From an uncultured Verrucomicrobiota bacterium (GTDB lineage: Bacteria > Verrucomicrobiota > Kiritimatiellia > RFP12 > UBA3636), in the NCBI GenBank assembly GCA_937911295.1, contig CALDQE010000025.1, forward strand, positions 47,750-111,749: a stretch of 64,000 nt of DNA, in the 5' to 3' direction. Below, piece after piece: positions 1 to 64,000 of this stretch. The notes beneath the pieces are model-generated. The model had not been told where the DNA came from. It saw nothing but the letters and a program-made list of their open reading frames with translations, and searched no databases. The translations under genes and the position numbers were made by a program. The first letter of the stretch is position 1. Every line of letters begins with the position of its first letter.

Positions 1-593
1 GACAATATTTCATCCTCTGTCAACTTGTCTAATGCTTCTCCGAGAGCATAAGCTATAGTTCTAGGACGAAAGTTAAAATCTAAAACATTGCTTAATTTTT
101 GTGTATCAAGATTCCGCCACGTAGGTCTTGTTTTTTTGTTTAAAGCAGCCCAAGCAAAAGGATGATACCTCAATATTGCATTTGCACTACAACTAGACTT
201 ACGCCCAAGTTCTCCATCATCAAGATAAATTTGTACATTTACTTTAACTAGATTATCTCTATTCACCATTATTGAACCGTTAGAGGTGATGCGGATTGAA
301 ACAGGAATCCCATTTTCAACCCCGTAAATATCAGGTCTAATTTCAGATAATTGTTGATTTATTCTTGAAATAGCCTCTTCATCAAAAACATTTGGAGCAG
401 ATAAACTTGAAACTCCAGATAATCCTAATGAACCATTTGAATCGGCAGCAACAACATGAAATTTATATGGTCTATTGGTTCTTTTAACCTGAGTTGTATT
501 ATATGCTATTGATTCAGCTGTAAACGACATACACCCTGAAACAAAAAAACCAATAGAAAAAACAATAATAAGTCGGATTAGATTAATGAACAT
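1..593 (-). CDS. Hypothetical lipoprotein, partial (the ORF runs off the left edge of the window)
   Basis: There is an ATG at 591-593 on the minus strand. The N-terminus reads MFINLIRLIIVFSIGFFVSGC, which is a signal peptide followed by a lipobox-like Cys. I spot-checked the frame as open at several positions, and it continues past position 1. The ORF track omits it because it is truncated. Confidence 0.4.
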   Translation of the reverse strand, partial: MFINLIRLIIVFSIGFFVSGCMSFTAESIAYNTTQVKRTNRPYKFHVVAADSNGSLGLSGVSSLSAPNVFDEEAISRINQQLSEIRPDIYGVENGIPVSIRITSNGSIMVNRDNLVKVNVQIYLDDGELGRKSSCSANAILRYHPFAWAALNKKTRPTWRNLDTQKLSNVLDFNFRPRTIAYALGEALDKLTEDEIL

Positions 594-613
594 ACAGTTT
601 CCCTAATCCTCAA

Positions 614-1564
614 TTACTGAATGTTATCAAATTGTTCTTTTGGTAAATTATTTAATGCATCAACAATTGAAGCAGCAAAACGCTTTATCATAAACGATTC
701 AACTTCTTGAATGTCATTAACTTTTACATATTCTGTATTATCAGAAATTGGTCCAGCAAAAGAAAGCACAGTTGGTAAACTTGTCGAAGAAATATAGCGA
801 TTAATTGCGGAAAAATATGATGTTGGCAATGGGTAGCACTCATTTGCACTTGACTTTGTATTTGCACCCCAAACCCAAACACCAAAATCAAAATAATGTT
901 GTTCGTCTTTAAAATACTGACCAATCTTGTTATAAGGAGCTTCTGCTATGATAACAGCAACATTAATCGGTTTACCATTTTCTGAAAAAAGTTCAGGATA
1001 TTGCTCTGAAAGATAATCATTAAGCATATCTGGATCTGTAGCAGTTGCTCCAAACCAAAATTTAAATACTTCACTAGATAACAAAGAATACATATTTCGT
1101 TGCTCTTCAGTAAGTTCAAATTCTTTTTCACTTTTATTTTTTGGAAGACACATTTCAGATAGCTCAAACTCTGATTTAGGCATAATAAGTGCATTCATAA
1201 AGCCAACCATTTGTAAACTTACTTTGCTTTCATCAACACCAAATAAATCAGCAGCATACATTTTTTCAGTTTCAAATACTTCTTGGTGCCCTTCCTTCAG
1301 TGCTTGTAAATTCTCATCGTAATTAAACAATTTTCTAAAAAATTTTGATTTGCCGGCGTTTTGATCATGTATCTCAATACTCTTAAATGGATTATGCATA
1401 CTACCCACATACACATTTTCAATTCGATACGGTTGCTTACTTTCTACTCTATTCGAGACTTGTATATTTTCAGGCTTAAATGAAGATTCCGCCAAATAGG
1501 TGGTACATCCAGTAAAGACAGATGTAAATAGAGTTACTAAAATCATTAAATAATTATTTTTCAT
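614..1564 (-). CDS. Hypothetical lipoprotein of 316 aa
   Basis: The N-terminus MKNNYLMILVTLFTSVFTGC is a lipoprotein signal peptide with a lipobox. It is the last complete gene of the secreted-protein operon. I recognise no domain in it. Confidence 0.55.
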   Translation of the reverse strand: MKNNYLMILVTLFTSVFTGCTTYLAESSFKPENIQVSNRVESKQPYRIENVYVGSMHNPFKSIEIHDQNAGKSKFFRKLFNYDENLQALKEGHQEVFETEKMYAADLFGVDESKVSLQMVGFMNALIMPKSEFELSEMCLPKNKSEKEFELTEEQRNMYSLLSSEVFKFWFGATATDPDMLNDYLSEQYPELFSENGKPINVAVIIAEAPYNKIGQYFKDEQHYFDFGVWVWGANTKSSANECYPLPTSYFSAINRYISSTSLPTVLSFAGPISDNTEYVKVNDIQEVESFMIKRFAASIVDALNNLPKEQFDNIQ

Positions 1565-1617
1565 AAGTTTTCTCCTTAAGTTTAGTTTAGTTTATACATT
1601 TATTTTGTAAGTTTACT

Positions 1618-2187
1618 TTATTCTTTAGTAATTTCTGACATATCGCTCCATACTACAAGACTTTTTTTTACGTCAATAAGTTGCAAAGACAATACATGAG
1701 AATACATATCTCCATTACGATAGCAACGATAAGTGCCTCTCAACAAATAATCTGCTGGTTGGCGAGAATCAAAAGCTTGTTGAGATGCAATGTCCATATC
1801 ATTTATTTTAGAATCTCTTGATATTTTAGATGCTAATTCTCGAGGATTAGTATCGGCAATAATTTCAAAAAGACCTGTCTCTTGAAGAGTTTTTAGCAAA
1901 TATTCTCTTACTAATCCTATTTCTCGAAATGATCTTCTGTTTGAAAAATTCGATATGCTATCTATTTGTAATGATGGTTTTTTATTTTTGTTTAATACCA
2001 CTTGCTCTTTGAAAGCTGCATCATCCTGCATTCTTTTAATCAGATCTACAACCATTGTTTCAATATCTGAAACGGTTATAGTTTCTGCAGTATTTAAACG
2101 CATACTATTTGAATTAACACGTTCCATATTTGCACCGCCTGCAACAACCACTGCGGACAAAAATAGTAGTGACAATAATATTTTCAT
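1618..2187 (-). CDS. LpoB-like periplasmic protein; a paralog of the next gene that has lost its lipobox cysteine
   Basis: It has a signal peptide, MKILLSLLFLSAVVVAGGAN, with Gly where the lipobox Cys would be. Blocks such as TMVVDLIKRMQDD and LQIDSISNFSNRRSFREIGLVREYLLKTLQETGLFEII resemble the C-terminal domain of E. coli LpoB (VDSVNNRTNGSL ... LRNALANNGKFTLVS). The C-terminus, VWSDMSEITKE, matches the paralog. Confidence 0.5.
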   Translation of the reverse strand: MKILLSLLFLSAVVVAGGANMERVNSNSMRLNTAETITVSDIETMVVDLIKRMQDDAAFKEQVVLNKNKKPSLQIDSISNFSNRRSFREIGLVREYLLKTLQETGLFEIIADTNPRELASKISRDSKINDMDIASQQAFDSRQPADYLLRGTYRCYRNGDMYSHVLSLQLIDVKKSLVVWSDMSEITKE

Positions 2188-2192
2188 ACTTT

Positions 2193-2786
2193 TTACTCCT
2201 TAGCAATCTCTGCAATTTCGCTCCATACCTGAAATCCTGTTTTTATGTCAATAAGCTTGAGTGTTAATTCATAGGTATATCTATCTCCATCTTCAAAAGA
2301 ACGGTAAATGCCATACATCTGATAATCTGCTGACTTATGAGTACCGAAAACTTGTAAATTATCGTCATTTTTTAGACCAACCTCCACATTCTTTGTTATG
2401 GATTCGGCAAGTGTTTCAGAAACTGATTCTTGAGAATTAGCATCATCCGTAATTTCAAATAGTCTTGTTTTGCGCAAGGCAATCTCTAATCTCTTTCTTG
2501 CAGAGTTGAGCTTTGGGATTATGCGCTCTTTTGCATGATTTTCAATATTTCCTATCTGCAACACCGGCTTAGCGTTTTTAGATGCTGCCAGCAAATCGTA
2601 ATGTTCTTTAAATGCTTCATCGTCTTGCATTTTTTCAACTAAATCTGCAACTGCCGTTTTTATATCATAAATTGTTTCATTACTTGCTTTATCGAAGTTA
2701 ACACTATTAGGATTTACATATCCGTGATTTGCACAGCCAGCGAATAATATTGCTGATAATGATAGTAGTGATAATATTTTTTTCAT
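2193..2786 (-). CDS. LpoB-like lipoprotein; tandem paralog of 1618..2187
   Basis: I moved the start to MKKILSLLSLSAILFAGC (lipobox LFAGC) at 2786. The longer ORF reaching 2963 would overlap the upstream gene. It shares TAVADLVEKMQDDEAFKE and a C-terminal VWSEIAEIAKE with its neighbour. Confidence 0.55.
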   Translation of the reverse strand: MKKILSLLSLSAILFAGCANHGYVNPNSVNFDKASNETIYDIKTAVADLVEKMQDDEAFKEHYDLLAASKNAKPVLQIGNIENHAKERIIPKLNSARKRLEIALRKTRLFEITDDANSQESVSETLAESITKNVEVGLKNDDNLQVFGTHKSADYQMYGIYRSFEDGDRYTYELTLKLIDIKTGFQVWSEIAEIAKE

Positions 2787-2799
2787 AATTTGTTCCTGT

Positions 2800-4440
2800 T
2801 TATTTACCGAAAACTGAGTTTTTTGGTTTGGATGAAGCTGAGTTATCATTTTTACGCTGTTGACCATAATTAGAATAAGGAGTTGTAGATTGCTCCACCG
2901 AAAAAACCTCTGGAGGTAAGTTAACTGTCCCAGTTGGAGTTGTATCTGCTCGAGAAGTTGCAAAACGCTCCACCTCTGCTCCTGTCATTGGTTTACCTGT
3001 TTGAGCATCGATTATGGACACAGAGCCGTCATCATTATACGAATAAGTAATCCCTGCATATTTAACATTCTTCTCTCTCAATTCTTGATTTATCTTATAT
3101 CCCCCCACATCAACTACACCATGAAATAGTGCCTCTTCCGGATTAGGATATTCATTATACGTACCCAATGTTTGTTTTAAATCAATTGTCCTTGTTTCTA
3201 AATTGTAAACTACTTCTTCTCCTGTGGAATTTTGAAATTTTGCATATTTTATACCTTTTTCACTATACTTTTCTAGGTATTGCTCTATTTGTTGGGGTTT
3301 TGTTATTCTTGTACTTGCGCTGAAAGCTTCTGCACCTACATCAGCACCCTCAAGAATACAAACTGCTACTGCACCAACGGGGCCACCAAAAACAGAACCT
3401 ACTAATCCACCTCCGACACATCCTAGAATAGTTCCCAATGCTGTTACTCCATTCTTCTTACTTTTCCGCTCTTCAAATTTGCTGACCGAGTTTATGTTGT
3501 CTGGTTGATGAAATTGATCTCCCAACACAAGACAAAAATCTCGTTGATTCCCATTACGAATCTCTCTCATCATATCGTCAGGAGTATAAGGAACAGCCAT
3601 ACCAATATTTTGTCCTTCATGTGTATTTGTCGCTATTTTAAATTTTTCCCGTTCATTAGCTCCAACAACTAAAACATCTTGCAATGAGCCTGACCATTCT
3701 TTCTTTGGGTCATAATTTGGGCTCCCCGGTTTATTGTATCTGAGTGCTTCTTTTAAGCCTCTTTCTTGATTTGGATTATAATTCTCTTTGAGAGTAGTGT
3801 TGTTTGTACCATCCTTATTACTAATTTTTTTTACCATATCAATTGCAGCGTCTATACCGTCAGATATTTTTTCCAAATTTTCCTCAACCGTTGGTTTTGG
3901 CTGTTCAACAGCAACTTCTGAAGAGGAACTATTAACACTTGGTATATCCAAGTTGGTTTGTGGCTTTTTGGTAGTAGTAGACGGTTTTGAAGTTGGTGTA
4001 CCTTGAGGCTTTGATGTTGGTGTACCTTGAGGCTTTGATGTTGTTTTAGGCTTTTGCTGATTAAGCTCGTTTCGAATATTTCCGAAATCAAGAACCATTT
4101 TTTCAAGTTCCATTCTACGTTTATTATCAGCAATTTTATCTTCAATAGTGTTTGGTGGAAGGATTTGAACTTGATTCTTACATTCTGTACACTCATAAAT
4201 CAGTATTCCAGAAATTACTCCTTGCTTTCTAACAAAGTTAAATGATAAACAATAATGCTTTTCTTCTAGACGTTTAAGATTTTGATTGAGGAGATTAGTA
4301 ACTGCTTCTTGTTCTTCTTGTGCTTGTTCTTGTGCTTGTTTTTCATCTATTGGTATAACTGGAGGAGCACCAAATGATAATGCTAGAGCGGAATTACAAA
4401 AAAACAATCCTAATATTGCGATTGTAATATAATTTTTCAT
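2800..4440 (-). CDS. Secreted protein with a PT-rich tandem-repeat linker and a C-terminal glycine-zipper segment
   Basis: It carries a signal peptide, MKNYITIAILGLFFCNSALA. The motif TSKPQGTP is repeated. A Gly-zipper stretch, LGTILGCVGGGLVGSVFGGPVGAVAVCILEGADVG, sits near the C-terminus. Its stop overlaps the next start by 4 bp (4437-4440). Confidence 0.6.
   Translation of the reverse strand: MKNYITIAILGLFFCNSALALSFGAPPVIPIDEKQAQEQAQEEQEAVTNLLNQNLKRLEEKHYCLSFNFVRKQGVISGILIYECTECKNQVQILPPNTIEDKIADNKRRMELEKMVLDFGNIRNELNQQKPKTTSKPQGTPTSKPQGTPTSKPSTTTKKPQTNLDIPSVNSSSSEVAVEQPKPTVEENLEKISDGIDAAIDMVKKISNKDGTNNTTLKENYNPNQERGLKEALRYNKPGSPNYDPKKEWSGSLQDVLVVGANEREKFKIATNTHEGQNIGMAVPYTPDDMMREIRNGNQRDFCLVLGDQFHQPDNINSVSKFEERKSKKNGVTALGTILGCVGGGLVGSVFGGPVGAVAVCILEGADVGAEAFSASTRITKPQQIEQYLEKYSEKGIKYAKFQNSTGEEVVYNLETRTIDLKQTLGTYNEYPNPEEALFHGVVDVGGYKINQELREKNVKYAGITYSYNDDGSVSIIDAQTGKPMTGAEVERFATSRADTTPTGTVNLPPEVFSVEQSTTPYSNYGQQRKNDNSASSKPKNSVFGK
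3973..4041 (-). repeat. In-frame 24-nt tandem repeat (ggtgtaccttgaggctttgatgtt, about 2.5 copies) that encodes the TSKPQGTP linker repeats
   Basis: The direct repeat is visible in the sequence between 3970 and 4050. Confidence 0.7.
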
Positions 4441-5882
4441 TGTAGAATATTCCCAATAGCTTTAATTCCTTCAATAATGCTTTTGCCTGTATCCACACCA
4501 GTCTTAACAGCTTCTAGCCCATCAATAAGCGACGGAGATGAGGGCTGTGTTTGTGTATCTACTGGTTGTTGTGATTGTTGAATAGGTGCTTGTACTGGTT
4601 GTACAGGCTGTTGCTGCACTGGAGTATAGCTATTTTCTTGTGGTTGTTGTTGCTCAAGAGGGATTGCAACACCTACATCTGTATTGTCATGACGCTCACG
4701 TTGTGACTTTTCTTCCTTGGATTGCTTCTCATTTGTTTTAGCATCTTCATCTCCATCTGTTTCTACATCATCATCCGCACCTGATGAAAGAGGTGAAGGT
4801 GCTGCTTCTGCATCATTCAACCCTAATGCAGAACCTGCTTGATTAAGTAAATCATTTGTAGAAGTACCTACCCCTTCACCGTTCTTATCTGGATTCAAGC
4901 CAAAATCTGGCATTTCACAATCTCTCATTGATAAAACCTGAGGCATACCATTTAAGCGTGTATATGAGCTAGATAAATATTCACCATAGCCTCTTGCACG
5001 TAGCAATCGAACTTGGTCATCTGTTGCTCCTGATTTCTCAATTCTATCCATTAGTGCATCAAAATGCTTGTCCTCTTTACGAATCTTTCTACCCTCTTCG
5101 TTTTCGCGTAAAACAACCATGAATGTGGTTCCTTCTTGAAGCTTAGCACGCACTTCAAATGGTGTTGTATATGGATATGAAATTTTTACATTATGAAGTC
5201 CATCTGAAACCTTAACCTTGAGAGGTGCTTCACCAATTGTTCCTGCTGTTCCATAAGAAACACCATCAATAGACACATCTGCACCAGGGAAATTACATCC
5301 AAATGCTACCTCTATAAGCTTTATCTTCATGTCTTTCCATGCAACCTTTTCACATTTTGCTAGAAATTCTTTGGATGCCTTTGCGACAAGATTTTCGACT
5401 AAATCATAATAAATAGAATCTGCATCTTGAGAAAGCATTGACGGAGTAAACGTCCTTGAGACCTCTGTAACAGTTACAGAAGCAACATTTGCCCCTTTGG
5501 GAATACGCTTTGCAGACAATGTAAGCCTCATTTTTACAGCATTAGCTTTTGCTGGACTACCATAACTGATGATTGATGTTTCACCTACTGCTGCAGTAAT
5601 CAAAACCTGTGCCTCCAAATTCTCAGCCAAGCGTGTAGCAGAGGAAAGTGGCATATTTTCACCCCATGGACCACGATTTTGCTGCTCTCCAATCACATCA
5701 TTTGGATCAATTATATTAAAAAGCTCTTGTGAAAGTTCAGCAGAAATTGCATCACCTAGATTGGATAATGGCTTTTGATATTCATCTGACGCATGGTTTT
5801 GAACAATCAAAACAGCATCAATAGGCTCAGAAACAACAAAACTTGCAAAAAAACAGATAACTAATAATAGAAAATTTTTCAT
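4437..5882 (-). CDS. Secreted protein with a PEGA-like domain and a Q/P-rich C-terminal tail
   Basis: It has a signal peptide, MKNFLLLVICFFASFVVSE. The segment GADVSIDGVSYGTAGTIGEAPLKVKVSDGLHNVKISYPYTTPFEVRAKL fits the PEGA pattern. The C-terminus is low-complexity: QQQPQENSYTPVQQQPVQPVQAPIQQSQQPVDTQTQ. Confidence 0.55.
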   Translation of the reverse strand: MKNFLLLVICFFASFVVSEPIDAVLIVQNHASDEYQKPLSNLGDAISAELSQELFNIIDPNDVIGEQQNRGPWGENMPLSSATRLAENLEAQVLITAAVGETSIISYGSPAKANAVKMRLTLSAKRIPKGANVASVTVTEVSRTFTPSMLSQDADSIYYDLVENLVAKASKEFLAKCEKVAWKDMKIKLIEVAFGCNFPGADVSIDGVSYGTAGTIGEAPLKVKVSDGLHNVKISYPYTTPFEVRAKLQEGTTFMVVLRENEEGRKIRKEDKHFDALMDRIEKSGATDDQVRLLRARGYGEYLSSSYTRLNGMPQVLSMRDCEMPDFGLNPDKNGEGVGTSTNDLLNQAGSALGLNDAEAAPSPLSSGADDDVETDGDEDAKTNEKQSKEEKSQRERHDNTDVGVAIPLEQQQPQENSYTPVQQQPVQPVQAPIQQSQQPVDTQTQPSSPSLIDGLEAVKTGVDTGKSIIEGIKAIGNILQ

Positions 5883-5909
5883 TAATATACTCCTAATATT
5901 TTTTAATCA

Positions 5910-6299
5910 TTAAAGAGGACGAATCGTCAATTTAAATTCTTTAGCATCGGGTAATGGACAAACACCTTGAATTACAGCCTCCTCTTTGCCTGTTAAATAG
6001 AAAATTTTCCATCCCTGTGTTGCGGATTTTATGACCATCCCATTCTTGTCATACCAAGTAAATTGATATTGAAAATTTATATCCTTATCATACTTATTTT
6101 TAATAGTAATTTGAGTTTTCAGAAAATCACCATCCAAAACAATAGGTCGTTCTTCTATCAACTCAACAAAGGATGCAAAGGAATAACTTTCTATAATAAT
6201 ATTCCCTTTTTTCAATGAAATACCAGCGGTAGTTGGTGCAACACATCCGACTACAAGACCAAAAACACATACAGATAAAAACATAGTAAAAATTTTCAT
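5910..6299 (-). CDS. Small lipoprotein of 129 aa, YcfL-like (DUF1425-type)
   Basis: The lipobox reads VFGLVVGC. Its size and its beta-rich composition are typical of YcfL-family lipoproteins. Confidence 0.45.
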   Translation of the reverse strand: MKIFTMFLSVCVFGLVVGCVAPTTAGISLKKGNIIIESYSFASFVELIEERPIVLDGDFLKTQITIKNKYDKDINFQYQFTWYDKNGMVIKSATQGWKIFYLTGKEEAVIQGVCPLPDAKEFKLTIRPL

Positions 6300-6312
6300 A
6301 AAGCAATCTCCT

Positions 6313-6981
6313 TTAAAAACCTAAATTCATAATTGGGAAAAACTCAAGTGACGAACCTTCATTATAATTACCAAGACCTATTTGTAATCCTTCAAAATTC
6401 TTTGCTGAGTTCCAAACACCCAATTGAACCCCACTTCCAGCTCTAGCTATATTCACTAAACCTAGCTGCAAACCGCTAAGTTCAGTTGCACGATTTAAGA
6501 CACCTATCTGTAAACCTGTCAACACTCCGTCAGTTGAATTTAAAATCGATGCTGCTTGCACCCCATAGAAATCACCAATGGATCTATTGACTATTCCAGC
6601 AAACTGTAGAGCTCCGTCTGAATACCCTATTTTATTATAAATTCCAGCACTTTGAACCCCGATAAAATTATTCTTTACTTCATTACCAACACAACCGAGA
6701 TCCAACCCATAAACATTATTGTGACGCCCAACAAATATGTTAATTCTCAAAAAGAAAACATCCCAATTTTCGGCAGGAATTTCAACACCAGGGAATAAAC
6801 CAATAGCAAATGGGCAGGTTCCTTCTCCAATTTCGCTGGATTTTTCTGTCAAATCCCTTACTTTAGCAGTGCCATTTTGGTATGCAGAATTATTCTGTTT
6901 AAATGAGTTTACTCGTACAACATCTGCTGTTGCAGTGATTGCCACACAGCAAACGGCAAACACGAAAAATATCTTTTTCAT
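6313..6981 (-). CDS. Secreted repeat protein with seven G-[LV]-Q-x-G-x-x-N-x-A units (curli-like Q/N motif)
   Basis: It has a signal peptide, MKKIFFVFAVCCVAITATA. The imperfect repeats include GVQAASILNSTDG, GLQIGVLNRATELS, GLQLGLVNIARAGS, GVQLGVWNSAKNFE and GLQIGLGNYNEG. It is the first gene of the operon. Confidence 0.6.
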   Translation of the reverse strand: MKKIFFVFAVCCVAITATADVVRVNSFKQNNSAYQNGTAKVRDLTEKSSEIGEGTCPFAIGLFPGVEIPAENWDVFFLRINIFVGRHNNVYGLDLGCVGNEVKNNFIGVQSAGIYNKIGYSDGALQFAGIVNRSIGDFYGVQAASILNSTDGVLTGLQIGVLNRATELSGLQLGLVNIARAGSGVQLGVWNSAKNFEGLQIGLGNYNEGSSLEFFPIMNLGF

Positions 6982-7059
6982 AATTTTTCCCCTCTACCCT
7001 TCATTTATTAGAATTGACAAAGCTGTTTAATCTAAAGCAGAGGAGAATTTTTCAATAAA

Positions 7060-7100
7060 AAAGCCTCCCTTTATATCTTAAGAGAGGCCGTGAGAGTGCC
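7060..7100 (-). terminator. Weak rho-independent terminator downstream of 7436..9544
   Basis: On the minus strand there is a hairpin, gcctc-N-gaggc, followed by ttttt. It lies about 340 nt after the stop codon. Confidence 0.25.
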
Positions 7101-7435
7101 ACAAACACAATACAAAGAGAGGCACGTAAATACACTACGTGGCTCTGCATTATATCGGTGTTTTGAAATTTCTCACGTTTCTCTTAACGATAACCTGCAG
7201 TAACAATAAAATTCTGAAGAGATTCACTAATCCCTTATTTGTATTGTGAATAATATCACTTATTGAATTTATTGGCAAGAATATTTTTCTTACAAGAACA
7301 AATTTTGGACTATTTCTTAGTCAAACAGCATAAAATTCAACATTTGAGACGAATTTTACTTGTGCGAAAACCATTGAAGGCTGTCGCTTCAAAGCACACA
7401 CCTACTTACTGAGATTCGCTATCATATTGGTGTTA

Positions 7436-9544
7436 CTAATTTGATTTACCTACAAATATGTCTGGCCAACTGTCATTGGAGGTATTGTAGGTTATACGAA
7501 GAGTCTGTTTTGTCTCTACATTCATAAGAAATATCTCATAATCACAACTATCCTGCTCATGTCCTCCTGTACTTGCTCCATATACAAGCCAGTTACCATC
7601 CGGAGAAAAACGAGGGAAATACTCGTGACTAAAATCACTTTCTGAATCAAAAAATATTTTTCCTGGCGGATTTAATGCATCACACCAAAAGATGCTATTC
7701 TTTTGCTTGCCCGGATGGTTCATATATGCAAATTCTGTACTGCCGCTCTTTCTCCAAACTGCCTGACACCCAGAATCTATCTTTTGAAGCTTCTTCCCAT
7801 CCTTAGATATGCTTGCAATATAATTCATACGACCTCGAAGTGTTACAAGAAGGCTTGGCTCTGTATCATTTATATCTGGAATTGTAAGCTGTGTTCCTTC
7901 TAAAATTGGAGCAACTCCACTTTTTAATATTACTCTATCCTCTGTGGTAATAACACCATTTTTTTCAATTATTGTTGCTTGAACCAGCTCTGATGCGTCA
8001 TTACGCATAAAAACTACCGAATGCCCACTTGGATCCCAAACAGCCATAAACGCATTTGTTGCAAGCAAACACTCTTCCCCCTTTTCAAAATCGTACAAAT
8101 ATGTATCCCATTTACTCATATTTCTAAGGGATACCCATGGCTCTGTAGAACGAGAGAAAACAAATTTAGTTCCATCAGGAGAAAGCTTTGGATATGTATC
8201 TGTAAAGCCAGAATTAGTTAGGCGAGTAATTTCTCCAGAAGCAATATCCTGAGAATAAATACTATGCAAGCCATCCCTATTTGAACTCCACACAATTCTT
8301 CCCGCAAGTCCATTTAAAAATTCAGCCCTATGCTGAAGCTCTTCGGCAGGGATTTCTATACTACTACCCTTTGGTGGCGGGGTAAGGCGTCCTCCCTTCA
8401 CAAAGCTACGATACGACAAAAGTAAAAAGCCAAATGCTATTGCTATTGTGCTAAGCAATACTCCAGCACGTAGCATAGCTTGCCATGTGATTTTCTTATC
8501 GCATTTTGTCTTCTCAGCAATTTCTGCATTACTGTCTGTTTTCCAGACAAAAGCAATCAAAGATATAGCACCCAATGAATAATCGATAATTTGGCTAATA
8601 AAGTGCATTGCGAACATAGCAATTACAACAAACTTTAATGACGCTTCACCAAAGCCCATGAGCTTAAAAGCTGAGATACCACCAGTTTCATAAGTACCAA
8701 AGCTCATAAAAGAAGGAACTGGCAATGCTGCAGAGCCTTCAGCACCTATTAGAGCCAGAACCACCTGTGAGCTCGATGCTGCTGCCAATTCAGCAGAAAG
8801 AGGTATAACAACCGACTGAAACAAGAATAACAAACCAGCATATTTACATGCTCTTACACACACAGACAGGAGCAATACCTGTAAAAGCTTACCACTCTTT
8901 CGCACAGCAACAACAGAAGTGGCTGTATCTTCTAATAGATTAAACAGAGCAACCAAAAATTTTGGGAGCGATGTGAAGCGTGCTTTTATTCGAGCTGCAA
9001 GTTTACCAAAACAAGGTAAAATATAAAATATTCCAACACCCCCAATAATGCATAGCAATACTAGCATTATTACTGAGCCAAGTAGCGAAATACTATTGGT
9101 TGCCATTGGTAGAGCAACAGCAAATACTAATAATAATCCAATAAAATCAAAAAGCAAAGATATAGAAAGAGAAGAAAGACCATCGGCTACAGCAATGCCA
9201 CAGCCTCGCTTTAGCAGTGCAACATAGCTCAATTCACCTATTCTCGCAGGAAGCATATCTACAAAAGCTCCACGAACGAAGGTTACAAGAATCATTGGTG
9301 TGAGTTTTACTTCTGTACCAGCACTCTTGAGCAAAATCTTTGCTCTAATCGCTCTAAAGAAGGTCTGCAATATTTGGCAAATAAGGTATATTGCAACATA
9401 AAACATAACTGCTGATTTTGCTGCATCTACAATTGTAACAATAGACACATCCCCATTCTCGCCAGAAACAAGCTTAAGCAGTAAGCCTACAAGAATAATT
9501 GAAACGATAATTGAGGCAACAAATTTTATAATACTTTTCTTCAT
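7436..9544 (-). CDS. Fusion protein: an N-terminal polytopic flippase-like domain of the lysyl-phosphatidylglycerol-synthase TM type (UPF0104) joined to a C-terminal TolB-like (PD40) beta-propeller
   Basis: The first ~330 residues have multiple TM helices and a flippase-like pattern (FVRGAFVDMLPARIGELSYVALLKRGCG). The C-terminal half has PD40-like repeats: LSPDGTKFVFSRS, FSPDGNWLVYGAS and WSSNRDGLHSIY. Confidence 0.6.
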   Translation of the reverse strand: MKKSIIKFVASIIVSIILVGLLLKLVSGENGDVSIVTIVDAAKSAVMFYVAIYLICQILQTFFRAIRAKILLKSAGTEVKLTPMILVTFVRGAFVDMLPARIGELSYVALLKRGCGIAVADGLSSLSISLLFDFIGLLLVFAVALPMATNSISLLGSVIMLVLLCIIGGVGIFYILPCFGKLAARIKARFTSLPKFLVALFNLLEDTATSVVAVRKSGKLLQVLLLSVCVRACKYAGLLFLFQSVVIPLSAELAAASSSQVVLALIGAEGSAALPVPSFMSFGTYETGGISAFKLMGFGEASLKFVVIAMFAMHFISQIIDYSLGAISLIAFVWKTDSNAEIAEKTKCDKKITWQAMLRAGVLLSTIAIAFGFLLLSYRSFVKGGRLTPPPKGSSIEIPAEELQHRAEFLNGLAGRIVWSSNRDGLHSIYSQDIASGEITRLTNSGFTDTYPKLSPDGTKFVFSRSTEPWVSLRNMSKWDTYLYDFEKGEECLLATNAFMAVWDPSGHSVVFMRNDASELVQATIIEKNGVITTEDRVILKSGVAPILEGTQLTIPDINDTEPSLLVTLRGRMNYIASISKDGKKLQKIDSGCQAVWRKSGSTEFAYMNHPGKQKNSIFWCDALNPPGKIFFDSESDFSHEYFPRFSPDGNWLVYGASTGGHEQDSCDYEIFLMNVETKQTLRITYNTSNDSWPDIFVGKSN

Positions 9545-9750
9545 TTCTAACCCTTATATAACAAATTCAATCAATAGTTTTATGAAACACAATTCTTCTT
9601 CTAAGTGGAGAAGGAAAATTTGTGTTTTTTAAAGGAGCAAGCCTAATAAATTTCCGCACTTATAGATGGCACGCTACCACACTTGCACACGAGAGAGCGA
9701 CTGAGAGTTGCTTCTCGAGAATACCTCGCACTTTTCTTCTAACTTCTCTT

Positions 9751-10755
9751 TTATAAACCAACCAATATATCGCGAAGCTTAGTGCGAACCTCATCAAGAG
9801 ACATCCCTGTTAAGGAAGCACCCGCTGCACGAGCATGACCACCGCCACCAAGCCTTGCACAAATTGCAGCTGCGTCGTATGGCTCTTTTGTGCGCAAGCT
9901 TATGTTTACAGGTGCATTAGGGAATGGTTGACGAATAAATGCAGCCATTTCTACCCCACGTATAGAGCGGACAATATCCACAAAATTCTCTGAATCAGAG
10001 CCTATGCAACCCTCTGCAGCAAAATCTTCGCTTGTTAGAAAACCAACAGCAATTTTGCCATTACACTCAACTGAAATACTCTTAATTAGGCGTTGTTGGA
10101 GCATTAGTCGCTTCAGTGGCTGGCTTCCATATATTTGCTCATTAATATACTCAGTGCGTACTCCTTGAGCAGCTAGCTTTGCGCCTATCTCAAGGGTAAG
10201 AGGTGATGTACAGCTATAAGCGAAACGACCAGTATCGGTCACTATACCCGTCCAAAGTGCTTCAGCTATTGCTCTATCAAAGTGGCAATGTGGCATGGCA
10301 GCAAGAAGCTGATAAACCAATTCACTAGAAGCAGCAGCATCCTCGTCTATCAAAGCTTTCTTTGCAAAGCCATCGATATAACCCTTATGGTGATCTACAC
10401 AAAGGGAGACACCAATCTTTGGAAAAACTTCCTTTAATTCATCTGGCAAGCGCTTTGCTGTATTGCAATCAACAACAATTAGAAAATCATCATCCTTCAA
10501 TTGGTCCACTGTTAGGACATATTCCATTCCTTGGAGAAATGCGTATTCTGGGCGGAGCTCATTAAAACCAATGCAATGAGCATCAAAGCCCTGTGTACGC
10601 AAGCCCAAGCACAAACCGAGAGCAGTGCCATAAGCATCACCATCTGGGTTAATATGTGCAGAAATCACAATTCTTGTGGCAGGGTCTACTGCTGCAAGAT
10701 ATGAGGCTGCAGCTTTTAGCTGCTCAGCAAAATTATTCTCTTTAGACTCACTCAT
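9751..10755 (-). CDS. nrnA: DHH-family phosphoesterase (NrnA-like bifunctional oligoribonuclease / pAp phosphatase)
   Basis: The DHH motifs ISAHINPDGDAYGTALGL and CVDHHKGY are present, and the C-terminus has the DHHA1-like GGGHARAAG. Confidence 0.75.
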   Translation of the reverse strand: MSESKENNFAEQLKAAASYLAAVDPATRIVISAHINPDGDAYGTALGLCLGLRTQGFDAHCIGFNELRPEYAFLQGMEYVLTVDQLKDDDFLIVVDCNTAKRLPDELKEVFPKIGVSLCVDHHKGYIDGFAKKALIDEDAAASSELVYQLLAAMPHCHFDRAIAEALWTGIVTDTGRFAYSCTSPLTLEIGAKLAAQGVRTEYINEQIYGSQPLKRLMLQQRLIKSISVECNGKIAVGFLTSEDFAAEGCIGSDSENFVDIVRSIRGVEMAAFIRQPFPNAPVNISLRTKEPYDAAAICARLGGGGHARAAGASLTGMSLDEVRTKLRDILVGL

Positions 10756-11902
10756 TTTCTATCACCTTACTAAAGCAATTATCACGAGCCCAACGTAGCT
10801 CACCAAGAAGCCCCTCTTTAATATCAGTTGTGGCACCACTACAGCTATTCCAGACCTCCCATGTATAGGTCTCGCACTCAAAGTGCTTACAGCCAGAGGC
10901 AGCAAGTGCTGCAGCAAAATCGGCAGTCTTCAGCTCCTCTGCTGTGCTTCCTAATAAGCCTGTTGGCGTGACATATAATGGCACATGGAAATGGACTCTA
11001 AGCTCGGCACCTTTTGAAGGAGCAATATTTAGTGCAGCAGGAATGTCATCTGCACGAGTAATAATGCCATCAGCAGTGCGATGAACTGTCTGGTGCAAAT
11101 ATGTGCTCTCATTGTATTGCGCAAGGATTGCTCTACCCTCAACAGTATCAGGAAGCACCATAGCTGCACTTAGCTGCACCTTGCCTATAAAGATGCCGTT
11201 TGAGGAAAGTTCACGCACAGCGGCTGCTAAATTTTCAAATTCAACGCTTTGGTGAGCAGTATCAAAGCAAATACCGAGATAGCGCTCTAGCTCTGGGGTT
11301 AGCCCTGCTGCTCGGAGCTGCTTAAAGAAATCAATTAGCTCAGGCGTTGTTTCTGGATAGCAGCCAGGCTCTGCCTCAATACAAAGCACAATGCGTTTAC
11401 CATACCTCTCTTCCACAGACTGCAAATGCTTTGCCGCACGAATATAATTTTCTATTGCCTTTGTATGAGGTTCATTCCATGCCTTAAAATTTGCTGGAGA
11501 GGTAGAGATGCTTCCGTATTCAACTGTATCAGGAAGAAGCTGAGCGAGAATATTTGCAGAGCGTTTTGTATATTCTAGGCGCTCCTCCATATCCCATGCA
11601 GGGCGATATACCTCGTCCTTTACTTGGACGCCATGAAAAGTACCAAAAGGAAAAGCATTCATTGTGAATGCAAAGAGGCGGTTGCTACGCATTAGCTGCA
11701 AGAGAGCTTGAAGTAAAAAAGGATTTGCTGTCAGTTCATCAACTGCTTTTGCTGCAAGTCGTAAACCAACACCAAACCGCTCACCGGGCATTGAGAATTC
11801 TTTACCAATTGGTGCTGCAAAATCAGTTATTGCTTGCATGACATCGCCAATGCCTTCGCCCTTATGAACATTCATGCAATATGTTAAATACTTTTTACTC
11901 AT
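10748..11902 (-). CDS. Xylose-isomerase-like TIM-barrel protein, EboE-like
   Basis: It is 384 aa long and its N-terminus, LTYCMNVHKGEG, is typical of EboE-type sugar-phosphate isomerase/epimerase TIM barrels. It overlaps nrnA by 8 bp and lies immediately downstream of nfo. Confidence 0.45.
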   Translation of the reverse strand: MSKKYLTYCMNVHKGEGIGDVMQAITDFAAPIGKEFSMPGERFGVGLRLAAKAVDELTANPFLLQALLQLMRSNRLFAFTMNAFPFGTFHGVQVKDEVYRPAWDMEERLEYTKRSANILAQLLPDTVEYGSISTSPANFKAWNEPHTKAIENYIRAAKHLQSVEERYGKRIVLCIEAEPGCYPETTPELIDFFKQLRAAGLTPELERYLGICFDTAHQSVEFENLAAAVRELSSNGIFIGKVQLSAAMVLPDTVEGRAILAQYNESTYLHQTVHRTADGIITRADDIPAALNIAPSKGAELRVHFHVPLYVTPTGLLGSTAEELKTADFAAALAASGCKHFECETYTWEVWNSCSGATTDIKEGLLGELRWARDNCFSKVIENE

Positions 11903-11933
11903 AGCATACCCTTGTTCTACTTAGCACATTACA

Positions 11934-12779
11934 CTATTGGCGTAAACTTTTTAGTAGTGCAATTTCCTTTGCATAGCCATCTAGCTCATTTGGTGTTTCC
12001 AAAAGGAATGGAAGCTGACGTAGCTTAGGGTGATTGATTACACGGGCAATTGCATCTAAAGGAAGCTGCCCCTCGCCAAGCTTTGCGTGACGGTCCTTAT
12101 GAGCAGCAAGCGTATTCAAGCTTCCATTAAGATGAATTGCCTTCAGACGATTAAGACCAATAACACTATCAAACTCAGCAATCACACCATCCAAATCTGA
12201 AACAATATCATAGCCACCATCCCAAATATGGCAGGTATCGAGGCAAACACCAAGCTGCTGAGACAGCTCCACATTATCAATAATTGTGCGAAGCTCCTCA
12301 AAGCTTCTACCTATCTCACTGCCCTTGCCAGCCATTGTCTCTAGCAAAACAAGTGTGCTCTGCTCTGGAGAAAGGATGCGATTTAATAAATCACAAATTA
12401 ACTCAATGCCCTTTTCTACACCCTGCTGCACATGGCTACCAGGATGAAAGTTATAGTAACTATTTGGTGTATATTCAAGACGTTTAAGATCATCTGACAT
12501 CACCTCAAAGGCAAAATCACGAATGCGTTCATCTGCTGCACAAGCATTAAGAGTATAAGGTGCATGTGCAACAATTGGTCCAATATCATTCTCTTCTGCC
12601 AATTTCAGATATGCATCAATATCCTTTTGCGAAATAGGCTTTGCGGCACCACCGCGTGGATTGCGGGTAAAAAATTGAAATGTATTTGCACCTATCTCAA
12701 GGGCTGTTTTACCCATAGCCAAATAGCCATTTGAGGAAGACAAATGGCACCCTACCTTAAATACATCTGTATTATTCAT
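11934..12779 (-). CDS. nfo: Endonuclease IV (AP endonuclease family 2)
   Basis: It has [26 protein letters not shown]...[11 protein letters not shown] and FLLETPNE, and it aligns with E. coli Nfo along its whole length. Confidence 0.85.
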
Positions 12780-13554
12780 AGCACATCCTCACTGGAACAT
12801 TTAATTCATGAAGTCTGTCTTTAATGCTCTTAATCGTGTACTCACCTGTATGGAGCATACCAGCAACAATAGCTGCATCCGCATGGGCTATGTTAAAAGC
12901 ATCTGCCAAATGCTCAGGCTTTCCTGCACCACCTGAAGCAACAACAGGAATAGAAACCGCATCTGCGATTAGCTGAGTAATCTCTAGCTGGAAGCCAGCA
13001 CGTGTACCATCTGCATCAACAGAATTAACGACGATTTCTCCAGCACCCTCGCCCTCAGCACGCTTTGCCCATTCAACAGCATCAATACCTGTGCGGTTAC
13101 GGAAGCCGCGTGTGGTAATCTCATACCCAGATGGGCACTTTGCCAGATCATCTGTTTTCACAGGGTCCATACCAAGCACAATGCACTGAGAACCAAATGC
13201 TCTTGCTCCCTCACCAATCAACGCCGGCTTTGCAACTGCTAATGAATTAACTGAAACCTTCTCAGCTCCAGCTAGCAAAATTTTTGACATATCCTCGAGA
13301 GAAGAAACGCCTCCACCCACAGCAAAAGGAATACGAATTGCTTTTGCAACAGCTGCCACCATGGCCAAATCTGTTGGTCTATGCTCAGCAGATGCAGTAA
13401 TATCGTACACCACTAGCTCGTCACAGCCCTCAAGATAATAGCGCTCAGCAAGCTCTACTGGATCACCTAAATCGATATTATTCTTAAACTTTACGCCCTT
13501 TGTTACACGATTCTTAATTACATCGAGGCATGGGATAATTCGTCTTGTTAACAT
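12772..13554 (-). CDS. hisF: Imidazole glycerol phosphate synthase cyclase subunit HisF homolog. No other his genes are nearby.
   Basis: [12 protein letters not shown]...[26 protein letters not shown]...[14 protein letters not shown] matches E. coli HisF closely. Confidence 0.8.
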
Positions 13555-13586
13555 TTCAACTCCGTAACATTATTTTGGGTTAGCAC

Positions 13587-14639
13587 CTAAATTATTAGCA
13601 TACAATCGCCATAGCTATAGAAGCGATATTTCTCTTGAATTGCTGCTTGATAAGCCTTAAAGACCTTATCACTACCAGCCAATGCACAAATCATCATTAG
13701 CAAGGTTGAGCATGGCAAATGGAAATTTGTAAGCATAATATCTACTGCCTTAAATTCGTATGGCGGATAAATAAATGCAGTGCTGCGGGCCTTTTCTGCA
13801 GTTACCACACCATTATGGGAAGAGGCAGAGGTTTCAAGTGTGCGTACACTTGTGCTTCCGACAGCAAGGACTCTGCCACCGCGAGCCTTACACGCTGCCA
13901 CAGCCTTAGCTGTTGACTTTGGCACCTCATAGCGCTCTGCATCCATCACATGCTCTTCAACATTTGCCACCTTAACTGGTCTAAAAGTACCTGGCCCGAC
14001 ATGCAAAGTAACAAACTCACGGGCAACGCCATTAGCGGAAAGCTTTTCAAGCAATTCATTTGAAAAATGCAAGCCAGCAGTTGGAGCGGCCACAGCACCG
14101 ATTTCACGAGCATAAACAGTTTGATAGCGTTCTTTATCCATTTCAACTCGCTCATCACCGCTCTCCCGATGGATATATGGCGGAACAGGTGGCACACCAT
14201 ACTTATCAAGAATTTCAAAGAAATCGCCAGCGGATGCTACTGTAACATCGACCTTTCCATCATCATACTTAGCTTGAACAGTTGCTTTAATCTCACCATT
14301 TGCCAAAAGCATCACCGCACCTGGTCGCATTGGACGGGAGCTCTTGCACATCACAGTCCAAGCACCTGGCAAACGAACAGATGGTTCAATAAAAAGCACT
14401 TCAACCTTACCTGGTGTATCCTCCCAAGTACCAAATGCACGTGCTGAGAATACGCGAGTATCATTAAACACCATTAAATCCTTTGGTGTTAAATAATCAA
14501 CAATATCTGCAATGTGCTTATGCTCAATCTCGCCAGTGTCACGGTGTAACACAAGCATACGAGAAATGCCGCGTTCTGCAGGTGGCTCTTGAGCAATTAG
14601 CTCTGGGGGTAAAATATAATCAAAATCTGAAGTTAGCAT
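13587..14639 (-). CDS. queA: S-adenosylmethionine:tRNA ribosyltransferase-isomerase
   Basis: DFDYILPPELIAQEPPAERGISRMLVL...LMVFNDTRVFSARAFG is typical of QueA. Confidence 0.9.
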   Translation of the reverse strand: MLTSDFDYILPPELIAQEPPAERGISRMLVLHRDTGEIEHKHIADIVDYLTPKDLMVFNDTRVFSARAFGTWEDTPGKVEVLFIEPSVRLPGAWTVMCKSSRPMRPGAVMLLANGEIKATVQAKYDDGKVDVTVASAGDFFEILDKYGVPPVPPYIHRESGDERVEMDKERYQTVYAREIGAVAAPTAGLHFSNELLEKLSANGVAREFVTLHVGPGTFRPVKVANVEEHVMDAERYEVPKSTAKAVAACKARGGRVLAVGSTSVRTLETSASSHNGVVTAEKARSTAFIYPPYEFKAVDIMLTNFHLPCSTLLMMICALAGSDKVFKAYQAAIQEKYRFYSYGDCMLII

Positions 14640-14662
14640 AAATAGTAGTAATTTCTTTTAAT

Positions 14663-15667
14663 TTAATTCTTTTTAGATGCATCACCTAATCGCTCCAGCA
14701 TATTGCGAACTGCCTGAAACATCATATCGACAGAGATAGAATTCATACATTCCAAAGACCCTTTAGGGCAGACGCGTTTACGACAAGGTGCACAAGCATT
14801 TGTCTGAACAACAATATTACCAAAACCATAGGGCCCAGTACGCTCTGGAGAGGTAGGACCAAAAGGTACGACAACTGGCGTGCCGGTAGCAACACCCATA
14901 TGCATAGGACCTGAATCATTTGACACAAGCACATTCATCTGCTTAAGCACAGCCATTGTTTGGGCAATAGATGTTACTCCGCACAAATTTTTGCCAAATT
15001 TTGTTGCTGCACAAATTTGGTCGCCAAGCTCCTTTTCGCCTGGACCTCCAATAACATAGATTGCGGCATTTAATTCTTGCTCAAGCTTTTGAGCGAGCAT
15101 AGCAAAGCGTTCTGCCGGCCAATTTTTTGTTATCCAGCGCGACATTGGTGCGATTGCGATATTCACATTTGGTTCAAACTCCGCATGTGGCAAATCAAAT
15201 TGTGGTAGAGTAAGTGGATACATTGCCTCTGATGGAACACCAATATCAAGATAGCGAAGAATATCATAGCACTCATCTACAGCGTGGCGGTTTTTATTGC
15301 GCTTTCCTGCCAATGCGTGGTAGAACATAGGCGAGCCTTCACGAGCAAAGGATGGTCCGATACGTTTCTCTGAGCGTGCAGCTCGAGCAACTAAGGCACT
15401 TTTCATTAGTCCTTGTAAGTCAACGACCATATCATATTCATCTGCCTTATGAAGAGAACGCAGAGCTTTAAAATATTCGCGAAGCTTTGATGGGCGAGGA
15501 ACTTCAATGACCTTATCAACACAGGAAAAGCAATGCACAATACTTGCAAAATTTGGTTGGACCGCCCAATGGATTTCTGCACCATAATGCTGTTTAAGGG
15601 CTGCCACTGCAGGAAGGGCATGAAGAGTATCGCCAAATGAGCTAAGCTTTACAACGAGTATTTTCAT
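14663..15667 (-). CDS. ADP-heptose:LPS heptosyltransferase (GT9 family)
   Basis: MKILVVKLSSFGDTLHALPAVAALK is the GT9 N-terminal signature. Confidence 0.8.
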   Translation of the reverse strand: MKILVVKLSSFGDTLHALPAVAALKQHYGAEIHWAVQPNFASIVHCFSCVDKVIEVPRPSKLREYFKALRSLHKADEYDMVVDLQGLMKSALVARAARSEKRIGPSFAREGSPMFYHALAGKRNKNRHAVDECYDILRYLDIGVPSEAMYPLTLPQFDLPHAEFEPNVNIAIAPMSRWITKNWPAERFAMLAQKLEQELNAAIYVIGGPGEKELGDQICAATKFGKNLCGVTSIAQTMAVLKQMNVLVSNDSGPMHMGVATGTPVVVPFGPTSPERTGPYGFGNIVVQTNACAPCRKRVCPKGSLECMNSISVDMMFQAVRNMLERLGDASKKN

Positions 15668-15820
15668 AAATGTAAATTATTATTTCGGATAAAATCGGTT
15701 AAATTTGATAAAACAAAATTTATATATAAATTTTATCACGAATAGGTCTAATAATCAATATTGAATAATCTTTCACGCTTATCCCGATTTTTAGGGGGAA
15801 ATAAGCACACACCAAAAACA

Positions 15821-15860
15821 ATAAACTCGCAAGTCTAATCACTTAGCAACTTGCGAGCTT
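15821..15860 (-). terminator. Rho-independent terminator after the coiled-coil gene pair
   Basis: A 9-bp inverted repeat, ctcgcaagt...acttgcgag, is followed on the minus strand by a T-rich run (tttattgtttttgg). Confidence 0.5.
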
Positions 15861-15887
15861 AATTGTGTTTACATTTCTACAAATTGG

Positions 15888-18800
15888 TTATTCCTCTGGC
15901 AATGTAATAAACATTGACCAGCTGATTACATACCAACCATTCTCAATACGTGTTAGAATTGTATTGCGACCTTTTCTTAGGTGAACCTTGCGGAAGCCCT
16001 CATTAATTCGCCAATATTTTAGTTCGTTAGTACTACTCCAAACCTTATAGTCGTTAATCCAAACGTCCATACGGTCATCACTACCAACGGCTACCCAGTA
16101 ATCACCCTCTTCTTCCATGAAGACCTCTGTGTATGCATACCAGATACCATACTGATCCTGAGACCATGGGCGAATCTCAGCACCACCATGTAGGTTATAT
16201 GCATTATACTCCCACTTGAGAATTTGTCCATCCTTACCAACGTAAGTTGCATCTAAATCAACCTTACTTTCTGGTGCAAACTTACGGGTCAGGTTAACGC
16301 GATTTGGATTAGGGAAAGGTCCAATAATATACCAATTTGAGATGCGGGCCCATTTTGCTGGCACACCAGAATTACCAATAAAGTTACCAGTTACTAAGCC
16401 CTCCATGCCTCTCTTCAAGGCAGGAACACCCATACCCTCTGCAGTACCGCCACGGACACCCTTTTCTGAAAGTCCCTTAACACCGGTCATATCCTCTGCT
16501 TTAACCTTTGTAGGAATCCATTTTGATGATCCAGCATTGCTTGATCTACCACCTAGCTTTGCATATGGGCTACCACCACGAGTATTATTCCCTTGTGAAT
16601 TAGAAGAAGCAGGATGCATGCTAGATTGAGCAAACTGCTGAGAGGTTCCTTGTCCATTTTGAGAACCCATTCGAGCATCTGCTTCAGCCATCATGCTAGA
16701 CAAATCCTTAGCCTGTTGAGAAGAATCCTCTGAGCCTGCTTCTTTAATTTCATTTGCCATATCAGAGAATTCATACATACGAGACAATCGCTCTTCGCGA
16801 GACATCGAACCTCCCTTAGAATAATTAGAATTATATCTATCTGGGAATACCATTACCTCAGCCTCAGCCATCACGCTCTTGGCAACAGCACTAATATTCT
16901 CTGCTTCACGAACAACCTTTGTCATCTCCTCACGCTTATTCAAGAACTCTTGCTCTGTTGAAGGCTCTGATGAAAGTAATGATTTATCAAACTCTGGGCG
17001 AATAGTTTTTGCAACATCTGTTATTTCAATCGCCTGAGATAATGGCATTTTTTGAGTAATTGCAAGCTCAGTAGCCTTTATATCACGATTCTTTTCTGCA
17101 ATCTGACTTTCTAGCTCCTTTGCCATTTCATAAGCTTCAGACAGAGGCAAGCGAGAAAGCATTGTATTTGCCAACTCAGGAGACTCCATTGTTGGGTCAG
17201 CAAAAGGCTCAGGTTGAGCGGATTCACTAGCGGCAAGCTTTGCAACATCCTTAACCATTTCCATCAATGCTTTTTGAGCTTCAGAAGCTTTATTATCCTT
17301 TTCATCAAGCTTCTTTGCCTTTTCTGCGGCAGCCTTTTCTAGTTCTTTCTTCTTTGCTTGAAGCTCTTCTGTATACTTCTTCGAGCGCTCCTCTTGGCTC
17401 TTCTTGTGATTCAAATCACGCTCAGCATTTGAAAGAGAAATCTGAGCATTACGATCCTTTTGTCTAGCAGAATTTAGCTGATCATTCTTTTGACGAAGGT
17501 TAGACTCAGCTTCATTGCGAGAGGTTTGAGCAGCCTTTTGTGATTGCTCTGCAGCAGTATATTGCTCCTTCTTTTCTTCAAATTTTTGCTTAGCCTCTGC
17601 CTGTTTTTGTTGTGCTTCTGCAAGCATCTTTTCACGTTGCTCACCAATCTTCTTCTCACTAGCCAGCTCGCGCTCACGGCCTTTAGTCCTTTCAGAGGCA
17701 TTGTGATGCTCCTGCCTAGCTTGGTCTGCAGCACGTTTTGCATTATTCTGCTTATTATTAGCATCATTTAAAGCATTCTTGCTAGCATTGCTATTTTTCT
17801 CAGCCTCTTGCTTATTCTTTTCAGCTTGGGCTAGCTCCTGATTTGCTTTATCAAGCATCTGCTTTTTCTCAGCTTCTGACTTTTTAGCATTTTCGAGATT
17901 TGCTTTTGCTTTGGCGATTTGCTCTTCGCTTTTCTGTTGATTCTTCTGAGCATCCGCTAGCTCACGTTCGCTCTTTTTAGTAGCTTCGTTAGCACGGTTC
18001 AATTCATTTTTAGCATTTTCTGCAGAACGCTTTGCTTCATTTAATTTATTATTAGCATCATTTAAAGCATTCTTGCTATCGTTACTCTTTTTCTCTGCGT
18101 CTTGCTTTTGTTGCTCAGCTTGAGCAAGCTCTTGATTTGCTTTATCGAGCTTTTGCTGTTTTTCTGCTTCAGCCTTCTTAGCACTTTCTAGCTCACGCTC
18201 TGCATTTGCTGTTTTATCCTTTGAAGCCTTTAACTCATCCTGACGCTTTTTCGCCTCATTATCCTTATTGCGGGCATCATTTTCAGCTTGATTACGCTCA
18301 TTTCGAGCCTTATTCAATTCATTATTGGCATTATTAGACTTTTGGTTAGCCTCATTACGTTGCTTTTCTGCTTCTTGCTTCTGTTGCTCTGCTTGCGCAA
18401 GCTCCTGAGCTGACTTTTCCTTTTCTTGGCGTTTTTCTTCTAAAGTCTTTTCAGCTTTTTCACGATTTGGCTTATATTCATTTTCAAACTTTTCTGCTTC
18501 CTTCTTTTGCTCCTCATAATTAGCATTTATAAGCTCATTATCCTTACGCAAATCCCAAACCAACTGCTTACTTTCTGCTTGAAGAGCATTTACCTCTTGC
18601 TGTGTCTTAAAGGCAGTTTGAGCTGCCTTTGTGGTTTTCTCCATTCCCGTAATTTCAGCCTTAGCAGCAATAACATCAAGCAAATTCTGGGCTAATGCTT
18701 GTGCTTGCTCGGCATCCTTAAAGCTTTGTTCATTCTTGTTTACAGCATTTGCGATTTGCTGGACAGCCTCTTGAGTTGCTGCTTGCTCTTGCATATCAGC

Positions 18801-19319
18801 AAGATCCTCGATAAAGGCTTCTGACTCTTGCTGATTTTCAAGGCTTACCTCTTGCTGCTCAATAACAGCCTCAAAAAGCTGCTCCATCTCAGACTTAACT
18901 TGCTCTGACTCCTGCTGAGCCATTTCATCATAATCCTTTAGAAGTTCATTCTTCATAAACTCCATATTGTGGAGGATTGTTTGTAGCTCCTCGAGATATT
19001 GAGCAATCTCATTTTCTCTTGCTTCCTCTACCTCTTCAGCAAGATCCTGTAGCTGCTCCTCGCTCATACGAGAAAGCTGTGATGGGGACTCCTGCTTCTT
19101 TTCTTTGATAATAATCTCACGTAGAGGTGTAAAAATCACCAAAAGAATAAATCCTATAATATGGAGAATCAATGATAATGTGGGCCAAACAGCCGCCATT
19201 CGGCGCTGAACCTTTTGTCTCTCTTTAATATCATCAGAGAAGAGCTTATGTGTAGTAGCATCGTGATTATCATTTGTGCTTTGTTTTGTATCTATATCGT
19301 TATTGAAATTTTCACTCAT
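15888..19319 (-). CDS. Giant protein of 1143 aa: a TonB-like signal anchor, about 900 aa of coiled coil with roughly 100-aa internal repeats, and a C-terminal PA14-like domain
   Basis: The anchor, RRMAAVWPTLSLILHIIGFILLVIF, compares with E. coli TonB WPTLLSVCIHGAVVAGLLY and carries the SxxxH motif. The C-terminus has AVGSDDRMDVWINDYKVWSS...LRKGRNTILTRIENG, which resembles the PA14 core. It is a paralog of 19341..21791. Confidence 0.65.
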   Translation of the reverse strand: MSENFNNDIDTKQSTNDNHDATTHKLFSDDIKERQKVQRRMAAVWPTLSLILHIIGFILLVIFTPLREIIIKEKKQESPSQLSRMSEEQLQDLAEEVEEARENEIAQYLEELQTILHNMEFMKNELLKDYDEMAQQESEQVKSEMEQLFEAVIEQQEVSLENQQESEAFIEDLADMQEQAATQEAVQQIANAVNKNEQSFKDAEQAQALAQNLLDVIAAKAEITGMEKTTKAAQTAFKTQQEVNALQAESKQLVWDLRKDNELINANYEEQKKEAEKFENEYKPNREKAEKTLEEKRQEKEKSAQELAQAEQQKQEAEKQRNEANQKSNNANNELNKARNERNQAENDARNKDNEAKKRQDELKASKDKTANAERELESAKKAEAEKQQKLDKANQELAQAEQQKQDAEKKSNDSKNALNDANNKLNEAKRSAENAKNELNRANEATKKSERELADAQKNQQKSEEQIAKAKANLENAKKSEAEKKQMLDKANQELAQAEKNKQEAEKNSNASKNALNDANNKQNNAKRAADQARQEHHNASERTKGRERELASEKKIGEQREKMLAEAQQKQAEAKQKFEEKKEQYTAAEQSQKAAQTSRNEAESNLRQKNDQLNSARQKDRNAQISLSNAERDLNHKKSQEERSKKYTEELQAKKKELEKAAAEKAKKLDEKDNKASEAQKALMEMVKDVAKLAASESAQPEPFADPTMESPELANTMLSRLPLSEAYEMAKELESQIAEKNRDIKATELAITQKMPLSQAIEITDVAKTIRPEFDKSLLSSEPSTEQEFLNKREEMTKVVREAENISAVAKSVMAEAEVMVFPDRYNSNYSKGGSMSREERLSRMYEFSDMANEIKEAGSEDSSQQAKDLSSMMAEADARMGSQNGQGTSQQFAQSSMHPASSNSQGNNTRGGSPYAKLGGRSSNAGSSKWIPTKVKAEDMTGVKGLSEKGVRGGTAEGMGVPALKRGMEGLVTGNFIGNSGVPAKWARISNWYIIGPFPNPNRVNLTRKFAPESKVDLDATYVGKDGQILKWEYNAYNLHGGAEIRPWSQDQYGIWYAYTEVFMEEEGDYWVAVGSDDRMDVWINDYKVWSSTNELKYWRINEGFRKVHLRKGRNTILTRIENGWYVISWSMFITLPEE
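17550..18413 (-). repeat. Three diverged in-frame tandem repeats of about 300 nt (roughly 100 aa each) inside the coiled-coil gene
   Basis: The protein repeats ANQELAQAEQQKQ(D/E)AEK(K/N)SN(D/A)SKNALNDANNK...AKR. The DNA segments at about 17741-17880 and 18040-18180 are visibly similar. Confidence 0.65.
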
Positions 19320-19340
19320 ACGGAAAATCCTCTTTTTTGA

Positions 19341-21791
19341 TTATTTTGTTAAATTATTTTCTAGTGCTATGCAAATAGACCAGCCGAAATTCCAATGTCC
19401 ATTTTCTACACGTGCCAATATTTTATTTCTGCCCTTGCGTAGAAGAACCTTACGAAAACCTTCATCAATTCTCCAAGCCTTTAAGACATCGGAGCTAGTC
19501 CAGACCTTAAAATCATTTATCCAAATATCAGAGCGATCATCGCTACCTATTGCCAGCCAAGCCTCACTCTCTTCCTCCATAAAAATCTCGGTGTATGCAT
19601 ACCAAATTTCATATTCACCAGAATATTCTGGAAGAACCATTGACTCCTTTGCATCTGGCTTTTGCCAATGATCTTTTTGCTGAGTAGCTGTTGCCTGAAC
19701 ATATTCCCATTTGATGGTTCTACCACCCTTACCGATATATGTGGCATCTAAATCAACCACGCTTTCCGGTGCAAATTTACGGGTAAGATTAACGCGATTT
19801 GGATTATCAAATGGACCAATGACATACCAATTATTTACATATCCCCAAATTGCTGGTACGCCATCTGAGCCAAAGATATTACCAGGTTCAAGACCTGGCA
19901 TTCCAGGCTCAAGCTTTCCTATACCTTTCAGACCCGTTTTTCCGCCAGGCACTGAGACTAGCTTTGTCTTCCCGTCCTGTTTTTCCATATCATACGTTTT
20001 TTCAGAAATAGCCTCTGGAGGCTGAGATTCTGCTAACTCTTCTGCTTGACGCATTAACTCAGCCAAATCCTTCTCTCGGTTCTGCTCATCCTCTGCACCT
20101 GCTTCAGCAATTTGATTTTGAAGCTCAGCCAAGTCATTCATACGCTTCAATCTATCATCTTTAGATTCTGCAAAATCCGCTCCATGCTGCTGTGGCTCAA
20201 TGAGAAGTGCGGCTTCAAGCATTACCTGCTTTGATTTAGTAAGAATATCCTCTGTTTCTCGGACAACCTTAGTCATCTCCTCGCGCTTTTCAACAAATTG
20301 AGCTTCTGTTTGTGGATTTGAATTCAAGATTTCTTTTTTAAATTCTGGGCGTTCTGTTTTAGCAACATCAGTAATATTTTCCGCCATTTTCATCGACATC
20401 TTTTGATTGATAGCCAATTCAGTGGCTTTGATATCGCGATTCTTTTCAGCAATTTGCTGTTCGAGCTCCTTTGCTTTCTCATAAGCATCTGCCAGTGAAA
20501 TATAGGAAAGATTTACATTAGCAAGCTCTGGAGAAGTCATTTTCTCATCAGCAAGAGGTTCTGGCTTTGGCTCTTCATTTTTTGCAAGCTCAGCAATCTC
20601 TTTTACATGCTCAAGGAGTTCCTTTTGAGAGGAAGAGGCCTTATTTTCTAGCTGTTCTAGGCGATTTATTCGCTCTTGGACCTCTTTTTCAACCTTTACA
20701 AGCTCATTAGACTTATTTTCCTTGTGCTTAGTGGTATCCTCCATTGCCTTCTGCTTACCAGCAAGGGATCTTTTAGCATGCTCATATTCCTTTTTTGCTT
20801 TATCGCGCTGCCCTTTTGCATGATTAAATTTATGCTGAGCATCCTTTTTCTCTTTCTGAGTTACGTCTTTATTTTGGGCAAGCTCTTTATTTACTTTTTC
20901 AGCCTCTACAAGAGCCTCTTCTTTAGCCTTTAATTCCTCAGTCTTTTCCGTCACCTTTTGTTCAGCTGTGGCCACATCCTGTTTGTGAAATTCTTCAAGC
21001 TTTTTCTCTGCATCAGCTATATTCTTTTTCAAATCGATTTGAACTGCATTTTTTGAACGAACTTCAAATAGCTTTTGGCGAGTTTCTGCTTGAAGTTCAT
21101 TTATTTCCAGCTGTGTTTTTCTTGCAAGCTCAGTTGCATCAGCTGTTTTTTTCATTTCTGTAATTTGGGCCTTAGCCACAATTACATCTAGGAGATTTTG
21201 TGCGATTGCTTGCGAATTCTCAACCTCCTTGAGAGCATTTTCTGTATCAGTAATTTTTTGGGCTACCTCAGTAGCAATCATAGAAACATCTTGTTTCTCC
21301 AAGTTAACGACCTGCTCAATGACCTTTTCAATTTCGTTTTGGAGTTCAGCACTTTTTGTTTGCTTCTCAATAACTTTATCAAAAAGCTGCTGGACTTCAG
21401 ATTTAACTTCTACAGCTTCCTGCTGAGCAAATTCATCATAGCTCTTCAGAAGCTCATTTTTCATAAACTCCATATTATGGAGAATAGTTTGTAATTCAAT
21501 AAGATATTGAGCAATTTCGTTCTCTCTAGCAAGCTCAATTTCCTTTGACAAATCCTCAATTTCTTCAGCACTTACACGAGATAGCAAAGAAGGTTGAGGT
21601 TTCTTTTCAATAATAATTTCCTTAAGTGGAGTAAAAATAACGAGAGCAACAAATCCTAGAAGATGGAGAACAAAAGACAAAATAGGCCACAAAAGAGCTA
21701 GCTGGCGTTGCCTACGCTGCCTTTCTTTTATATCATCAGAAAAGAGACGTGTATCACAATCCTTTTCTATTTTTTCTCTTTGTGTTTCCAT
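19341..21791 (-). CDS. Paralog of 816 aa with the same architecture: TonB-like anchor, coiled coil, C-terminal PA14-like domain
   Basis: The anchor is LALLWPILSFVLHLLGFVALVIF (SxxxH). It shares the N-terminal block NEIAQYL.ELQTILHNMEFMKNELLK and the C-terminal block WY.IGPF.NPNRVNLTRKFAPES.VDLDATY...GSDDRSDIWINDFKVW with 15888..19319. Confidence 0.65.
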   Translation of the reverse strand: METQREKIEKDCDTRLFSDDIKERQRRQRQLALLWPILSFVLHLLGFVALVIFTPLKEIIIEKKPQPSLLSRVSAEEIEDLSKEIELARENEIAQYLIELQTILHNMEFMKNELLKSYDEFAQQEAVEVKSEVQQLFDKVIEKQTKSAELQNEIEKVIEQVVNLEKQDVSMIATEVAQKITDTENALKEVENSQAIAQNLLDVIVAKAQITEMKKTADATELARKTQLEINELQAETRQKLFEVRSKNAVQIDLKKNIADAEKKLEEFHKQDVATAEQKVTEKTEELKAKEEALVEAEKVNKELAQNKDVTQKEKKDAQHKFNHAKGQRDKAKKEYEHAKRSLAGKQKAMEDTTKHKENKSNELVKVEKEVQERINRLEQLENKASSSQKELLEHVKEIAELAKNEEPKPEPLADEKMTSPELANVNLSYISLADAYEKAKELEQQIAEKNRDIKATELAINQKMSMKMAENITDVAKTERPEFKKEILNSNPQTEAQFVEKREEMTKVVRETEDILTKSKQVMLEAALLIEPQQHGADFAESKDDRLKRMNDLAELQNQIAEAGAEDEQNREKDLAELMRQAEELAESQPPEAISEKTYDMEKQDGKTKLVSVPGGKTGLKGIGKLEPGMPGLEPGNIFGSDGVPAIWGYVNNWYVIGPFDNPNRVNLTRKFAPESVVDLDATYIGKGGRTIKWEYVQATATQQKDHWQKPDAKESMVLPEYSGEYEIWYAYTEIFMEEESEAWLAIGSDDRSDIWINDFKVWTSSDVLKAWRIDEGFRKVLLRKGRNKILARVENGHWNFGWSICIALENNLTK

Positions 21792-21913
21792 TTTTCTAAT
21801 TTCGATTATCTTCTAAAATAGGTTGAATAATCTGGAGGCATTTCATTGCTCAATATCAAGGCAATGAAAGCACTCCAGAACTAACCAATAGGGAAAAAAG
21901 CTTAATACAACTA

Positions 21914-22333
21914 TTATTTAAACTTTTCACCTGGATCAGTATGAATACCGACTACACCAATGCCTTCAGCTTTGCAGGTATCCATTACCTGCACAATGAA
22001 TCTAAATGGTGCATACATATCACCAGAAATACGAATGCGTCTATCTGGGTTCTCAGCCATAGCTGTTTTCAGAGCGACACGTAGTCCTTCTGCACCAACT
22101 GGTTGAGAATTTATGTAAAACTTTCCATACTTATCTACACCGACAGTAACCATATCAGATGTTGCCTTAACCTTTAGGGAAAGATCTGAATGTGGGAGCT
22201 TAAGTTCAAGCTCCTTCTCAACCTTTTTCATTTGAGAGGAGACAAGGAAAAAGATAAGCAAAAGAAAAACGCAGTCAATTAGCGGTGTCATCTGTATATC
22301 TACAGACTCTTCTTCGTTATGTTTAATTGCCAT
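21914..22333 (-). CDS. exbD: ExbD/TolR-family biopolymer transport protein
   Basis: MAIKHNEEESVDIQMTPLIDCVFLLLIFFLVSS has the classic ExbD N-terminus. The protein is 139 aa. Confidence 0.8.
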   Translation of the reverse strand: MAIKHNEEESVDIQMTPLIDCVFLLLIFFLVSSQMKKVEKELELKLPHSDLSLKVKATSDMVTVGVDKYGKFYINSQPVGAEGLRVALKTAMAENPDRRIRISGDMYAPFRFIVQVMDTCKAEGIGVVGIHTDPGEKFK

Positions 22334-22403
22334 ATACGTACCTCTTATGGATAAAAATCAAAATTAAAGTTAAATTATTTGGGGAACCAAACAATTCAAA
22401 AGC

Positions 22404-23222
22404 TTATATATTACGTTGTACGAACAGGTTATTGATAATATCATTTACCTCTTCTTCTAGGAAGATTGCGTAAAGATTTAGCTTATTTTTAATAAAATTG
22501 TAGATAAACAAGCAAGGCATAGAGATAGCCAAGCCGGCAACAGTTGTTACTAGAGCCTTACCAATATCATCAGCAAGAATACTTGGGTCACCCATTTCAC
22601 CAACAGCAGCAACTGTTTGGAAAGCACCTAGCAAACCAACAACAGTACCGAAAAGACCTAGTAGAGGGGCAATTGTTGCAACAGTTGAAAGCATAGAAGA
22701 CTTACGATTCTCAAGACGGAGCTCACGACCAGCCTTATCTTCAGCGAATACCTTTACTTGCTGATAGTCTGCTGCATCCTTATGCTCAAGCATTGTTTCA
22801 ACAACGCGAGCAAGGGCACTCTTATTTTTAGCACAATATTGGCGAATATCTTCAAACTGTTCATTCTTCCAAAGGGTGATAACGTGGCTAGAGAAGCCAT
22901 CTGGAACGATTCTGCTACGGCGTAGAGTACAAGCACGCTCGATTGCACAACCAAGACCTAGTACAGAAAGGAGGCCCAACCAATACATAGTGGAACCACC
23001 CTGCTCAATCTGATGGACTAAGCTTTGAAATTTTGTTTTTGTCTCATTGTTTTTTGCATCTGAGCTATTAGAATCTGTAGAAGCACTATCTGTTAGATTT
23101 GTTTCCGTAGCGGAAGCAGTTAGATTTGTATCAGTTGCGGTTGAAGTTGCAGCATCATTAGCAAAAGCAAACATAGCAGCACTAGCGACGCTTAGAGCAA
23201 TTAGAGTTGTTTTTATTTTCAT
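22404..23222 (-). CDS. exbB: MotA/TolQ/ExbB-family proton channel with an N-terminal signal peptide and an S/T-rich extension
   Basis: It contains the C-terminal TM helices and the ExbB core MYWLGLLSVLGLGCAIERACTLRRS. The extension reads ATSTATDTNLTASATETNLTDSASTDSNSSD. Confidence 0.75.
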   Translation of the reverse strand: MKIKTTLIALSVASAAMFAFANDAATSTATDTNLTASATETNLTDSASTDSNSSDAKNNETKTKFQSLVHQIEQGGSTMYWLGLLSVLGLGCAIERACTLRRSRIVPDGFSSHVITLWKNEQFEDIRQYCAKNKSALARVVETMLEHKDAADYQQVKVFAEDKAGRELRLENRKSSMLSTVATIAPLLGLFGTVVGLLGAFQTVAAVGEMGDPSILADDIGKALVTTVAGLAISMPCLFIYNFIKNKLNLYAIFLEEEVNDIINNLFVQRNI

Positions 23223-23617
23223 TTTATTTTCCTTATTGATTAGTTTTATTATTATAAATTGATAAATGCATACCTATAGTAGCACCCTTGAAATTAGCAT
23301 AATTCATGCCACAAAAAACAAACTGACACAAAATATATTGTTTTGAGGGGAAAATAAAGTAGTTTTGACACAAAATTACAAATACGAGCACCTGCTTAAG
23401 TGTATACAACAGAACACAGTTTCGTAATTTACATACAAAAATAGGCATACTGATTGTGTTTTCCATAGGGTTAAAGACAGAAAGGGCGAAGGGAGTGGCA
23501 GTGTAAGCTCTGTGCAAGGCGAAAAGGTCTGCTCTGCTGTTGTATCAATCCTCTTAGTATCACCACACAAGTATCGTGCCTTATACACCCGCCAGCGAGC
23601 CAATCGTGTAAATAAAA

Positions 23618-23652
23618 AAAAGGCGTAAGCCGAAGCCTACGCCTTTTTGTAT
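23618..23652 (-). terminator. Rho-independent terminator immediately after oadB
   Basis: The sequence aaaaaaaaggcgtaagccgaagcctacgcctttttgtatttt is a hairpin flanked by an A-run and a T-run, and it could work in either direction. Confidence 0.55.
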
Positions 23653-23672
23653 TTTAGCTTTTGGTTTTTCTC

Positions 23673-25118
23673 TTAACCACCTAATAGGCGATACAAAATA
23701 CCAGCAGCAACTGCAGAACCAATAACGCCAGATACGTTTGGTCCCATTGCATTCATCAATAGGAAGTTTGTTGGGTCTTCCTTTAGACCTTCCTTGTTAG
23801 CTACACGTGCAGCCATAGGAACAGCAGATACACCCGCTGCACCAATTAGTGGATTAATCTTTGTCTTGCTGAATACGTTCATTAGCTTAGCCATTAGAAC
23901 ACCAGCAGCAGTACCGATACCGAATGCAATAACACCTAGAACCAAGATACCTACTGTTTCTCCTGTTACAAACTTCTCAGCAGCTAGCTTAGAACCAACT
24001 GAGATACCCAAGCAAATTGTAACGATGTTGCATAATGCATTCTGCATTGTGTCTGACAAACGATCAACAACACCGCACTCCTTAGCAATATTACCGAACA
24101 TCAATGCACCTACTAGAGGTACTGCAGATGGAAGCAATAGTGCACAAAGAATTATTACAACCAGAGGGAAGATTACCTTCTCGATCTTCTTAACTGGACG
24201 TAGTTGACCCATCTTAATCTTGCGCTCTTTCTGAGTTGTAAGAGCACGCATAATTGGTGGCTGGATAATTGGAACAAGAGCCATGTATGAATAAGCAGCA
24301 ACAGCGATAGCACCTAGCTTATCTGGGGCAAGCTTTGAAGTTAGCCAGATAGCTGTAGGACCGTCAGCACCACCGATAATACCGATAGATGCAGCATCCT
24401 TCAAACCAAAGTTGATACCAGGAACAAATACGCTTAAAGCGATAGCACCGATCAATGCAGTAAAGATACCGAACTGAGCTGCTGCACCTAGTAGAGCGGT
24501 TTTAGGATTAGCAATTAGCGGACCAAAGTCAGTCATTGCACCAACACCCATAAAGATTAGGATTGGGAAAAGACCAGTATCAACACCAAAGCTGAAGATA
24601 TAATAAAGGAAACCACCTGGAGAGACGCTTGCATTAGCAATCTGCTCTGCTGTCATTTCACCAATACCTAGCATTTCAGGCGTTGTAACACCAGCTAGAG
24701 GTACATTTGCCAAAAGGCCACCAAGACCAATTGGGAAAAGCAATAGTGGTTCAAAGCCCTTTACCAAAGCTAGGTAAATTAGGAATACACAAACAACAAT
24801 CATGATTAGCTGGCCAACGCCATAAGGCATACCGCCAAGCATATGAACTTCATGACCTTTAACAAACTGACCATCCTTGCGAGTATAGCCCTTTGTTACC
24901 CAATCAGGAGCATCTGTGCTTAGGAAGCCATAGATACCTGTATCCTTCCAGATACCCTTTGCCTTGTTTAGAATCTCTTCTGTTGTGAACTGCTTTGGAC
25001 CTTCATTTGAAGCTTCTACTTCTGCTGTAGGAGCTTCAACTTCTGGAACTGGAGTCAATGCAAATAGAGCTCCTGAGCCCATAAGCATTGCTGCTAGCAT
25101 TACTAATAATTTTTTCAT
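23673..25118 (-). CDS. oadB: Oxaloacetate decarboxylase (Na+-pumping) beta subunit with an N-terminal extension of about 95 aa that includes a signal peptide
   Basis: The core begins [49 protein letters not shown]. The extension is [22 protein letters not shown]. Confidence 0.8.
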
Positions 25119-25207
25119 TATATGTAAAACCTTTCATTCTCTTTATTACCCATTGCTGTGGCAGGGTGTGGTTACACTCTGCCACAACTTGGGTTTAAGA
25201 GCAGCTA

Positions 25208-27007
25208 TTAACCTACAGTTGCTAGTGTATCGCCAGTGTTGAACTTATCACCCTGAGCAACAGACATTGTTACAGTACCATCACATGGAGCCTTGATTTC
25301 CATCTCCATCTTCATAGCTTCGATAACCATGATAACTTCGTCCTTAGCAACAGAAGCACCATTGTCTGCAACCATACGTAGAACTAGGCCTGGCATTGGA
25401 GCCTTAACCGGCTCGCCATTGCCTGCTGCAGGAGCTGTGCTAGCTGCCTTGATGCCATCTGCGATTGCAACTGTGTATTTCTTGCCATTAACTGTTGCAG
25501 CACCATCTGCAAGAGAAACGCCATAAGCCTTACCATTAACTGTTACTGTGAACTCATTACCTGTTGAAGCAGCAGCTGGCTTAGCAGCAGCACCCTTGCG
25601 AACACCATTAGGAGCCTTTGCAGGATCCTTCAAGTATGCAATACCCTTCTCCTGGCAAGAAGCAGCAATAAATACATTCTCATCTGTAATAGGTAGACCT
25701 GCATCTGCAAGTGCCTTCTCTGCTACAGCACGACCCTTCTTCTCATCCTTATCATTGATAGAAAGAACTGTCTCTGTTGTAGGAGCAAGACCTAGCTGCT
25801 CAGAAGCAATCTTTACGATTTCTGGGTCTGGTGTTACAGGTGTCTTACCGAAGTAACCAAGAACCATCTTACCATAGCCTGGAGCAATCTTCTTCCACTT
25901 GCCGAACATAACGTTGTTCATAGCCTGCTGTACATAAAACTGAGATACAGGTGTAACAGAAGTACCAAAACCACCTAGACGAACAGCATCATACATCTCT
26001 TCAATCATCTGATCATACTTGTCCATCATATTGTTATCGCGCATCATCTGTGTATTCGCTGTTAGAGCACCACCTGGCATTGGAGACCAAATGATGTTAG
26101 GATTTACAGCAGTTGCCTCAGGTGGTAGGAAGTACTCTGCCATCTGGTCACGGAAAATCTGCTCTGCAGCACGAATCTTCTCAATATCGATGCCCTCTAA
26201 CTCATAATCAGAGCCCTCAAGAGCGTGCCACATTGTGATGATATCTGGCTGGCAAGTACCGCCAGAAACTGGAGACATAGAAAGGTCAAGACCATCTGCA
26301 CCACCCTCTAGAGCAGCTAGGTAGCAAGCAATACCATTACCAGCTGTCTCGTGTGTGTGGAACTGAATGTGCTTATCACCAACTAGCTTACGAGCAAGCT
26401 TAATTGTCTCGCGAACTGTCCATGGAGAAGAAGTACCAGAAGCATCCTTGAAGCATAGACGATCAAATGGAATACCAGCATCAATAATCTTCTTTACGCG
26501 GTCAGCATAAAATTCAGGAGTGTGTGCACCCTTGTTGTCAACACCAGGAGGAAGACCCATCATTGTAACAACAACCTCGTGCTTTAGACCAGCATCGTGA
26601 ATGCACTGACCAGACCACTTTAGGTTTTCAACATCGTTTAGAGCATCGAAGTTACGAATTGAAGACATACCATGCTTCTTGAACATATCAGCGTGTAACT
26701 TGATGATGTCTGATGACTGAGAATCTAGACCAACAACGTTTACACCGCGAGAAAGAGTCTGAAGATCTGCCTCTGGGCATGTTGCACGGAAGAGGTCCAT
26801 TACATCAAAAGCATCCTCTTGGCAGTAGAAGTAGCAAGACTGGAAGCGAGCACCGCCACCTGCCTCGAACCAGCGAATACCGGCATCATAAGCAGCCTTT
26901 ACAGCTGGCATAAAATCCTTTGAAAAAACACGAGCACCGTAAACAGACTGAAAACCGTCACGGAATGCTGTACACATAATCTTAATTTGTTTTTTGGCCA
27001 TTGCCAA
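25208..27007 (-). CDS. oadA: Oxaloacetate decarboxylase alpha subunit (carboxyltransferase plus biotinyl domain)
   Basis: The carboxyltransferase TIM-barrel domain is present, and the C-terminal biotin-attachment motif is EAMKMEMEI. Confidence 0.9.
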   Translation of the reverse strand: MAMAKKQIKIMCTAFRDGFQSVYGARVFSKDFMPAVKAAYDAGIRWFEAGGGARFQSCYFYCQEDAFDVMDLFRATCPEADLQTLSRGVNVVGLDSQSSDIIKLHADMFKKHGMSSIRNFDALNDVENLKWSGQCIHDAGLKHEVVVTMMGLPPGVDNKGAHTPEFYADRVKKIIDAGIPFDRLCFKDASGTSSPWTVRETIKLARKLVGDKHIQFHTHETAGNGIACYLAALEGGADGLDLSMSPVSGGTCQPDIITMWHALEGSDYELEGIDIEKIRAAEQIFRDQMAEYFLPPEATAVNPNIIWSPMPGGALTANTQMMRDNNMMDKYDQMIEEMYDAVRLGGFGTSVTPVSQFYVQQAMNNVMFGKWKKIAPGYGKMVLGYFGKTPVTPDPEIVKIASEQLGLAPTTETVLSINDKDEKKGRAVAEKALADAGLPITDENVFIAASCQEKGIAYLKDPAKAPNGVRKGAAAKPAAASTGNEFTVTVNGKAYGVSLADGAATVNGKKYTVAIADGIKAASTAPAAGNGEPVKAPMPGLVLRMVADNGASVAKDEVIMVIEAMKMEMEIKAPCDGTVTMSVAQGDKFNTGDTLATVG

Positions 27008-27050
27008 TCTCCTTGATATTTGTGGTTAAAAAATTGTTTTAGTTAAATTA

Positions 27051-27281
27051 TTACTTACCTGCGCGCTTCATTGCAACAGCGATTGCAACTGCTACTGCCT
27101 CATCATCTGCGGCTGCAGTTGGCTTCTTTGGTGCTGCTGGCTCTGGGTCAGGCATCATAAAGCTTAGCTTAGGTGTGACTTTAGCCATTAGCGACATGAC
27201 GACGATAAGGATGAGAAGAAATAAAAATACTGATCCCATACCTGCAGCCATCAAAATAAGTGATTGTGTAATCATTTCCAT
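27051..27281 (-). CDS. oadG: Oxaloacetate decarboxylase gamma subunit
   Basis: It is a 76-aa single-TM protein, SVFLFLLILIVVMSLM, with an Ala/Pro-rich tail, and it is the first gene of the oadGAB operon. Confidence 0.6.
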   Translation of the reverse strand: MEMITQSLILMAAGMGSVFLFLLILIVVMSLMAKVTPKLSFMMPDPEPAAPKKPTAAADDEAVAVAIAVAMKRAGK

Positions 27282-27904
27282 AATTAATGTACTCCTGAAT
27301 GTTGAAATAAACGCCGTTTAATTATACATATTTATAAAGAAAATCACAAGCGAAAAATAAAAAAAGTGCACAAAGAAATCGTTTGATAGTGAGACTAGAA
27401 ATAAATTTGAAGATTGGGTCGATCAGTATCAAAAAAAACAACCAGAAACACGCTATTTGTGGCGCTCCCCCACCCAGCTTTAAGCTGAAATTTTTGATAA
27501 AGATTCATCAACCTTCTAGGGGGAATTAAACCGAGGAAAATAACAACAAGAAGATGAAAATCAATGACTTTTGAATGATTATCCTAGGCGAAAAATCAAA
27601 GAAAAAATCTGCTAAACAAATGCTCGAAAAAGTTTATGGAATTTATATCATTCAGTGCTAGAAAACAAACAAAAATCAAGCCAATAGCTTCTACAAAAAG
27701 CTATTACTTGCACTACTCTTTTATAGCTAAAATATAAATTTTACACAAAATCGACACAATATTCAAATTTGATTAACTTATTTATAATAAACAACTTAAA
27801 TAATATTTATGCTACACAACAACCAGCTTCGGGCAAATTACACTTGTAAGTTTTAGTATAATATGAGAAAATGAATAAAAATTATTTAAAGACAAATATT
27901 TACT

Positions 27905-28882
27905 ATGACATATATAAAATCATTCTTCAAAAATTGTGCTGGTGCATACATTGCTCTAGCTATTTTGCTCATAATTTGTTGCATTTCTAATGAAAGCTTT
28001 AGAACCGTAACAAATTTAACAAACATTTTACGCCAATGCTCATATAGTGGCATTATTGCTCTTGGCATGACATATATTATTATTGCTGGAGGCATTGATC
28101 TAGCAGTAGGCTCTCTTTTTGCTCTTTGCGGCGTTGTCACGATAAACACAACCCTAGCAATTGCTGCGGCAGGTGTTTCTCCTATAGCAGCAACACTTAT
28201 AGGCTGCCTTGCAGGTGTTGGCTTAGGCATACTTGGAGGTGCAATAAATGGTGCACTCGTAAACCTTGGAAAGCTTCCCCCTTTTATTGCTACACTCGGC
28301 ACCTATTCTATTTATCGATCTCTGGCACTTTATTTTGCAAACTCAGGCACAGTCAACTGCATGAGCAACAATCAAATAGAGGCTTGCTTCTTAAATATTG
28401 GAAGCTCTTCATTCTTGTCCCTTGCAACACCAGTATGGATAATGCTTATCTTCGCAATCGTCCTAGAGCTCATCCTTTGCTTCACACGATATGGCAAATA
28501 TACTTTGGCTACAGGTGCAAGCGAGCGCGTATCTCAGTTTTCAGGTATCAACACATCACTAATGCGTTTTGGCAGCTATGCTATCGTTGGCCTATGTGTA
28601 GGTGTCGCAGCAATACTATTCTGCGGAAGAATGGGTGCAATTCAATCCTCAAATGCCGGACAATTCTATGAGCTAGACGCTATTGCCGCTGTGGTTATTG
28701 GTGGTGCGTCTATGGCTGGTGGTAAGGGCTGCATTCGTGGAACAATTGCCGGTGTTCTAATACTTGGCATTGTTTCTACAATCCTTGATTTCTGGCACAT
28801 TTCCCCTGCCCTTCAAGGAACCGTTAAGGGCTTAGTAATTCTAATTTCTGTTTTAACACAAAGAAAACAAAAGGCAAAATAA
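27905..28882 (+). CDS. Sugar ABC transporter permease (RbsC/XylH-like, CUT2 family)
   Basis: It is polytopic, and GIDLAVGSLFALCGVV...AGVLILGIVSTILD is typical of ribose-type permeases. Confidence 0.8.
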   Translation: MTYIKSFFKNCAGAYIALAILLIICCISNESFRTVTNLTNILRQCSYSGIIALGMTYIIIAGGIDLAVGSLFALCGVVTINTTLAIAAAGVSPIAATLIGCLAGVGLGILGGAINGALVNLGKLPPFIATLGTYSIYRSLALYFANSGTVNCMSNNQIEACFLNIGSSSFLSLATPVWIMLIFAIVLELILCFTRYGKYTLATGASERVSQFSGINTSLMRFGSYAIVGLCVGVAAILFCGRMGAIQSSNAGQFYELDAIAAVVIGGASMAGGKGCIRGTIAGVLILGIVSTILDFWHISPALQGTVKGLVILISVLTQRKQKAK

Positions 28883-29838
28883 TGAAAATAAAATCTATTA
28901 TTAAATTCACACTTGTTGCAATGGCTAGTGCTGTTGTTTTTATGGGTTGTTCTAATGGTCCTAAAAAGCCAACAATCGCAATTAGCATTCCTAGTGCTGA
29001 TCATGGTTGGACAGGTGGCGTTGTATTTTGGGCAAATAAGGCAAAAGCAGAGCTTGAAGCAAAATACCCTAATTACAATATCGTTGTTTCAGCAACAGCA
29101 AATTCTTCTGACCAATTTTCAAGCATTGAAAATCTAATGGTACAAGATATTAAGGCACTTGTTATTCTTCCACATGAGCCAGCTCCTTTGACACCAATTT
29201 GCCAGACAGCAAAAAACAAGGGCATTAAGCTGGTAGTTGTTGACCGTAATCTAGCAAAGCCTATTGAGGATTTAGCTGTTGTAGGTGACAATCCTGGCTT
29301 TGGGCGCGTTGCTGGAGAGCAGATTGCAAAGGCACTAGATGGCAAGGGTAAGGTTGCAATAATGCAAGGTGTTCTTTGCCAAGTAAACACTGATCGTGTA
29401 GAAGCATTTAAAGCAGTAATGGCACAATATCCTGAGATTGAAATTATAGAAGAAGGTATTTCTGATTGGAATACAGAAAAAGGTCTAAAGCTAATGGAGA
29501 ACTATTTGCAAATGCACCAGCAGATTGATGCTGTATGGACCGGCGATGACGATGTTCTTCTAGGTGCATTAAAGGCTTACGGTGAGTCTGGGCGTACTGA
29601 TGTTAAGACAATGCTTGGTGGTGGTGGCAGCAAGCTTATCATCAAGAAAATCATTGATAAGGATCCGCTAGTAACCCAAACAGTTACATATCCACCAAAA
29701 ATGATTTATCATGCTGCAGAGGAAGCAATCAAGCTTCTTGAGGGCAATGTTCCTGCGGAGAAGAAGCTGGTAATTCCTGCTGAGGTTGTTGATGCATCAA
29801 ATGCAGAAGCAAACTACTACCCAGAATCAGCATACTAA
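28882..29838 (+). CDS. Periplasmic sugar-binding lipoprotein (RbsB-like)
   Basis: It has the lipobox FMGCSNG, the periplasmic-binding fold pattern KLVVVDRNL and the motif VWTGDDDVLLGAL. Its start overlaps the permease stop. Confidence 0.8.
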   Translation: MKIKSIIKFTLVAMASAVVFMGCSNGPKKPTIAISIPSADHGWTGGVVFWANKAKAELEAKYPNYNIVVSATANSSDQFSSIENLMVQDIKALVILPHEPAPLTPICQTAKNKGIKLVVVDRNLAKPIEDLAVVGDNPGFGRVAGEQIAKALDGKGKVAIMQGVLCQVNTDRVEAFKAVMAQYPEIEIIEEGISDWNTEKGLKLMENYLQMHQQIDAVWTGDDDVLLGALKAYGESGRTDVKTMLGGGGSKLIIKKIIDKDPLVTQTVTYPPKMIYHAAEEAIKLLEGNVPAEKKLVIPAEVVDASNAEANYYPESAY

Positions 29839-29862
29839 TCAAGCACGCAATTTTCAGCTATA

Positions 29863-29895
29863 AAAAAAGGTGAGCAGCCCCACTGCTCACCTTTT
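29863..29895 (+). terminator. Rho-independent terminator after the sugar-binding protein gene
   Basis: aaaaaaaggtgagcagccccactgctcaccttttttttgcc is a perfect 9-bp stem followed by a T8 run. Confidence 0.75.
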
Positions 29896-29976
29896 TTTTG
29901 CCCTCAATAATAAATTCAATTTCACCTTTGCACAAAATCCTCTTTTGGTTACTGGGAGAACACATTTGTGCAGAAT

Positions 29977-30007
29977 GACAGGCTAGGGACAGAGCCCCAA
30001 CCCTACG
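29977..30007 (+). repeat. Copy 1 of a 31-nt intergenic motif, gacagagccccaaccctacgatatagcttat
   Basis: 26 of 31 positions are identical to the copy at 35684..35714. Both copies are intergenic, in the same orientation, and they flank the metK-ahcY-murF-OMP operon. Confidence 0.4.
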
Positions 30008-30073
30008 ATATAGCTTATTATTTCTTTACCTATGAGAGTGGTGAATCCGCCTGCCGCACACGAGCATTTTCAC

Positions 30074-31387
30074 TTAGAATTTAAGCATTATCTCCCAACG
30101 AAGAAAATATGCGGTCTTGCCTGAATTATAATAATCATCTGGATCAAGAACCTCACCCAAAACATAACAATTCACATTGTCTAACAATGGAAAAGAATAT
30201 TTTGCTGTGCCCAACCAACCACGGTTTGAGCCACCTCCTGCGCCATTCTTCTCTTCTGCAAAAAGAGGTCCTGCCGTTAGCTTAACCTTATGCTTATTTT
30301 CAAAGGTGTAGCCAGTCTCCAAATAACATTGCAATAAATTATTCCATGTGCCTACACCATCACCATCATAAGCAAAAATCATTAGCTCGCTAATCCAAGG
30401 ATATCGCCCAAATAGAACATTAAAGTCCTCACGCTCATCTGTGCTGTCGGAATCGTCTCCACTCATATAAACAGCATTTGCAGAAACATAAAATCCAGCA
30501 GCTGGGTCAATTGTATATTTCAAGCCTCCGCAAGCAAACAATGCATTGCGGTCATAATCTGTAGATTCACCATATTGATAAGCAAGCTCTAAATCTGCAG
30601 AAAATTCATCAGAAAACTTTGGCTTCAAATAAAATCCAGCAGTATGAATATCCTCATTATCCTGATAATCACCCTTTGCATTTACCCATGCGGTATCGTG
30701 CTTCCACACATAATAAACACCATATTCACAAGCAGCATTTGCTCTGTCAGAATAAAACACACCAGCAGCTACTTCATCCATTGAATTGTAGCCACCCGCA
30801 TAGCCTGTAACATCGCGATGCTCATGACCAATCGCCAATTCATCCTCACATTGAGTATAAAAACCAAAAATATCAAGCACGCGCTTCTCTGCAATTGGAA
30901 AGGTTAGGCGAACACCATCAAAATATGAGCTACGAGAGCCATCCTTAGCTGTACCATCGGCAAACAATCTACCACTGCCTAGCACCGCATCTTGGCGTCC
31001 AATTCGAAGCACTGAACCATCAACAAACAAATCTTTAATAGTTAAATAAAGATTATCTAGCACTAGCTCATCTGGAAATTTATAGGATTCCTGACCAACA
31101 TTCTTATGGCGAAATTCATTTATCAAGCGAAAATCAAGCGAGGTATTTATTTCCTTAAAAGCTACGCCACCCCAAGCTCTAGGACGAATACGAAAATAAT
31201 TATTATTTCCTCCACGAGTTACTCCGCCTGGCATTATTGGGATATTATCAAATGCTTCTTGTCGAAGCCTTAAATCGGCACCATAACGAAATTCAACAGC
31301 CTTCGCTTCCTCTAGCTTTGGCTCCTGTGCTCCCATCAATGCACTTGTCACCCCTGCCACAACACCTAACAAATATCTTTTCATCAT
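30074..31387 (-). CDS. Probable outer-membrane beta-barrel protein (porin-like)
   Basis: It has a signal peptide, MMKRYLLGVVAGVTSALMGAQE, alternating amphipathic beta-strand-like segments, and a C-terminal aromatic residue (EIMLKF). Confidence 0.45.
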   Translation of the reverse strand: MMKRYLLGVVAGVTSALMGAQEPKLEEAKAVEFRYGADLRLRQEAFDNIPIMPGGVTRGGNNNYFRIRPRAWGGVAFKEINTSLDFRLINEFRHKNVGQESYKFPDELVLDNLYLTIKDLFVDGSVLRIGRQDAVLGSGRLFADGTAKDGSRSSYFDGVRLTFPIAEKRVLDIFGFYTQCEDELAIGHEHRDVTGYAGGYNSMDEVAAGVFYSDRANAACEYGVYYVWKHDTAWVNAKGDYQDNEDIHTAGFYLKPKFSDEFSADLELAYQYGESTDYDRNALFACGGLKYTIDPAAGFYVSANAVYMSGDDSDSTDEREDFNVLFGRYPWISELMIFAYDGDGVGTWNNLLQCYLETGYTFENKHKVKLTAGPLFAEEKNGAGGGSNRGWLGTAKYSFPLLDNVNCYVLGEVLDPDDYYNSGKTAYFLRWEIMLKF

Positions 31388-31402
31388 TTCACCTTATACT
31401 AT

Positions 31403-32821
31403 CTAAATCTCCAGCAAAGCTTCTAACGCCATTCCACGTGAAGCCTTGATTAAAATAGTATCCTCTGGCTTTAAAATGCCTCGTGCATAAAGAGCTTCCT
31501 TGGCTTGAGCGACAGATTCAAATCCGAGTATAGACTCATCAGACATACCCGCTGCTATTGCTCCTTGCACCATTGCCTCTTTAGAGACGGCACCTATTGC
31601 CACAAATAAATCAATTTGTGAAGCACAGCGTCCAACCACCTCGCCTACCTGCCTATGATACATTGGCGAATTTTCACCAAGCTCAAACATATCCCCTAGA
31701 ACAACTATTTTTCGGGCAGGAGCCTTTAGCTTTGCAAAGGTCTCCACAGCTTTGCTCATCGAAAGCGGATTTGCATTATAGGCATCATTTATCCAATGAT
31801 AGTCAAACTTCTCTATTCTTTCCCAACGCATTTTTGCATCAGACACAATAGGACACGCAGCCACTAGCTTTGACAAAGCTATACCATATTCGTGTGCAAC
31901 AGCTGCCCCCTGCAAAATATTTATTAGCTGGTGCTCTCCAATAAGACCTGTTGGAAGAGAAGCCGCTTCTCCATCCTTTGAGCAACAAATTTTTACTTCA
32001 CCAGTGGCAGAGTCAAAGGCAGTAGCATAATAATCTGCGGAGCAATCTCCTACCCTGCCACTAACTGTAACAACGCGTGCCTGCACTTGTCCTGCCAGAT
32101 AATCAAAAAAATCGCTATTTTTATCTAGCACCACAAAGCCATTAGAAGGGACAGAGCGAAGCAAATCTGCCTTTTCATTAGCTATTCCAGCTAATCCATC
32201 TTTAAAATTCGCAATGTGGCATGGTGCGATATTGGTTAGAATAGCTGCATTTGGAGCAATAATTCGTGCTAATGGAGCAATTTCACCGGGGTGATTTGTT
32301 CCTGTTTCCAACACAGCACAGCGAGAAGTCTCCGACATTGCAAGAATACTCTTTGGAACACCAAAATTATTATTCCAATTACCTGGTGTTTTAAAGGTAG
32401 ACGCTGCCACAGAAAGAAATGCTGCGGTAATTTCCTTTACAGTGGTTTTACCAACACTGCCAGTTAGTCCAACAATCCAAGGGGCAAGCTTTTTCTTCCA
32501 GCCTATGGCTAGATTATTAAGAGCTTCGTGAGTATCATTTACACGAACGGCAATATGCACAGCATCACCCTTAAAGGCTGCTGATTTATCAATAAGCACG
32601 GCTCTTGCACCTGCTTCAAGGGCTTTCCCAGCAAAAAGATTTCCATCAAAGGCAGAACCCTTCAAGGCGATAAAGAGTTTACCCTCTAAAGGCAATCGCG
32701 TATCAGTTTCGATACCATCAAAAGAGACATTTACAAAAGACACATCAGGAGAAGCATCGACTGACCCTCCTGTCCAATCACACAGCTCCTGCAAAGAGAA
32801 CATCGCTACTCCTTTAATCAA
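31403..32821 (-). CDS. murF: UDP-N-acetylmuramoyl-tripeptide--D-alanyl-D-alanine ligase
   Basis: It has GLTGSVGKTTVKE (P-loop), the Mur ligase middle and C-terminal regions, and DTRLPLEGKLFIALKG. The true start may be the internal MFSLQEL. Confidence 0.85.
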   Translation of the reverse strand: MIKGVAMFSLQELCDWTGGSVDASPDVSFVNVSFDGIETDTRLPLEGKLFIALKGSAFDGNLFAGKALEAGARAVLIDKSAAFKGDAVHIAVRVNDTHEALNNLAIGWKKKLAPWIVGLTGSVGKTTVKEITAAFLSVAASTFKTPGNWNNNFGVPKSILAMSETSRCAVLETGTNHPGEIAPLARIIAPNAAILTNIAPCHIANFKDGLAGIANEKADLLRSVPSNGFVVLDKNSDFFDYLAGQVQARVVTVSGRVGDCSADYYATAFDSATGEVKICCSKDGEAASLPTGLIGEHQLINILQGAAVAHEYGIALSKLVAACPIVSDAKMRWERIEKFDYHWINDAYNANPLSMSKAVETFAKLKAPARKIVVLGDMFELGENSPMYHRQVGEVVGRCASQIDLFVAIGAVSKEAMVQGAIAAGMSDESILGFESVAQAKEALYARGILKPEDTILIKASRGMALEALLEI

Positions 32822-32831
32822 TTCTTTTTAA

Positions 32832-34253
32832 TTAGTAGCGATATGCGTCTGCCTTGAAAGGACCCTCTACTGGCACGCCTATATAATCTGCCTGCTTTTG
32901 AGTAAGTGTTGTTAGCTTTGCACCTAGCTTATCAAGATGCAAGCGTGCGACCTCCTCATCAAGCTTTTTATCGATTACATAGACACCTGGCTTACGCCCA
33001 CCTTGCCACAAATCGATTTGAGCAAGGGTCTGGTTAGTGAAGGAGCAAGACATAACGAAGCTTGGATGACCAGTTGCACAGCCAAGATTTACTAGACGAC
33101 CTTCTGCGAGCAAATAAATGCAGTGCCCATCAGGGAAGATATATTTATCCAATTGAGGTTTAATTTGCTTATGCTTAATTCCTGGCCATTTCTTTAAATC
33201 AGCCACGCGAATTTCATTATCAAAGTGACCGATATTGCATACAATTGCCTGATCCTTCATCTTAGACATATGCTCAGCCGTGATAATATCGCAGTTACCA
33301 GTTGTAGTAACATAGATATCAGCATAAGGAAGAGCATCCTCAACTGTAGCAACCTTATAGCCAGCCATACAAGCTTGTAGTGCACAGATAGGATCTACCT
33401 CAGAGCACCACACCTGAGCACGGTGATTCTTCAAGATTTCTGAGCAACCCTTACCTACATCACCATAGCCACAAACAAAAGCAATCTTTCCTGCGACCAT
33501 AACATCAGTTGCACGCTTAATGCCATCCACTAGAGACTCGCGGCAACCATATATATTGTCAAACTTTGACTTTGTAACAGAGTCATTGACATTGATTGCT
33601 GGTACAAGAAGCGTACCCTCAGCAGCCATTTTGTAAAGACGATGTACGCCTGTAGTTGTTTCCTCAGAAACACCCTTCCAGCCAGCAATTGCACGAGCGA
33701 AGAAGCCGTTGTCCTCTGCAATGCGCTCACGAATCACCTCGTAAAGATACTTTTCATCCTCGCTCTCAGGAGCCTTATCGAGTAGAGAAGGATCTTTTTC
33801 GCAAGCATAGCCAAGGTGAAGCATAAGAGTGGCATCCCCTCCATCATCAACAATTAGGTCCGGACCGACAAGAGTGCCATCCTCCTTCTTCCAGGTAAGA
33901 GCCTTGATTGTGCAATCCCAATACTCGCGAAGAGTCTCACCCTTCCAAGCAAATACAGGAGTGCCGCTTGCTGCAATTGCTGCAGCAGCCTGGTCCTGAG
34001 TGGAAAAAATATTACAGGAAGCCCAACGAAGCTCAGCACCCAGCTCGCGAAGTGTCTCAATTAGCACAGCGGTTTGGATTGTCATGTGCAGACTGCCTGA
34101 TATACGAGCACCAGCAAGAGGCTTTTGTGGTCCATACTTTGCACGAGTCGCCATCAAGCCAGGCATTTCATGCTCAGCCATCTTAATTTCTTCTCTACCC
34201 CACTCTGCCAAAGAGATATCCTTTACTTGGTATTCCATAAATTTTCCTTTCAA
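32832..34253 (-). CDS. ahcY: Adenosylhomocysteinase
   Basis: [23 protein letters not shown] and the NAD-binding stretch [18 protein letters not shown] are present. Confidence 0.9.
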
Positions 34254-34262
34254 ACCTTTGAA

Positions 34263-35438
34263 TTAAAATGCTGCCTTAATTGCTTCTACCTTATCGAGCT
34301 TCTCCCAAGGGAATTGAGGGCGACCGAAATGACAGCCATTTGTGCTCTCGCGATAGCTCCAGCCCTTTGGTGTCTTAAGCCCTAGCTCTTTAATTAGCAT
34401 ACCAGGACGAAAATCAAATACTTCGCCAGACTCCAAGAATGCAGCCATACGCTCCTCAGAAACATTACCTGTGCCATAGAATGAAACATTGATACTTGTT
34501 GGGCGAGCAACACCAATAGCATATGACACTTGGATTTCACAGCGTTCTGCAAAACCGGCTGCAACTATATTCTTTGCTGCATAGCGTGCATAATAAGCAG
34601 CAGAACGGTCTACCTTTGATGGGTCCTTACCAGAGAATGCTCCGCCACCATGAGCAGCCACACCACCATAGGTATCAACAATAATCTTTCGACCTGTCAA
34701 GCCTGAATCACCACAAGGACCACCAATCTCAAACTTACCTGTTGGGTTGATTAGGAATTTAGTACCAGAATTGATAAGTCCTGTATAATCAAGAGTATCC
34801 TTAGCAACATCAATTAGGTCCTTACGAATTTGCTCTAGGTCAACGCCACGTGTCTGGTGTGAAATAACAACTGTTCTAATTGCTGTTGGTTTACCACCCT
34901 CATGAAGTACACTCACTTGACTTTTTGCATCTGGACGCAAATAAGGAATCTCTCCTGCATGGCGAAGCTCAGTTAGGCGAGTAATTAGCTTATGAGATAG
35001 GACTGCTGAGGTTGGCATAAATTCAGCTGTTGCATTTGAGGCATAGCCGAACATCATACCTTGGTCACCAGCACCTTGGATATCATCGCCACCACGAGAA
35101 ACACCCTGATTGATATCAGGTGATTGACCATGGATAGCAGAGATATACTTAAATGTATCGTAGCTAAAGCCCTCTGATGGGTCATTATAACCAATATCTT
35201 TAACTACATCACGTGCAATCTGCTCATAATTTATGCGGTTATGTCCGGCACAGGTAATTTCGCCCAGGTTTACAACAAGATTATGGCCAGCCGCTGTTTC
35301 GCATGCTACATGTGACTCTGGATCTTCTGCTAGACAAGCATCTAGGATTGCATCTGAAATTTGGTCACAAACCTTATCTGGATGACCTTCTGAAACTGCC
35401 TCTGATGTAAATACATGTGTTTGGGTAAATTTGCTCAT
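34263..35438 (-). CDS. metK: S-adenosylmethionine synthetase
   Basis: FTSEAVSEGHPDKVCDQISDAILDA is present, and so is GGGAFSGKDPSKVDRSAAY. I trimmed the start to MSKFTQTH at 35438; the ORF track extends it to 35489. Confidence 0.9.
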   Translation of the reverse strand: MSKFTQTHVFTSEAVSEGHPDKVCDQISDAILDACLAEDPESHVACETAAGHNLVVNLGEITCAGHNRINYEQIARDVVKDIGYNDPSEGFSYDTFKYISAIHGQSPDINQGVSRGGDDIQGAGDQGMMFGYASNATAEFMPTSAVLSHKLITRLTELRHAGEIPYLRPDAKSQVSVLHEGGKPTAIRTVVISHQTRGVDLEQIRKDLIDVAKDTLDYTGLINSGTKFLINPTGKFEIGGPCGDSGLTGRKIIVDTYGGVAAHGGGAFSGKDPSKVDRSAAYYARYAAKNIVAAGFAERCEIQVSYAIGVARPTSINVSFYGTGNVSEERMAAFLESGEVFDFRPGMLIKELGLKTPKGWSYRESTNGCHFGRPQFPWEKLDKVEAIKAAF

Positions 35439-35683
35439 AAATAACTCTCCATAATTCGTGCAATGGCCCCAATTGGATTTACTGACCAACCAGCCAATGC
35501 GGACAAAAATTTATATGATTTTATCATATAATAAAAAAATACTAAAGCGAAAAAAGAAAAATTAACCCAAATGGGTGAAAGGAGGGGTATCAGGATTGCT
35601 TGCGTGGGGGCTATAAGTGCGAGGATATCCCGCAGAGCCGTAGAGGTGGGGGTATTTTCGGTGAAGGTTTCTTTGAAGGTTGA

Positions 35684-35714
35684 GGACAGAACCTCAACCC
35701 TACGATATTACTTA
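35684..35714 (+). repeat. Copy 2 of the 31-nt intergenic motif, gacagaacctcaaccctacgatattacttag, plus a partial third copy at 35719..35734
   Basis: It sits in a ggttgagg-acagaa-cctcaacc hairpin inside the metK leader. The partial copy gcaaccctactatatag follows directly. Confidence 0.4.
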
Positions 35715-35988
35715 GACCGCAACCCTACTATATAGTATGTTTGTTTTACTACAGATTCGCACACCGTCTACTCGTCTAACACCAAAATTGCCTTAACGCC
35801 TAATTGTCCCAAAGTTGAGCAAGTGCCATCCCGCCAGTAAATTTGTATCCAATTACTGAATTTGAAGCAGATTGATTGAAAGCCTCAAACACACCCAAGA
35901 AGCACCCACCCCTAACTATTGCTTGAAAAAATGCCTCATTTTTGGTTAAATATCTTTATTTGTAATCAAAATTTCTTCTGTTTTTATT

Positions 35989-36705
35989 ATGAACAATAAC
36001 GCACAAACAACTAAAATAATGATTCTAATTCCTTGCTTTAAAGAGGAATCAGCTATACGAAATGTTGCAACCCAAGCCATTCAAACTGGCTTAGGTGATG
36101 TTGTTGTTGTTGATGATGGCTCACCAGACAACACAGCCAATGAAGCACGTGCTGCTGGTGCAAATGTTATTGTCCATGAAATTAACAAGGGGAAAGGTGC
36201 GGCTATGATTACTGGCTTTTCATATGCTCTAGAGCATAGCTATGATGCTGTTATCACCATGGATGGCGATGGACAACATGCACCAACAGAAATAATTAAC
36301 TTTGTTAATGCATGGAAGCAGACTGGTGCCGACATGATTGTTGGCTCTCGCATGGCAAACACAAAAGGCATGCCTTTTATTCGGTTGCTCACAAATAAAT
36401 TTATGAGCTGGCTCCTAAGCAAAGCTCTTGGGCAAAAGGTCTCTGATACGCAAAATGGCTTTAGACTTTATACCGCAAAGATACTTCCTATTTGCATCAG
36501 CTGCTCCTCTGGTGGTTTTTCTGCAGAGTCAGAGCATTTGCTCCAGGTTTCACTACATGGTTATCGCATAGCGGAAGCCCCTACATCTACTATATATGGG
36601 GAAGAGAAAAGCAAAATCCGCCCAGTTCGCGACACTATCCGGTTTTTTAAGATGCTTTCTCATTTTAATTCAGAAAAGCGTAAATTCAAGAAAGGACAGC
36701 ACTAG
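35989..36705 (+). CDS. Family 2 glycosyltransferase (polyprenol-phosphate sugar synthase-like)
   Basis: MILIPCFKEE...VVVVDDGSPDNTA...DGDGQH carries the GT2 DxD and DXDG motifs. Confidence 0.8.
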   Translation: MNNNAQTTKIMILIPCFKEESAIRNVATQAIQTGLGDVVVVDDGSPDNTANEARAAGANVIVHEINKGKGAAMITGFSYALEHSYDAVITMDGDGQHAPTEIINFVNAWKQTGADMIVGSRMANTKGMPFIRLLTNKFMSWLLSKALGQKVSDTQNGFRLYTAKILPICISCSSGGFSAESEHLLQVSLHGYRIAEAPTSTIYGEEKSKIRPVRDTIRFFKMLSHFNSEKRKFKKGQH

Positions 36706-36741
36706 TTATTATATTATATAGTAATTAGGCAATAACAAATT

Positions 36742-38262
36742 ATGGTCTCTTTCCTTTTACGCAAAAAAAAGAAATTAAACGAAAAGATTTCTCCAGCTCT
36801 TATTGATAAAGATGCATTAAATGTAATCCATCGCCTCAATAAGTCTGGTTATACTGCATACCTTGTTGGTGGCAGTGTCAGAGACATCCTCCTTGGTAGA
36901 ACGCCAAAGGACTTTGATATAGTTACTAATGCAAGACCGCGCCAAATTCGTCAGCTGTTTAAAAATGCTTTTCTAATTGGTAGAAGGTTCAGACTTGCTT
37001 TAATTGTTTTTGGTGACAAGCAAATAGAAACCTCTACATTCAGGCGTGCCCCAACGGCAAATGAAGATATTGACAAAAATACACTTGGTGCTCTTTACCA
37101 AGACGCAGACAATTTATTTGGTTCCCCAGAGCAAGACGCACAGCGTCGCGACTTTACTGTCAATGCCCTCTTCTATGATGTAAAAACATCATCGATTATT
37201 GACTACACCGGTGGTATCAAGGATTTAGAAAATGGTGTTTTACGCTCCATTGGTGACCCAAACATCCGTTTTCGCGAAGATCCAGTCAGAATGCTAAGAG
37301 CAATTCGCCTTTCTTCTCGCCTTGACTTTAAGATACATTCAGACTCATTAAAGGCTATAGCTAAGCATGGTGATGAGATTCTGCAGGCATCAAAGCCACG
37401 CATTTTTGAAGAAACGATGCGACTATTTGGATTTTCAAAGGCAGAAGCATCATTTCGCAAGCTCTGGGATTCAAAGCTTTTGGCTAAACTTCTACCAGAG
37501 GTTGAAGAATTTCTCAAGGTATCGGGAGGAAAAAAGTCCAAGCTTTGGAATTATCTTGCTGCATTTGACCAGCTCAACCAAGGCTACAATACCGACAACA
37601 AGTTCTCGCGAACCTTTATTTCTGATGTAGCACTAAAAATGAGCTCTCTCATTGCTCCAATTTTTCTCGCACAAAGCTCATCCACTGCATCTATAGAGGA
37701 GCGCTACGAGCTAGCAAACCAATTGATTTTCAAAATATTTAGATCACCATTTTCCACACCTGCTTGGAATCTTCCGAAGCTCATTTGCTTAACTGTTGCG
37801 GACGCATTAGTTGGCTACGATTTTTATAAAACCAAGCAGCAAAAACGAAACAAGCTTTATTCTAAGCAATCCTATTCTCTTATGCAAGCACTCTGGGAAA
37901 TCTCTGCTACAGCTAACGGAGACACAGAGGCTTTAAAAGAAATCGAGATATGGAAGGCTGGCTTTGAGAAATTTGTCGGAGTAAATCCACTTGAACCAAA
38001 GCAACAAGAACAACACAACGAGTATGATATGTTCCCACACTCCTCCAATGCTAGAAAAGACAAGCAACCTCAGCAGCAGGTGCAGTCGCAGGAGTCTGAT
38101 GGAGCACCAGTAAAGAAGAGAAAATCCCGGAGACGTAAAAAGGGGAAAAGAAACCCAAGTGAAAACCCAACTTCTCCAGACAATGCAGTGGTAGAAACTG
38201 TTGCATCTACACCAATAGCCTCAAACACACAAGAGGTCAATGCTGCAGAAAAACAAGATTAA
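36742..38262 (+). CDS. pcnB: Poly(A) polymerase I / CCA-adding enzyme family nucleotidyltransferase with a basic C-terminal tail
   Basis: It has LVGGSVRDILLGRTPKDFDIVTNA...FRLALIVFGDKQIETSTFR and a C-terminal tail KKRKSRRRKKGKRNP. Confidence 0.8.
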   Translation: MVSFLLRKKKKLNEKISPALIDKDALNVIHRLNKSGYTAYLVGGSVRDILLGRTPKDFDIVTNARPRQIRQLFKNAFLIGRRFRLALIVFGDKQIETSTFRRAPTANEDIDKNTLGALYQDADNLFGSPEQDAQRRDFTVNALFYDVKTSSIIDYTGGIKDLENGVLRSIGDPNIRFREDPVRMLRAIRLSSRLDFKIHSDSLKAIAKHGDEILQASKPRIFEETMRLFGFSKAEASFRKLWDSKLLAKLLPEVEEFLKVSGGKKSKLWNYLAAFDQLNQGYNTDNKFSRTFISDVALKMSSLIAPIFLAQSSSTASIEERYELANQLIFKIFRSPFSTPAWNLPKLICLTVADALVGYDFYKTKQQKRNKLYSKQSYSLMQALWEISATANGDTEALKEIEIWKAGFEKFVGVNPLEPKQQEQHNEYDMFPHSSNARKDKQPQQQVQSQESDGAPVKKRKSRRRKKGKRNPSENPTSPDNAVVETVASTPIASNTQEVNAAEKQD

Positions 38263-38279
38263 CCAACGGAGTATAAATT

Positions 38280-39560
38280 ATGAAAATACTTGTAATCGGT
38301 AATGGCGGGCGCGAGCACGCAATCGTATGGAAGGTCCGTCAGGATGACCCTTCTGTTGAATTATATTGTGCACCAGGAAATGCAGGAACAGCAGCTCTTG
38401 CTACCAATCTACCAATAAAGGCAGATGACATAGATGGCATTGTAGCTTGGGCAATTGAGAACAATCCTGAGCTTGTTATAGTTGGTCCAGAGGTACCTCT
38501 TTGCCTAGGGCTAGTTGATGCACTAACCGAGAAGGGTATACGAGCATTTGGTCCTTGCAAGGCAGCAGCCCAGATGGAAGGCAGCAAGAAATTTGCAAAA
38601 GATATAATGCTTGCAGCCGGAGTTCCAACAGCACGTTGTGCTGTAGTACACACCCCAGAAGAGGCACGTGAAAAAATAAAAGAATTTGGTATTCCTGTTG
38701 TATTAAAGGCAGATGGGCTTGCAGCTGGCAAGGGTGTATCTGTTTGTATGAATCAGGCTGAAGTAGAAGAAGCAATTGATACAATGATGATTACAAAATC
38801 ATTTGGTGAATCTGCTACAGAGGTTTTGATTGAAGAATTTATGTCTGGCGAGGAAGCATCAATTCTTGCATTTGTGGATGGTGAGCACATTGTTCCATTA
38901 GCATCTGCTCAAGATCACAAGCGCTTGCTAAATAACGACAAAGGTCCTAATACTGGAGGCATGGGTTCCTACTCTCCTGCTCCATGTGTCTCAGAGGACA
39001 TGATGACAGTCGTACAGAGTCGCATTTTAGAGCCTGTGGTCGCAGAGCTTCGCAATCGAGGCATAGTCTATAAGGGAATTCTTTATGCTGGGTTGATGCT
39101 AACACCAACAGGTCCACGTGTGGTAGAATTTAATTGCCGTTTTGGTGATCCAGAGACACAATCAATTCTTCCAAGAATGGATTTCAATATGGTAGAAGCG
39201 ATGAATGCATGTATTGATGGAACACTCTGCAAGGAAATGATTAAATGGAAGCCTGGCAACTGTGTTTGCGTAGTAATGGTAGCTGGCGGATATCCAGGAA
39301 AATATGACAAAGACAATCCTATCGAAGGCATAGCAGAAGCAGAGCAGGATGAGGATGTAGATGTTTTCCATGCAGGCACAGCACTAAAGAATGGAGCTGT
39401 TGTTACTGCTGGTGGCAGAGTGCTTGGTGTTACTGCTCATGGAGCAGACCTCCGTGAAACTGTTGCAAAGGCATATCGTGCAATTTTAAAGATTAAATAT
39501 GATGGTGCTGAGTATCGTACAGATATCGCACATCGTGCATTAAAGTTAGAGAAGGAATAA
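38280..39560 (+). CDS. purD: Phosphoribosylamine--glycine ligase
   Basis: MKILVIGNGGREHAIVWKV is the start of a full-length ATP-grasp protein. Confidence 0.9.
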   Translation: MKILVIGNGGREHAIVWKVRQDDPSVELYCAPGNAGTAALATNLPIKADDIDGIVAWAIENNPELVIVGPEVPLCLGLVDALTEKGIRAFGPCKAAAQMEGSKKFAKDIMLAAGVPTARCAVVHTPEEAREKIKEFGIPVVLKADGLAAGKGVSVCMNQAEVEEAIDTMMITKSFGESATEVLIEEFMSGEEASILAFVDGEHIVPLASAQDHKRLLNNDKGPNTGGMGSYSPAPCVSEDMMTVVQSRILEPVVAELRNRGIVYKGILYAGLMLTPTGPRVVEFNCRFGDPETQSILPRMDFNMVEAMNACIDGTLCKEMIKWKPGNCVCVVMVAGGYPGKYDKDNPIEGIAEAEQDEDVDVFHAGTALKNGAVVTAGGRVLGVTAHGADLRETVAKAYRAILKIKYDGAEYRTDIAHRALKLEKE

Positions 39561-39566
39561 TTTATT

Positions 39567-40073
39567 ATGGAAGCAAAGCCAATAGTAAGTATAGTAATGG
39601 GAAGTGACTCTGATTGGTCAGTTGTAGTCAAGGCTCACGACTTTTTAAAAGAGTTTGAAATTCCACATGAGGTACGAGTAATTTCAGCACATCGTTCACC
39701 AGACATTGCTTGTGAGTTTGCTGCATCTGCTCGGGAGCGTGGCATAAAGGTAATTATTGCAGCAGCTGGTGGTGCTGCACATCTAGCAGGTGTGATTGCT
39801 GGACACACTACCCTTCCTGTAATTGGCATACCAGTTCAAGGCGGTGCTCTTAATGGCTTGGATGCTCTTCTAGCAACCGTACAAATGCCATCTGGTATTC
39901 CTGTTGCAACTGTTGCTCTTGGCTCAGCTGGTGCAACGAATGCTGCTATCCTAGCTGCTGAAATGCTTGCATTGAGTGATGGCAAGCTTGCTGAGTGCCT
40001 ACTACAACGCAAGCAACAGCTACGTGACAAGGTAATTGCTGCAGACGCAAAGCTAAACGCATCATTGGCTTAA
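39567..40073 (+). CDS. purE: N5-carboxyaminoimidazole ribonucleotide mutase
   Basis: IVSIVMGSDSDWSVV...RVISAHRSPD is the PurE signature. Confidence 0.9.
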   Translation: MEAKPIVSIVMGSDSDWSVVVKAHDFLKEFEIPHEVRVISAHRSPDIACEFAASARERGIKVIIAAAGGAAHLAGVIAGHTTLPVIGIPVQGGALNGLDALLATVQMPSGIPVATVALGSAGATNAAILAAEMLALSDGKLAECLLQRKQQLRDKVIAADAKLNASLA

Positions 40074-40215
40074 TATTGCAATCTCACAAGTCACTTATTT
40101 GTGACATTGAGACCGATTGGGGCAAGAGCATTGTGCTCTCTGCCCCTCGCTTGCAAAAAGCACTTGCAGCACTTGTACAAAAAACTGAAGAACAATTTTA
40201 TTTTTTATCCGAACT

Positions 40216-40854
40216 ATGAAAACAATCATCTTAATTGCTATTTTTTCTTATATCATCGGTTCAATTCCTTTTGGCTACTTGGCTGGCTTAACAAAGGGTG
40301 TTGATATTCGTACTCTGGGTAGCAAAAATATCGGTGCCACAAATGTTTTTCGTAACCTAGGTAAAAAGCTCGGCATTATCACCTTTATATTGGATATGCT
40401 AAAGGGAGTAACTGCTGTTGTGATTATCCCCTGTGCTGTAAAATATTTCTTTGATCCAAATCCAAGTGTAGACGAGGCTTACATTACTATAACTGGTGCA
40501 ATTGGTGTTTTAGTTGGTCACTCATTCCCTTTTACACTTGGCTTCAAGGGAGGCAAGGGCGTCGCAACAGGGCTTGGTTTGGCAATTGGTATTGCACCTA
40601 TTGCAGCACTCACAGGCTTTGCACTTTGGGCTATCATATTAAGAATTTCTGGTTATGTGTCTCTAGCATCAATTATTGCAGCCATTTATGTCGCTATTGG
40701 CACATGGTTAATTGATTGTGCTGGGAGTGATAATTATGTTATCCAAATAACAATTTCGCTTTTAGCCGCCCTTGTTGTACTTAAGCACAAGTCAAATATT
40801 AAGCGACTAATTGAAGGCACAGAGCATAAATTTTCATTTAAAAAGGACAAATAA
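40216..40854 (+). CDS. plsY: Glycerol-3-phosphate acyltransferase PlsY
   Basis: IGSIPFGYLAGLTKGVDIRTLGSKNIGATNVFR is the PlsY signature. Confidence 0.9.
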   Translation: MKTIILIAIFSYIIGSIPFGYLAGLTKGVDIRTLGSKNIGATNVFRNLGKKLGIITFILDMLKGVTAVVIIPCAVKYFFDPNPSVDEAYITITGAIGVLVGHSFPFTLGFKGGKGVATGLGLAIGIAPIAALTGFALWAIILRISGYVSLASIIAAIYVAIGTWLIDCAGSDNYVIQITISLLAALVVLKHKSNIKRLIEGTEHKFSFKKDK

Positions 40855-40856
40855 AT

Positions 40857-41858
40857 ATGAGCAAGGTTTGTGTTATCGGTGATGGTGGCTGGGGTACAGC
40901 CCTAGCAATGCTATTGTTAGAGAATGGCAACGATGTTACTATTTGGGGACCATTTGCAGACTATATAGATGAAATGCGCGAGACGAGGAAAAATCCTCGT
41001 TACTTGGCAGGAGTAACACTTCCCGACGCACTTAAGCTTGAGGCAGACATGGCAAAAGCTGTTGCTGAGGCAGAGGTTGTTGTTCTAGCAATTCCATCTC
41101 ATTTTTATGATAAGATTTGTGTACAGCTTGCAGATAAGCTACCAAAGGGCTGCGATGTAGTAAGTGTTTCAAAGGGTTTTTGCGAAAAGACTCGCAAGAG
41201 GCTCACTCGTACAGCATCAAAATTACTTGGCATAGAGGATGTGGTCGCACTCTCCGGTCCTTCCCATGCAGAGGAGGTCTCACGTGGCATTCCAACAGCT
41301 GTTGTGGCAGCGTCTAACGATGTAGAGCGCGTTCTTCGCATCCAAAAGCTATTTTCGAACAAGCGCTTCCGTGTTTACACATCAACCGATACAATTGGCG
41401 TTGAGTTGGGTGGTGCGATAAAGAATGTGCTTGCACTAGCTGTTGGCATGAGCGATGGTCTTGGTTTTGGCGATAATTCACGTGCTGCACTTATTACGCG
41501 TGGACTTGCAGAGATGGCAAGACTGGGTTGTGTTTTAGGAGGAAACCCAAATACCTTCGCTGGGTTAAGCGGAATTGGAGATTTGGTTGTAACTTGTACA
41601 AGCCGTCATAGCCGCAATAGAGGTGTTGGCGAAAGACTTGGCAAGGGTGAAAAGCTCGAATCAATTTGCAATGGTATGCAGCAGGTGGCTGAGGGCGTAT
41701 GGAATTGTGGCATTGTATGCGATTTAGCAGATGCTTATGGCGTGGATATGCCTATTTGCTTCGCTGTAAAATCTGTGCTTGATGGGACTTCTACACCATT
41801 GGAAGCTGTTGGCTTATTGATGGATAGAGATTCAAAGCATGAGCACTATGGGAAATAG
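40857..41858 (+). CDS. gpsA: NAD(P)H-dependent glycerol-3-phosphate dehydrogenase
   Basis: MSKVCVIGDGGWGTALAMLL is the Rossmann motif, and the C-terminal half is GpsA-like. Confidence 0.9.
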   Translation: MSKVCVIGDGGWGTALAMLLLENGNDVTIWGPFADYIDEMRETRKNPRYLAGVTLPDALKLEADMAKAVAEAEVVVLAIPSHFYDKICVQLADKLPKGCDVVSVSKGFCEKTRKRLTRTASKLLGIEDVVALSGPSHAEEVSRGIPTAVVAASNDVERVLRIQKLFSNKRFRVYTSTDTIGVELGGAIKNVLALAVGMSDGLGFGDNSRAALITRGLAEMARLGCVLGGNPNTFAGLSGIGDLVVTCTSRHSRNRGVGERLGKGEKLESICNGMQQVAEGVWNCGIVCDLADAYGVDMPICFAVKSVLDGTSTPLEAVGLLMDRDSKHEHYGK

Positions 41859-41893
41859 GCTGGCAATACAGTCGTGGAGTAACACTGGTCGCC

Positions 41894-42628
41894 ATGAATA
41901 AATACTTAAAAAAGGGCTTAATTGATGCTCTACCGATATTTTTTGGATATCTTTCGGTAGGCTTTGCTTTTGGTATTTATGCCTTAAAAATTGGCTTTCC
42001 TATTTGGTCCCCGATTTTAATGAGTTTAACGCATCTTTCTGGCACTGGTCAATTTGCATTAGTCAAGGTAGCAGATCACGGAAGTGGCTTAATAGAGATT
42101 TGCTTTGCTGTTAGTGTGCTTAACATTCGTTATATATTGATGGCTCTTTCTATCTCTCAGAGGCTTGCACCAGGCATATCTATTTGGCAGCGTCTAATGA
42201 TAGCAATGGCAGACACTGATGAAATAATTGCTGTTGCCCTAAAATCGCATGGAGCCGTAACCTTTGCTTATATGATGGGGCTTTTTATTAGCTCTTATGC
42301 TGGATGGAATCTTGGAACGTTATTAAGTGTTGTCGGCACTACTCTACTGCCACAATATATAATAAATGCGTTAGGGATTGCTCTTTATGCAATGTTTGTG
42401 GCGATTATTATTCCTGATGCAAAGCGTCATCGCCCTATGCTTTATTGCATAAGTATTGCAGCCATCCTTAACATTATTCTTCACATTTTACCAAGCAGCA
42501 TTCGCCCCAATGGAAGCTGGGGCATACTTATTTCTGGTATTGCTGCAGCAATAATTATTAGTGCCATTTACCCTGAACGCGATTGCGACACTACGCAAGA
42601 AGCACAGCCACAAAAGGAGGCGAATTGA
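41894..42628 (+). CDS. azlC: AzlC-family branched-chain amino acid exporter component
   Basis: LPIFFGYLSVGFAFGIYALKIGFPIWSPILMSLTHLSGTGQFALV is AzlC-like. Confidence 0.75.
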   Translation: MNKYLKKGLIDALPIFFGYLSVGFAFGIYALKIGFPIWSPILMSLTHLSGTGQFALVKVADHGSGLIEICFAVSVLNIRYILMALSISQRLAPGISIWQRLMIAMADTDEIIAVALKSHGAVTFAYMMGLFISSYAGWNLGTLLSVVGTTLLPQYIINALGIALYAMFVAIIIPDAKRHRPMLYCISIAAILNIILHILPSSIRPNGSWGILISGIAAAIIISAIYPERDCDTTQEAQPQKEAN

Positions 42629-43008
42629 TGAATCTCTCCCCTACACAGGTGCTTCAAGCCGTACTTGCAACTGCCCTAATAACATATCTTCTGAGGGCTG
42701 TACCTTTACTCTTGTTACGCAAGCGCTTAAGAAATCCATTTCTTGTCGCTTTACTAAAATATATGCCATTCGCATTGCTTTCTGCAATGATTTTCCCTGA
42801 CATTTTCAATTCAACAGTAGATATAACTACAGAAGCGGCAGACGCTGCCACAAAAAACAATACCCAAATCCCACTAATTTCTGCTATAATGGGTTTCGCT
42901 ATAGCACTATTTCTTTCATTGAAGGATAAAAAGCTACCTGTCGTTGCGGCAGCAGCCTGTGGTGTAGCCCTTATCGTAGAACGCATTTGCACATTATTTA
43001 TTTTTTAG
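42628..43008 (+). CDS. azlD: AzlD-family small membrane protein
   Basis: The start MNLSPTQVLQAVL overlaps the azlC stop in a TGATG arrangement and has an aaaaggagg RBS. It is a small hydrophobic protein. Confidence 0.65.
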   Translation: MNLSPTQVLQAVLATALITYLLRAVPLLLLRKRLRNPFLVALLKYMPFALLSAMIFPDIFNSTVDITTEAADAATKNNTQIPLISAIMGFAIALFLSLKDKKLPVVAAAACGVALIVERICTLFIF

Positions 43009-43017
43009 GACAACATT

Positions 43018-44454
43018 ATGAAACAGACAAAAGCAATTGCTCTTTTAGTAATGCTGATTACAAGTTTGACAGCTAATCTTTTTGGCGAGGAAGCGGCAGC
43101 ACCAGCTATGCGAACAAACACATGGGTGCGATCCTCAACCAGCAATGCCCTTGCTAGTAATCCCGACAATTGGTCATTAAAGCATGTCCCAACAGAGAAT
43201 GAGGTCGTTCGCCTACCAGCCTCAAATCCACGCTCAATTATTTGGGATGAAGCGGCACCAGCAGTAATTGGTGGCTGGATTCAAGAAAATGGCTATTTAG
43301 CAGTTGCAACTATAGCCACATCACGAGATGGTGCAATCAAAGAGCTACATATCAAAGGTGATTTTTATGTTTTTGATGGTGGTGTGACACATCACCCAAA
43401 TTCAGATGAAGACAAATGGTGGCTTAATCTAAAAGTAGATGGCGATATGAAGACTGGCGAGAGATCCTTTGTTTCTGTTTCTGGTAAAGGCTTTGCTTCT
43501 GGCAAAGGGCCTTCTCCTGGCTTAGAGCCAGGCTATGGAGCTAGCCATGGTGGGCAAGGAAGCACAAGAATCGGAGCAGACTTTATCAATAATTCTCTTT
43601 GCTATGATTCAATTATAAACCCAACACAATCCGGCTCTGGAGGAACCACTAAGGAAGGTGGTTTATACTCCTACAATGGTGGGGGCGTAATTATAATCAA
43701 GATTGGCGGAAGCCTCACCCATAATGGAACAATTTGTGCTAATGCTGACGAGTCTGATATTGACGGAACAAATTATGGCGGTGCTGCTGGTGGCACGGTC
43801 AACCTCACAATCAATAAGCACTTCTACGGCAATGGTAAAATCCAGGCAAATGGAGGAAGAGGCTGGCACAATGGTGCCGGTGGTGGCGGAGGTGGCAGAA
43901 TTGCTATTGTTTATAATAAAGTTTGCCCAGGCACAGAGGAAGGGCGTGACCCATCGGATTACCCAACTCGGCAAGCTGTCGCTTATGGTGGTGTCGGCGA
44001 GACAAACAACCCCCAAAATACTAATGCTGATAAGCATGTACGTGCTGCTTGTGGCACGGTCTATATTGAGAATCGCTTCCGCACCAATATCCCCGGTGGT
44101 GGCAGTGTCATAATCCGAGATTGGCAGCGCTCTACTACCGCCTCAACAAGAATCCCTTCTGATATTTGTGACAACCCAGAAGAAATTAAGGATGCGGCAA
44201 TTCATGTGCATGAGGACTCTTTCGTAACTCTTACCTCAAGCATCAATATCCGTGCACTTGTTTTTTATGGTCCTAATGGACTTGATCTAAATAATAATTA
44301 TATCTATACAGGCCTTGTCAAGGATGACCGATTAAGAAAAGAGCTTCGAGATTTTGGTACGTACGACATATCTAATTATAACGACATTTTTGGATGTGTT
44401 ATTTTCAATAATGGTTCAATTACCATACAAACATATCTAAAGCCAATTCTTTAA
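43018..44454 (+). CDS. Secreted Gly-rich protein, probably a parallel beta-helix, with GGA-like and FxxN motifs
   Basis: It has a signal peptide, MKQTKAIALLVMLITSLTANLFG, and the motifs GGGVIIIKIGGSL, GGAAGGTVNL, HFYGNGKIQANGGRGW and GGGGGGRIAIV. Confidence 0.5.
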   Translation: MKQTKAIALLVMLITSLTANLFGEEAAAPAMRTNTWVRSSTSNALASNPDNWSLKHVPTENEVVRLPASNPRSIIWDEAAPAVIGGWIQENGYLAVATIATSRDGAIKELHIKGDFYVFDGGVTHHPNSDEDKWWLNLKVDGDMKTGERSFVSVSGKGFASGKGPSPGLEPGYGASHGGQGSTRIGADFINNSLCYDSIINPTQSGSGGTTKEGGLYSYNGGGVIIIKIGGSLTHNGTICANADESDIDGTNYGGAAGGTVNLTINKHFYGNGKIQANGGRGWHNGAGGGGGGRIAIVYNKVCPGTEEGRDPSDYPTRQAVAYGGVGETNNPQNTNADKHVRAACGTVYIENRFRTNIPGGGSVIIRDWQRSTTASTRIPSDICDNPEEIKDAAIHVHEDSFVTLTSSINIRALVFYGPNGLDLNNNYIYTGLVKDDRLRKELRDFGTYDISNYNDIFGCVIFNNGSITIQTYLKPIL

Positions 44455-44518
44455 TAGCCCTACTCTTGTACTCAGCCTTCCTAAGATTTTTCACACACAT
44501 AAGCTTTGATTATTACTC

Positions 44519-46219
44519 ATGAAAAATAAAACACAGACGCTCGCTAGATACCCTCTTCTTGTACCCGCAATCATATTCTCAATAGGCACAGCAATTGGTT
44601 GTAGCCTATTTGTAAATCCATATCCATACTTATATGCGAGCATCGGCTGTTTTATTCTTTATATTTGCATACTGCCCTGGCTAAAAAAAATGCGCTGCGG
44701 AGAGCGATTAGGTTCATTTCTTATTTACCTAATATTGTTTATTACAGCCCTCGCAAATGCTATCTATACTAGGCAAGTTCAAGTATATGACTTTGAGACA
44801 ATTCTGGAAATCGCTGAAGAGCATAGCGATGCGACATTTGTGGGAAGAATCACAGAAGCCCCACGCCGTTTTACTACAAAACGCGGCACTGGTGGCGTTA
44901 GCTTCAAATTTAACATCTATGAAATACCTGATGATTTCGGTGGCATTCAAATCACACCTACTGAGCTAGATGTAGTCTGGTTTGGGCCAAAGACAATCGG
45001 CACACTTGAGTCATCTATCCCATTGGCTGTGCTAGGAGATGGGTGGCAATTGCATGGGAAACTTCAGCATGAGATTGATCGCTATGGGAATGACAAGCTC
45101 AAGTTAACCATTAGTGGCAATGACAAGCAATGCTTTAGGGTTGATAAATACGATTTACCATTCCCTCTATCAGCCTTATCCTCTATGCGTAGCTATGCCT
45201 CTGAGTTGCTTTCACTTGGAGAGTACGGGCATTGGCAAAACTCATCAATTGTAAAAACTATGGTATTAGGATATGGTACAGATATTCCATATAAAACACG
45301 CCAGATTTTTCAGCAATCTGGCACTGTTCATGTCTTCGCTATATCGGGCTTACATGTGGGTATTGTGGCAACAATCATTGTTATGGTGTTGTCAGTATTT
45401 AGATTAAATCCAATTCTTAGAACAGCGATTTTCTCAGCCATAATTATTGCATACACCATCGCTACTGGGGCAAGTCCAAGCACGGTTCGAGCCTGCATTA
45501 TGTCACTCATCTTTTACTCGTCCATTATTGTTGGTCGTCGCACTATGCTGCTAAGCACGATTGCAGCAACAGCAATAATAACTCAAGTAATTAACCCATT
45601 ACAAATTACAAACATAGGCTATATTCTTTCCTTTGTATGTATTTTAGGAATTGCGATATTTGCACCACCTTTTATTGGCTTAACGGAGCGGCTAAAAGAG
45701 TCGTTAGCAATGGCAATAGAGAGTCGCAGGATTCAGCGAGAGATAGAGCGTTCAAGCGATATAATTTCTGACCTTGAGCAAACAAAAAAGCAGAAGCGAT
45801 TCAGCTGGCTCAAAGAGAATTTTTTCATACGGGTATTCGTAGAAGCACTTCGACAAATACCGGAGGGATTTGCTGTTAGTTTAGCAGTTTTTATTGCATC
45901 AATTCCTGCTACTGGATATTTATTTGGGCAGATAACACCAGCCAGTATTTTTTGCAATATTTTAGTTATACCGCTTGCATTTTTCATTGTTGTAACAGCC
46001 GCATTATCAATGCTTTGCGGGATTGTTTCGTATGAGCTTGCGATAATTTTCAATTTAGCGAATGTAGCATTTACAGATTGGCTTGTAACGATTGCAGAGC
46101 TTGGTGCGGGGTTACCTGGAGCAACAATACAGCTCAAGGAGTGGACGCTTTCTGCAACAATTATATCTAGTGCGATAATTTTATTTTTAGCTTTGTTAAT
46201 TCGCCCTCTTAAGAGATAG
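44519..46219 (+). CDS. comEC: ComEC/Rec2-family DNA internalisation channel protein with no C-terminal metallo-beta-lactamase domain
   Basis: VHVFAISGLHVGIVATII is the competence-domain signature. The protein is polytopic and 566 aa long. Confidence 0.75.
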   Translation: MKNKTQTLARYPLLVPAIIFSIGTAIGCSLFVNPYPYLYASIGCFILYICILPWLKKMRCGERLGSFLIYLILFITALANAIYTRQVQVYDFETILEIAEEHSDATFVGRITEAPRRFTTKRGTGGVSFKFNIYEIPDDFGGIQITPTELDVVWFGPKTIGTLESSIPLAVLGDGWQLHGKLQHEIDRYGNDKLKLTISGNDKQCFRVDKYDLPFPLSALSSMRSYASELLSLGEYGHWQNSSIVKTMVLGYGTDIPYKTRQIFQQSGTVHVFAISGLHVGIVATIIVMVLSVFRLNPILRTAIFSAIIIAYTIATGASPSTVRACIMSLIFYSSIIVGRRTMLLSTIAATAIITQVINPLQITNIGYILSFVCILGIAIFAPPFIGLTERLKESLAMAIESRRIQREIERSSDIISDLEQTKKQKRFSWLKENFFIRVFVEALRQIPEGFAVSLAVFIASIPATGYLFGQITPASIFCNILVIPLAFFIVVTAALSMLCGIVSYELAIIFNLANVAFTDWLVTIAELGAGLPGATIQLKEWTLSATIISSAIILFLALLIRPLKR

Positions 46220-46295
46220 TAAGCCATCATTTAGACTTCGTAGTCTGCAAAAGCAAATAACACCCAAATTTTTCTATACTATATAATAAAGAGAC

Positions 46296-47831
46296 TTGAG
46301 TTTTTTGCACACTTATGCGATAATAAAGGAAACGTTTAAAACAAAGTACTTTAGTAAACTAATTATGGCGAAAGATTTTTGCTCCGCAATCACATATTCT
46401 GGGAGCTCTTATGCATGGGCAAAATGCACATGCAGCAAGGGTATTTTTTCCACTTCCTCAAGTGGAACGGTTGGTCCTACCCCAATAGAGCCTCAAGTAG
46501 TAGAGGATGACAACTCCTCCGCCTCTGCAGCTGTCGCAGACTACCAAAAAGAGTTGGCCCTCTATAGCAAAAAAGTCTCATCAAAGCTTGCAGACAAGAA
46601 TACTCTCTCAATTCCAACCTCTCGCTTAATTTTTAAGGTTGCCACTTTCCCATCTACTGACCCAGCAGAGATTCAGCAAATGGCTCTCAATGAATTTGAG
46701 CCACAATCCCCTGCTCCTATTGAAGAGATGGTCTTTTCCTTTGATCTACTAGAGCAAGTAGATGGCTCATCTAAAATTCTCTATGCTGCAGCGAAGGAAG
46801 AAGATGTACTTAGTCAGCTACTTTATCTTGATGTCACTCCAAAAAAAGTTGAACGCGTAGATGCTTATGTCTTGGGATTGGTACGCAATCTTATTGATGA
46901 AAACCAGCTAGCCTTAGAAGAGCGCAATGTTATTTTTGCATGCGAAGGCGATGCCTTAACAATGCTCGTCACTGATGGCAGGGCTCCTATTGCCATCCGC
47001 CACATTGGTAATGCCAGTGCCATTTCTAGCTTTGCTCTCTCTTCAAATATTAGCAAGACAATGCGCTCCGTAAATAGCGAATTTACTAAGCAGCCTATCG
47101 CAAAGCTAATCTTTGTTGACCTTCAGAATTCGCCAATAACCCTTCAGATAGAGAAAATTAAGCAAACCATCAATGCCCCTGAAGAGCTTATCCCAATAAT
47201 GCTTACGACTTCAGAAAAGCAAATTGCTGCTGACAATACACTCCCACTAATTGCTGTTGGTGTAGCAAAGCGCTCCTTTGATAAAAATGTGATGAATCTT
47301 TATCCAGGCACCTGGAAGGATGAGCTACAGCAGCAAAAGGCTAAAATTAGGAATATCTCGATTTTCTCTGCAATTATTTGTGTTTGGATTGCCTTAATTT
47401 GCTACCTATATGGCTACCCATACTTGATTACACAGAAAATCAACAAAGCAAATGCAATCTCTGAGAAGCTACATCCTGAGTCAAGTGCTGTCCAGGATTA
47501 TCGCAATCGCATCAATATTATTGACCGCTATTCTGATCGCTCTCACTCTCCTCTTGAGCTTTTACGCGAGGTCTGTATCTATATGCCAGAAGGAATTGAT
47601 TTAACACAATTTCGCTTTAGAGGTCCAGAAAAGCTTTTACAGATTGAAGGGCGTGCTACAACAACATCAATTATCTACGATTTTATGAACAATCTTAGAA
47701 GCTCAAAGCTCTTTGGCGAGAATCGCCTGACATCAGGACCTACCCACAACAAAAATCTTGGTAAGGATGTGTTTGAGCTAACAATAGCAATCGCAAATAC
47801 CACAGACAATCCTGTAGAAGGAGGAAACTAA
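46296..47831 (+). CDS. GspL-like / PilM-PilN-like fusion: a cytoplasmic actin-like domain, one TM helix, and a periplasmic domain
   Basis: The middle region is PilM-like (EIQQMALNEFEPQSPAPIEEMVFSFDLL). A TM helix, ISIFSAIICVWIALICYLYGY, sits near residue 350, and the C-terminal ~150 aa are periplasmic. Confidence 0.4.
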   Translation: MSFLHTYAIIKETFKTKYFSKLIMAKDFCSAITYSGSSYAWAKCTCSKGIFSTSSSGTVGPTPIEPQVVEDDNSSASAAVADYQKELALYSKKVSSKLADKNTLSIPTSRLIFKVATFPSTDPAEIQQMALNEFEPQSPAPIEEMVFSFDLLEQVDGSSKILYAAAKEEDVLSQLLYLDVTPKKVERVDAYVLGLVRNLIDENQLALEERNVIFACEGDALTMLVTDGRAPIAIRHIGNASAISSFALSSNISKTMRSVNSEFTKQPIAKLIFVDLQNSPITLQIEKIKQTINAPEELIPIMLTTSEKQIAADNTLPLIAVGVAKRSFDKNVMNLYPGTWKDELQQQKAKIRNISIFSAIICVWIALICYLYGYPYLITQKINKANAISEKLHPESSAVQDYRNRINIIDRYSDRSHSPLELLREVCIYMPEGIDLTQFRFRGPEKLLQIEGRATTTSIIYDFMNNLRSSKLFGENRLTSGPTHNKNLGKDVFELTIAIANTTDNPVEGGN

Positions 47832-47834
47832 GGC

Positions 47835-48374
47835 ATGAGTATGTCAACAAAGGATAAACAATTGCTTGTGGTAATTGCACTAATACTGCTCTTTGGCATA
47901 ACCCTCGCAAACTTTAGGAAATGTGCCGATAATATCGCTATTAAGCAACGCTCTCTCAAGACAGCAGAAGAAAATATCTCAATGCAAAAGGAGCTTATTG
48001 CAGCAAAGGATATTTGGGCTAAGCGATATGAAGACAAAAAGCCTTTAATGCCTGTCTTTAATGTAGACGACCAGGTGGACACATATTGGCTTAACATTAT
48101 GGACCTTGCAGCCGAAAGGCATGGTGTAAAAATTCGTAATCGCCACTCTGGCACAGAGACCAAGGTTAGTGATGTTTATGAATTTCCAATCGAGGTTAAA
48201 GATTGGGAAAGCGAGCTAGAACCATTTGTAAACTTTATGTATGCACTACAAGCAGAAGGGGCAATGCTTGATATTAGAACACTAACAATTACCCCAATTG
48301 CAAACAAGCCCGGTTTGTTAAAAGGCTCATTCGTCTTATATTGTGCATATATGCGAAGTGATTCAGCGGAATAA
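47835..48374 (+). CDS. PilO/GspM-like inner-membrane assembly protein
   Basis: An N-terminal TM helix, LLVVIALILLFGITLANF, is followed by a coiled coil and a small C-terminal domain. It lies between the GspL-like gene and the secretin gene. Confidence 0.4.
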   Translation: MSMSTKDKQLLVVIALILLFGITLANFRKCADNIAIKQRSLKTAEENISMQKELIAAKDIWAKRYEDKKPLMPVFNVDDQVDTYWLNIMDLAAERHGVKIRNRHSGTETKVSDVYEFPIEVKDWESELEPFVNFMYALQAEGAMLDIRTLTITPIANKPGLLKGSFVLYCAYMRSDSAE

Positions 48375-48400
48375 ATTTTATTTATATTTAGGGTGACAAT

Positions 48401-51184
48401 ATGAAAAAAAGAAATAACAACCTAATAAAATTCAAGACTGCACTATTTATTGCAGCAATCCTAACTCTAGGAGTAGCCATAGATGCTCACGCACAGGCAC
48501 CTGTTCCTGCAAATCCAAATACACCTAATACTCCAGACAGTCGCAGGTCTCCTACTGCAATTAGAAGAGGTGCCACAAATCCAGCAAACAATAATAATGC
48601 AAAGACTCCTGTTAGCAAAGGCGTAAACCAAAACCCTTCTGGTACTGCTCCAGCAATCCCATTTGATAAAAGCCCTAACGGCTTAAACTTCCAAGACGCT
48701 GCAGCTGATTTGCTAATCATGGACTATGCAATGCGCACTGGTCGCCTGGTTGTTAAAGACCCTGCCACCCCAACTCCACTGATTACACTTCGCTCTACTC
48801 CAGAATCTCCTCTTACTGATGAAGAATATCTACTAGCGATTGAATCTGTGTTAAACCTAAACGGTATCGCTCTTGAAAAGGATGGAGAGAAATTCCTGAA
48901 GGTATTTCCTAGCTCAGAGTTTCATCGTCGTGGTATTAAAGGAGACATCGTTTCCGATGTTACAAAAAAGGAAGCATTGCTTCCTGAGGATGGACGCTTT
49001 GTAACAAGAACCATTCGCCTAAATTACATTTCTATCGAAGAGGCAAAGGCAATTGTGGAAGGCTTTGTTCGCACTGGCTCACAAATTCAGACCTTTGAGC
49101 GTGACAATAGTTTTCGCATTACTGACTCTGTTGAGAATGTCAACCGCATCATTGAAATGTTCTCTCATTTAGATAAGCCAATTCCTGCATTGGAAGAGAC
49201 AAATATAATCAAAATCCAATATGCAAAGGCAACAGAGATTAAAGAGCGTTTGATGGAGATTGTTACAGATGCTCAAGAGGATCAAGAAAAGAATAAATCT
49301 GCAGCAACAGAGCGTACTTCAGGAGCACCTGGCACATACCATCGCCCACTTCCTCCTGGTGCCGGTGTTCCAGGAAATAGATGGAACAGAAATCAACCAA
49401 ACCAACAACAAGACAACAAGGCAGCTGGCAATGCTGCAATCGATGCTGCTGTTGCTGATGCACAGCGCGGTCTAATCCGTGGCAAGGTAAGTATTTTTGC
49501 CGATGAGCGTACAAATATTCTTATCATCATCACACGCAAAGAAAATATGGTCTTCTTCAATAAGCTTATCGAAGAGCTTGATATCGCAACTGCTCCAGAT
49601 GTGCTTGCAGAGGTAATTCGCCTAGAGCATGCTGTTGCAGAGGAGGTTGCCGAGCTACTTAATGAGTTAATTGATAATGCAAATAATGATTCGAACGACT
49701 CAAAGGTTCGTCGCAACGAGAATGCTAATAGCAATAACAATAATAATCAGCAGAATAATCGCCCACAAAGCACGACTACACGTAATAGAGCAACCTCTGG
49801 AATTAACTCACAAATGGTGGGTCAGCTTGACTCTGAAAATATAAAAATTCTTGCTGATGAGCGCACAAACTCCCTTCTTATTATGTCTCCAGCAGCTGAT
49901 ATGGCTGTAATAAAGAACATCATTAAGGATGTTGATATTCAGCTTTCCCAGGTTGTAATCGAAGCAGCTATTGTTTCTGTAAAATTCACCGACTCTCTTG
50001 AGACTGGTATGGATTGGGTTCAACGCACAATGCTATCTGGAGAAAATATTGCATTTGCAACCTCTGGTGGCGGTGGCACTGGTAAAGCTACTCCAGCACT
50101 AAATTTTGCAACCGATGCGTCTGGTCTAGCCGGCAGTGGCATCAATCTTGCAACAACCCTCTTTGATTTAAACCTAGATGTAATTCTTAAGGCTGTCAAG
50201 ACAGACTCTCGTTCTCGCCTTCTAAGCTCTCCTCGTATCACAACACTTGATAATAAGGAAGCTGTACTTACGGAAACCGAGCGTATCTACTGGAATGAAG
50301 GTACAACATACTATGACGACTCAAATCGCTCAAGTGACAATGTTAAGAGTGAGGATATTGGTATCAAACTAACTGTTACACCTCGTATCAACAAGAATGG
50401 ATTCATTAACCTGACTATTGAGCAGGAAATGCAAACAAATGAGGGCTACAAGCCTATCGCTACTGGCAATAACACAAGTGAATATCCTATGCTCAACACC
50501 CGCAAAATGGGAGCGGATGTTGCTGTCCAAAGCGGTGAGACAGTTGTCCTTGGTGGTTTAGCACAAAATCAAGTAACTATTGCCCAAACAAAGGTACCTA
50601 TTCTAGGTAGTATCCCTCTAATTGGTTGGCTATTCCGCTCTGAGAAAGAAGAAAATACACGCACAGAAATTATTGTGTTCATCACTCCTCGTGTAATCAA
50701 CACACCTGCACAGATAGAGGACGACGCACGCAAGGTTCGTGCAACCCTTGATACAGAAGGCGTATGGGACAGCGGTTGGTCATATAGTCGCCTTGCAGAC
50801 CCTAAGAAAGAAAAAGAGCGCGAAAAGTATATCGATAATTCTCGTAAAACAGTTGAAAAGCCAAAATCCCCTCTCTCTGGCTATCTAACTAATACAAACG
50901 AAGAAAATGGCTTTGATAATCCAGCTAAAGGTGAGAAAAACCCAGATGGCTCTAATACTGATTATCCATACATCCACTTCACCGAGGTAGAGAATCTCAA
51001 AGCATTGCCTAATGGCGTCGTTCTTCCTACTACCGAGAACGAAGCAGAAGTCTCTGAACCTGCTGAACCAGCAGAAACCAATGCTGAACCAACAGAGCAA
51101 AATGATGACTCTGCCACAAATGCTGAGCAAAATGTTGACGAAGCAATTCTTTCAATTATAAATTCTACTCCAGAAAACCAATAA
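48401..51184 (+). CDS. Secretin (PilQ/GspD family) with N/Q-rich low-complexity insertions
   Basis: The C-terminal secretin motif reads VVLGGLAQNQVTIAQTKVPILGSIPLIGWLFRSEKEENTRTEIIVFITPRVI. It has a signal peptide and secretin-N-like repeats. Confidence 0.85.
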   Translation: MKKRNNNLIKFKTALFIAAILTLGVAIDAHAQAPVPANPNTPNTPDSRRSPTAIRRGATNPANNNNAKTPVSKGVNQNPSGTAPAIPFDKSPNGLNFQDAAADLLIMDYAMRTGRLVVKDPATPTPLITLRSTPESPLTDEEYLLAIESVLNLNGIALEKDGEKFLKVFPSSEFHRRGIKGDIVSDVTKKEALLPEDGRFVTRTIRLNYISIEEAKAIVEGFVRTGSQIQTFERDNSFRITDSVENVNRIIEMFSHLDKPIPALEETNIIKIQYAKATEIKERLMEIVTDAQEDQEKNKSAATERTSGAPGTYHRPLPPGAGVPGNRWNRNQPNQQQDNKAAGNAAIDAAVADAQRGLIRGKVSIFADERTNILIIITRKENMVFFNKLIEELDIATAPDVLAEVIRLEHAVAEEVAELLNELIDNANNDSNDSKVRRNENANSNNNNNQQNNRPQSTTTRNRATSGINSQMVGQLDSENIKILADERTNSLLIMSPAADMAVIKNIIKDVDIQLSQVVIEAAIVSVKFTDSLETGMDWVQRTMLSGENIAFATSGGGGTGKATPALNFATDASGLAGSGINLATTLFDLNLDVILKAVKTDSRSRLLSSPRITTLDNKEAVLTETERIYWNEGTTYYDDSNRSSDNVKSEDIGIKLTVTPRINKNGFINLTIEQEMQTNEGYKPIATGNNTSEYPMLNTRKMGADVAVQSGETVVLGGLAQNQVTIAQTKVPILGSIPLIGWLFRSEKEENTRTEIIVFITPRVINTPAQIEDDARKVRATLDTEGVWDSGWSYSRLADPKKEKEREKYIDNSRKTVEKPKSPLSGYLTNTNEENGFDNPAKGEKNPDGSNTDYPYIHFTEVENLKALPNGVVLPTTENEAEVSEPAEPAETNAEPTEQNDDSATNAEQNVDEAILSIINSTPENQ

Positions 51185-51204
51185 CATACCGTGGGGAGAT
51201 TATT

Positions 51205-52008
51205 ATGAATATTAACGAAATTGAGGATTCCTTTTTTAAGCAATATCAAGCTAGCATACCTTTAAAGCAGCAGCTGGCTACTATTGTAAAGAGCTTCCCA
51301 TTATCTGGAAGAGCTTCTAAAACTTTTTTAGATATTGGTATGCCTAATCCCATCATGTCAAAGGAGCTACGCAAAGCTGGTGGTGCATGGTCAACAGCAG
51401 TTCGCTCTCCAAAGCTTCTTGAAGCAACCTCAACAATATTGAATGGGGAAAATATCGTTTGCTTAGGTATAAATGGAGAAATTCCATACCCAGAACACTC
51501 TTTTGACTATATTGTTGTTGCTCTGGATATGCTGGCAGCTATGCCATCAAAGGAAGCTTTTTTGAAAGAATGCCATCGCGTACTAAAGCTTAATGGAAGA
51601 CTTATTATTTCAATCCAAAACAAGCGCCCTCTTAGCATAATTTCTTTACTACGTAATAAGCTTGCATCAAAAATCAATGGCTTTTCTCCAATAAATATGG
51701 CAATGACACAAAAGGAAATGTTCCATTTGTTCAGCACTGGCTACAATGTTATCTCTTGTGAAAATTACTCAAAGTTTTTTACTGAAATAGAACGCATCAA
51801 GGAGTACAAAGCTTCTATCACAAAAAACTCAACCAAGAAATCTCAACCGCATTTTTGGCTCGCTAGCCAATTAGATTTCTTTGTTTTAGGTGGCAAAGGA
51901 TATATTTCGGTAATTACTGCAGAAAGAAGGCAGTGGAGAGAAAGAATTTCTCCTATTTTGGCAGATGGTAGAACAATGCAAGAGGCTGTTCTATCCCAAA
52001 AAATATAA
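51205..52008 (+). CDS. Class I SAM-methyltransferase-fold protein with a degenerate motif I
   Basis: FLDIGMPNP stands in for the usual LDxGxGxG. The post-I and motif II regions are intact: FDYIVVALDMLAAMP and RVLKLNGRLIISI. Confidence 0.4.
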   Translation: MNINEIEDSFFKQYQASIPLKQQLATIVKSFPLSGRASKTFLDIGMPNPIMSKELRKAGGAWSTAVRSPKLLEATSTILNGENIVCLGINGEIPYPEHSFDYIVVALDMLAAMPSKEAFLKECHRVLKLNGRLIISIQNKRPLSIISLLRNKLASKINGFSPINMAMTQKEMFHLFSTGYNVISCENYSKFFTEIERIKEYKASITKNSTKKSQPHFWLASQLDFFVLGGKGYISVITAERRQWRERISPILADGRTMQEAVLSQKI

Positions 52009-52044
52009 CCAGATTTGATAATATTTGAATTTAAAGTATTGATT

Positions 52045-52863
52045 ATGAAAAAATCCATAGTTTTAGCTTTATTTTGCACCTTAATTAGTGCTTCCTTTGC
52101 TAATGAGCTCCCAGCCTCATCCACCGCTACAGTTGCAGCCCCCTCTGCAATTAAACTCTTGCAAGAAACAGCACCTACGGACTCTATAAATTGGACTGGT
52201 TCTGAATTAATTCAGGATTGCATTCTTCGCTTCCCTACAGAGGAAATGCAGCTCGTCGGCAGACTCACTATGCGCCGTAGATACGGCATTGAAATGCTTG
52301 AATATGATTTCAATGCTAACATTTGTTGGGGTACACCAGAGCCTTATGCTACTTATAAATTTTATTCTCTAAAGGGTGAGCTACTTGATAATGTTACAAT
52401 TAAGCGCACAAAGAATGGGGAAATTACTCTTTCTCGCGATATGAAGACACCTCTTGGTGCTCAAATTCCTCCACCCAAAATGCATGAAAGAGTGCTTGGC
52501 TCCGATGTTACATGGATAGACGCAACGATGGATTTTCTTTGGTGGGAATCTCCTGAGCTAATTGGCGAAGGCGAGGTTAAAGGAAGAGATTGTGACATAA
52601 TAAAGCTTATCCCACCTGCTACAAGCAATAGTGATTGTGCATTTGGTAAGGTCTGGCTAGACAAGGCACAGCGAGTTTTGATGCAAGCCACCCAAAACGA
52701 TGAGGCAGGCAAGGAGCTACGCCGTCTTTGGGTTCGTGCTGTACAGAAGCTTGAAGTTGCAGAGGGCGATGAGCGTTGGGTAATCAAAGACCTAGAGGTC
52801 GAGACAACCGGCTCTGGGCATCGCACACGCCTACACTTTGACGATGTAAAAATCGTTCACTAA
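52045..52863 (+). CDS. Secreted protein, possibly a LolA-like lipoprotein-sorting fold
   Basis: I moved the start to MKKSIVLALFCTLISASFANE, which is a signal peptide. The C-terminal beta-rich region, WLDKAQRVLMQATQNDEAGKELRRLWV...WVIKDLEVETTGSGHRTRLHFDDVKIV, is LolA-like. Confidence 0.3.
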   Translation: MKKSIVLALFCTLISASFANELPASSTATVAAPSAIKLLQETAPTDSINWTGSELIQDCILRFPTEEMQLVGRLTMRRRYGIEMLEYDFNANICWGTPEPYATYKFYSLKGELLDNVTIKRTKNGEITLSRDMKTPLGAQIPPPKMHERVLGSDVTWIDATMDFLWWESPELIGEGEVKGRDCDIIKLIPPATSNSDCAFGKVWLDKAQRVLMQATQNDEAGKELRRLWVRAVQKLEVAEGDERWVIKDLEVETTGSGHRTRLHFDDVKIVH

Positions 52864-52928
52864 TCTAATCTTAGCTTTTATTGCTGAGCAGAGAATTATC
52901 TCAACACACTTTATAAACACATTCCAGT

Positions 52929-52956
52929 CACGGATATCTACATACCCGTATCCGTG
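52929..52956. terminator. Hairpin terminator between convergent genes
   Basis: cacggata-tctacatacccg-tatccgtg is an 8-bp stem followed by cttatttgtgt. Confidence 0.4.
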
Positions 52957-52957
52957 C

Positions 52958-54127
52958 TTATTTGTGTACGGATTTTGTTGCCTCACCTAACTCTTCTATA
53001 GCAATTGCGACATCGGCAAGCTTAAGCTCATGCACCTCTATTGCTGTGCCTATAGAGGTTGGCAATGTAATGTTTAGATTTCCACCCAGATGCTCCCGGA
53101 AATCCTCAATTCCCTTAAAAAGAAGCATCTCTCCATCCTCTGCCTTTGCCTTAAGCCAGTCACTATAAATTGGAAGCTGCAATGCCTTAAGCAATGCTAA
53201 TATCCTTGACGCTGCTTGTTCTGTAATTAGCCCCTGCATTCGTGCATAAACTGTATCTAATGCAATACCTATTGCAACAGCATATCCATGCCCTAACTCA
53301 TGACCACTTATTACCTCAAGACGATGTGCTGCCCAATGACCAAAATCCAAAGGACGAGCTGAACCAAACTCAAATGGATCTCCCCCCTTGCTGATTTGCC
53401 GCAGATGTATCTCTGCTGAGCGAGCAATCAACTTGCCTGCCACAGACAAATCCCTTGAACAAATAGCATCTATTGACCGCTCTAATTGCTCAAAAAAGTC
53501 GCCATCTCTAATAATAGAAACCTTTACTGCCTCAGCAAATCCACCAAACCAATCCTCGTCACTTAATGTCGCGAGGAAGGACAAATCATTTATTACCGCA
53601 AATGGAGGAGCAAAGCTCCCCATAAAATTTTTCTGTCCATTGAAATCAATTCCATTTTTCACGCCAACACCAGCATCATCCTGACCTAGCACTGTTGTCG
53701 GCATTCGAATCAATCTTGCACCTCGATGGAGAAGAGCAACTGCTAGCCCTATGGCATCAATCACACTGCCACCACCGACAACCACCACAAAGCTCTGTCG
53801 ATCTATGTGTAATTCGCCTAACTCCTTAAGCGTTGAGATAATAAACTCCGGATTATTTTTTATCTCAAATCCACCAGTAACAACCTTAACTGGTGCCACT
53901 AAATTTATTGTCTTTGAATGGCAGGAGCAATAGTGCTGAATTGAATGAATTAGTTGCTCTGTAGCTAATGCTGAATCAACATAAAAAACGACACGATGCC
54001 TTCGCCCCTCATTCAAACGCTCCAACGTTGAAACAAGGGTCAAATTCTCACTATCAAATACACAATCCGTAAATATTGTTGGGTAATTATAGCGAACAGA
54101 AAATTCTGTTGTTATCGTGTCGTTCAT
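52958..54127 (-). CDS. 3-dehydroquinate synthase superfamily protein (AroB-like, or a sugar-phosphate cyclase of the EEVS/DDGS/EboD type)
   Basis: VVVVGGGSVIDAIGLAVALLHRGARLIRMPTTVLGQDDAGVGVKNGIDFNGQKNFMGSF aligns with E. coli AroB [44 protein letters not shown]...GKNMIGAF. The metal-binding His pair HELGHG is present. Confidence 0.65.
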   Translation of the reverse strand: MNDTITTEFSVRYNYPTIFTDCVFDSENLTLVSTLERLNEGRRHRVVFYVDSALATEQLIHSIQHYCSCHSKTINLVAPVKVVTGGFEIKNNPEFIISTLKELGELHIDRQSFVVVVGGGSVIDAIGLAVALLHRGARLIRMPTTVLGQDDAGVGVKNGIDFNGQKNFMGSFAPPFAVINDLSFLATLSDEDWFGGFAEAVKVSIIRDGDFFEQLERSIDAICSRDLSVAGKLIARSAEIHLRQISKGGDPFEFGSARPLDFGHWAAHRLEVISGHELGHGYAVAIGIALDTVYARMQGLITEQAASRILALLKALQLPIYSDWLKAKAEDGEMLLFKGIEDFREHLGGNLNITLPTSIGTAIEVHELKLADVAIAIEELGEATKSVHK

Positions 54128-54150
54128 AATATATTAAAAAGGGGTGAGGA

Positions 54151-55020
54151 TTACTTTATGATTAAATTTGAAACAACTGGATAATGATCTGAAGAATATG
54201 TGTTTCCTGGGAATGTATCGTTACAGGTAACAATTTCTTCAACACCAAAACCATCATTTACAAATATAAAATCAATTCGTGCTCCCTCTGTGGTGCTTTC
54301 ATTTGCTTCCCAAATCCAGTTAGTAAATGTTCTAAACGGACCGGCATGAGGTACTGCAGAAATCTTCATTGCATCGTGAAGGAGCTCTTCTGTTGCCTTA
54401 TAAGTAGGGGTATCAACATAGGTATTAAAATCACCTGTAAGAACTAGTGGAACAAAATCTGTATAGCGTCGTTTAATCTCGCTAACGATTAATTGGATGC
54501 CCTTAATACGAGCCTCTTCGCTTTCATGATCAAGATGTGTATTAACATGAACAAATTCTTTATTTGTTTTCTTATCCTTTAAACGAATCATTGTACAAAT
54601 ACGTGTACAACATGTATTCCAAGAGCGTGAGCCAGGGACATTTGGTGTTTCAGAAAGCCAGAACGTATCAGAATCAACCACTTCAAAACGGTCTTTTTTA
54701 TAAATAATATAGCAAGCTTCACCCTCGTTTTTACCATCCTCACGGGATACACCCACACAATCATAATCGGGAAGCTTCTGCAATAAAGCATCTCGTGTAT
54801 CTGGGATGAGCTCCTGGGTTCCAATTACATCCATATCATATTTTTTAATCATTTCTATGATACGAGGTGCTCTATCCCCATAGAACTCATTAGGTGACTT
54901 ATCAAAAGGACCTCGCATATTGTAGCTAACAAGAGTAATTGCGTCTTCTGATACATTACCTTGATTAGCTTCTGGATTCAGTAAATTATTTAAAGATTTT
55001 TTCATGGTGAAACTCCACAA
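54151..55020 (-). CDS. Endonuclease/exonuclease/phosphatase (EEP) family protein
   Basis: ITLVSYNMRGPF...MDVIGTQEL...HVNTHLDHES...SDHYPV are EEP catalytic motifs. The likely start is MKKSLNN at 55005. It is co-directional with the DHQS-like gene and lies immediately upstream of it. Confidence 0.7.
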   Translation of the reverse strand: MWSFTMKKSLNNLLNPEANQGNVSEDAITLVSYNMRGPFDKSPNEFYGDRAPRIIEMIKKYDMDVIGTQELIPDTRDALLQKLPDYDCVGVSREDGKNEGEACYIIYKKDRFEVVDSDTFWLSETPNVPGSRSWNTCCTRICTMIRLKDKKTNKEFVHVNTHLDHESEEARIKGIQLIVSEIKRRYTDFVPLVLTGDFNTYVDTPTYKATEELLHDAMKISAVPHAGPFRTFTNWIWEANESTTEGARIDFIFVNDGFGVEEIVTCNDTFPGNTYSSDHYPVVSNLIIK

Positions 55021-55480
55021 TTATCAAAACAAATTTCTCCTATAAGTATAAGATATTGAGCAATAGAATGCAATAAATTTAATCCGAAAATTGACTACAC
55101 TTTTTTATTATTGAAATAACACAGCACTAGCGATTAACAACAATTTGCTTTCACTGCCTGATTGTTTCGCGTCTTTGTCATAATAACACGCTGACGCTCT
55201 TGCTTTCGCTACTGGAAGCACACTTAGTGTGGTTTTCTGGAGTTTTGGAGATTCGGAGGGGTTTGTGGGGTTGTCCATTTTTGTTGATTGCTAGCACAAT
55301 TCTCTGTGTCTCTGCGTCTCTGCGGGAGGAAAGAACCTCGCACTTCAAGTTCACTACACCCATAATCAGCCTGCTCTCTTTAGTTTTTACTTGCGATTTT
55401 TTACATATATATGATAAAATTTACACCGAAAAAACGAAACGTATGTGGGATTATCCACAAAAACAATAAAGGAGCATAAA

Positions 55481-55651
55481 ATGGCTAGAGTTATTAATCA
55501 GGATGTTTGCGTTGGCTGCGGTGCTTGCGCTGGTACATGCCCAGTAGAAGCTATTGTACAGGATGGCGACAAGTACAAGGTAACAGATGCTTGCGTTGAT
55601 TGCGGCGCTTGCGAAGGTGCTTGCCCAACTGAGGCAATCTCTGCTGAATAA
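55481..55651 (+). CDS. 2x[4Fe-4S] ferredoxin
   Basis: It has two CxxCxxCxxxCP motifs, CVGCGACAGTCP and CVDCGACEGACP. The start is MARVINQD, with an aggag RBS. Confidence 0.85.
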   Translation: MARVINQDVCVGCGACAGTCPVEAIVQDGDKYKVTDACVDCGACEGACPTEAISAE

Positions 55652-55689
55652 TTACTATACGGCTAATTTTCAAAGCCTTCGCATTCACT

Positions 55690-57066
55690 ATGCGAATAGT
55701 AAATATAATTCCTGGTCCTATCGGCTCTGCACTAGAAGCTGATAGCTACTATGGGCAAACACTCGTGGCCGAGCTCAGATGGGCAGGCCACGATGTTTTG
55801 TTAGTGCCCGTATTGTTTCCTCTCTCTGACAATACTGGTCCACAACAAACCGCCTCACAAAACCAACCAATTTTTTGTAGTGCAATCAAACTCTATGCAC
55901 GTCATTCTATGCCCGTGCTATCTAAGCTCATACCCGACTTCATTTGGAAAAGGTTTGACACAAGCTTTCTTAGAAAAAAAATTGGTAGAGGTGTATTAGA
56001 ATCAAAACATAAATTCTCAGATTTTCTTATTGATATCTTCTCCGGTCAGGATGGTAGCTTTAAAAACGAAATCAACAATCTTGTCGATTGGCTTAAACAG
56101 CAGGCTCCTGCTGCCGATGCTATCCTTATCTCATCTCCTCTCCTGCTCGGTCTTGTCCCCACTCTTAAGAAAAAATTAGATACCCCTGTGCTTTGCCACA
56201 TGGGTCACCACGTGGAAGATATTTCTTTTCTAAACGGTACTCCTGTACCACAGGTTTCATCAAAGCTTAGAGCCGCCTTAGATAAACCGGATGGTCTATT
56301 AGCTATAAGTGGCTTCCAAAAAAATAGAATATCTTCCAGGCTTGGTGTTGCATTAAACAAAATCCATGTCGTGGCCCCTGCTATTGAACCACAAAAAGAA
56401 TTTACAAATCTAAACCCATCAGAAATTGTTGTTGTTCTTTATGGCAACACCAAACAAGCAATGGACGCTGCCACAAAGCACATTAAGCAAATCTATTCCA
56501 AGGTTGCTAAACTCAATATTAAAATTTCTCTTGTAATTCATACAACAGTCGCTAATCGAACAAGCAATTATCAGGAATACAAACTCGCACTCCAGCAACT
56601 ACGCCCCCTTTGCGTCTCTATCCGTAAACTAAAGAGCTATAAGGAATTTCAATACTATCTCAAAAACTCTGCCTCAATTTTTGCCTTTATTCACTCTACC
56701 CCATTACCGGCATTCGATATGACAATCATTGAAGCAATTAGCTATGGAAAAACAGTTGTAATCCCAAACACTGGGGCTTGTAATGAAATTAGCTCATTTT
56801 CTGTTAGCATACAAACCTACGATGCTGAAAGCAAGGACGATTTAGCTAATCAAATTGTCGAGCTATGCACCCACAAGGAACGTTGCGTTATACTCGGTAG
56901 ACAAAATGCAAAGATTGTTCAAGAATTCTTTACCCCATCCATCGCAGCAAAATCAATAGTTGAAAGTATTTCAAAAACAATCTCAAATTTGCATCCAAAT
57001 CTACAGACCTCATACGACTCAGAGTATGTGCTCCCCACATTCTCAAACAAAAGCAATTTAAACTAA
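55690..57066 (+). CDS. GT-B-fold glycosyltransferase (GT4-like)
   Basis: The C-terminal region ASIFAFIHSTPLPAFDMTIIEAISYGKTVVIPNTGACNEI resembles the GT4 E-x7-E region. Confidence 0.45.
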   Translation: MRIVNIIPGPIGSALEADSYYGQTLVAELRWAGHDVLLVPVLFPLSDNTGPQQTASQNQPIFCSAIKLYARHSMPVLSKLIPDFIWKRFDTSFLRKKIGRGVLESKHKFSDFLIDIFSGQDGSFKNEINNLVDWLKQQAPAADAILISSPLLLGLVPTLKKKLDTPVLCHMGHHVEDISFLNGTPVPQVSSKLRAALDKPDGLLAISGFQKNRISSRLGVALNKIHVVAPAIEPQKEFTNLNPSEIVVVLYGNTKQAMDAATKHIKQIYSKVAKLNIKISLVIHTTVANRTSNYQEYKLALQQLRPLCVSIRKLKSYKEFQYYLKNSASIFAFIHSTPLPAFDMTIIEAISYGKTVVIPNTGACNEISSFSVSIQTYDAESKDDLANQIVELCTHKERCVILGRQNAKIVQEFFTPSIAAKSIVESISKTISNLHPNLQTSYDSEYVLPTFSNKSNLN

Positions 57067-57115
57067 TTAAACTAACTGCATAAATCACAAATTATTAACG
57101 AATTGGATATTCACT

Positions 57116-60100
57116 ATGGAAAAGCTAACATCATTTGTTCATTTACACCAACACACTGTCTATTCTTTATTAGATGGTGCTTGCAAAATCAAGCCTTTAG
57201 TTGCACGAGCGAAAGAGCTTGGGCTCCCAGCTGTCGCCATTACCGATCACGGTAATTTGTTTGGCATTAAGGATTTTTATGATGTTTGCCGAAAAGAAGG
57301 AATAAAGCCTATTCTTGGATGCGAGACCTACATCACACGCAAACCAATTCGCTTAGAAGACCCTAACACCCCGTCAACAAGAGACCGAGGCGACCACCTT
57401 GTTCTACTTGCTAAAAATCATACTGGTTATAAAAATCTTATAAAACTAATCAGTGTCGCTGCAACCGACAATATTTATTATCATCCACGTATTGACAAAG
57501 AGCTTCTTGAAAAATATAAGGAGGGGCTTATTGTCTCTTCTGCATGCTTGGGCGGTGAACTTTGCCAATTGATTCTTGATGGAAATATAAAAGAAGCAGA
57601 AGCCTCAGCAAAATGGTATAAAGAGCTTTTTGGTGATGATTATTACATTGAAATTATGCTGCATAAATCAAATGATCCAGAAATAAATTCTAGAATTTAT
57701 GCTGAGCAGCTAAAATGTAATAAAGAGCTTCTAGCTATTGCTAAGCGCCTTGACATTAAAGCAATTGTCACCAATGATGTCCACTTCCTAAACAAGGATG
57801 ATGCAGAAGCTCATGATGCACTTGTCTGCATGAACACTGGGCGTTTAATGACTGACCCTAATCGCCTTCGCTACACCCAACAGGAGTGGTTCAAAACTCC
57901 CGAAGAGATGCAACAGGTATTCCCAGACAATTATCAGGAGCTTTTAAACACATTAGAGGTCGCTGAAAAGGTTGAAGAGTACGAGCTAAATTCTGATCCA
58001 ATTATGCCAGTATTCCCAATCCCAAAAGAATTTGGTTCTGAGCAAGAATATGTTGAAAAGCTAACCCCAGAAATGCTTATTGAGGAGTTTGGAGAAAAGA
58101 GCTTTAATCGCCTATCTAAAAATGGTTCTGAGGATGGAATTAAGAAGCTAATCCGCATCAAATTTGAAGCTGATTATCTACATCACCTTACAATTAACGG
58201 AGCTAATCGTCGCTATCCAGACGGAATCCCCAAGGAGCATTTGGAGAGAATCAATTTTGAGCTCAATACAATTAAAACGATGGGTTTTCCAGGATATTTT
58301 CTGATTGTGCAGGACTTTATTCACGAGGCACGAAATATGGGCATACTGGTTGGTCCTGGTCGTGGCTCTGCAGCAGGAAGCCTTGTTGCATATTGCCTTG
58401 GAATCACCAATATCGATCCAGTGAAATATGATTTGCTTTTTGAGCGTTTTCTAAACCCAGACCGAATTTCTATGCCTGATATTGACGTTGATTTTGACGA
58501 TGTCGGCCGCCAAAAAATTCTTAATTGGGTATCAAATAAATATGGTGCAGACCATGTTGGTCACATTGCTACCTTTGGATCAATGGCACCAAAAAGCTGC
58601 ATTCGCGATATTGGTAGAATTTATAATCTTCCAATTCCGGAGGTCTCCCGTCTTACAAAGCTTGTACCAGACGAGCCAAAAATTACCTTTGAGAAAGCAA
58701 TTGCCGCTTCTCCGGAGCTAGCAAACGAGAAAAATAATCCAGACCCAATAGTTCGTAAAATTATGGAGCTATCTCCATATCTTGACGGAGTATATCGTCA
58801 GCCTGGCATCCATGCATGTGGTATCATCATCAGTAGAGATCCTCTCATTGAAACCATTCCTGTGATGAAGCCATCAAATGCATCAGACGAATTACTTTCT
58901 ACGCAGTATGATGGACATTTTGTTGAGCCAATCGGTCTACTAAAAATGGACTTTCTTGGGCTTAAGACCCTCACAGTTCTTAACGAAACTGTTCGTCTTA
59001 TCAAGCTTCGCAAGGGCATAGACATTGACACAGATAAAATTCCTTTAGATGACCCTGCCACATACGAACTATTTACACGTGGTGAGACTACTGGTCTATT
59101 CCAATTTGAATCTGACGGAATGAAGGAAAATCTCAAAGCTCTTAAGCCAGACTGTCTTGCTGATCTTGTGGCGATGAATGCTCTGTACCGTCCAGGTCCA
59201 ATGGCATACATACCTCAATTTATCGAGAGAAAGCATGGAAGAGCACCGATTGTGTATGACCACCCTCTAATGGAAAAATACCTCAAAGAAACCTACGGTA
59301 TTTCAGTATACCAAGAACAGGTAATGCTTCTTTCTCGTCTACTTGGTGGCTTCACTCGTGGACAATCAGACACATTACGTAAGGCAATGGGTAAGAAAAA
59401 CATTGACCTAATGAATGAGTTAAAAAGCAAATTTGTTGATGGATGCCTCGCCAACCCAGAGTTTCGCGCAGCACCGGAAGCAAAGGAAGAGAAAAAAGCT
59501 CGCGAGCTAATAGACAAAATTTGGAAGGATTGGCAGGATTTCGCTTCTTATGCATTTAACAAGTCTCACGCTGTTTGCTATGCATATCTTGCATATATTA
59601 CTGGCTACCTAAAGGCAAATTATTCTGCCGAGTATATGTGTGCACAAACCTCCTCCGAAATTGGTAACTTTGAAAAAATGCCTGACTTCGTGGCAGAGTC
59701 TATGTCTATGGGCTTTAACATGCTACCTCCAGATGTAAATAAGTCCATTGAAAAATTTGTCCCAGAGGATTTTAACAATAAAATTGCTATTCGCTATGGA
59801 CTTGCTGGTATTAAGGGAGTAGGCACAACAGCTGCTGCTGCGATTGTAAAGGAGCGAGAAGAAAATGGACCATACAAAAGCTTCAATGACTTCGTCTCAC
59901 GAACCTGTTGCACTGGTGCATTAAACTCTCGTGCTTACGAAGCTCTAATTAGGACTGGTGGTGTAGATAGCCTTGGAATCCATCGAGCAGCCGCATTGGT
60001 AGATTTACCAAATGCTATTTCTCGTGCTAATGCCAATAAGCGTGACATTGAATCTGGGCAAGGCTGTCTATTTGGTTCTTGGGATGATGCTCCTACCACA

Positions 60101-60835
60101 GAGATAAATACCCCAGACATTCCTGAGATGCGTAAGCTTGATATTCTACTTGCAGAGCGAGAGCTTCTTGGTGTGTTCCTCTCCGGACATCCCCTCGACC
60201 TCAATAAAAAGCTTACAACCTCATATAAAACTATTGACCATTTAAATTCCGCACTAGAAAGACTTGGTGAAGGTGCGTCATCTAGCATAAATATCTGCTT
60301 ATTTGTGCTCTCTGTAGACAAAAAGCCTTCTAAAAACAAGAACTCCATAACTATGTTCATTGTTGGCGAAGACAAAAATGGACAACGTATGGAATTCCCA
60401 TATTATGTCTCCGAGCAGGATATTCTTCATGCAGAAGATATTCAGACAAATACAGCCTATGTTTTCAACCTAAGATTAAATAATTGGCAAGGGAAACGCT
60501 CTAAGCGTATCAACTCCTTCATTCGTGTTGATCAGATTCCAACTAAACTTGCTACAAAAATCTTTATCCGCGTGAACGAGACTGAAAGTAATGCAAAGCA
60601 AATTCTAAATAAGCTTAGCGATACACTGCTCTCACATCCAGGACACACAGAGGTAATCCTTGTTCTTTATCTAAAATCTAATGAGAGAGCATATATTGCC
60701 CTACCAGAAAAATACAATACCTTCATTAGTGATGAACTATTAAATGCTATCTATGAAATTACTGGCGAAGAGAATGTTGATTTCGACCTTAAGCCTCTTA
60801 ATGGTAATATAAAAACAATTCCTGCTAGACAATAA
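57116..60835 (+). CDS. dnaE: DNA polymerase III alpha subunit
   Basis: The PHP domain reads FVHLHQHTVYSLLDGACKIKPLVARAKELGLPAVAITDHGNLFG. The protein is 1239 aa and shows the polymerase core and OB-fold regions. Confidence 0.95.
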   Translation: MEKLTSFVHLHQHTVYSLLDGACKIKPLVARAKELGLPAVAITDHGNLFGIKDFYDVCRKEGIKPILGCETYITRKPIRLEDPNTPSTRDRGDHLVLLAKNHTGYKNLIKLISVAATDNIYYHPRIDKELLEKYKEGLIVSSACLGGELCQLILDGNIKEAEASAKWYKELFGDDYYIEIMLHKSNDPEINSRIYAEQLKCNKELLAIAKRLDIKAIVTNDVHFLNKDDAEAHDALVCMNTGRLMTDPNRLRYTQQEWFKTPEEMQQVFPDNYQELLNTLEVAEKVEEYELNSDPIMPVFPIPKEFGSEQEYVEKLTPEMLIEEFGEKSFNRLSKNGSEDGIKKLIRIKFEADYLHHLTINGANRRYPDGIPKEHLERINFELNTIKTMGFPGYFLIVQDFIHEARNMGILVGPGRGSAAGSLVAYCLGITNIDPVKYDLLFERFLNPDRISMPDIDVDFDDVGRQKILNWVSNKYGADHVGHIATFGSMAPKSCIRDIGRIYNLPIPEVSRLTKLVPDEPKITFEKAIAASPELANEKNNPDPIVRKIMELSPYLDGVYRQPGIHACGIIISRDPLIETIPVMKPSNASDELLSTQYDGHFVEPIGLLKMDFLGLKTLTVLNETVRLIKLRKGIDIDTDKIPLDDPATYELFTRGETTGLFQFESDGMKENLKALKPDCLADLVAMNALYRPGPMAYIPQFIERKHGRAPIVYDHPLMEKYLKETYGISVYQEQVMLLSRLLGGFTRGQSDTLRKAMGKKNIDLMNELKSKFVDGCLANPEFRAAPEAKEEKKARELIDKIWKDWQDFASYAFNKSHAVCYAYLAYITGYLKANYSAEYMCAQTSSEIGNFEKMPDFVAESMSMGFNMLPPDVNKSIEKFVPEDFNNKIAIRYGLAGIKGVGTTAAAAIVKEREENGPYKSFNDFVSRTCCTGALNSRAYEALIRTGGVDSLGIHRAAALVDLPNAISRANANKRDIESGQGCLFGSWDDAPTTEINTPDIPEMRKLDILLAERELLGVFLSGHPLDLNKKLTTSYKTIDHLNSALERLGEGASSSINICLFVLSVDKKPSKNKNSITMFIVGEDKNGQRMEFPYYVSEQDILHAEDIQTNTAYVFNLRLNNWQGKRSKRINSFIRVDQIPTKLATKIFIRVNETESNAKQILNKLSDTLLSHPGHTEVILVLYLKSNERAYIALPEKYNTFISDELLNAIYEITGEENVDFDLKPLNGNIKTIPARQ

Positions 60836-60865
60836 TAGCCCGGAATTTAGTTTGAGATTATAATT

Positions 60866-62242
60866 ATGCGTTTATTCAATCAAAAGCTAACAAAATCACT
60901 ACACCCGCAGCAGCTCTTTGTTGGCGTATTCTTAACTACCATATTGATTGGTGCAGCTCTTCTTTCGATGCCATTTGCTTATGTCGATAAGCAATGGCAT
61001 CTCGGAATTGACTCACTTTTTCTTGCGACAAATTGCGTCTGCGTAACTGGTCTTGATTCCATCTGCATCAGTCAAACGCTATCTCCAGCTGGATTAACCA
61101 TTGCCGTCATACTATCCCAAATCGGTGGTTTAGGTATTATGACCATTGGAGCAGCGATATTCTACATTATGGGGCGACGCTTATCTGCATCAAGTGAGGT
61201 TATGACATCACGCGATTTAGGACGAACAAATACGCTCGGTCTTTCTGGATTGATTAAAAGCACAGTTCTTTTTGCAATCTCTTGGGAGCTTGCTGCAACA
61301 ATTGCACTAACTGGTCTACTATATTTTAAAGGATATGAGACTAGCTTAGACATCGCATTTATCAAGGGAATTTATTTTTCAATTATGGGCTTTTGCAATG
61401 CTGGTATGAGCCTACATCCGGACAGCCTTGCACCATATTTAAATGACTATGCAATCCAAATTGTCTTTATGATAATTGCCACAATTGGTGGGTTAGGATT
61501 TGTTGTTTTAAAAAATATCTCTTCATTAAATCTAAGAGAAAAGAATCTTCTCAAACGCACTAGATTATCTCTTCACACAAGAGTTGTTTTGATAGTTACA
61601 CTTATCATTATTGCATCCACATTTATAATTACATACCTATTAGAGAAAGACAATGCTTTTGCCGAGCTCACCTTATCTGGAAAACTAGTCGCAAGTGGTT
61701 TTCATTCTATGGTCTCACGAAATGCTGGCTTTTGCACAATTCCAACAGCAACCCTCTCCGACGCCACCCTTGTTTGGTCGATGTTAATTATGTTTATTGG
61801 TGGTGCACCTGGATCTACTGCTGGAGGAATCAAAGTCACAACTCTAGCTGTAATCATTGCCTCTCTACACTCTGCTTCTGTTGATAGGAAGGAAACTGTT
61901 ATCTTAAAACGAACAATCTCTAATATAATCGTGCGTGATGCTTTGGTTATATTAAATATCTATCTTTTAATCATATTTTTAGGTATACTATTCGTATCAA
62001 TTTGTGAGGCAAATGCCGAAAACATTACACTCAAAGATATCGCTTTTGAGGTTGTATCTGCAACTACCACAACAGGTCTATCAACAGGCATTACGACAAG
62101 CTTGACTAGTTGGAGCAAATTCTGGCTTGTCATCTGTATGTTTTGCGGTAGATTAGGTCCGTTGACTATTGTTATGACACTTGCTAGAAGAGCCACAACC
62201 TTTTACAACAAATATCCAGAAGAGAATTTAACTGTTGGTTAA
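60866..62242 (+). CDS. ktrB: TrkH/KtrB-family cation (K+) transporter
   Basis: It is polytopic with four-repeat MPM architecture, and it has GGIKVTTLAVIIASLHS. Confidence 0.85.
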   Translation: MRLFNQKLTKSLHPQQLFVGVFLTTILIGAALLSMPFAYVDKQWHLGIDSLFLATNCVCVTGLDSICISQTLSPAGLTIAVILSQIGGLGIMTIGAAIFYIMGRRLSASSEVMTSRDLGRTNTLGLSGLIKSTVLFAISWELAATIALTGLLYFKGYETSLDIAFIKGIYFSIMGFCNAGMSLHPDSLAPYLNDYAIQIVFMIIATIGGLGFVVLKNISSLNLREKNLLKRTRLSLHTRVVLIVTLIIIASTFIITYLLEKDNAFAELTLSGKLVASGFHSMVSRNAGFCTIPTATLSDATLVWSMLIMFIGGAPGSTAGGIKVTTLAVIIASLHSASVDRKETVILKRTISNIIVRDALVILNIYLLIIFLGILFVSICEANAENITLKDIAFEVVSATTTTGLSTGITTSLTSWSKFWLVICMFCGRLGPLTIVMTLARRATTFYNKYPEENLTVG

Positions 62243-62245
62243 TAT

Positions 62246-63637
62246 ATGCAAATTATTGACAAATCAAAAAAAGCATTAAACCCGTATCGAGTAGTTGTTT
62301 TAGCATATGCTATTACAATCATTATCGGTATGTTTTTATTATCTTTACCGATTTCTCATGTTGATGGCAAATGGTATTTTAATATGGACACTCTATTCCT
62401 GGCAACAAATGCTTTGAGTGTTACAGGTCTTGATCCCATTCATGGAGGCATAGGCAAATTCCTTTCGCATTTTGGTTTGATTGTAACGCTAACTCTTTCT
62501 CAACTAGGTGGATTGGGCATTATGACAATCAGCTCATTTATCGTAATTTTAATTGGAAGACGGTTATCTGCAAACGAGGAAAGCTTTGCTTCTAAAGATA
62601 TTGGCGAATCTCATGGTGAAATCATTAAAAATCTTATTATAAAGGCAATAAAATTCACATTTATATGCGAAGGCTTTGGTGCTTTTATTCTCGCAAATTT
62701 GTTCTATTTTGGCGATTATGGGCTATCGCTAGACAATTCCGTATTTCATGGTGTATTTTTCTCTGTTATGGCTTTTTGTAATTCTGGAATAAGTCTCTAC
62801 AATAACAGTATTGCTAATTACATAAACTCTCCTGCCATCCAATTGATGATTATTTTTCTTGCAACAACCGGTGGTATTGGTTTTATTGTTATTTCTGAGC
62901 TCACTAGCAAAAGCTTCTTCAACAAAAAACGTATGAAGCGAGGAAGGCTTTCTCTTCACTCAAAGTTAACAATTATTACAACATTATCAATTGTCTTATC
63001 TGTTGCTACCATAATATTACTTATCGAATATAACGGAAACGCATTCAAAGAGGCTGGTGTTACAACCTGGCATCAAAAGTTATTAAGCTCTCTATTACAT
63101 GTTTCTCAATCTAGAAATGCTGGATTTTCAACAATTACGACATCTACCTTAACAGATGCCACACTTATTTTAACAATGTGCGTTATGTTTATAGGTGCAG
63201 CGGCTGGTTCTACTGGTGGTGGTATAAAGGTTACAACTATAGCGATTATCTTTGCAACAATCCGTGCTCAAATCGCAAATCGTAAGGAAACTGTAATATT
63301 TGATAGAACAATAAATGCCACAACCGTACGTGATGCTTTTATTATTTGCTACCTATATCTTGCATCATTCATTCTTGGTACCTTCTGCTTATCATTAACA
63401 GAGCAATACAACGCAGCTCACCAGCTTAAAGACGTTATGTTTGAGGTTCTATCTGCACTCACAACAACAGGTCTGTCTACAGGTATAACTCCTGATTTGA
63501 CAGTTTGGAGCAAATTATGTATAGTAGTATGCATGTTTGTTGGTAGATTAGGACCAATCACAATTGTAATGCTTTTAGGTAAGCGTAATCAGCAATATTT
63601 AACAAGATTTCCTGAAGAAAACATTTCTGTAGGCTAA
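62246..63637 (+). CDS. ktrB: Second TrkH/KtrB-family transporter; tandem paralog of the previous gene
   Basis: It has the same architecture and GGGIKVTTIAIIFATIRA. It differs from the upstream copy in most positions, but the motifs are conserved. Confidence 0.85.
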   Translation: MQIIDKSKKALNPYRVVVLAYAITIIIGMFLLSLPISHVDGKWYFNMDTLFLATNALSVTGLDPIHGGIGKFLSHFGLIVTLTLSQLGGLGIMTISSFIVILIGRRLSANEESFASKDIGESHGEIIKNLIIKAIKFTFICEGFGAFILANLFYFGDYGLSLDNSVFHGVFFSVMAFCNSGISLYNNSIANYINSPAIQLMIIFLATTGGIGFIVISELTSKSFFNKKRMKRGRLSLHSKLTIITTLSIVLSVATIILLIEYNGNAFKEAGVTTWHQKLLSSLLHVSQSRNAGFSTITTSTLTDATLILTMCVMFIGAAAGSTGGGIKVTTIAIIFATIRAQIANRKETVIFDRTINATTVRDAFIICYLYLASFILGTFCLSLTEQYNAAHQLKDVMFEVLSALTTTGLSTGITPDLTVWSKLCIVVCMFVGRLGPITIVMLLGKRNQQYLTRFPEENISVG

Positions 63638-63659
63638 TCCCAATCAACGGAGAACAACC

Positions 63660-64000
63660 ATGGCAAAAAGAAATAATAAGACTGTAGGCATTATTGGAGC
63701 TGGTCGTTTTGGAAAAACACTGGCAGAAACTCTATATGCTCAAAATATCGATGTAATCGTTATAGATAAAGATGAGAATGCTATAAAGAGTTTAGCACAA
63801 TACAACATCCATGCTGTTCAAGGTGATGGAACCAATCAAGCTGCTTTAAAGGAAGCAAGTTTTGAGCAATGTGACATAGCTGTGGTATCCATAAGCGAAT
63901 CTCTTGAAAGCAGTATTTTAGCAACACTAAACTGCAAACAGCTTGGAATTTACAAGGTCATCTCTAAGGCTGAATCAGAGCTTCAAGAATCTGTTTTATA
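63660..64000 (+). CDS. ktrA: KtrA/TrkA RCK-domain regulatory subunit, partial (runs off the right edge of the window)
   Basis: MAKRNNKTVGIIGAGRFGKTLAETL is a GxGxxG Rossmann motif. The ORF has no stop inside the window. Confidence 0.8.
   Translation, partial: MAKRNNKTVGIIGAGRFGKTLAETLYAQNIDVIVIDKDENAIKSLAQYNIHAVQGDGTNQAALKEASFEQCDIAVVSISESLESSILATLNCKQLGIYKVISKAESELQESVL

Follow-up and report, generated by a model that had tools for sequence, protein, structure and literature searches.

A conserved family of bacterial inner-membrane proteins that joins an MprF-type membrane domain to a six-bladed beta-propeller

Results

The locus and its surroundings

The stretch of DNA analysed (hereafter, the window) spans 64 kb. 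A single unbroken frame begins with ATG at position 9544 and runs on the minus strand to position 7436; according to the list of open reading frames and its translation, it encodes 702 amino acids and has no internal stop. The stop codon (7436-7438, minus strand) is counted within the gene span. The frame itself, the Pfam matches and homologues of equal length indicate that the gene (7436..9544, minus strand) is complete, and that a PF03706 domain is followed by an added transmembrane (TM) helix and a PD40 propeller. The parts of the gene described below, and the terminator-like hairpin, lie on the same strand. The AlphaFold2 (AF2) model of the whole protein, with a pLDDT of 85.7, contains a helical membrane domain, one additional TM helix and 24 strands. 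A first-pass annotation had proposed that an LPG-synthase-type membrane domain is fused to a beta-propeller at this locus, and the PF03706 and PD40 matches within one intact frame, together with the AF2 model, agree with that proposal. When both halves were checked against Pfam, the N-terminal half was assigned to PF03706 and the C-terminal half to PD40.

The gene is solitary within the window, and the glycan genes proposed below as partners are absent nearby. A DHH phosphoesterase gene lies upstream, and a cluster of lipoprotein genes (LA_2272 repeat, YcfL, PEGA and two LpoB) lies downstream. The 454-bp gap that precedes this cluster contains a terminator-like hairpin followed by a T-run (7062..7089), which was detected in a consensus scan and is a pattern match only: a 10-bp stem with 5 GC pairs, then TTTTTATT. 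The hairpin suggests, weakly, that transcription of the gene is separate from that of the lipoprotein genes downstream. An operon that includes the lipoprotein cluster was considered and is unsupported, given the gap, its terminator-like hairpin and the lack of conservation of these neighbours elsewhere; in other genomes, the cluster is not conserved alongside the gene, save in that of a relative with 88% identity. Promoter-like sites were no more frequent than in shuffled sequence (9 found, 8.0 expected), and Rfam gave no match in the entire window. A search of the window for ArnC-like, stand-alone PF03706, AsnB, epimerase, acetyltransferase, c10 and GT-C genes yielded just one GT2 gene (35989-36705), which is short, lies 26 kb away and lacks C-terminal TM helices in its product. 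No GT-C transferase gene was found within the 64 kb.

The membrane domain

Residues 1-335 (8540..9544) form a membrane domain of the MprF-type lipid-translocating class (PF03706, PplT or UPF0104), as seen with Pfam, AF2, Foldseek and hhalign. The Pfam model LPG_synthase_TM (PF03706) matches aa 12-319 with E=4.9e-21 and 75.9 bits, against a gathering cutoff of 33.4, and the match covers nearly the whole profile (positions 1-299 of 302). Homologues P0024, P0093, P0179 and P0191 likewise exceed the gathering score. The AF2 model of the N-terminal domain alone has a pLDDT of 83.8 and a pTM of 0.79. When this domain was compared with the PDB using Foldseek, the best six matches were all MprF, with probabilities between 0.93 and 1.0 and a best TMq of 0.49; these matches are moderate (E=6e-3 to 0.13), and the remaining PDB matches all have probabilities below 0.35. 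The MprF entries involved are 7f47, 7duw, 9j8q, 6lvf, 9goe and 9j8s. Alignment of the domain with a stand-alone PF03706 neighbour family by hhalign gave 91% probability over 288 columns. Because a PDB search with the family sequence profile returned propellers only and did not reach MprF, the link to MprF rests on Pfam and on the fold. The initial view that the N-terminus resembles the flippase region of MprF is upheld by the PF03706 score and by the fact that MprF entries are the only credible fold matches. The N-terminal domain is a member of the PF03706/UPF0104 family with a fold like that of MprF TMD1.

In the AF2 model, helices are found at residues 2-27, 47-74, 81-97/100-115, 119-148 and 154-189 in the first part of the domain, and at 195-217 (amphipathic), 220-249, 258-272/284-295 and 300-335 in the second. 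The domain is made of eight long helices plus a conserved pair of helical hairpins, in which buried charged residues are abundant. Among the membrane segments, the hairpins are the most conserved. The first one (aa 81-115; 9200..9304) was delimited by conservation, by the list of invariant residues and by alignment to stand-alone PF03706 proteins; its mean top-residue frequency is 0.81, and 18 of its 35 positions are conserved at 90% or more. Its invariant motif, R91..D96.LP99.R101.G103E104..Y107, aligns with the LPSNIGGDSY of stand-alone PF03706 proteins. The second hairpin (aa 258-295; 8660..8773), delimited by conservation and by the invariant list, has a mean top-residue frequency of 0.83, with at least 90% at 20 of 38 positions, and its invariant residues are E269, P275, P277, F279, F282-G283, Y285-E286 and G288-G289. 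Both hairpins retain motifs of the family that stand-alone PF03706 proteins also show. Conservation of the hairpin motifs argues that the putative translocating core is functional and under selection.

Two parts of MprF are missing. The aminoacyl-PG synthase domain (DUF2156/LPG_synthase_C) gave no Pfam or NCBIfam match at E≤0.1, in keeping with the early observation that a C-terminal aminoacyl-transferase domain is lacking. The second transmembrane domain of MprF (TM9-14) is also absent, as just one TM helix (aa 354-383) is found beyond the PF03706 domain.

The junction and the predicted topology

The membrane domain is followed by a variable, disordered linker rich in lysine and arginine (aa 336-353; 8486..8539), with pLDDT below 50 and a conservation of 0.20, which is probably cytoplasmic. 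The additional TM helix comes next (aa 354-383; 8396..8485), detected as a hydropathy peak of 2.12 and as a helix in AF2. This helix is the counterpart of the N-terminal anchor of stand-alone propeller proteins, and split forms of the protein break exactly upstream of it. A juxtamembrane linker defined by consensus and AF2 (aa 384-414; 8303..8395), with a conserved KRGRLTPPP motif and a short helix at 400-410, leads into the propeller.

Mean numbers of lysine plus arginine residues are 4.5, 8.3 and 4.9 in loops 64-82, 181-221 and 334-358, respectively, which would be the cytoplasmic ones, and 1.5 or less in the other loops. The segment past the last TM helix (379-400) has a mean of 4.4, which is atypical of a periplasmic stretch. 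The N-terminus appears to be cytoplasmic, and since the count of membrane crossings is odd, the C-terminus would be outside. Hence, helix parity and the distribution of positive charges place the propeller, in all probability, in the periplasm, as had been surmised before topology was examined.

The propeller

Residues 415-698 (7451..8302) form a six-bladed PD40 beta-propeller of 24 strands, supported by AF2, Foldseek, PDB profile searches and Pfam. Each blade has four strands in the AF2 model, and the final strand completes blade 1. Pfam detects PD40 repeats with E=1.6e-9 in the whole protein and 1.5e-11 in the C-terminal part alone, and the DPPIV_N propeller model gives a weak match as well; SPDG motifs are found at aa 455-458 and 647-650. 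The best Foldseek match of the propeller is TolB (2ivz_C; E=2.8e-11, TMt 0.56, about 15% identity), and PDB profile searches retrieve Atu1656 (1.8e-10) and TolB (6e-9). The protein had been described at first as carrying a TolB-like periplasmic propeller. That description stands as far as the six PD40 blades and the closest fold are concerned, but does not extend to orthology (56.6 bits, where 343 are needed): the propeller is TolB-like in fold only, and the protein is not a TolB orthologue.

Conservation is uneven along the propeller. Blades 1-2 (aa 415-497; 8054..8302) are highly conserved (0.67 and 0.75), blades 3-5 range from 0.42 to 0.50, and blade 6 (aa 640-691; 7472..7627) is the best conserved, with 0.76 and at least 90% at 27 of 52 positions. 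Blades 1-2 contain the motif VWSSNRxGxH and a family-specific loop, FSRSxEPWVSQRNxxKWD, both of which are retained in stand-alone and otherwise-fused propellers. The motifs of blade 6 are SHEYFPRxSxDG and GASTGGHEQDxxDYEIFLW; slightly upstream, blade 5 carries an invariant G592-C593 pair and D633. The propeller signature as a whole (SHEYFP, GGHE(Q/H)DxxDYEIFLW, NDxWPD and a lone invariant Cys) survives in stand-alone propellers and in fusions to a different membrane protein. Certain conserved positions of the propeller are generic positions of PD40 repeats.

The best-conserved polar residues are C593, D633, H640, E641, H662, E663, D665, D668, R423, H427, R465, S472 and R474. Judging from strand order only, they would be located on loops of one face, contributed by blades 5-6-1-2. 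Docking is thus a putative role, since this invariant patch of polar, Cys and His residues could just as well be a site for ligand binding or catalysis. On one view, the propeller itself might be a periplasmic enzyme (for instance, a metal-dependent hydrolase, a deacylase or a transferase) whose substrate for modification or transfer would be the flipped head group. Such an arrangement would be a "flip-then-modify" mirror of MprF, in which modification comes first and flipping second. That the best-conserved residues are polar and sit on loops predicted to open to one face fits this idea, and the presence of a single invariant Cys in the periplasmic domain excludes structural disulfide pairing. 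Moreover, the signature is kept in stand-alone propellers and in the P0201 and P0183 fusions, in which the propeller is joined to other membrane proteins; as it persists without PF03706, it must be intrinsic to the propeller rather than belong to an interface with PF03706. Propeller enzymes (oligogalacturonate lyase, lactonases) also appear among the lower-ranked Foldseek matches. Against an enzymatic role, none of the enzyme-family HMMs matches the propeller, the matches being limited to propeller models of the PD40, DPPIV_N and Tricorn_N types; TolB, the top fold match, is not an enzyme, and part of the conserved positions are those generic to PD40 repeats. We consider an enzymatic propeller quite unlikely. 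A bolder version, to which we give less credence still, is that the propeller, instead of docking passively, might be a new periplasmic catalytic or metal-binding domain, built around invariant Cys593, His640, His662, Asp633 and an acidic cluster, that acts on a lipid-linked sugar just flipped by the MprF-type domain. If true, a "flip-then-modify" system of envelope modification would exist in PVC bacteria, cable bacteria and some Gammaproteobacteria, and this propeller would serve in further polytopic enzymes, too (P0201 and the c10-family neighbours).

Spread of the family

The same domain order is present in more than 120 full-length homologues of about 700 aa, with identities of 36-93%. 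The closest of them (93%), from an independent assembly, has the same architecture and is likewise 702 aa long, and an 88%-identical copy with that architecture was found in an independent Kiritimatiellae MAG from roe-deer rectum. Among the 185,579 species genomes of GTDB, full-length relatives (matching approximately aa 1-698) were found in 357, which belong to several phyla; the family is therefore rare yet not unique. Just 173 representatives, two full-length subfamilies among them, reach E≤1e-30. The family is conserved in at least five phylum-level groups.

These data bear on whether the fusion might be artefactual, be it through a wrong join in the assembly, read-through from one gene into another or the decay of a pseudogene, an explanation that we give practically no credence. 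The one observation in its favour is that the two halves occur as split versions in other organisms. However, the 702-aa frame is intact and free of internal stops, residue conservation is strong in both halves, and the junction consists of a linker and a TM helix, precisely what a periplasmic C-terminus needs. In addition, proteins of the same architecture are found in independent assemblies (the 93% and 88% relatives) and, in full length, by the hundreds in several phyla. Mis-assembly, which the first-pass annotation had left as a possibility, is excluded because the fusion is conserved across genomes; a pseudogene or a two-gene read-through is discarded by the intact frame, the strong conservation of both halves and the homologues elsewhere. 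The gene belongs to a genuine conserved family of inner-membrane proteins whose function is uncharacterised.

Split and alternative forms of the protein also exist. In L089, one of the split forms, the gene for an anchored propeller has its start within a PF03706 gene, with an overlap of 11 nt. A relative with the N-terminal domain only (P0191) was considered as half of a split pair and rejected, as the next gene encodes an oligoribonuclease and not a propeller; hence, the membrane domain does have close relatives that truly stand alone. The full-length relatives in 357 species genomes, together with the split form, indicate at the sequence level that the PF03706-propeller fusion is functional.

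Neighbourhoods in relatives and proposed function

Gene neighbourhoods were counted over 73 loci, 42 of them non-PVC and 31 PVC. Loci of Desulfobulbaceae and of some PVC genomes sit inside sugar-modification clusters; there, the gene is flanked on one side by a second PF03706 gene and on the other by a gene for an ArnC/GtrB-like polyprenyl-phosphate glycosyltransferase. The ArnC/PgfS-like polyprenyl-phosphate glycosyltransferase matches at full length with 256 bits and has two C-terminal TM helices. Its gene is immediately downstream in 13 of the 73 loci and within 10 kb in 28, of which 24 are non-PVC loci (24/42) and 4 are PVC loci (4/31). A stand-alone PF03706 gene is found immediately upstream in 20 of the 73 loci, and a PF03706 paralogue is near the gene in 2 of the 31 PVC loci. 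Genes for AsnB-like amidotransferase, SDR epimerase, hexapeptide acyltransferase, GT2, GT4 and WbaP-like proteins are also found around, and the same set of genes adjoins the gene in Kiritimatiellota B12222 (L021). An ArnT/GT39-like GT-C gene is immediately upstream in two loci (L038 and L047) and in the vicinity in a third (L079), which makes 3 of the 73 loci; the PMT_2 match of this protein is sub-threshold (17 bits), but PF13231 and GT39 appear in the names of its relatives. The c10 partner family has no match in Pfam, NCBIfam or PDB profiles.

Our tentative reading, held with slightly less than even confidence, is that the protein translocates a lipid-linked sugar or glycolipid and that the propeller couples translocation to a periplasmic partner or acceptor. 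The PF03706 domain would be the lipid-translocating unit, and the cytoplasmic linker and the extra TM helix would bring the propeller into the periplasm. There, at the exit side, the conserved polar face of blades 5-6-1-2 might bind the head group after flipping, or else the acceptor or a partner membrane enzyme, for which ArnT-like GT-C proteins or the c10 family are candidates. This role of the propeller in translocation is conjectural. The likeliest substrate would be a polyprenyl-phosphate-linked sugar or a glycolipid, a substrate class suggested by neighbourhoods in other lineages; it is transferred from them because partner genes are absent here and in most PVC relatives.

An alternative is that the protein might scramble phospholipids in general or serve membrane homeostasis, in the manner of E. 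coli YbhN/PplT, and be provided with a TolB-style docking propeller. The latter would dock on a protein or on peptidoglycan, thus placing scrambling at envelope contact sites, for instance for phospholipid supply to the outer membrane. PF03706 domains that lack a cytoplasmic enzyme partner have indeed been proposed to be bulk-lipid translocases (10.1101/2022.03.11.483950; PMC11980842), and TolB is the closest solved fold of the propeller. Furthermore, the gene is solitary, with no glycan genes nearby, not only in the window but in most PVC relatives, and in the window it adjoins the envelope lipoprotein genes (LpoB twice, YcfL and PEGA). However, that cluster is kept with the gene only in the 88% relative, the protein, which has no TolA-binding domain, is not orthologous to TolB, and the neighbours conserved in at least two phyla are enzymes for lipid-linked sugars, not phospholipid or Tol-Pal genes. 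We view a general scramblase, as well as docking at contact sites and the supply of phospholipid, as unlikely, if not markedly so.

Discussion

To our knowledge, PF03706 domains are the sole dedicated bacterial lipid scramblase/flippase fold for which structures exist. They have been studied chiefly as MprF, and the stand-alone and fused relatives that we know of are mostly uncharacterised. In previously described PF03706 fusions (with aminoacyl-PG synthase, glycosyltransferases or kinases), the translocating domain is understood to be fed by its fusion partner, a cytoplasmic enzyme. The unusual point of the family described here is that the fused partner appears to be on the exit side of the membrane. 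The initial impression that this architecture had not been characterised agrees with our literature searches, which retrieved no description of a PF03706-propeller architecture and no experimental characterisation.

The family offers a handle on two questions: how periplasmic machinery receives flipped lipid-linked substrates, and whether MprF-type domains act as bacterial flippases of polyprenyl-phosphate sugars. Conservation in at least five phylum-level groups, the existence of split and alternative forms and the lipid-linked sugar contexts make both questions approachable. The family may likewise be relevant to how cable bacteria, and Kiritimatiellia of gut and rumen, modify their envelopes.

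Comparison with known systems

The protein shares with MprF the PF03706 domain of TMD1, above the gathering cutoff, the layout of two helical hairpins flanked by long TM helices and, presumably, a cytoplasmic N-terminus. It differs in having neither the synthase domain nor the second transmembrane domain, and in the position of the fused partner, which is predicted to be on the periplasmic side here and is on the cytoplasmic side in MprF. Sequence similarity to MprF is below the level detected by PDB profiles, and the protein has no link to tRNA-dependent lipid aminoacylation. PaMprF itself is a promiscuous scramblase that works in an energy-independent manner (PMC11980842).

The same membrane domain is found in stand-alone PF03706 proteins such as E. 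coli YbhN/PplT, P. aeruginosa GpgF, C. difficile HexF and HpnL, and a further likeness is genomic association with enzymes for sugar-modified lipids or for Dol-P or Und-P sugars. GpgF and HexF are predicted glycolipid flippases (PMC12713373; PMC10128005), and in archaea the genes for UPF0104 proteins occur together with those for AglD-like Dol-P-sugar synthases and for PMT/STT3-like enzymes (PMC5898192). Archaeal AglD carries a PF03706-type domain C-terminal to a cytoplasmic glycosyltransferase. Unlike the protein described here, the stand-alone and AglD proteins end at the membrane domain or bear cytoplasmic enzyme domains, and a periplasmic propeller has been described in none of YbhN/PplT, GpgF, HexF, HpnL and AglD. 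A survey of PplT proteins that counted 148 architectures and discussed the ten commonest does not mention a propeller fusion.

With TolB, the protein shares a six-bladed PD40 propeller predicted to be periplasmic, and TolB is the best structural match. In contrast, its score with TIGR02800 (56.6 bits against a cutoff of 343.15) comes from an alignment of about 100 propeller residues; a membrane domain replaces the N-terminal TolA-binding alpha/beta domain; the propeller is tethered to the inner membrane, whereas TolB is soluble; the gene lies outside any tol-pal operon, and the propeller has signature motifs of its own.

The last likeness is with the ArnC/ArnE-F/ArnT, GtrB/GtrA/GtrC and PgfS systems, as relatives of the gene are flanked by that of an ArnC/PgfS-like Und-P glycosyltransferase and, at a few loci, by that of an ArnT/GT39-like GT-C. 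The candidate flippase is here of the MprF type and bears a propeller instead of being of the GtrA or SMR type, and the association is one of neighbourhood only, the other components being unlinked in the window. The logic shared with these three-component systems would be synthesis on the inner face, flipping and transfer outside.

Domain composition and predicted structure

The fused gene is a single unbroken ORF on the minus strand (window 7436-9544), with an ATG start and 702 codons for amino acids. Residues 12-319 match the Pfam family PF03706 (LPG_synthase_TM; 75.9 bits, E=4.9e-21, gathering cutoff 33.4), and the match spans 299 of the 302 profile positions. Pfam also detects PD40 repeats in the C-terminal third (E=1.6e-9 over the full protein, 1.5e-11 when the C-terminal part is taken by itself) and, weakly, the DPPIV_N propeller. 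The first-pass annotation had described an LPG-synthase-type membrane domain, devoid of the C-terminal aminoacyl-transferase domain and joined to a TolB-like propeller. The domain features it claimed are present where it placed them, well above chance, and no aminoacyl-PG synthase domain is found. The propeller is TolB-like in its six-bladed PD40 fold, for which TolB is the top PDB match; the label fails, however, at the level of the NCBIfam TolB equivalog, where the score is only 56.6 bits and the cutoff 343. Membership in PF03706/PplT is backed by the HMM match and, at moderate strength, by the fold.

A full-length AlphaFold2 model (50-sequence alignment, pLDDT 85.7) contains helices at aa 2-27, 47-74, 119-148, 154-189, 220-249 and 300-335, two helical hairpins (81-97/100-115 and 258-272/284-295) and an amphipathic helix (195-217). 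A disordered stretch (339-352) is followed by an additional TM helix (354-383) and by a propeller of 24 strands, arranged as six four-stranded blades (415-698). When the whole model was searched with Foldseek, TolB (2ivz_C) headed the PDB matches (E=2.8e-11, TMt 0.56, 15% identity). For a separate model of aa 1-392 (pLDDT 83.8, pTM 0.79), the six best PDB matches are MprF structures from Rhizobium etli, R. tropici and P. aeruginosa (probability 0.93-1.0, best TMq 0.49), with weak E-values of 6e-3 to 0.13, while all non-MprF matches have probabilities below 0.35. MprF was not reached when a sequence profile of the fused family was compared with the PDB. The relationship of the N-terminal domain to MprF is real but distant.

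Averaged over 50 homologues, lysine plus arginine counts are 4.5 in loop 64-82, 8.3 in loop 181-221 and 4.9 in loop 334-358, and at most 1.5 in loops 28-46, 146-156, 248-258 and 294-301. Because of this bias and the odd number of crossings, the N-terminus would be cytoplasmic and the propeller periplasmic, the location first proposed for it. One feature is dissonant with this topology: immediately outside the last helix, the conserved segment KRGRLTPPP is likewise basic.

Conservation of the fusion and existence of split forms

A word-indexed protein search yielded >120 full-length homologues with identical Pfam order (36-93% identity), and a scan of one genome per GTDB species confirmed relatives in 357 genomes; in the 80 loci kept, matches cover most of the protein length. 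The lineages involved are Kiritimatiellia, Lentisphaerae/Victivallales, Verrucomicrobiota, Eiseniibacteriota, Auribacterota, Desulfobulbaceae (including the cable bacteria Electrothrix and Electronema), Arenicellales and Acidiferrobacterales. The nearest genome is a Kiritimatiellae MAG from roe-deer rectum (88% identity). A mis-joined assembly, which the first-pass annotation had left as an alternative, is excluded by the full-length relatives in many genomes, and the probability that the fusion is an artefact of any kind is virtually nil.

Of 1.84 billion cluster representatives searched exhaustively with phmmer, only 173 reached E<=1e-30. As judged by sequence searches, the fused family has few members and stands clearly apart from generic PF03706 and PD40 proteins. 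The phmmer list includes a second full-length subfamily at 25-30% identity (e.g. P0179, P0192). In databases, the fused family bears only the names 'lysylphosphatidylglycerol synthase domain-containing protein', 'YbhN family' and 'Tol biopolymer transport system component'.

Split forms were also detected: the membrane domain alone (~345 aa; P0188, P0191), and the same propeller behind one N-terminal TM helix (~340-360 aa; P0190, P0200, P0202, P0219). At locus L089, a PF03706 gene ends 11 nt within the start of an anchored propeller gene, and the pair corresponds to the fused protein divided exactly before its extra helix. That such a split/fused pair exists argues strongly for joint action of the two modules. 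Other proteins carry the signature propeller differently: P0183 has four TM helices (L091:226-1674), and P0201, of 1234 aa, has the propeller at its end and a different polytopic domain ahead (L090:155-3859). The polytopic region of P0201 comprises 930 aa, of which the final 140 are similar to the C-terminal beta domain in ArnT-like proteins of neighbour family c70.

Gene context in the window

The fused gene is isolated, with 206 bp of intergenic DNA upstream and 454 bp downstream, the latter gap containing a terminator-like hairpin. Upstream neighbours encode a DHH/DHHA1 phosphoesterase, two AP_endonuc_2 TIM barrels, HisF, QueA and GT9. The two adjoining TIM-barrel genes (window 10748-12779) are xylose-isomerase-like; the first shares 8 nt with the DHH/DHHA1 gene, and its Pfam match is weak (22.6 bits, below cutoff).

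Downstream lies a run of predicted envelope lipoproteins, all on the minus strand: an LA_2272/VC2662-type repeat protein (6313-6981), DUF1425/YcfL (5910-6299), a PEGA-domain protein (4437-5882) whose tail is long and of low complexity, a protein of 546 aa (2800-4440), two LpoB-like proteins in tandem (2193-2783 and 1618-2187) and a 316-aa lipoprotein without family (614-1564). GC content is 0.31-0.37 across the run (614-6981), compared with 0.40-0.46 upstream of the fused gene. In ORF 2800-4440, TSKPQGTP repeats are encoded by 2.4 copies of a 24-nt tandem repeat (3986-4043). The 3' end of this ORF is overlapped by ~160 nt by a listed ORF with a TTG start (2193-2963), whose true start is probably internal, because the LpoB domain begins only past a Met near 2783.

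Farther away, a minus-strand gene (15888-19319) encodes a 1143-aa protein without Pfam match, made of one N-terminal TM helix, a very long A/E/K/Q-rich region and a C-terminal globular region. The A/E/K/Q-rich region resembles a coiled coil, with repeated 'ELAQAEQQKQEAEK / NALNDANNK' segments, and the gene produces an extreme AT skew (-0.48) at 17.5-18.5 kb. The ORF that follows (19341-21791, 816 aa) has no family either.

Adjacency of the upstream enzymes and downstream lipoproteins to the fused gene was found in no other genome except the 88% relative, and neighbours were also unrelated in three further PVC contigs. In L081, a locus from a gut PVC relative, the gene for a 184-aa DUF6580 membrane protein (L081:9450-10004) shares 4 nt with the start of the fused gene and may be an operon partner particular to that lineage; the window shows no such gene.

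Glycan-gene neighborhoods in other lineages

ORFs of the 80 loci were clustered. In Desulfobulbaceae and allies, the gene order is GDSL hydrolase, AsnB-like amidotransferase, SDR epimerase, hexapeptide acyltransferase, stand-alone PF03706 protein (~325 aa), fused protein, ArnC/PgfS-like GT2, more GT2s and a WbaP-like phosphoglycosyl transferase, with overlaps or tiny gaps between genes. The ArnC-like GT2 scores 256 bits in a full-length match to the ArnC equivalog and bears two C-terminal TM helices, typical of polyprenyl-phosphate glycosyltransferases. Among the 73 loci where the fused gene was recovered (31 PVC, 42 non-PVC), this GT2 lies directly downstream in 13 and within 10 kb in 24/42 non-PVC and 4/31 PVC loci; the stand-alone PF03706 gene lies directly upstream in 20 and within 10 kb in 20/42 and 2/31, respectively. 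Linkage to the sugar-gene set recurs across phyla, since the complete genome of Kiritimatiellota bacterium B12222 (L021) shows adjoining GT4, PF03706, c10, epimerase, acyltransferase and AsnB genes.

Family c10 is polytopic and uncharacterised, with an invariant LWPGDSH...VNGY motif and no match in Pfam, NCBIfam or PDB profiles. In seven loci its neighbour is the fused protein, and in L086 a stand-alone T-type propeller. Full-length members (~840-1030 aa) have ~7 TM helices and a C-terminal extracytoplasmic region of ~430 aa; shorter ones, at locus ends, are probably truncated. Members are found at L021:2575-5160, L018:7448-9979, L019:6863-9952 and L086:1530-4088, and also in L037, L067, L071 and L079. 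In L038 and L047, a ~940-aa protein is encoded directly upstream of the fused gene. Its relatives belong to PF13231 (PMT_2) and are named GT39 or Ara4N-transferase-like; its own PMT_2 match is sub-threshold, and the GT-C link rests on few loci. One Desulfobulbaceae-type cluster with the fused gene also contains a DUF2079 membrane protein (L085:14284-17181), with a short GT2 and a small membrane protein of the LAB_N type beside it; this group could constitute another lipid-linked sugar module of that locus.

Residues under selection

The two hairpins are the most conserved segments of the membrane domain (mean top-residue frequency 0.81 and 0.83). Invariant residues in and around them are R91, D96, P99, R101, G103, E104 and Y107 in the first, and E269, P275, P277, G283, Y285, E286, G288 and G289 in the second. 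With hhalign, the hairpin motifs align to LPxxxGGDxY and GxGxR(D/E) of stand-alone PF03706 proteins (91% probability, 288 columns), an argument for an intact translocating core.

In the propeller, conservation is concentrated in blades 6 (0.76), 1 (0.67) and 2 (0.75), and blades 3-5 are not conserved (0.42-0.50). The signature motifs are FSRSxEPWVSQRNxxKWD, GC(Q/E)xxW, SHEYFP, GGHE(Q/H)DxxDYEIFLW and NDxWPD. Because they are also kept in stand-alone anchored propellers, P0183 and P0201, the signature is intrinsic to the propeller and does not reflect contact with the PF03706 domain.

The D-A and B-C loops of propellers form the canonical ligand or active-site face. Invariant C593, D633, H640, H662, R423 and R465 fall on these loops, as placed by strand order only. 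G592-C593 (Cys codon at window 7766-7768) holds the lone invariant cysteine of the predicted periplasmic domain, without a conserved partner cysteine; H640, H662 and D633 are near it in strand order, and the region may be a metal or catalytic site. If the propeller were catalytic, the protein would flip its substrate and then modify it. Such a 'flip-then-modify' protein would suit these residues, whose vicinity depends on strand order, and we consider it distinctly improbable.

A tentative mechanism

The PF03706 domain of MprF translocates lipids, and P. aeruginosa MprF does so without an energy source and with broad specificity; substrate preference is thought to derive from the fused or neighboring enzyme (PMC11980842). 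Archaeal family members, encoded with AglD-type Dol-P-sugar synthases and PMT/STT3-like transferases, are predicted to be lipid-linked sugar flippases (PMC5898192), and GpgF (PMC12713373) and HexF (PMC10128005) are predicted glycolipid flippases. Because these precedents combine with the gene neighborhoods, we tentatively favor, as the likeliest mechanism, that a polyprenyl-phosphate-linked sugar or glycolipid made on the cytoplasmic face would be flipped by the membrane domain, and that the periplasmic propeller would couple it to an acceptor or membrane transferase. A general phospholipid scramblase with a TolB-style tether would agree with the propeller fold, and would have the sugar-gene linkage to account for; this explanation seems rather unlikely. 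For the organism of the window, the proposed lipid-linked substrate is carried over from other lineages, and the window context offers no functional clue.

Comparison with known systems

A survey of PplT discusses the ten commonest of 148 architectures. As fusion partners it names enzyme and kinase domains, and it mentions no propeller, PD40, TolB or periplasm. The first-pass annotation had regarded the architecture as not known to be characterised; in agreement with this, no description of a PF03706-propeller fusion was found in the literature searched. The fused protein is not MprF, whose synthase domain and second transmembrane domain it lacks. Nor is it TolB, with which it shares only the six-bladed fold; besides failing the equivalog cutoff, it has no TolA-binding domain and no operon context. 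The fusion is a conserved, uncharacterised architecture, distinguished by a partner domain predicted to lie where the lipid would exit the membrane.

Follow-up and report, generated by a model that had tools for sequence, protein, structure and literature searches.

A Ton/Tol-type motor operon of an uncultured Verrucomicrobiota bacterium encodes two paralogous proteins with TonB/TolA-type anchors and predicted beta-sandwich heads

Within a 64,000-nucleotide stretch of the genome of an uncultured Verrucomicrobiota bacterium from the gut (Kiritimatiellae; the stretch is hereafter the window), four minus-strand ORFs of 272, 139, 816 and 1143 aa form a cluster, separated in gene order by 70, 122 and 21 nt; their shared orientation and coordinates agree exactly with those of an earlier note on this DNA. 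A strong intrinsic terminator (23617..23648, minus strand; a 14-bp stem with 6 GC pairs, then a T-run) ends the preceding operon, that of the oxaloacetate-decarboxylase genes, and transcription of the cluster accordingly starts as a unit of its own. At the other end, where a terminator had been proposed, a terminator-like hairpin and T-run indeed lie 3′ of the last stop codon (about 15811..15860, minus strand; −24.8 kcal/mol, z −3.9). None of 200 shuffles folded equally well, and a consensus terminator scan had missed the hairpin because of its long loop. The four genes are one operon. Its neighbours in the window are housekeeping genes.

The first two genes encode homologues of ExbB and ExbD, as had been noted, both above Pfam thresholds. 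The 272-aa protein (22404..23222, minus strand), an ExbB/TolQ-like subunit of the pentameric kind, matched MotA_ExbB (PF01618) with E 3.6e-26 and 91.8 bits (cut-off 22.9), while falling under the NCBIfam cut-offs for TolQ (60 bits) and ExbB (48 bits). Its N-terminus is signal-peptide-like, and the protein has a Ser/Thr/Asn/Asp-rich extension. Alignment to the E. coli TolQ and ExbB structures revealed conserved GLFGTV (T193) and TTVAGL (T227) motifs, with K222 occupying the position of TolQ E173. The 139-aa protein (21914..22333, minus strand), an ExbD/TolR-like subunit of the dimeric kind, matched PF02472 (E 1.8e-28; 99.6 bits, cut-off 25.4). Its TPLIDCVFLLL segment matches TPFIDVMLVLL in the ExbD of 6TYI and 7AJQ, and D20, within TPLID, is the proton-carrying Asp. 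Proton-path residues are thus kept in both subunits (ExbD Asp, ExbB Thr).

The two long proteins, here A (816 aa; 19341..21791, minus strand) and B (1143 aa; 15888..19319, minus strand), gave no family match in Pfam, NCBIfam or PADLOC. They are paralogues, as first proposed, with 43% identity over both the N-terminal part (A 15–406, E 1e-148) and the C-terminal part (A 261–810, E 7e-80). A consists of a cytoplasmic tail, an SHLS transmembrane helix, a helical bundle, a helical middle domain, a flexible linker and a C-terminal beta-sandwich; B follows the same plan, but its helical part is larger by about 300 residues and the linker leading to its head is longer and rich in Ser/Gly/Asn/Gln. The tail is about 33 residues long, with a conserved basic motif, LFSDDI(K/R)ERQ(R/K). 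The AlphaFold2 model of A, which rests on a 99-sequence alignment, had a mean pLDDT of 88.4 and a pTM of 0.77.

Both anchor strings quoted in the earlier note, WPILSFVLHLLGF in A and WPTLSLILHIIGF in B, were verified, and each helix carries the full S-x3-H-x6-L-x3-(S/T) pattern, the motif that TonB and TolA use for motor binding (PMC12204202). It reads S39-x3-H43-x6-L50-x3-T54 in the helix of A (residues 34–54; 21630..21692, minus strand) and S49-x3-H53-x6-L60-x3-T64 in that of B (residues 42–64; 19128..19196, minus strand). S-x3-H was present in 106 of 112 distant representatives with an N-terminal transmembrane helix, drawn from 50%-identity clusters. Flanking positions are also biased (n = 100 representatives): W at −4 in 79%, L/I/V at +11 in 90%, T/S at +15 in 52% and P at +16 in 65%. 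Judged by sequence, these anchors are of the TonB/TolA type. Beyond the helix of A come P55 and a beta-prone LKEIIIE stretch, a candidate motor box, which AlphaFold2 modelled as a short helix (pLDDT 65–72) and not as a beta-strand.

The composition expected of the helical part, rich in Ala, Lys, Glu and Gln, was borne out: A 75–405 contains 17% E, 15% K, 10% A and 9% Q, with no Pro and two Gly, and B 85–700 has one Pro and three Gly. The predicted architecture is different from the one continuous coiled coil of 570 or 900 aa first envisaged. For A, AlphaFold2 predicted an antiparallel four-helix bundle (residues 75–405; 20577..21569, minus strand) with three turns and helices of 91, 42, 93 and 94 residues (75–165, 169–210, 214–306 and 312–405), followed by a Pro-containing linker (406–432), a conserved helical middle domain (433–590; 20022..20495, minus strand) and a disordered linker (594–622). 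Family indels coincide with the predicted turns. The longest helices, at about 91–94 residues, would measure roughly 13–14 nm, so that a single stalk of tens of nanometres does not fit this folded-back bundle. Relative to A, B carries an insertion at about residues 295–590 (17550..18437, minus strand) that maps to the third and fourth helices and in which global alignment and an offset scan found degenerate protein repeats of 91–98 aa; no tandem repeat was found in it at the DNA level, and a natural variant, P0034, is shorter by exactly 98 aa. Should helices three and four pair as a hairpin, a longer version such as that of B would not carry the head any farther from the membrane.

The C-terminal domain shared by A (residues 634–810; 19362..19892, minus strand) and B (about residues 975–1140, by alignment to A; 15900..16397, minus strand) spans about 175 aa, longer than the 150 or so first estimated. 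The core string GSDDR(S/M)D(I/V)WIND(F/Y)KVW ... LRKGRN.IL.R.ENG is present in both, and the invariant polar residues in A include D751, D752, K771, E777, N789, R794, E796 and N797. It had been read as a PA14-like carbohydrate-binding head. The fold half of that reading stands, in that the domain is predicted to be a sugar-binding-type beta-sandwich (galactose-binding-domain-like or PA14-like), with glycosidase sugar-binding domains and PA14 lectin domains as its nearest neighbours in fold, but no PA14 profile match was significant. Head sequence profiles reached no carbohydrate-binding family: PA14 appeared for one member out of 29, at E 0.032, and among PDB profiles the top match, to the anthrax PA14 region, had a non-significant E of 0.37. 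The modelled fold suggests a glycan as ligand. At about 21 of 78 loci, roughly a quarter, the protein is split into two genes, roughly at the middle domain in Planctomycetes-type forms and inside the helical region in other lineages. In the three split lineages read in detail the gene pairs overlap by 4 nt and the head-half gene opens with a Sec-type signal peptide, which places the head in the periplasm; signal-peptide forms were also present among the family representatives.

Matching family clusters (50% identity) numbered 4,955 at E ≤ 1e-3, 1,647 at 1e-10, the latter a lower bound, and 491 at 1e-30. Relatives occur in 473 species genomes, mostly of PVC phyla, and are typically 650–950 aa long, so that A and B, at first pictured as giant, are unexceptional within their family. 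Gene order in relatives, a check proposed at the outset, was conserved: exbB and exbD lay directly upstream on the same strand in all 66 assessable loci, from Kiritimatiellae, Lentisphaerae, Verrucomicrobia and Planctomycetes (including Brocadiia and Phycisphaerae) and also from Sumerlaeota, KSB1 and Armatimonadota. Just six loci, from gut and rumen MAGs of the Kiritimatiellae type, had paralogues in tandem. No further neighbouring gene family is conserved across the module loci, and flanking genes vary even among 65%-identical relatives. Glycoside hydrolase genes (GH20, GH16, cellulase) adjoin the module in some loci. Locating any classical tonB and TonB-dependent receptor genes had also been proposed; in the window, a scan of 38 ORFs with lengths of 150 aa or more, out of 46 listed (the remainder being the four genes of the cluster, hisF and nested ORFs), found no TonB, TolA, TonB-dependent receptor, TolB or Pal.

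We consider it reasonably likely that the operon encodes a Ton/Tol-type proton motor together with two inner-membrane-anchored periplasmic paralogues that take the role of TonB or TolA. Motif and synteny suggest that each paralogue docks at the rim of the ExbB ring via the S-x3-H-x6-L-x3-T face of its transmembrane helix, which would put the Pro/charged segment and its beta-prone stretch (TP-L-[KR]-E-I-I-I) at the site of the TonB/TolA motor box. A rigid antiparallel helical bundle would follow, about 13–14 nm long in A and extended in B by the 91–98-aa repeat units, then the middle domain, the flexible linker and the galactose-binding-domain-like or PA14-like beta-sandwich. Proton flow would move or pull the anchor, and the paralogues would transmit this movement to whatever the head holds, for which we favour an envelope glycan, either peptidoglycan or a polysaccharide linked to the outer membrane, or else a partner in the outer membrane.

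TonB offers close parallels in layout: an N-in single-pass anchor with an S-x3-H-x6-L-x3-S type motif, a gene adjoining exbB-exbD, a middle part that spans the periplasm and, at the C-terminus, a globular head; as with TonB, paralogous transducers could share one motor. Unlike TonB, with its proline-rich rod, A and B have a Pro-free helical bundle, are 3–5 times longer, end in a beta-sandwich of about 175 aa instead of a TonB_C domain, and have no TonB-dependent receptor nearby in the 64-kb window. With TolA they share the SHLS anchor and an alpha-helical middle domain, and the motor subunits score slightly better against TolQ/TolR than ExbB/ExbD models. TolA domain III is absent, however, as are tolB, pal and cpoB from the window and related loci; the helical part is predicted to fold back, and A and B have an extra conserved middle domain and the sugar-binding-like head. 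Also close in kind are the vWA-headed transducers of PVC and other bacteria (Williams-Jones et al. 2025, PMC12204202), which are likewise neither TonB nor TolA, have an SHLS transmembrane helix, adjoin tolQR-like genes and occur in phyla shared with the A/B family; neither group has an assigned function. Their head is a von Willebrand A domain rather than a beta-sandwich, and their domain II comprises about 100 disordered or Pro-rich residues (PMC12204202). The Tichowtungia vWA locus also has two transducer genes (PMC12204202), but it differs in having a TPR gene and a pair of dissimilar TolR-like genes; in the A/B locus there is just one exbD, and a TPR gene is absent. The head, for its part, differs from GH2 N-terminal sugar-binding and PA14 domains in matching neither significantly by sequence profile and in being carried on a membrane-anchored rod, not on an enzyme, toxin or adhesin.

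Other roles for the module were weighed against this transducer reading. The head might grab polysaccharide at or through the outer membrane for the motor to reel into the periplasm, a device that would replace the TonB–SusC route largely missing in polysaccharide-degrading PVC bacteria; we regard this proposal as unlikely. The head fold, closest to glycosidase sugar-binding and PA14 lectin domains, would suit it, as would the concentration of the family in PVC lineages, among whose members are known degraders of polysaccharides, and the GH20, GH16 and cellulase genes adjoining some loci. Kiritimatiella glycovorans is reported without TonB-dependent polysaccharide uptake genes (PMC5148204), and Planctopirus is reported to bring whole macromolecules into its periplasm by a route left unexplained there (PMC13450696). 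However, the module's neighbours in the window are housekeeping genes, and no gene, be it for a glycoside hydrolase, an outer-membrane pore or anything else, accompanies it consistently; the head is tethered in the periplasm with no outer-membrane conduit identified, and any sugar-binding motif in it is putative. We give rather less credence to a sensor or scaffold in which bundle and head would sense an envelope or environmental glycan and gate or localise the ExbBD channel with no force transmitted, by analogy with periplasmic four-helix-bundle sensors and RsgI-type anti-sigma factors. The conserved basic motif in the tail is consistent with such a role, yet the tail is just about 33 residues long and has no recognisable output domain, split forms lack a link from head to cytoplasm, and in their SHLS motif and their strict association with the two motor genes the proteins bear the hallmarks of driven partners.

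A surface motility or adhesion machine of the Agl–Glt kind, in which the motor would shift the rods laterally to push envelope or surface components, seems more doubtful still. Myxococcus GltG and GltJ, with AglRQS, do pair TonB-like anchored, non-TonB partners with a Ton/Tol-type motor for a non-import function, and gliding was raised as a possibility for such PVC systems by the authors of the vWA-transducer survey (PMC12204202). GltG and GltJ nevertheless keep TonB_C-like domains, which A and B lack, and act with a large Glt protein set, none of whose outer-membrane or periplasmic components has a counterpart linked to the module; the family also occurs in many anaerobes that, from taxonomy only, are judged non-gliding. 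Least probable of all, and very much so, is an ordinary Ton system with its real TonB encoded elsewhere and the long proteins as unrelated envelope proteins behind exbBD. Only 64 kb of genome is visible, and other bacteria often encode their ExbBD pairs away from tonB. Against this stand the gene order shared by all 66 assessable loci from several phyla, an anchor that conserves the motor-binding motif, the translationally coupled arrangement of the split forms and a Kiritimatiellota representative reported without TonB or TolA.

The transducer reading would fit a possible envelope-maintenance role, as for TolA, in lineages reported without TolA or Pal: neither TolA nor TonB was discernible in Tichowtungia (Kiritimatiellota), Planctomycetes are reported without Pal, and a Lentisphaerae genome has been listed as ‘tolQ-tolR-???- No TolA found’. 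In line with the earlier note, we found no published description of this architecture in the literature; the broadest survey (2025, PMC12204202) covers vWA-headed transducers in this group and not the A/B family. The module recurs across the Planctomycetes–Verrucomicrobia group and seems to represent a class of motor-driven envelope protein that has yet to be described; with an envelope glycan or an outer-membrane partner as target, it would let these bacteria couple their outer layers to the energised inner membrane in a Tol-like way.

The four minus-strand ORFs that an earlier note had placed at 15888–23222 were recovered with exactly those coordinates: an ExbB-like protein (272 aa; 22404–23222), an ExbD-like protein (139 aa; 21914–22333) and two long paralogs, A (816 aa; 19341–21791) and B (1143 aa; 15888–19319). 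The intergenic gaps, running from exbB to B, are 70, 122 and 21 nt. The preceding oxaloacetate-decarboxylase genes end at a strong terminator (23617–23648), and a hairpin with a T-run lies past the B stop codon (~15811–15860; −24.8 kcal/mol, z −3.9). This four-gene layout is consistent with a single transcription unit; terminator-like sites within the cluster genes were set aside as short, weak stems inside coding sequence. The ~390-nt spacer from the upstream terminator to exbB (23223–23616) could act as a promoter or regulatory region for the cluster; it gave no Rfam match, and its sole ORF (94 aa, TTG start) carries no coding evidence. Across the whole window, Rfam detected neither riboswitches nor other RNAs.

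Elsewhere in the window, a 702-aa protein encoded ~6 kb downstream of the cluster (7436–9544, minus strand) joins PD40 (TolB-like β-propeller) repeats to a lysyl-phosphatidylglycerol-synthase-type membrane region (PF03706), an unusual pairing. Two LpoB-like lipoprotein genes (PF13036, a peptidoglycan-synthase activator family) lie side by side at 1618–2963 (minus), and an Alginate_exp-type outer-membrane porin is encoded at 30074–31387 (minus). On the plus strand, 44519–51184 holds genes for a ComEC-like competence protein, a PilN-like protein, a small ORF and a 927-aa secretin, together a type II secretion/type IV pilus-like cluster, and two TrkH-family cation transporter genes stand in tandem at 60866–63637.

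The proposal that the first two genes encode an ExbBD-class motor was borne out, as the ExbB-like protein matched MotA_ExbB (PF01618; E 3.6e-26, 91.8 bits against a Pfam gathering cut-off of 22.9) and the ExbD-like protein matched PF02472 (E 1.8e-28, 99.6 bits against 25.4). Alignment with solved structures showed that the ExbB-like protein keeps both pore threonines (T193 and T227, aligning to TolQ T145 and T178) and the ExbD-like protein keeps the essential transmembrane aspartate (D20, in TPLID, compared with TPFID in E. coli ExbD). Lys222 of the ExbB-like protein occupies the position of E. coli TolQ Glu173, which we take to correspond to Glu176 in ExbB; its N-terminus is signal-peptide-like, with a Ser/Thr/Asn/Asp-rich extension of ~50 residues. 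NCBIfam equivalog cut-offs were missed by the ExbB-like protein for TolQ (60 against 221 bits) and ExbB (48 against 206), and by the ExbD-like protein for TolR (62 against 127) and ExbD (43 against 216). Because all four were missed, the motor is not assignable to ExbBD proper or TolQR proper; judged by sequence, the pair belongs within the Ton/Tol motor class but outside both named systems. A reading of the cluster as Zorya or another MotAB-based anti-phage system was rejected, with no PADLOC match for any of the four proteins.

Both paralogs carry the complete Ser-His-Leu-Ser pattern that TonB and TolA use to contact their motors (PMC12204202), which upholds the TonB-type anchor proposed in the earlier note: S39-x3-H43-x6-L50-x3-T54 followed by P55 in A, and S49, H53, L60 and T64 followed by P65 in B. 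Among family representatives (relatives of A and B) having an N-terminal transmembrane helix, 106 of 112 contain S-x3-H within it; in 100 of these, Trp was found at −4 (79%), Leu/Ile/Val at +11 (90%), Thr/Ser at +15 (52%) and Pro at +16 (65%). A conserved TP-x-R-E-(I/L)-(V/L) segment, then a Pro/Glu/Lys-rich stretch, comes next, where the motor box would be in TonB or TolA. That box is a β-strand in a disordered segment right past the transmembrane helix; in the monomer model of A, the conserved segment is a short helix (pLDDT 65–72) rather than a strand.

A and B are 43% identical in their N-terminal and C-terminal parts alike, and neither the paralogs nor their isolated N- or C-terminal pieces matched any Pfam, NCBIfam or PADLOC family above threshold; weak matches to DUF6756, DUF6377, SMC and spidroin were dismissed as composition or chance. 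An AlphaFold2 model of A, built from a 99-sequence alignment (mean pLDDT 88.4, pTM 0.77), predicted a transmembrane helix (residues 34–53), four long helices (75–165, 169–210, 214–306 and 312–405), a Pro-containing linker (406–432), a helical middle domain (433–590), a disordered linker (594–622) and a C-terminal β-sandwich (634–810). The helices of 91–94 residues would measure ~13–14 nm. Proline is absent from residues 75–405 of A and occurs once in residues 85–700 of B. In the family alignment, insertions and low occupancy coincide with the predicted turns of A (~166–170, 211–213 and 299–311), giving independent support for a folded-back bundle over one continuous coiled coil. The single long coiled-coil stalk envisaged previously is therefore likely wrong for A.

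All of the ~300 extra residues in B fall within the stretch of A from position 250 to position 372, part of its third and fourth helices. This region (window 17550–18437; B residues ~295–590) consists of degenerate 91–98-aa protein repeats, which were evident by a sliding-offset score and were found neither by a DNA tandem-repeat search nor by self-BLAST of B. P0034, a natural variant sharing 89% identity with B, is shorter by exactly one 98-aa unit. Short-read contigs carrying paralog A end inside paralog B, so metagenome assemblies probably often contain this gene in truncated or wrongly assembled form. Should helices three and four pair as a hairpin, their lengthening would extend the distal tip of the rod and leave the head in place. 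On a shared motor, two paralogs of unequal rod length could work jointly or extend to different depths.

The head, the shared C-terminal domain of both paralogs, is most safely described as a predicted galactose-binding-domain-like/PA14-like β-sandwich. The model of the isolated domain has pLDDT 74.7. Foldseek matches at E ~2e-4 were a mix of GH2 enzymes, GH3 enzymes that contain PA14, and an adhesin of PA14 type. The family profile's top PDB match, not significant at E 0.37, was to the PA14 region of the anthrax protective antigen; neither A nor B reached the PA14 (PF07691) gathering score, and 1 of 29 family members matched at E 0.032. The earlier note's sugar-binding-type head stands, but its naming as PA14 was too strong. 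TonB_C (PF03544) was not matched by the isolated C-terminus in Pfam or NCBIfam searches, even at E up to 10. Many polar residues of the head are invariant (N663, R666, D751, D752, K771, E777, N789, R794, E796 and N797), which suggests a conserved binding site, for which a sugar is the putative ligand. A giant lipoprotein-like protein (P0078, 3178 aa) has seven weaker copies of the head-type β-sandwich interleaved with CarboxypepD_reg-type domains; these copies, which match β-galactosidase and GH2 galactose-binding families and PA14 weakly, indicate that the head domain is present outside the motor context too.

Word-index searches with the C-terminal domain of A and its profile yielded nothing beyond fragments labelled 'hypothetical protein', and the family was revealed by an exhaustive HMM search of the head profile against 1.84 billion cluster representatives. 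At E cut-offs of 1e-3, 1e-10 and 1e-30, this matched 4,955, 1,647 and 491 proteins, respectively. Counted as clusters of 50% identity, the family numbers at least 1,647, and most members are 650–950 aa long with the head at the extreme C-terminus. Close homologs are all named 'hypothetical protein' and come from Kiritimatiellae MAGs, mostly of ruminant or other animal guts. Relatives turned up in 473 species genomes when a single genome per species was scanned; the best 78 of these 473 stretches, taken as loci, came from Kiritimatiellae, Lentisphaerae/Victivallales, Verrucomicrobia, Planctomycetes (Planctomycetia, Phycisphaerae and Brocadiia), Sumerlaeota, KSB1 and Armatimonadota.

The gene order seen here is conserved, as had been supposed: in every one of the 66 loci whose upstream sequence was long enough to judge, the long gene is immediately preceded by exbB and exbD in the same orientation. 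No further conserved neighbour, tolB and pal included, was found across the 78 loci, in which apparent recurring neighbour clusters proved to be antisense ORFs, and flanking genes were unlike even among 65%-identical relatives. Tandem long genes occurred in only six loci, all in Kiritimatiellae-type gut or rumen MAGs. One genome has a second copy of the long gene (L020, CACYNF010000085.1) that is split and has no exbB or exbD in the ~1.4 kb available upstream of it; the other copy in that genome (L046) has both; orphan copies of the long gene therefore exist away from the motor.

The long protein is split in ~21 of the best 78 loci. Three split loci were inspected closely (L063:3467–6477, L064:3974–6489 and L054:4094–6471), drawn from a Haloferula isolate, a complete Planctomycetes genome and a Verrucomicrobiia genome, and in each the genes overlap by 4 nt. 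The leading gene of each of these pairs supplies the SHLS anchor and helices; the trailing gene opens with a typical Sec signal peptide, followed by the middle domain and the β-sandwich. Signal-peptide forms were also present among the cluster representatives. The Sec signal peptide on the head half, together with basic residues before the transmembrane helix, indicates that rod and head are periplasmic, like TonB and TolA. The split point varies by lineage: Planctomycetes have it immediately ahead of the middle domain, and some Kiritimatiellae and Verrucomicrobia genomes have it within the helical region. This variation suggests independent fission or fusion events.

To our knowledge, energy delivery to the outer envelope of diderm bacteria is well understood only for Ton and Tol, and both were thought to depend on one transducer family until a von Willebrand A (vWA)-headed type was proposed in 2025. 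A and B share the SHLS anchor with TonB but lack both its TonB_C domain and its proline-rich spacer, the corresponding region being Pro-poor and, in the model of A, all-helical. Unlike TolA, they lack domain III, and neither the window nor the 78 loci showed linkage to tolB or pal; within the 64-kb window, none of the 38 scanned ORFs of ≥150 aa encoded a TonB-dependent receptor or transporter, TolB or Pal. The 2025 survey of periplasmic force transducers described an SHLS-anchored family with a vWA head, encoded beside a TPR gene and two TolR-like genes (PMC12204202); here, the head is a predicted β-sandwich, there is a single exbD and there is no TPR gene. In the same survey, Tichowtungia aerotolerans (Kiritimatiellota) has no discernible TolA or TonB, no Pal is known in Planctomycetes, and one Lentisphaerae genome is entered as 'tolQ-tolR-???- No TolA found' (PMC12204202). 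We rejected the 'two transducers' locus of Tichowtungia as a member of the A/B family, as it belongs to the vWA family (PMC12204202). A β-sandwich-headed transducer is absent from the main text and supplement of the survey (PMC12204202), and we found no published description of the A/B architecture. Within the limits of the literature searched, the module is a Ton/Tol-type variant that has not been described before.

The combination is most likely a motor-driven periplasmic protein, given an ExbBD-class motor, a motor-binding motif, strict three-gene linkage across phyla and a periplasmic rod and head. We infer that the anchor would dock on the ExbB ring, that proton flow would move or pull the rod and that the head would couple this movement to a glycan or outer-envelope partner. 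A bolder reading, which we consider improbable, is that the family supplies the missing energised part of a long-standing puzzle, the uptake of whole polysaccharides and other macromolecules into the periplasm of Planctomycetes and relatives without TonB-dependent transporters: a proton-driven fishing rod with a glycan-binding, lectin-like head and a repeat-tuned rod length and, more broadly, a third head type after the TonB/TolA C-terminal domain and vWA. The original observation was largely correct, and its interpretation holds for the motor, the anchor, the sugar-binding-type head and the gene order; it overreached in the PA14 assignment and is likely wrong on the single stalk in A. The module merits experimental follow-up, for which the natural split forms are ready-made constructs for biochemistry and, with the anchor motif, provide direct handles. 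Here, the same motor and anchor motif are joined to a third kind of partner, in a widespread and completely unannotated motor-partner module concentrated in the PVC superphylum.
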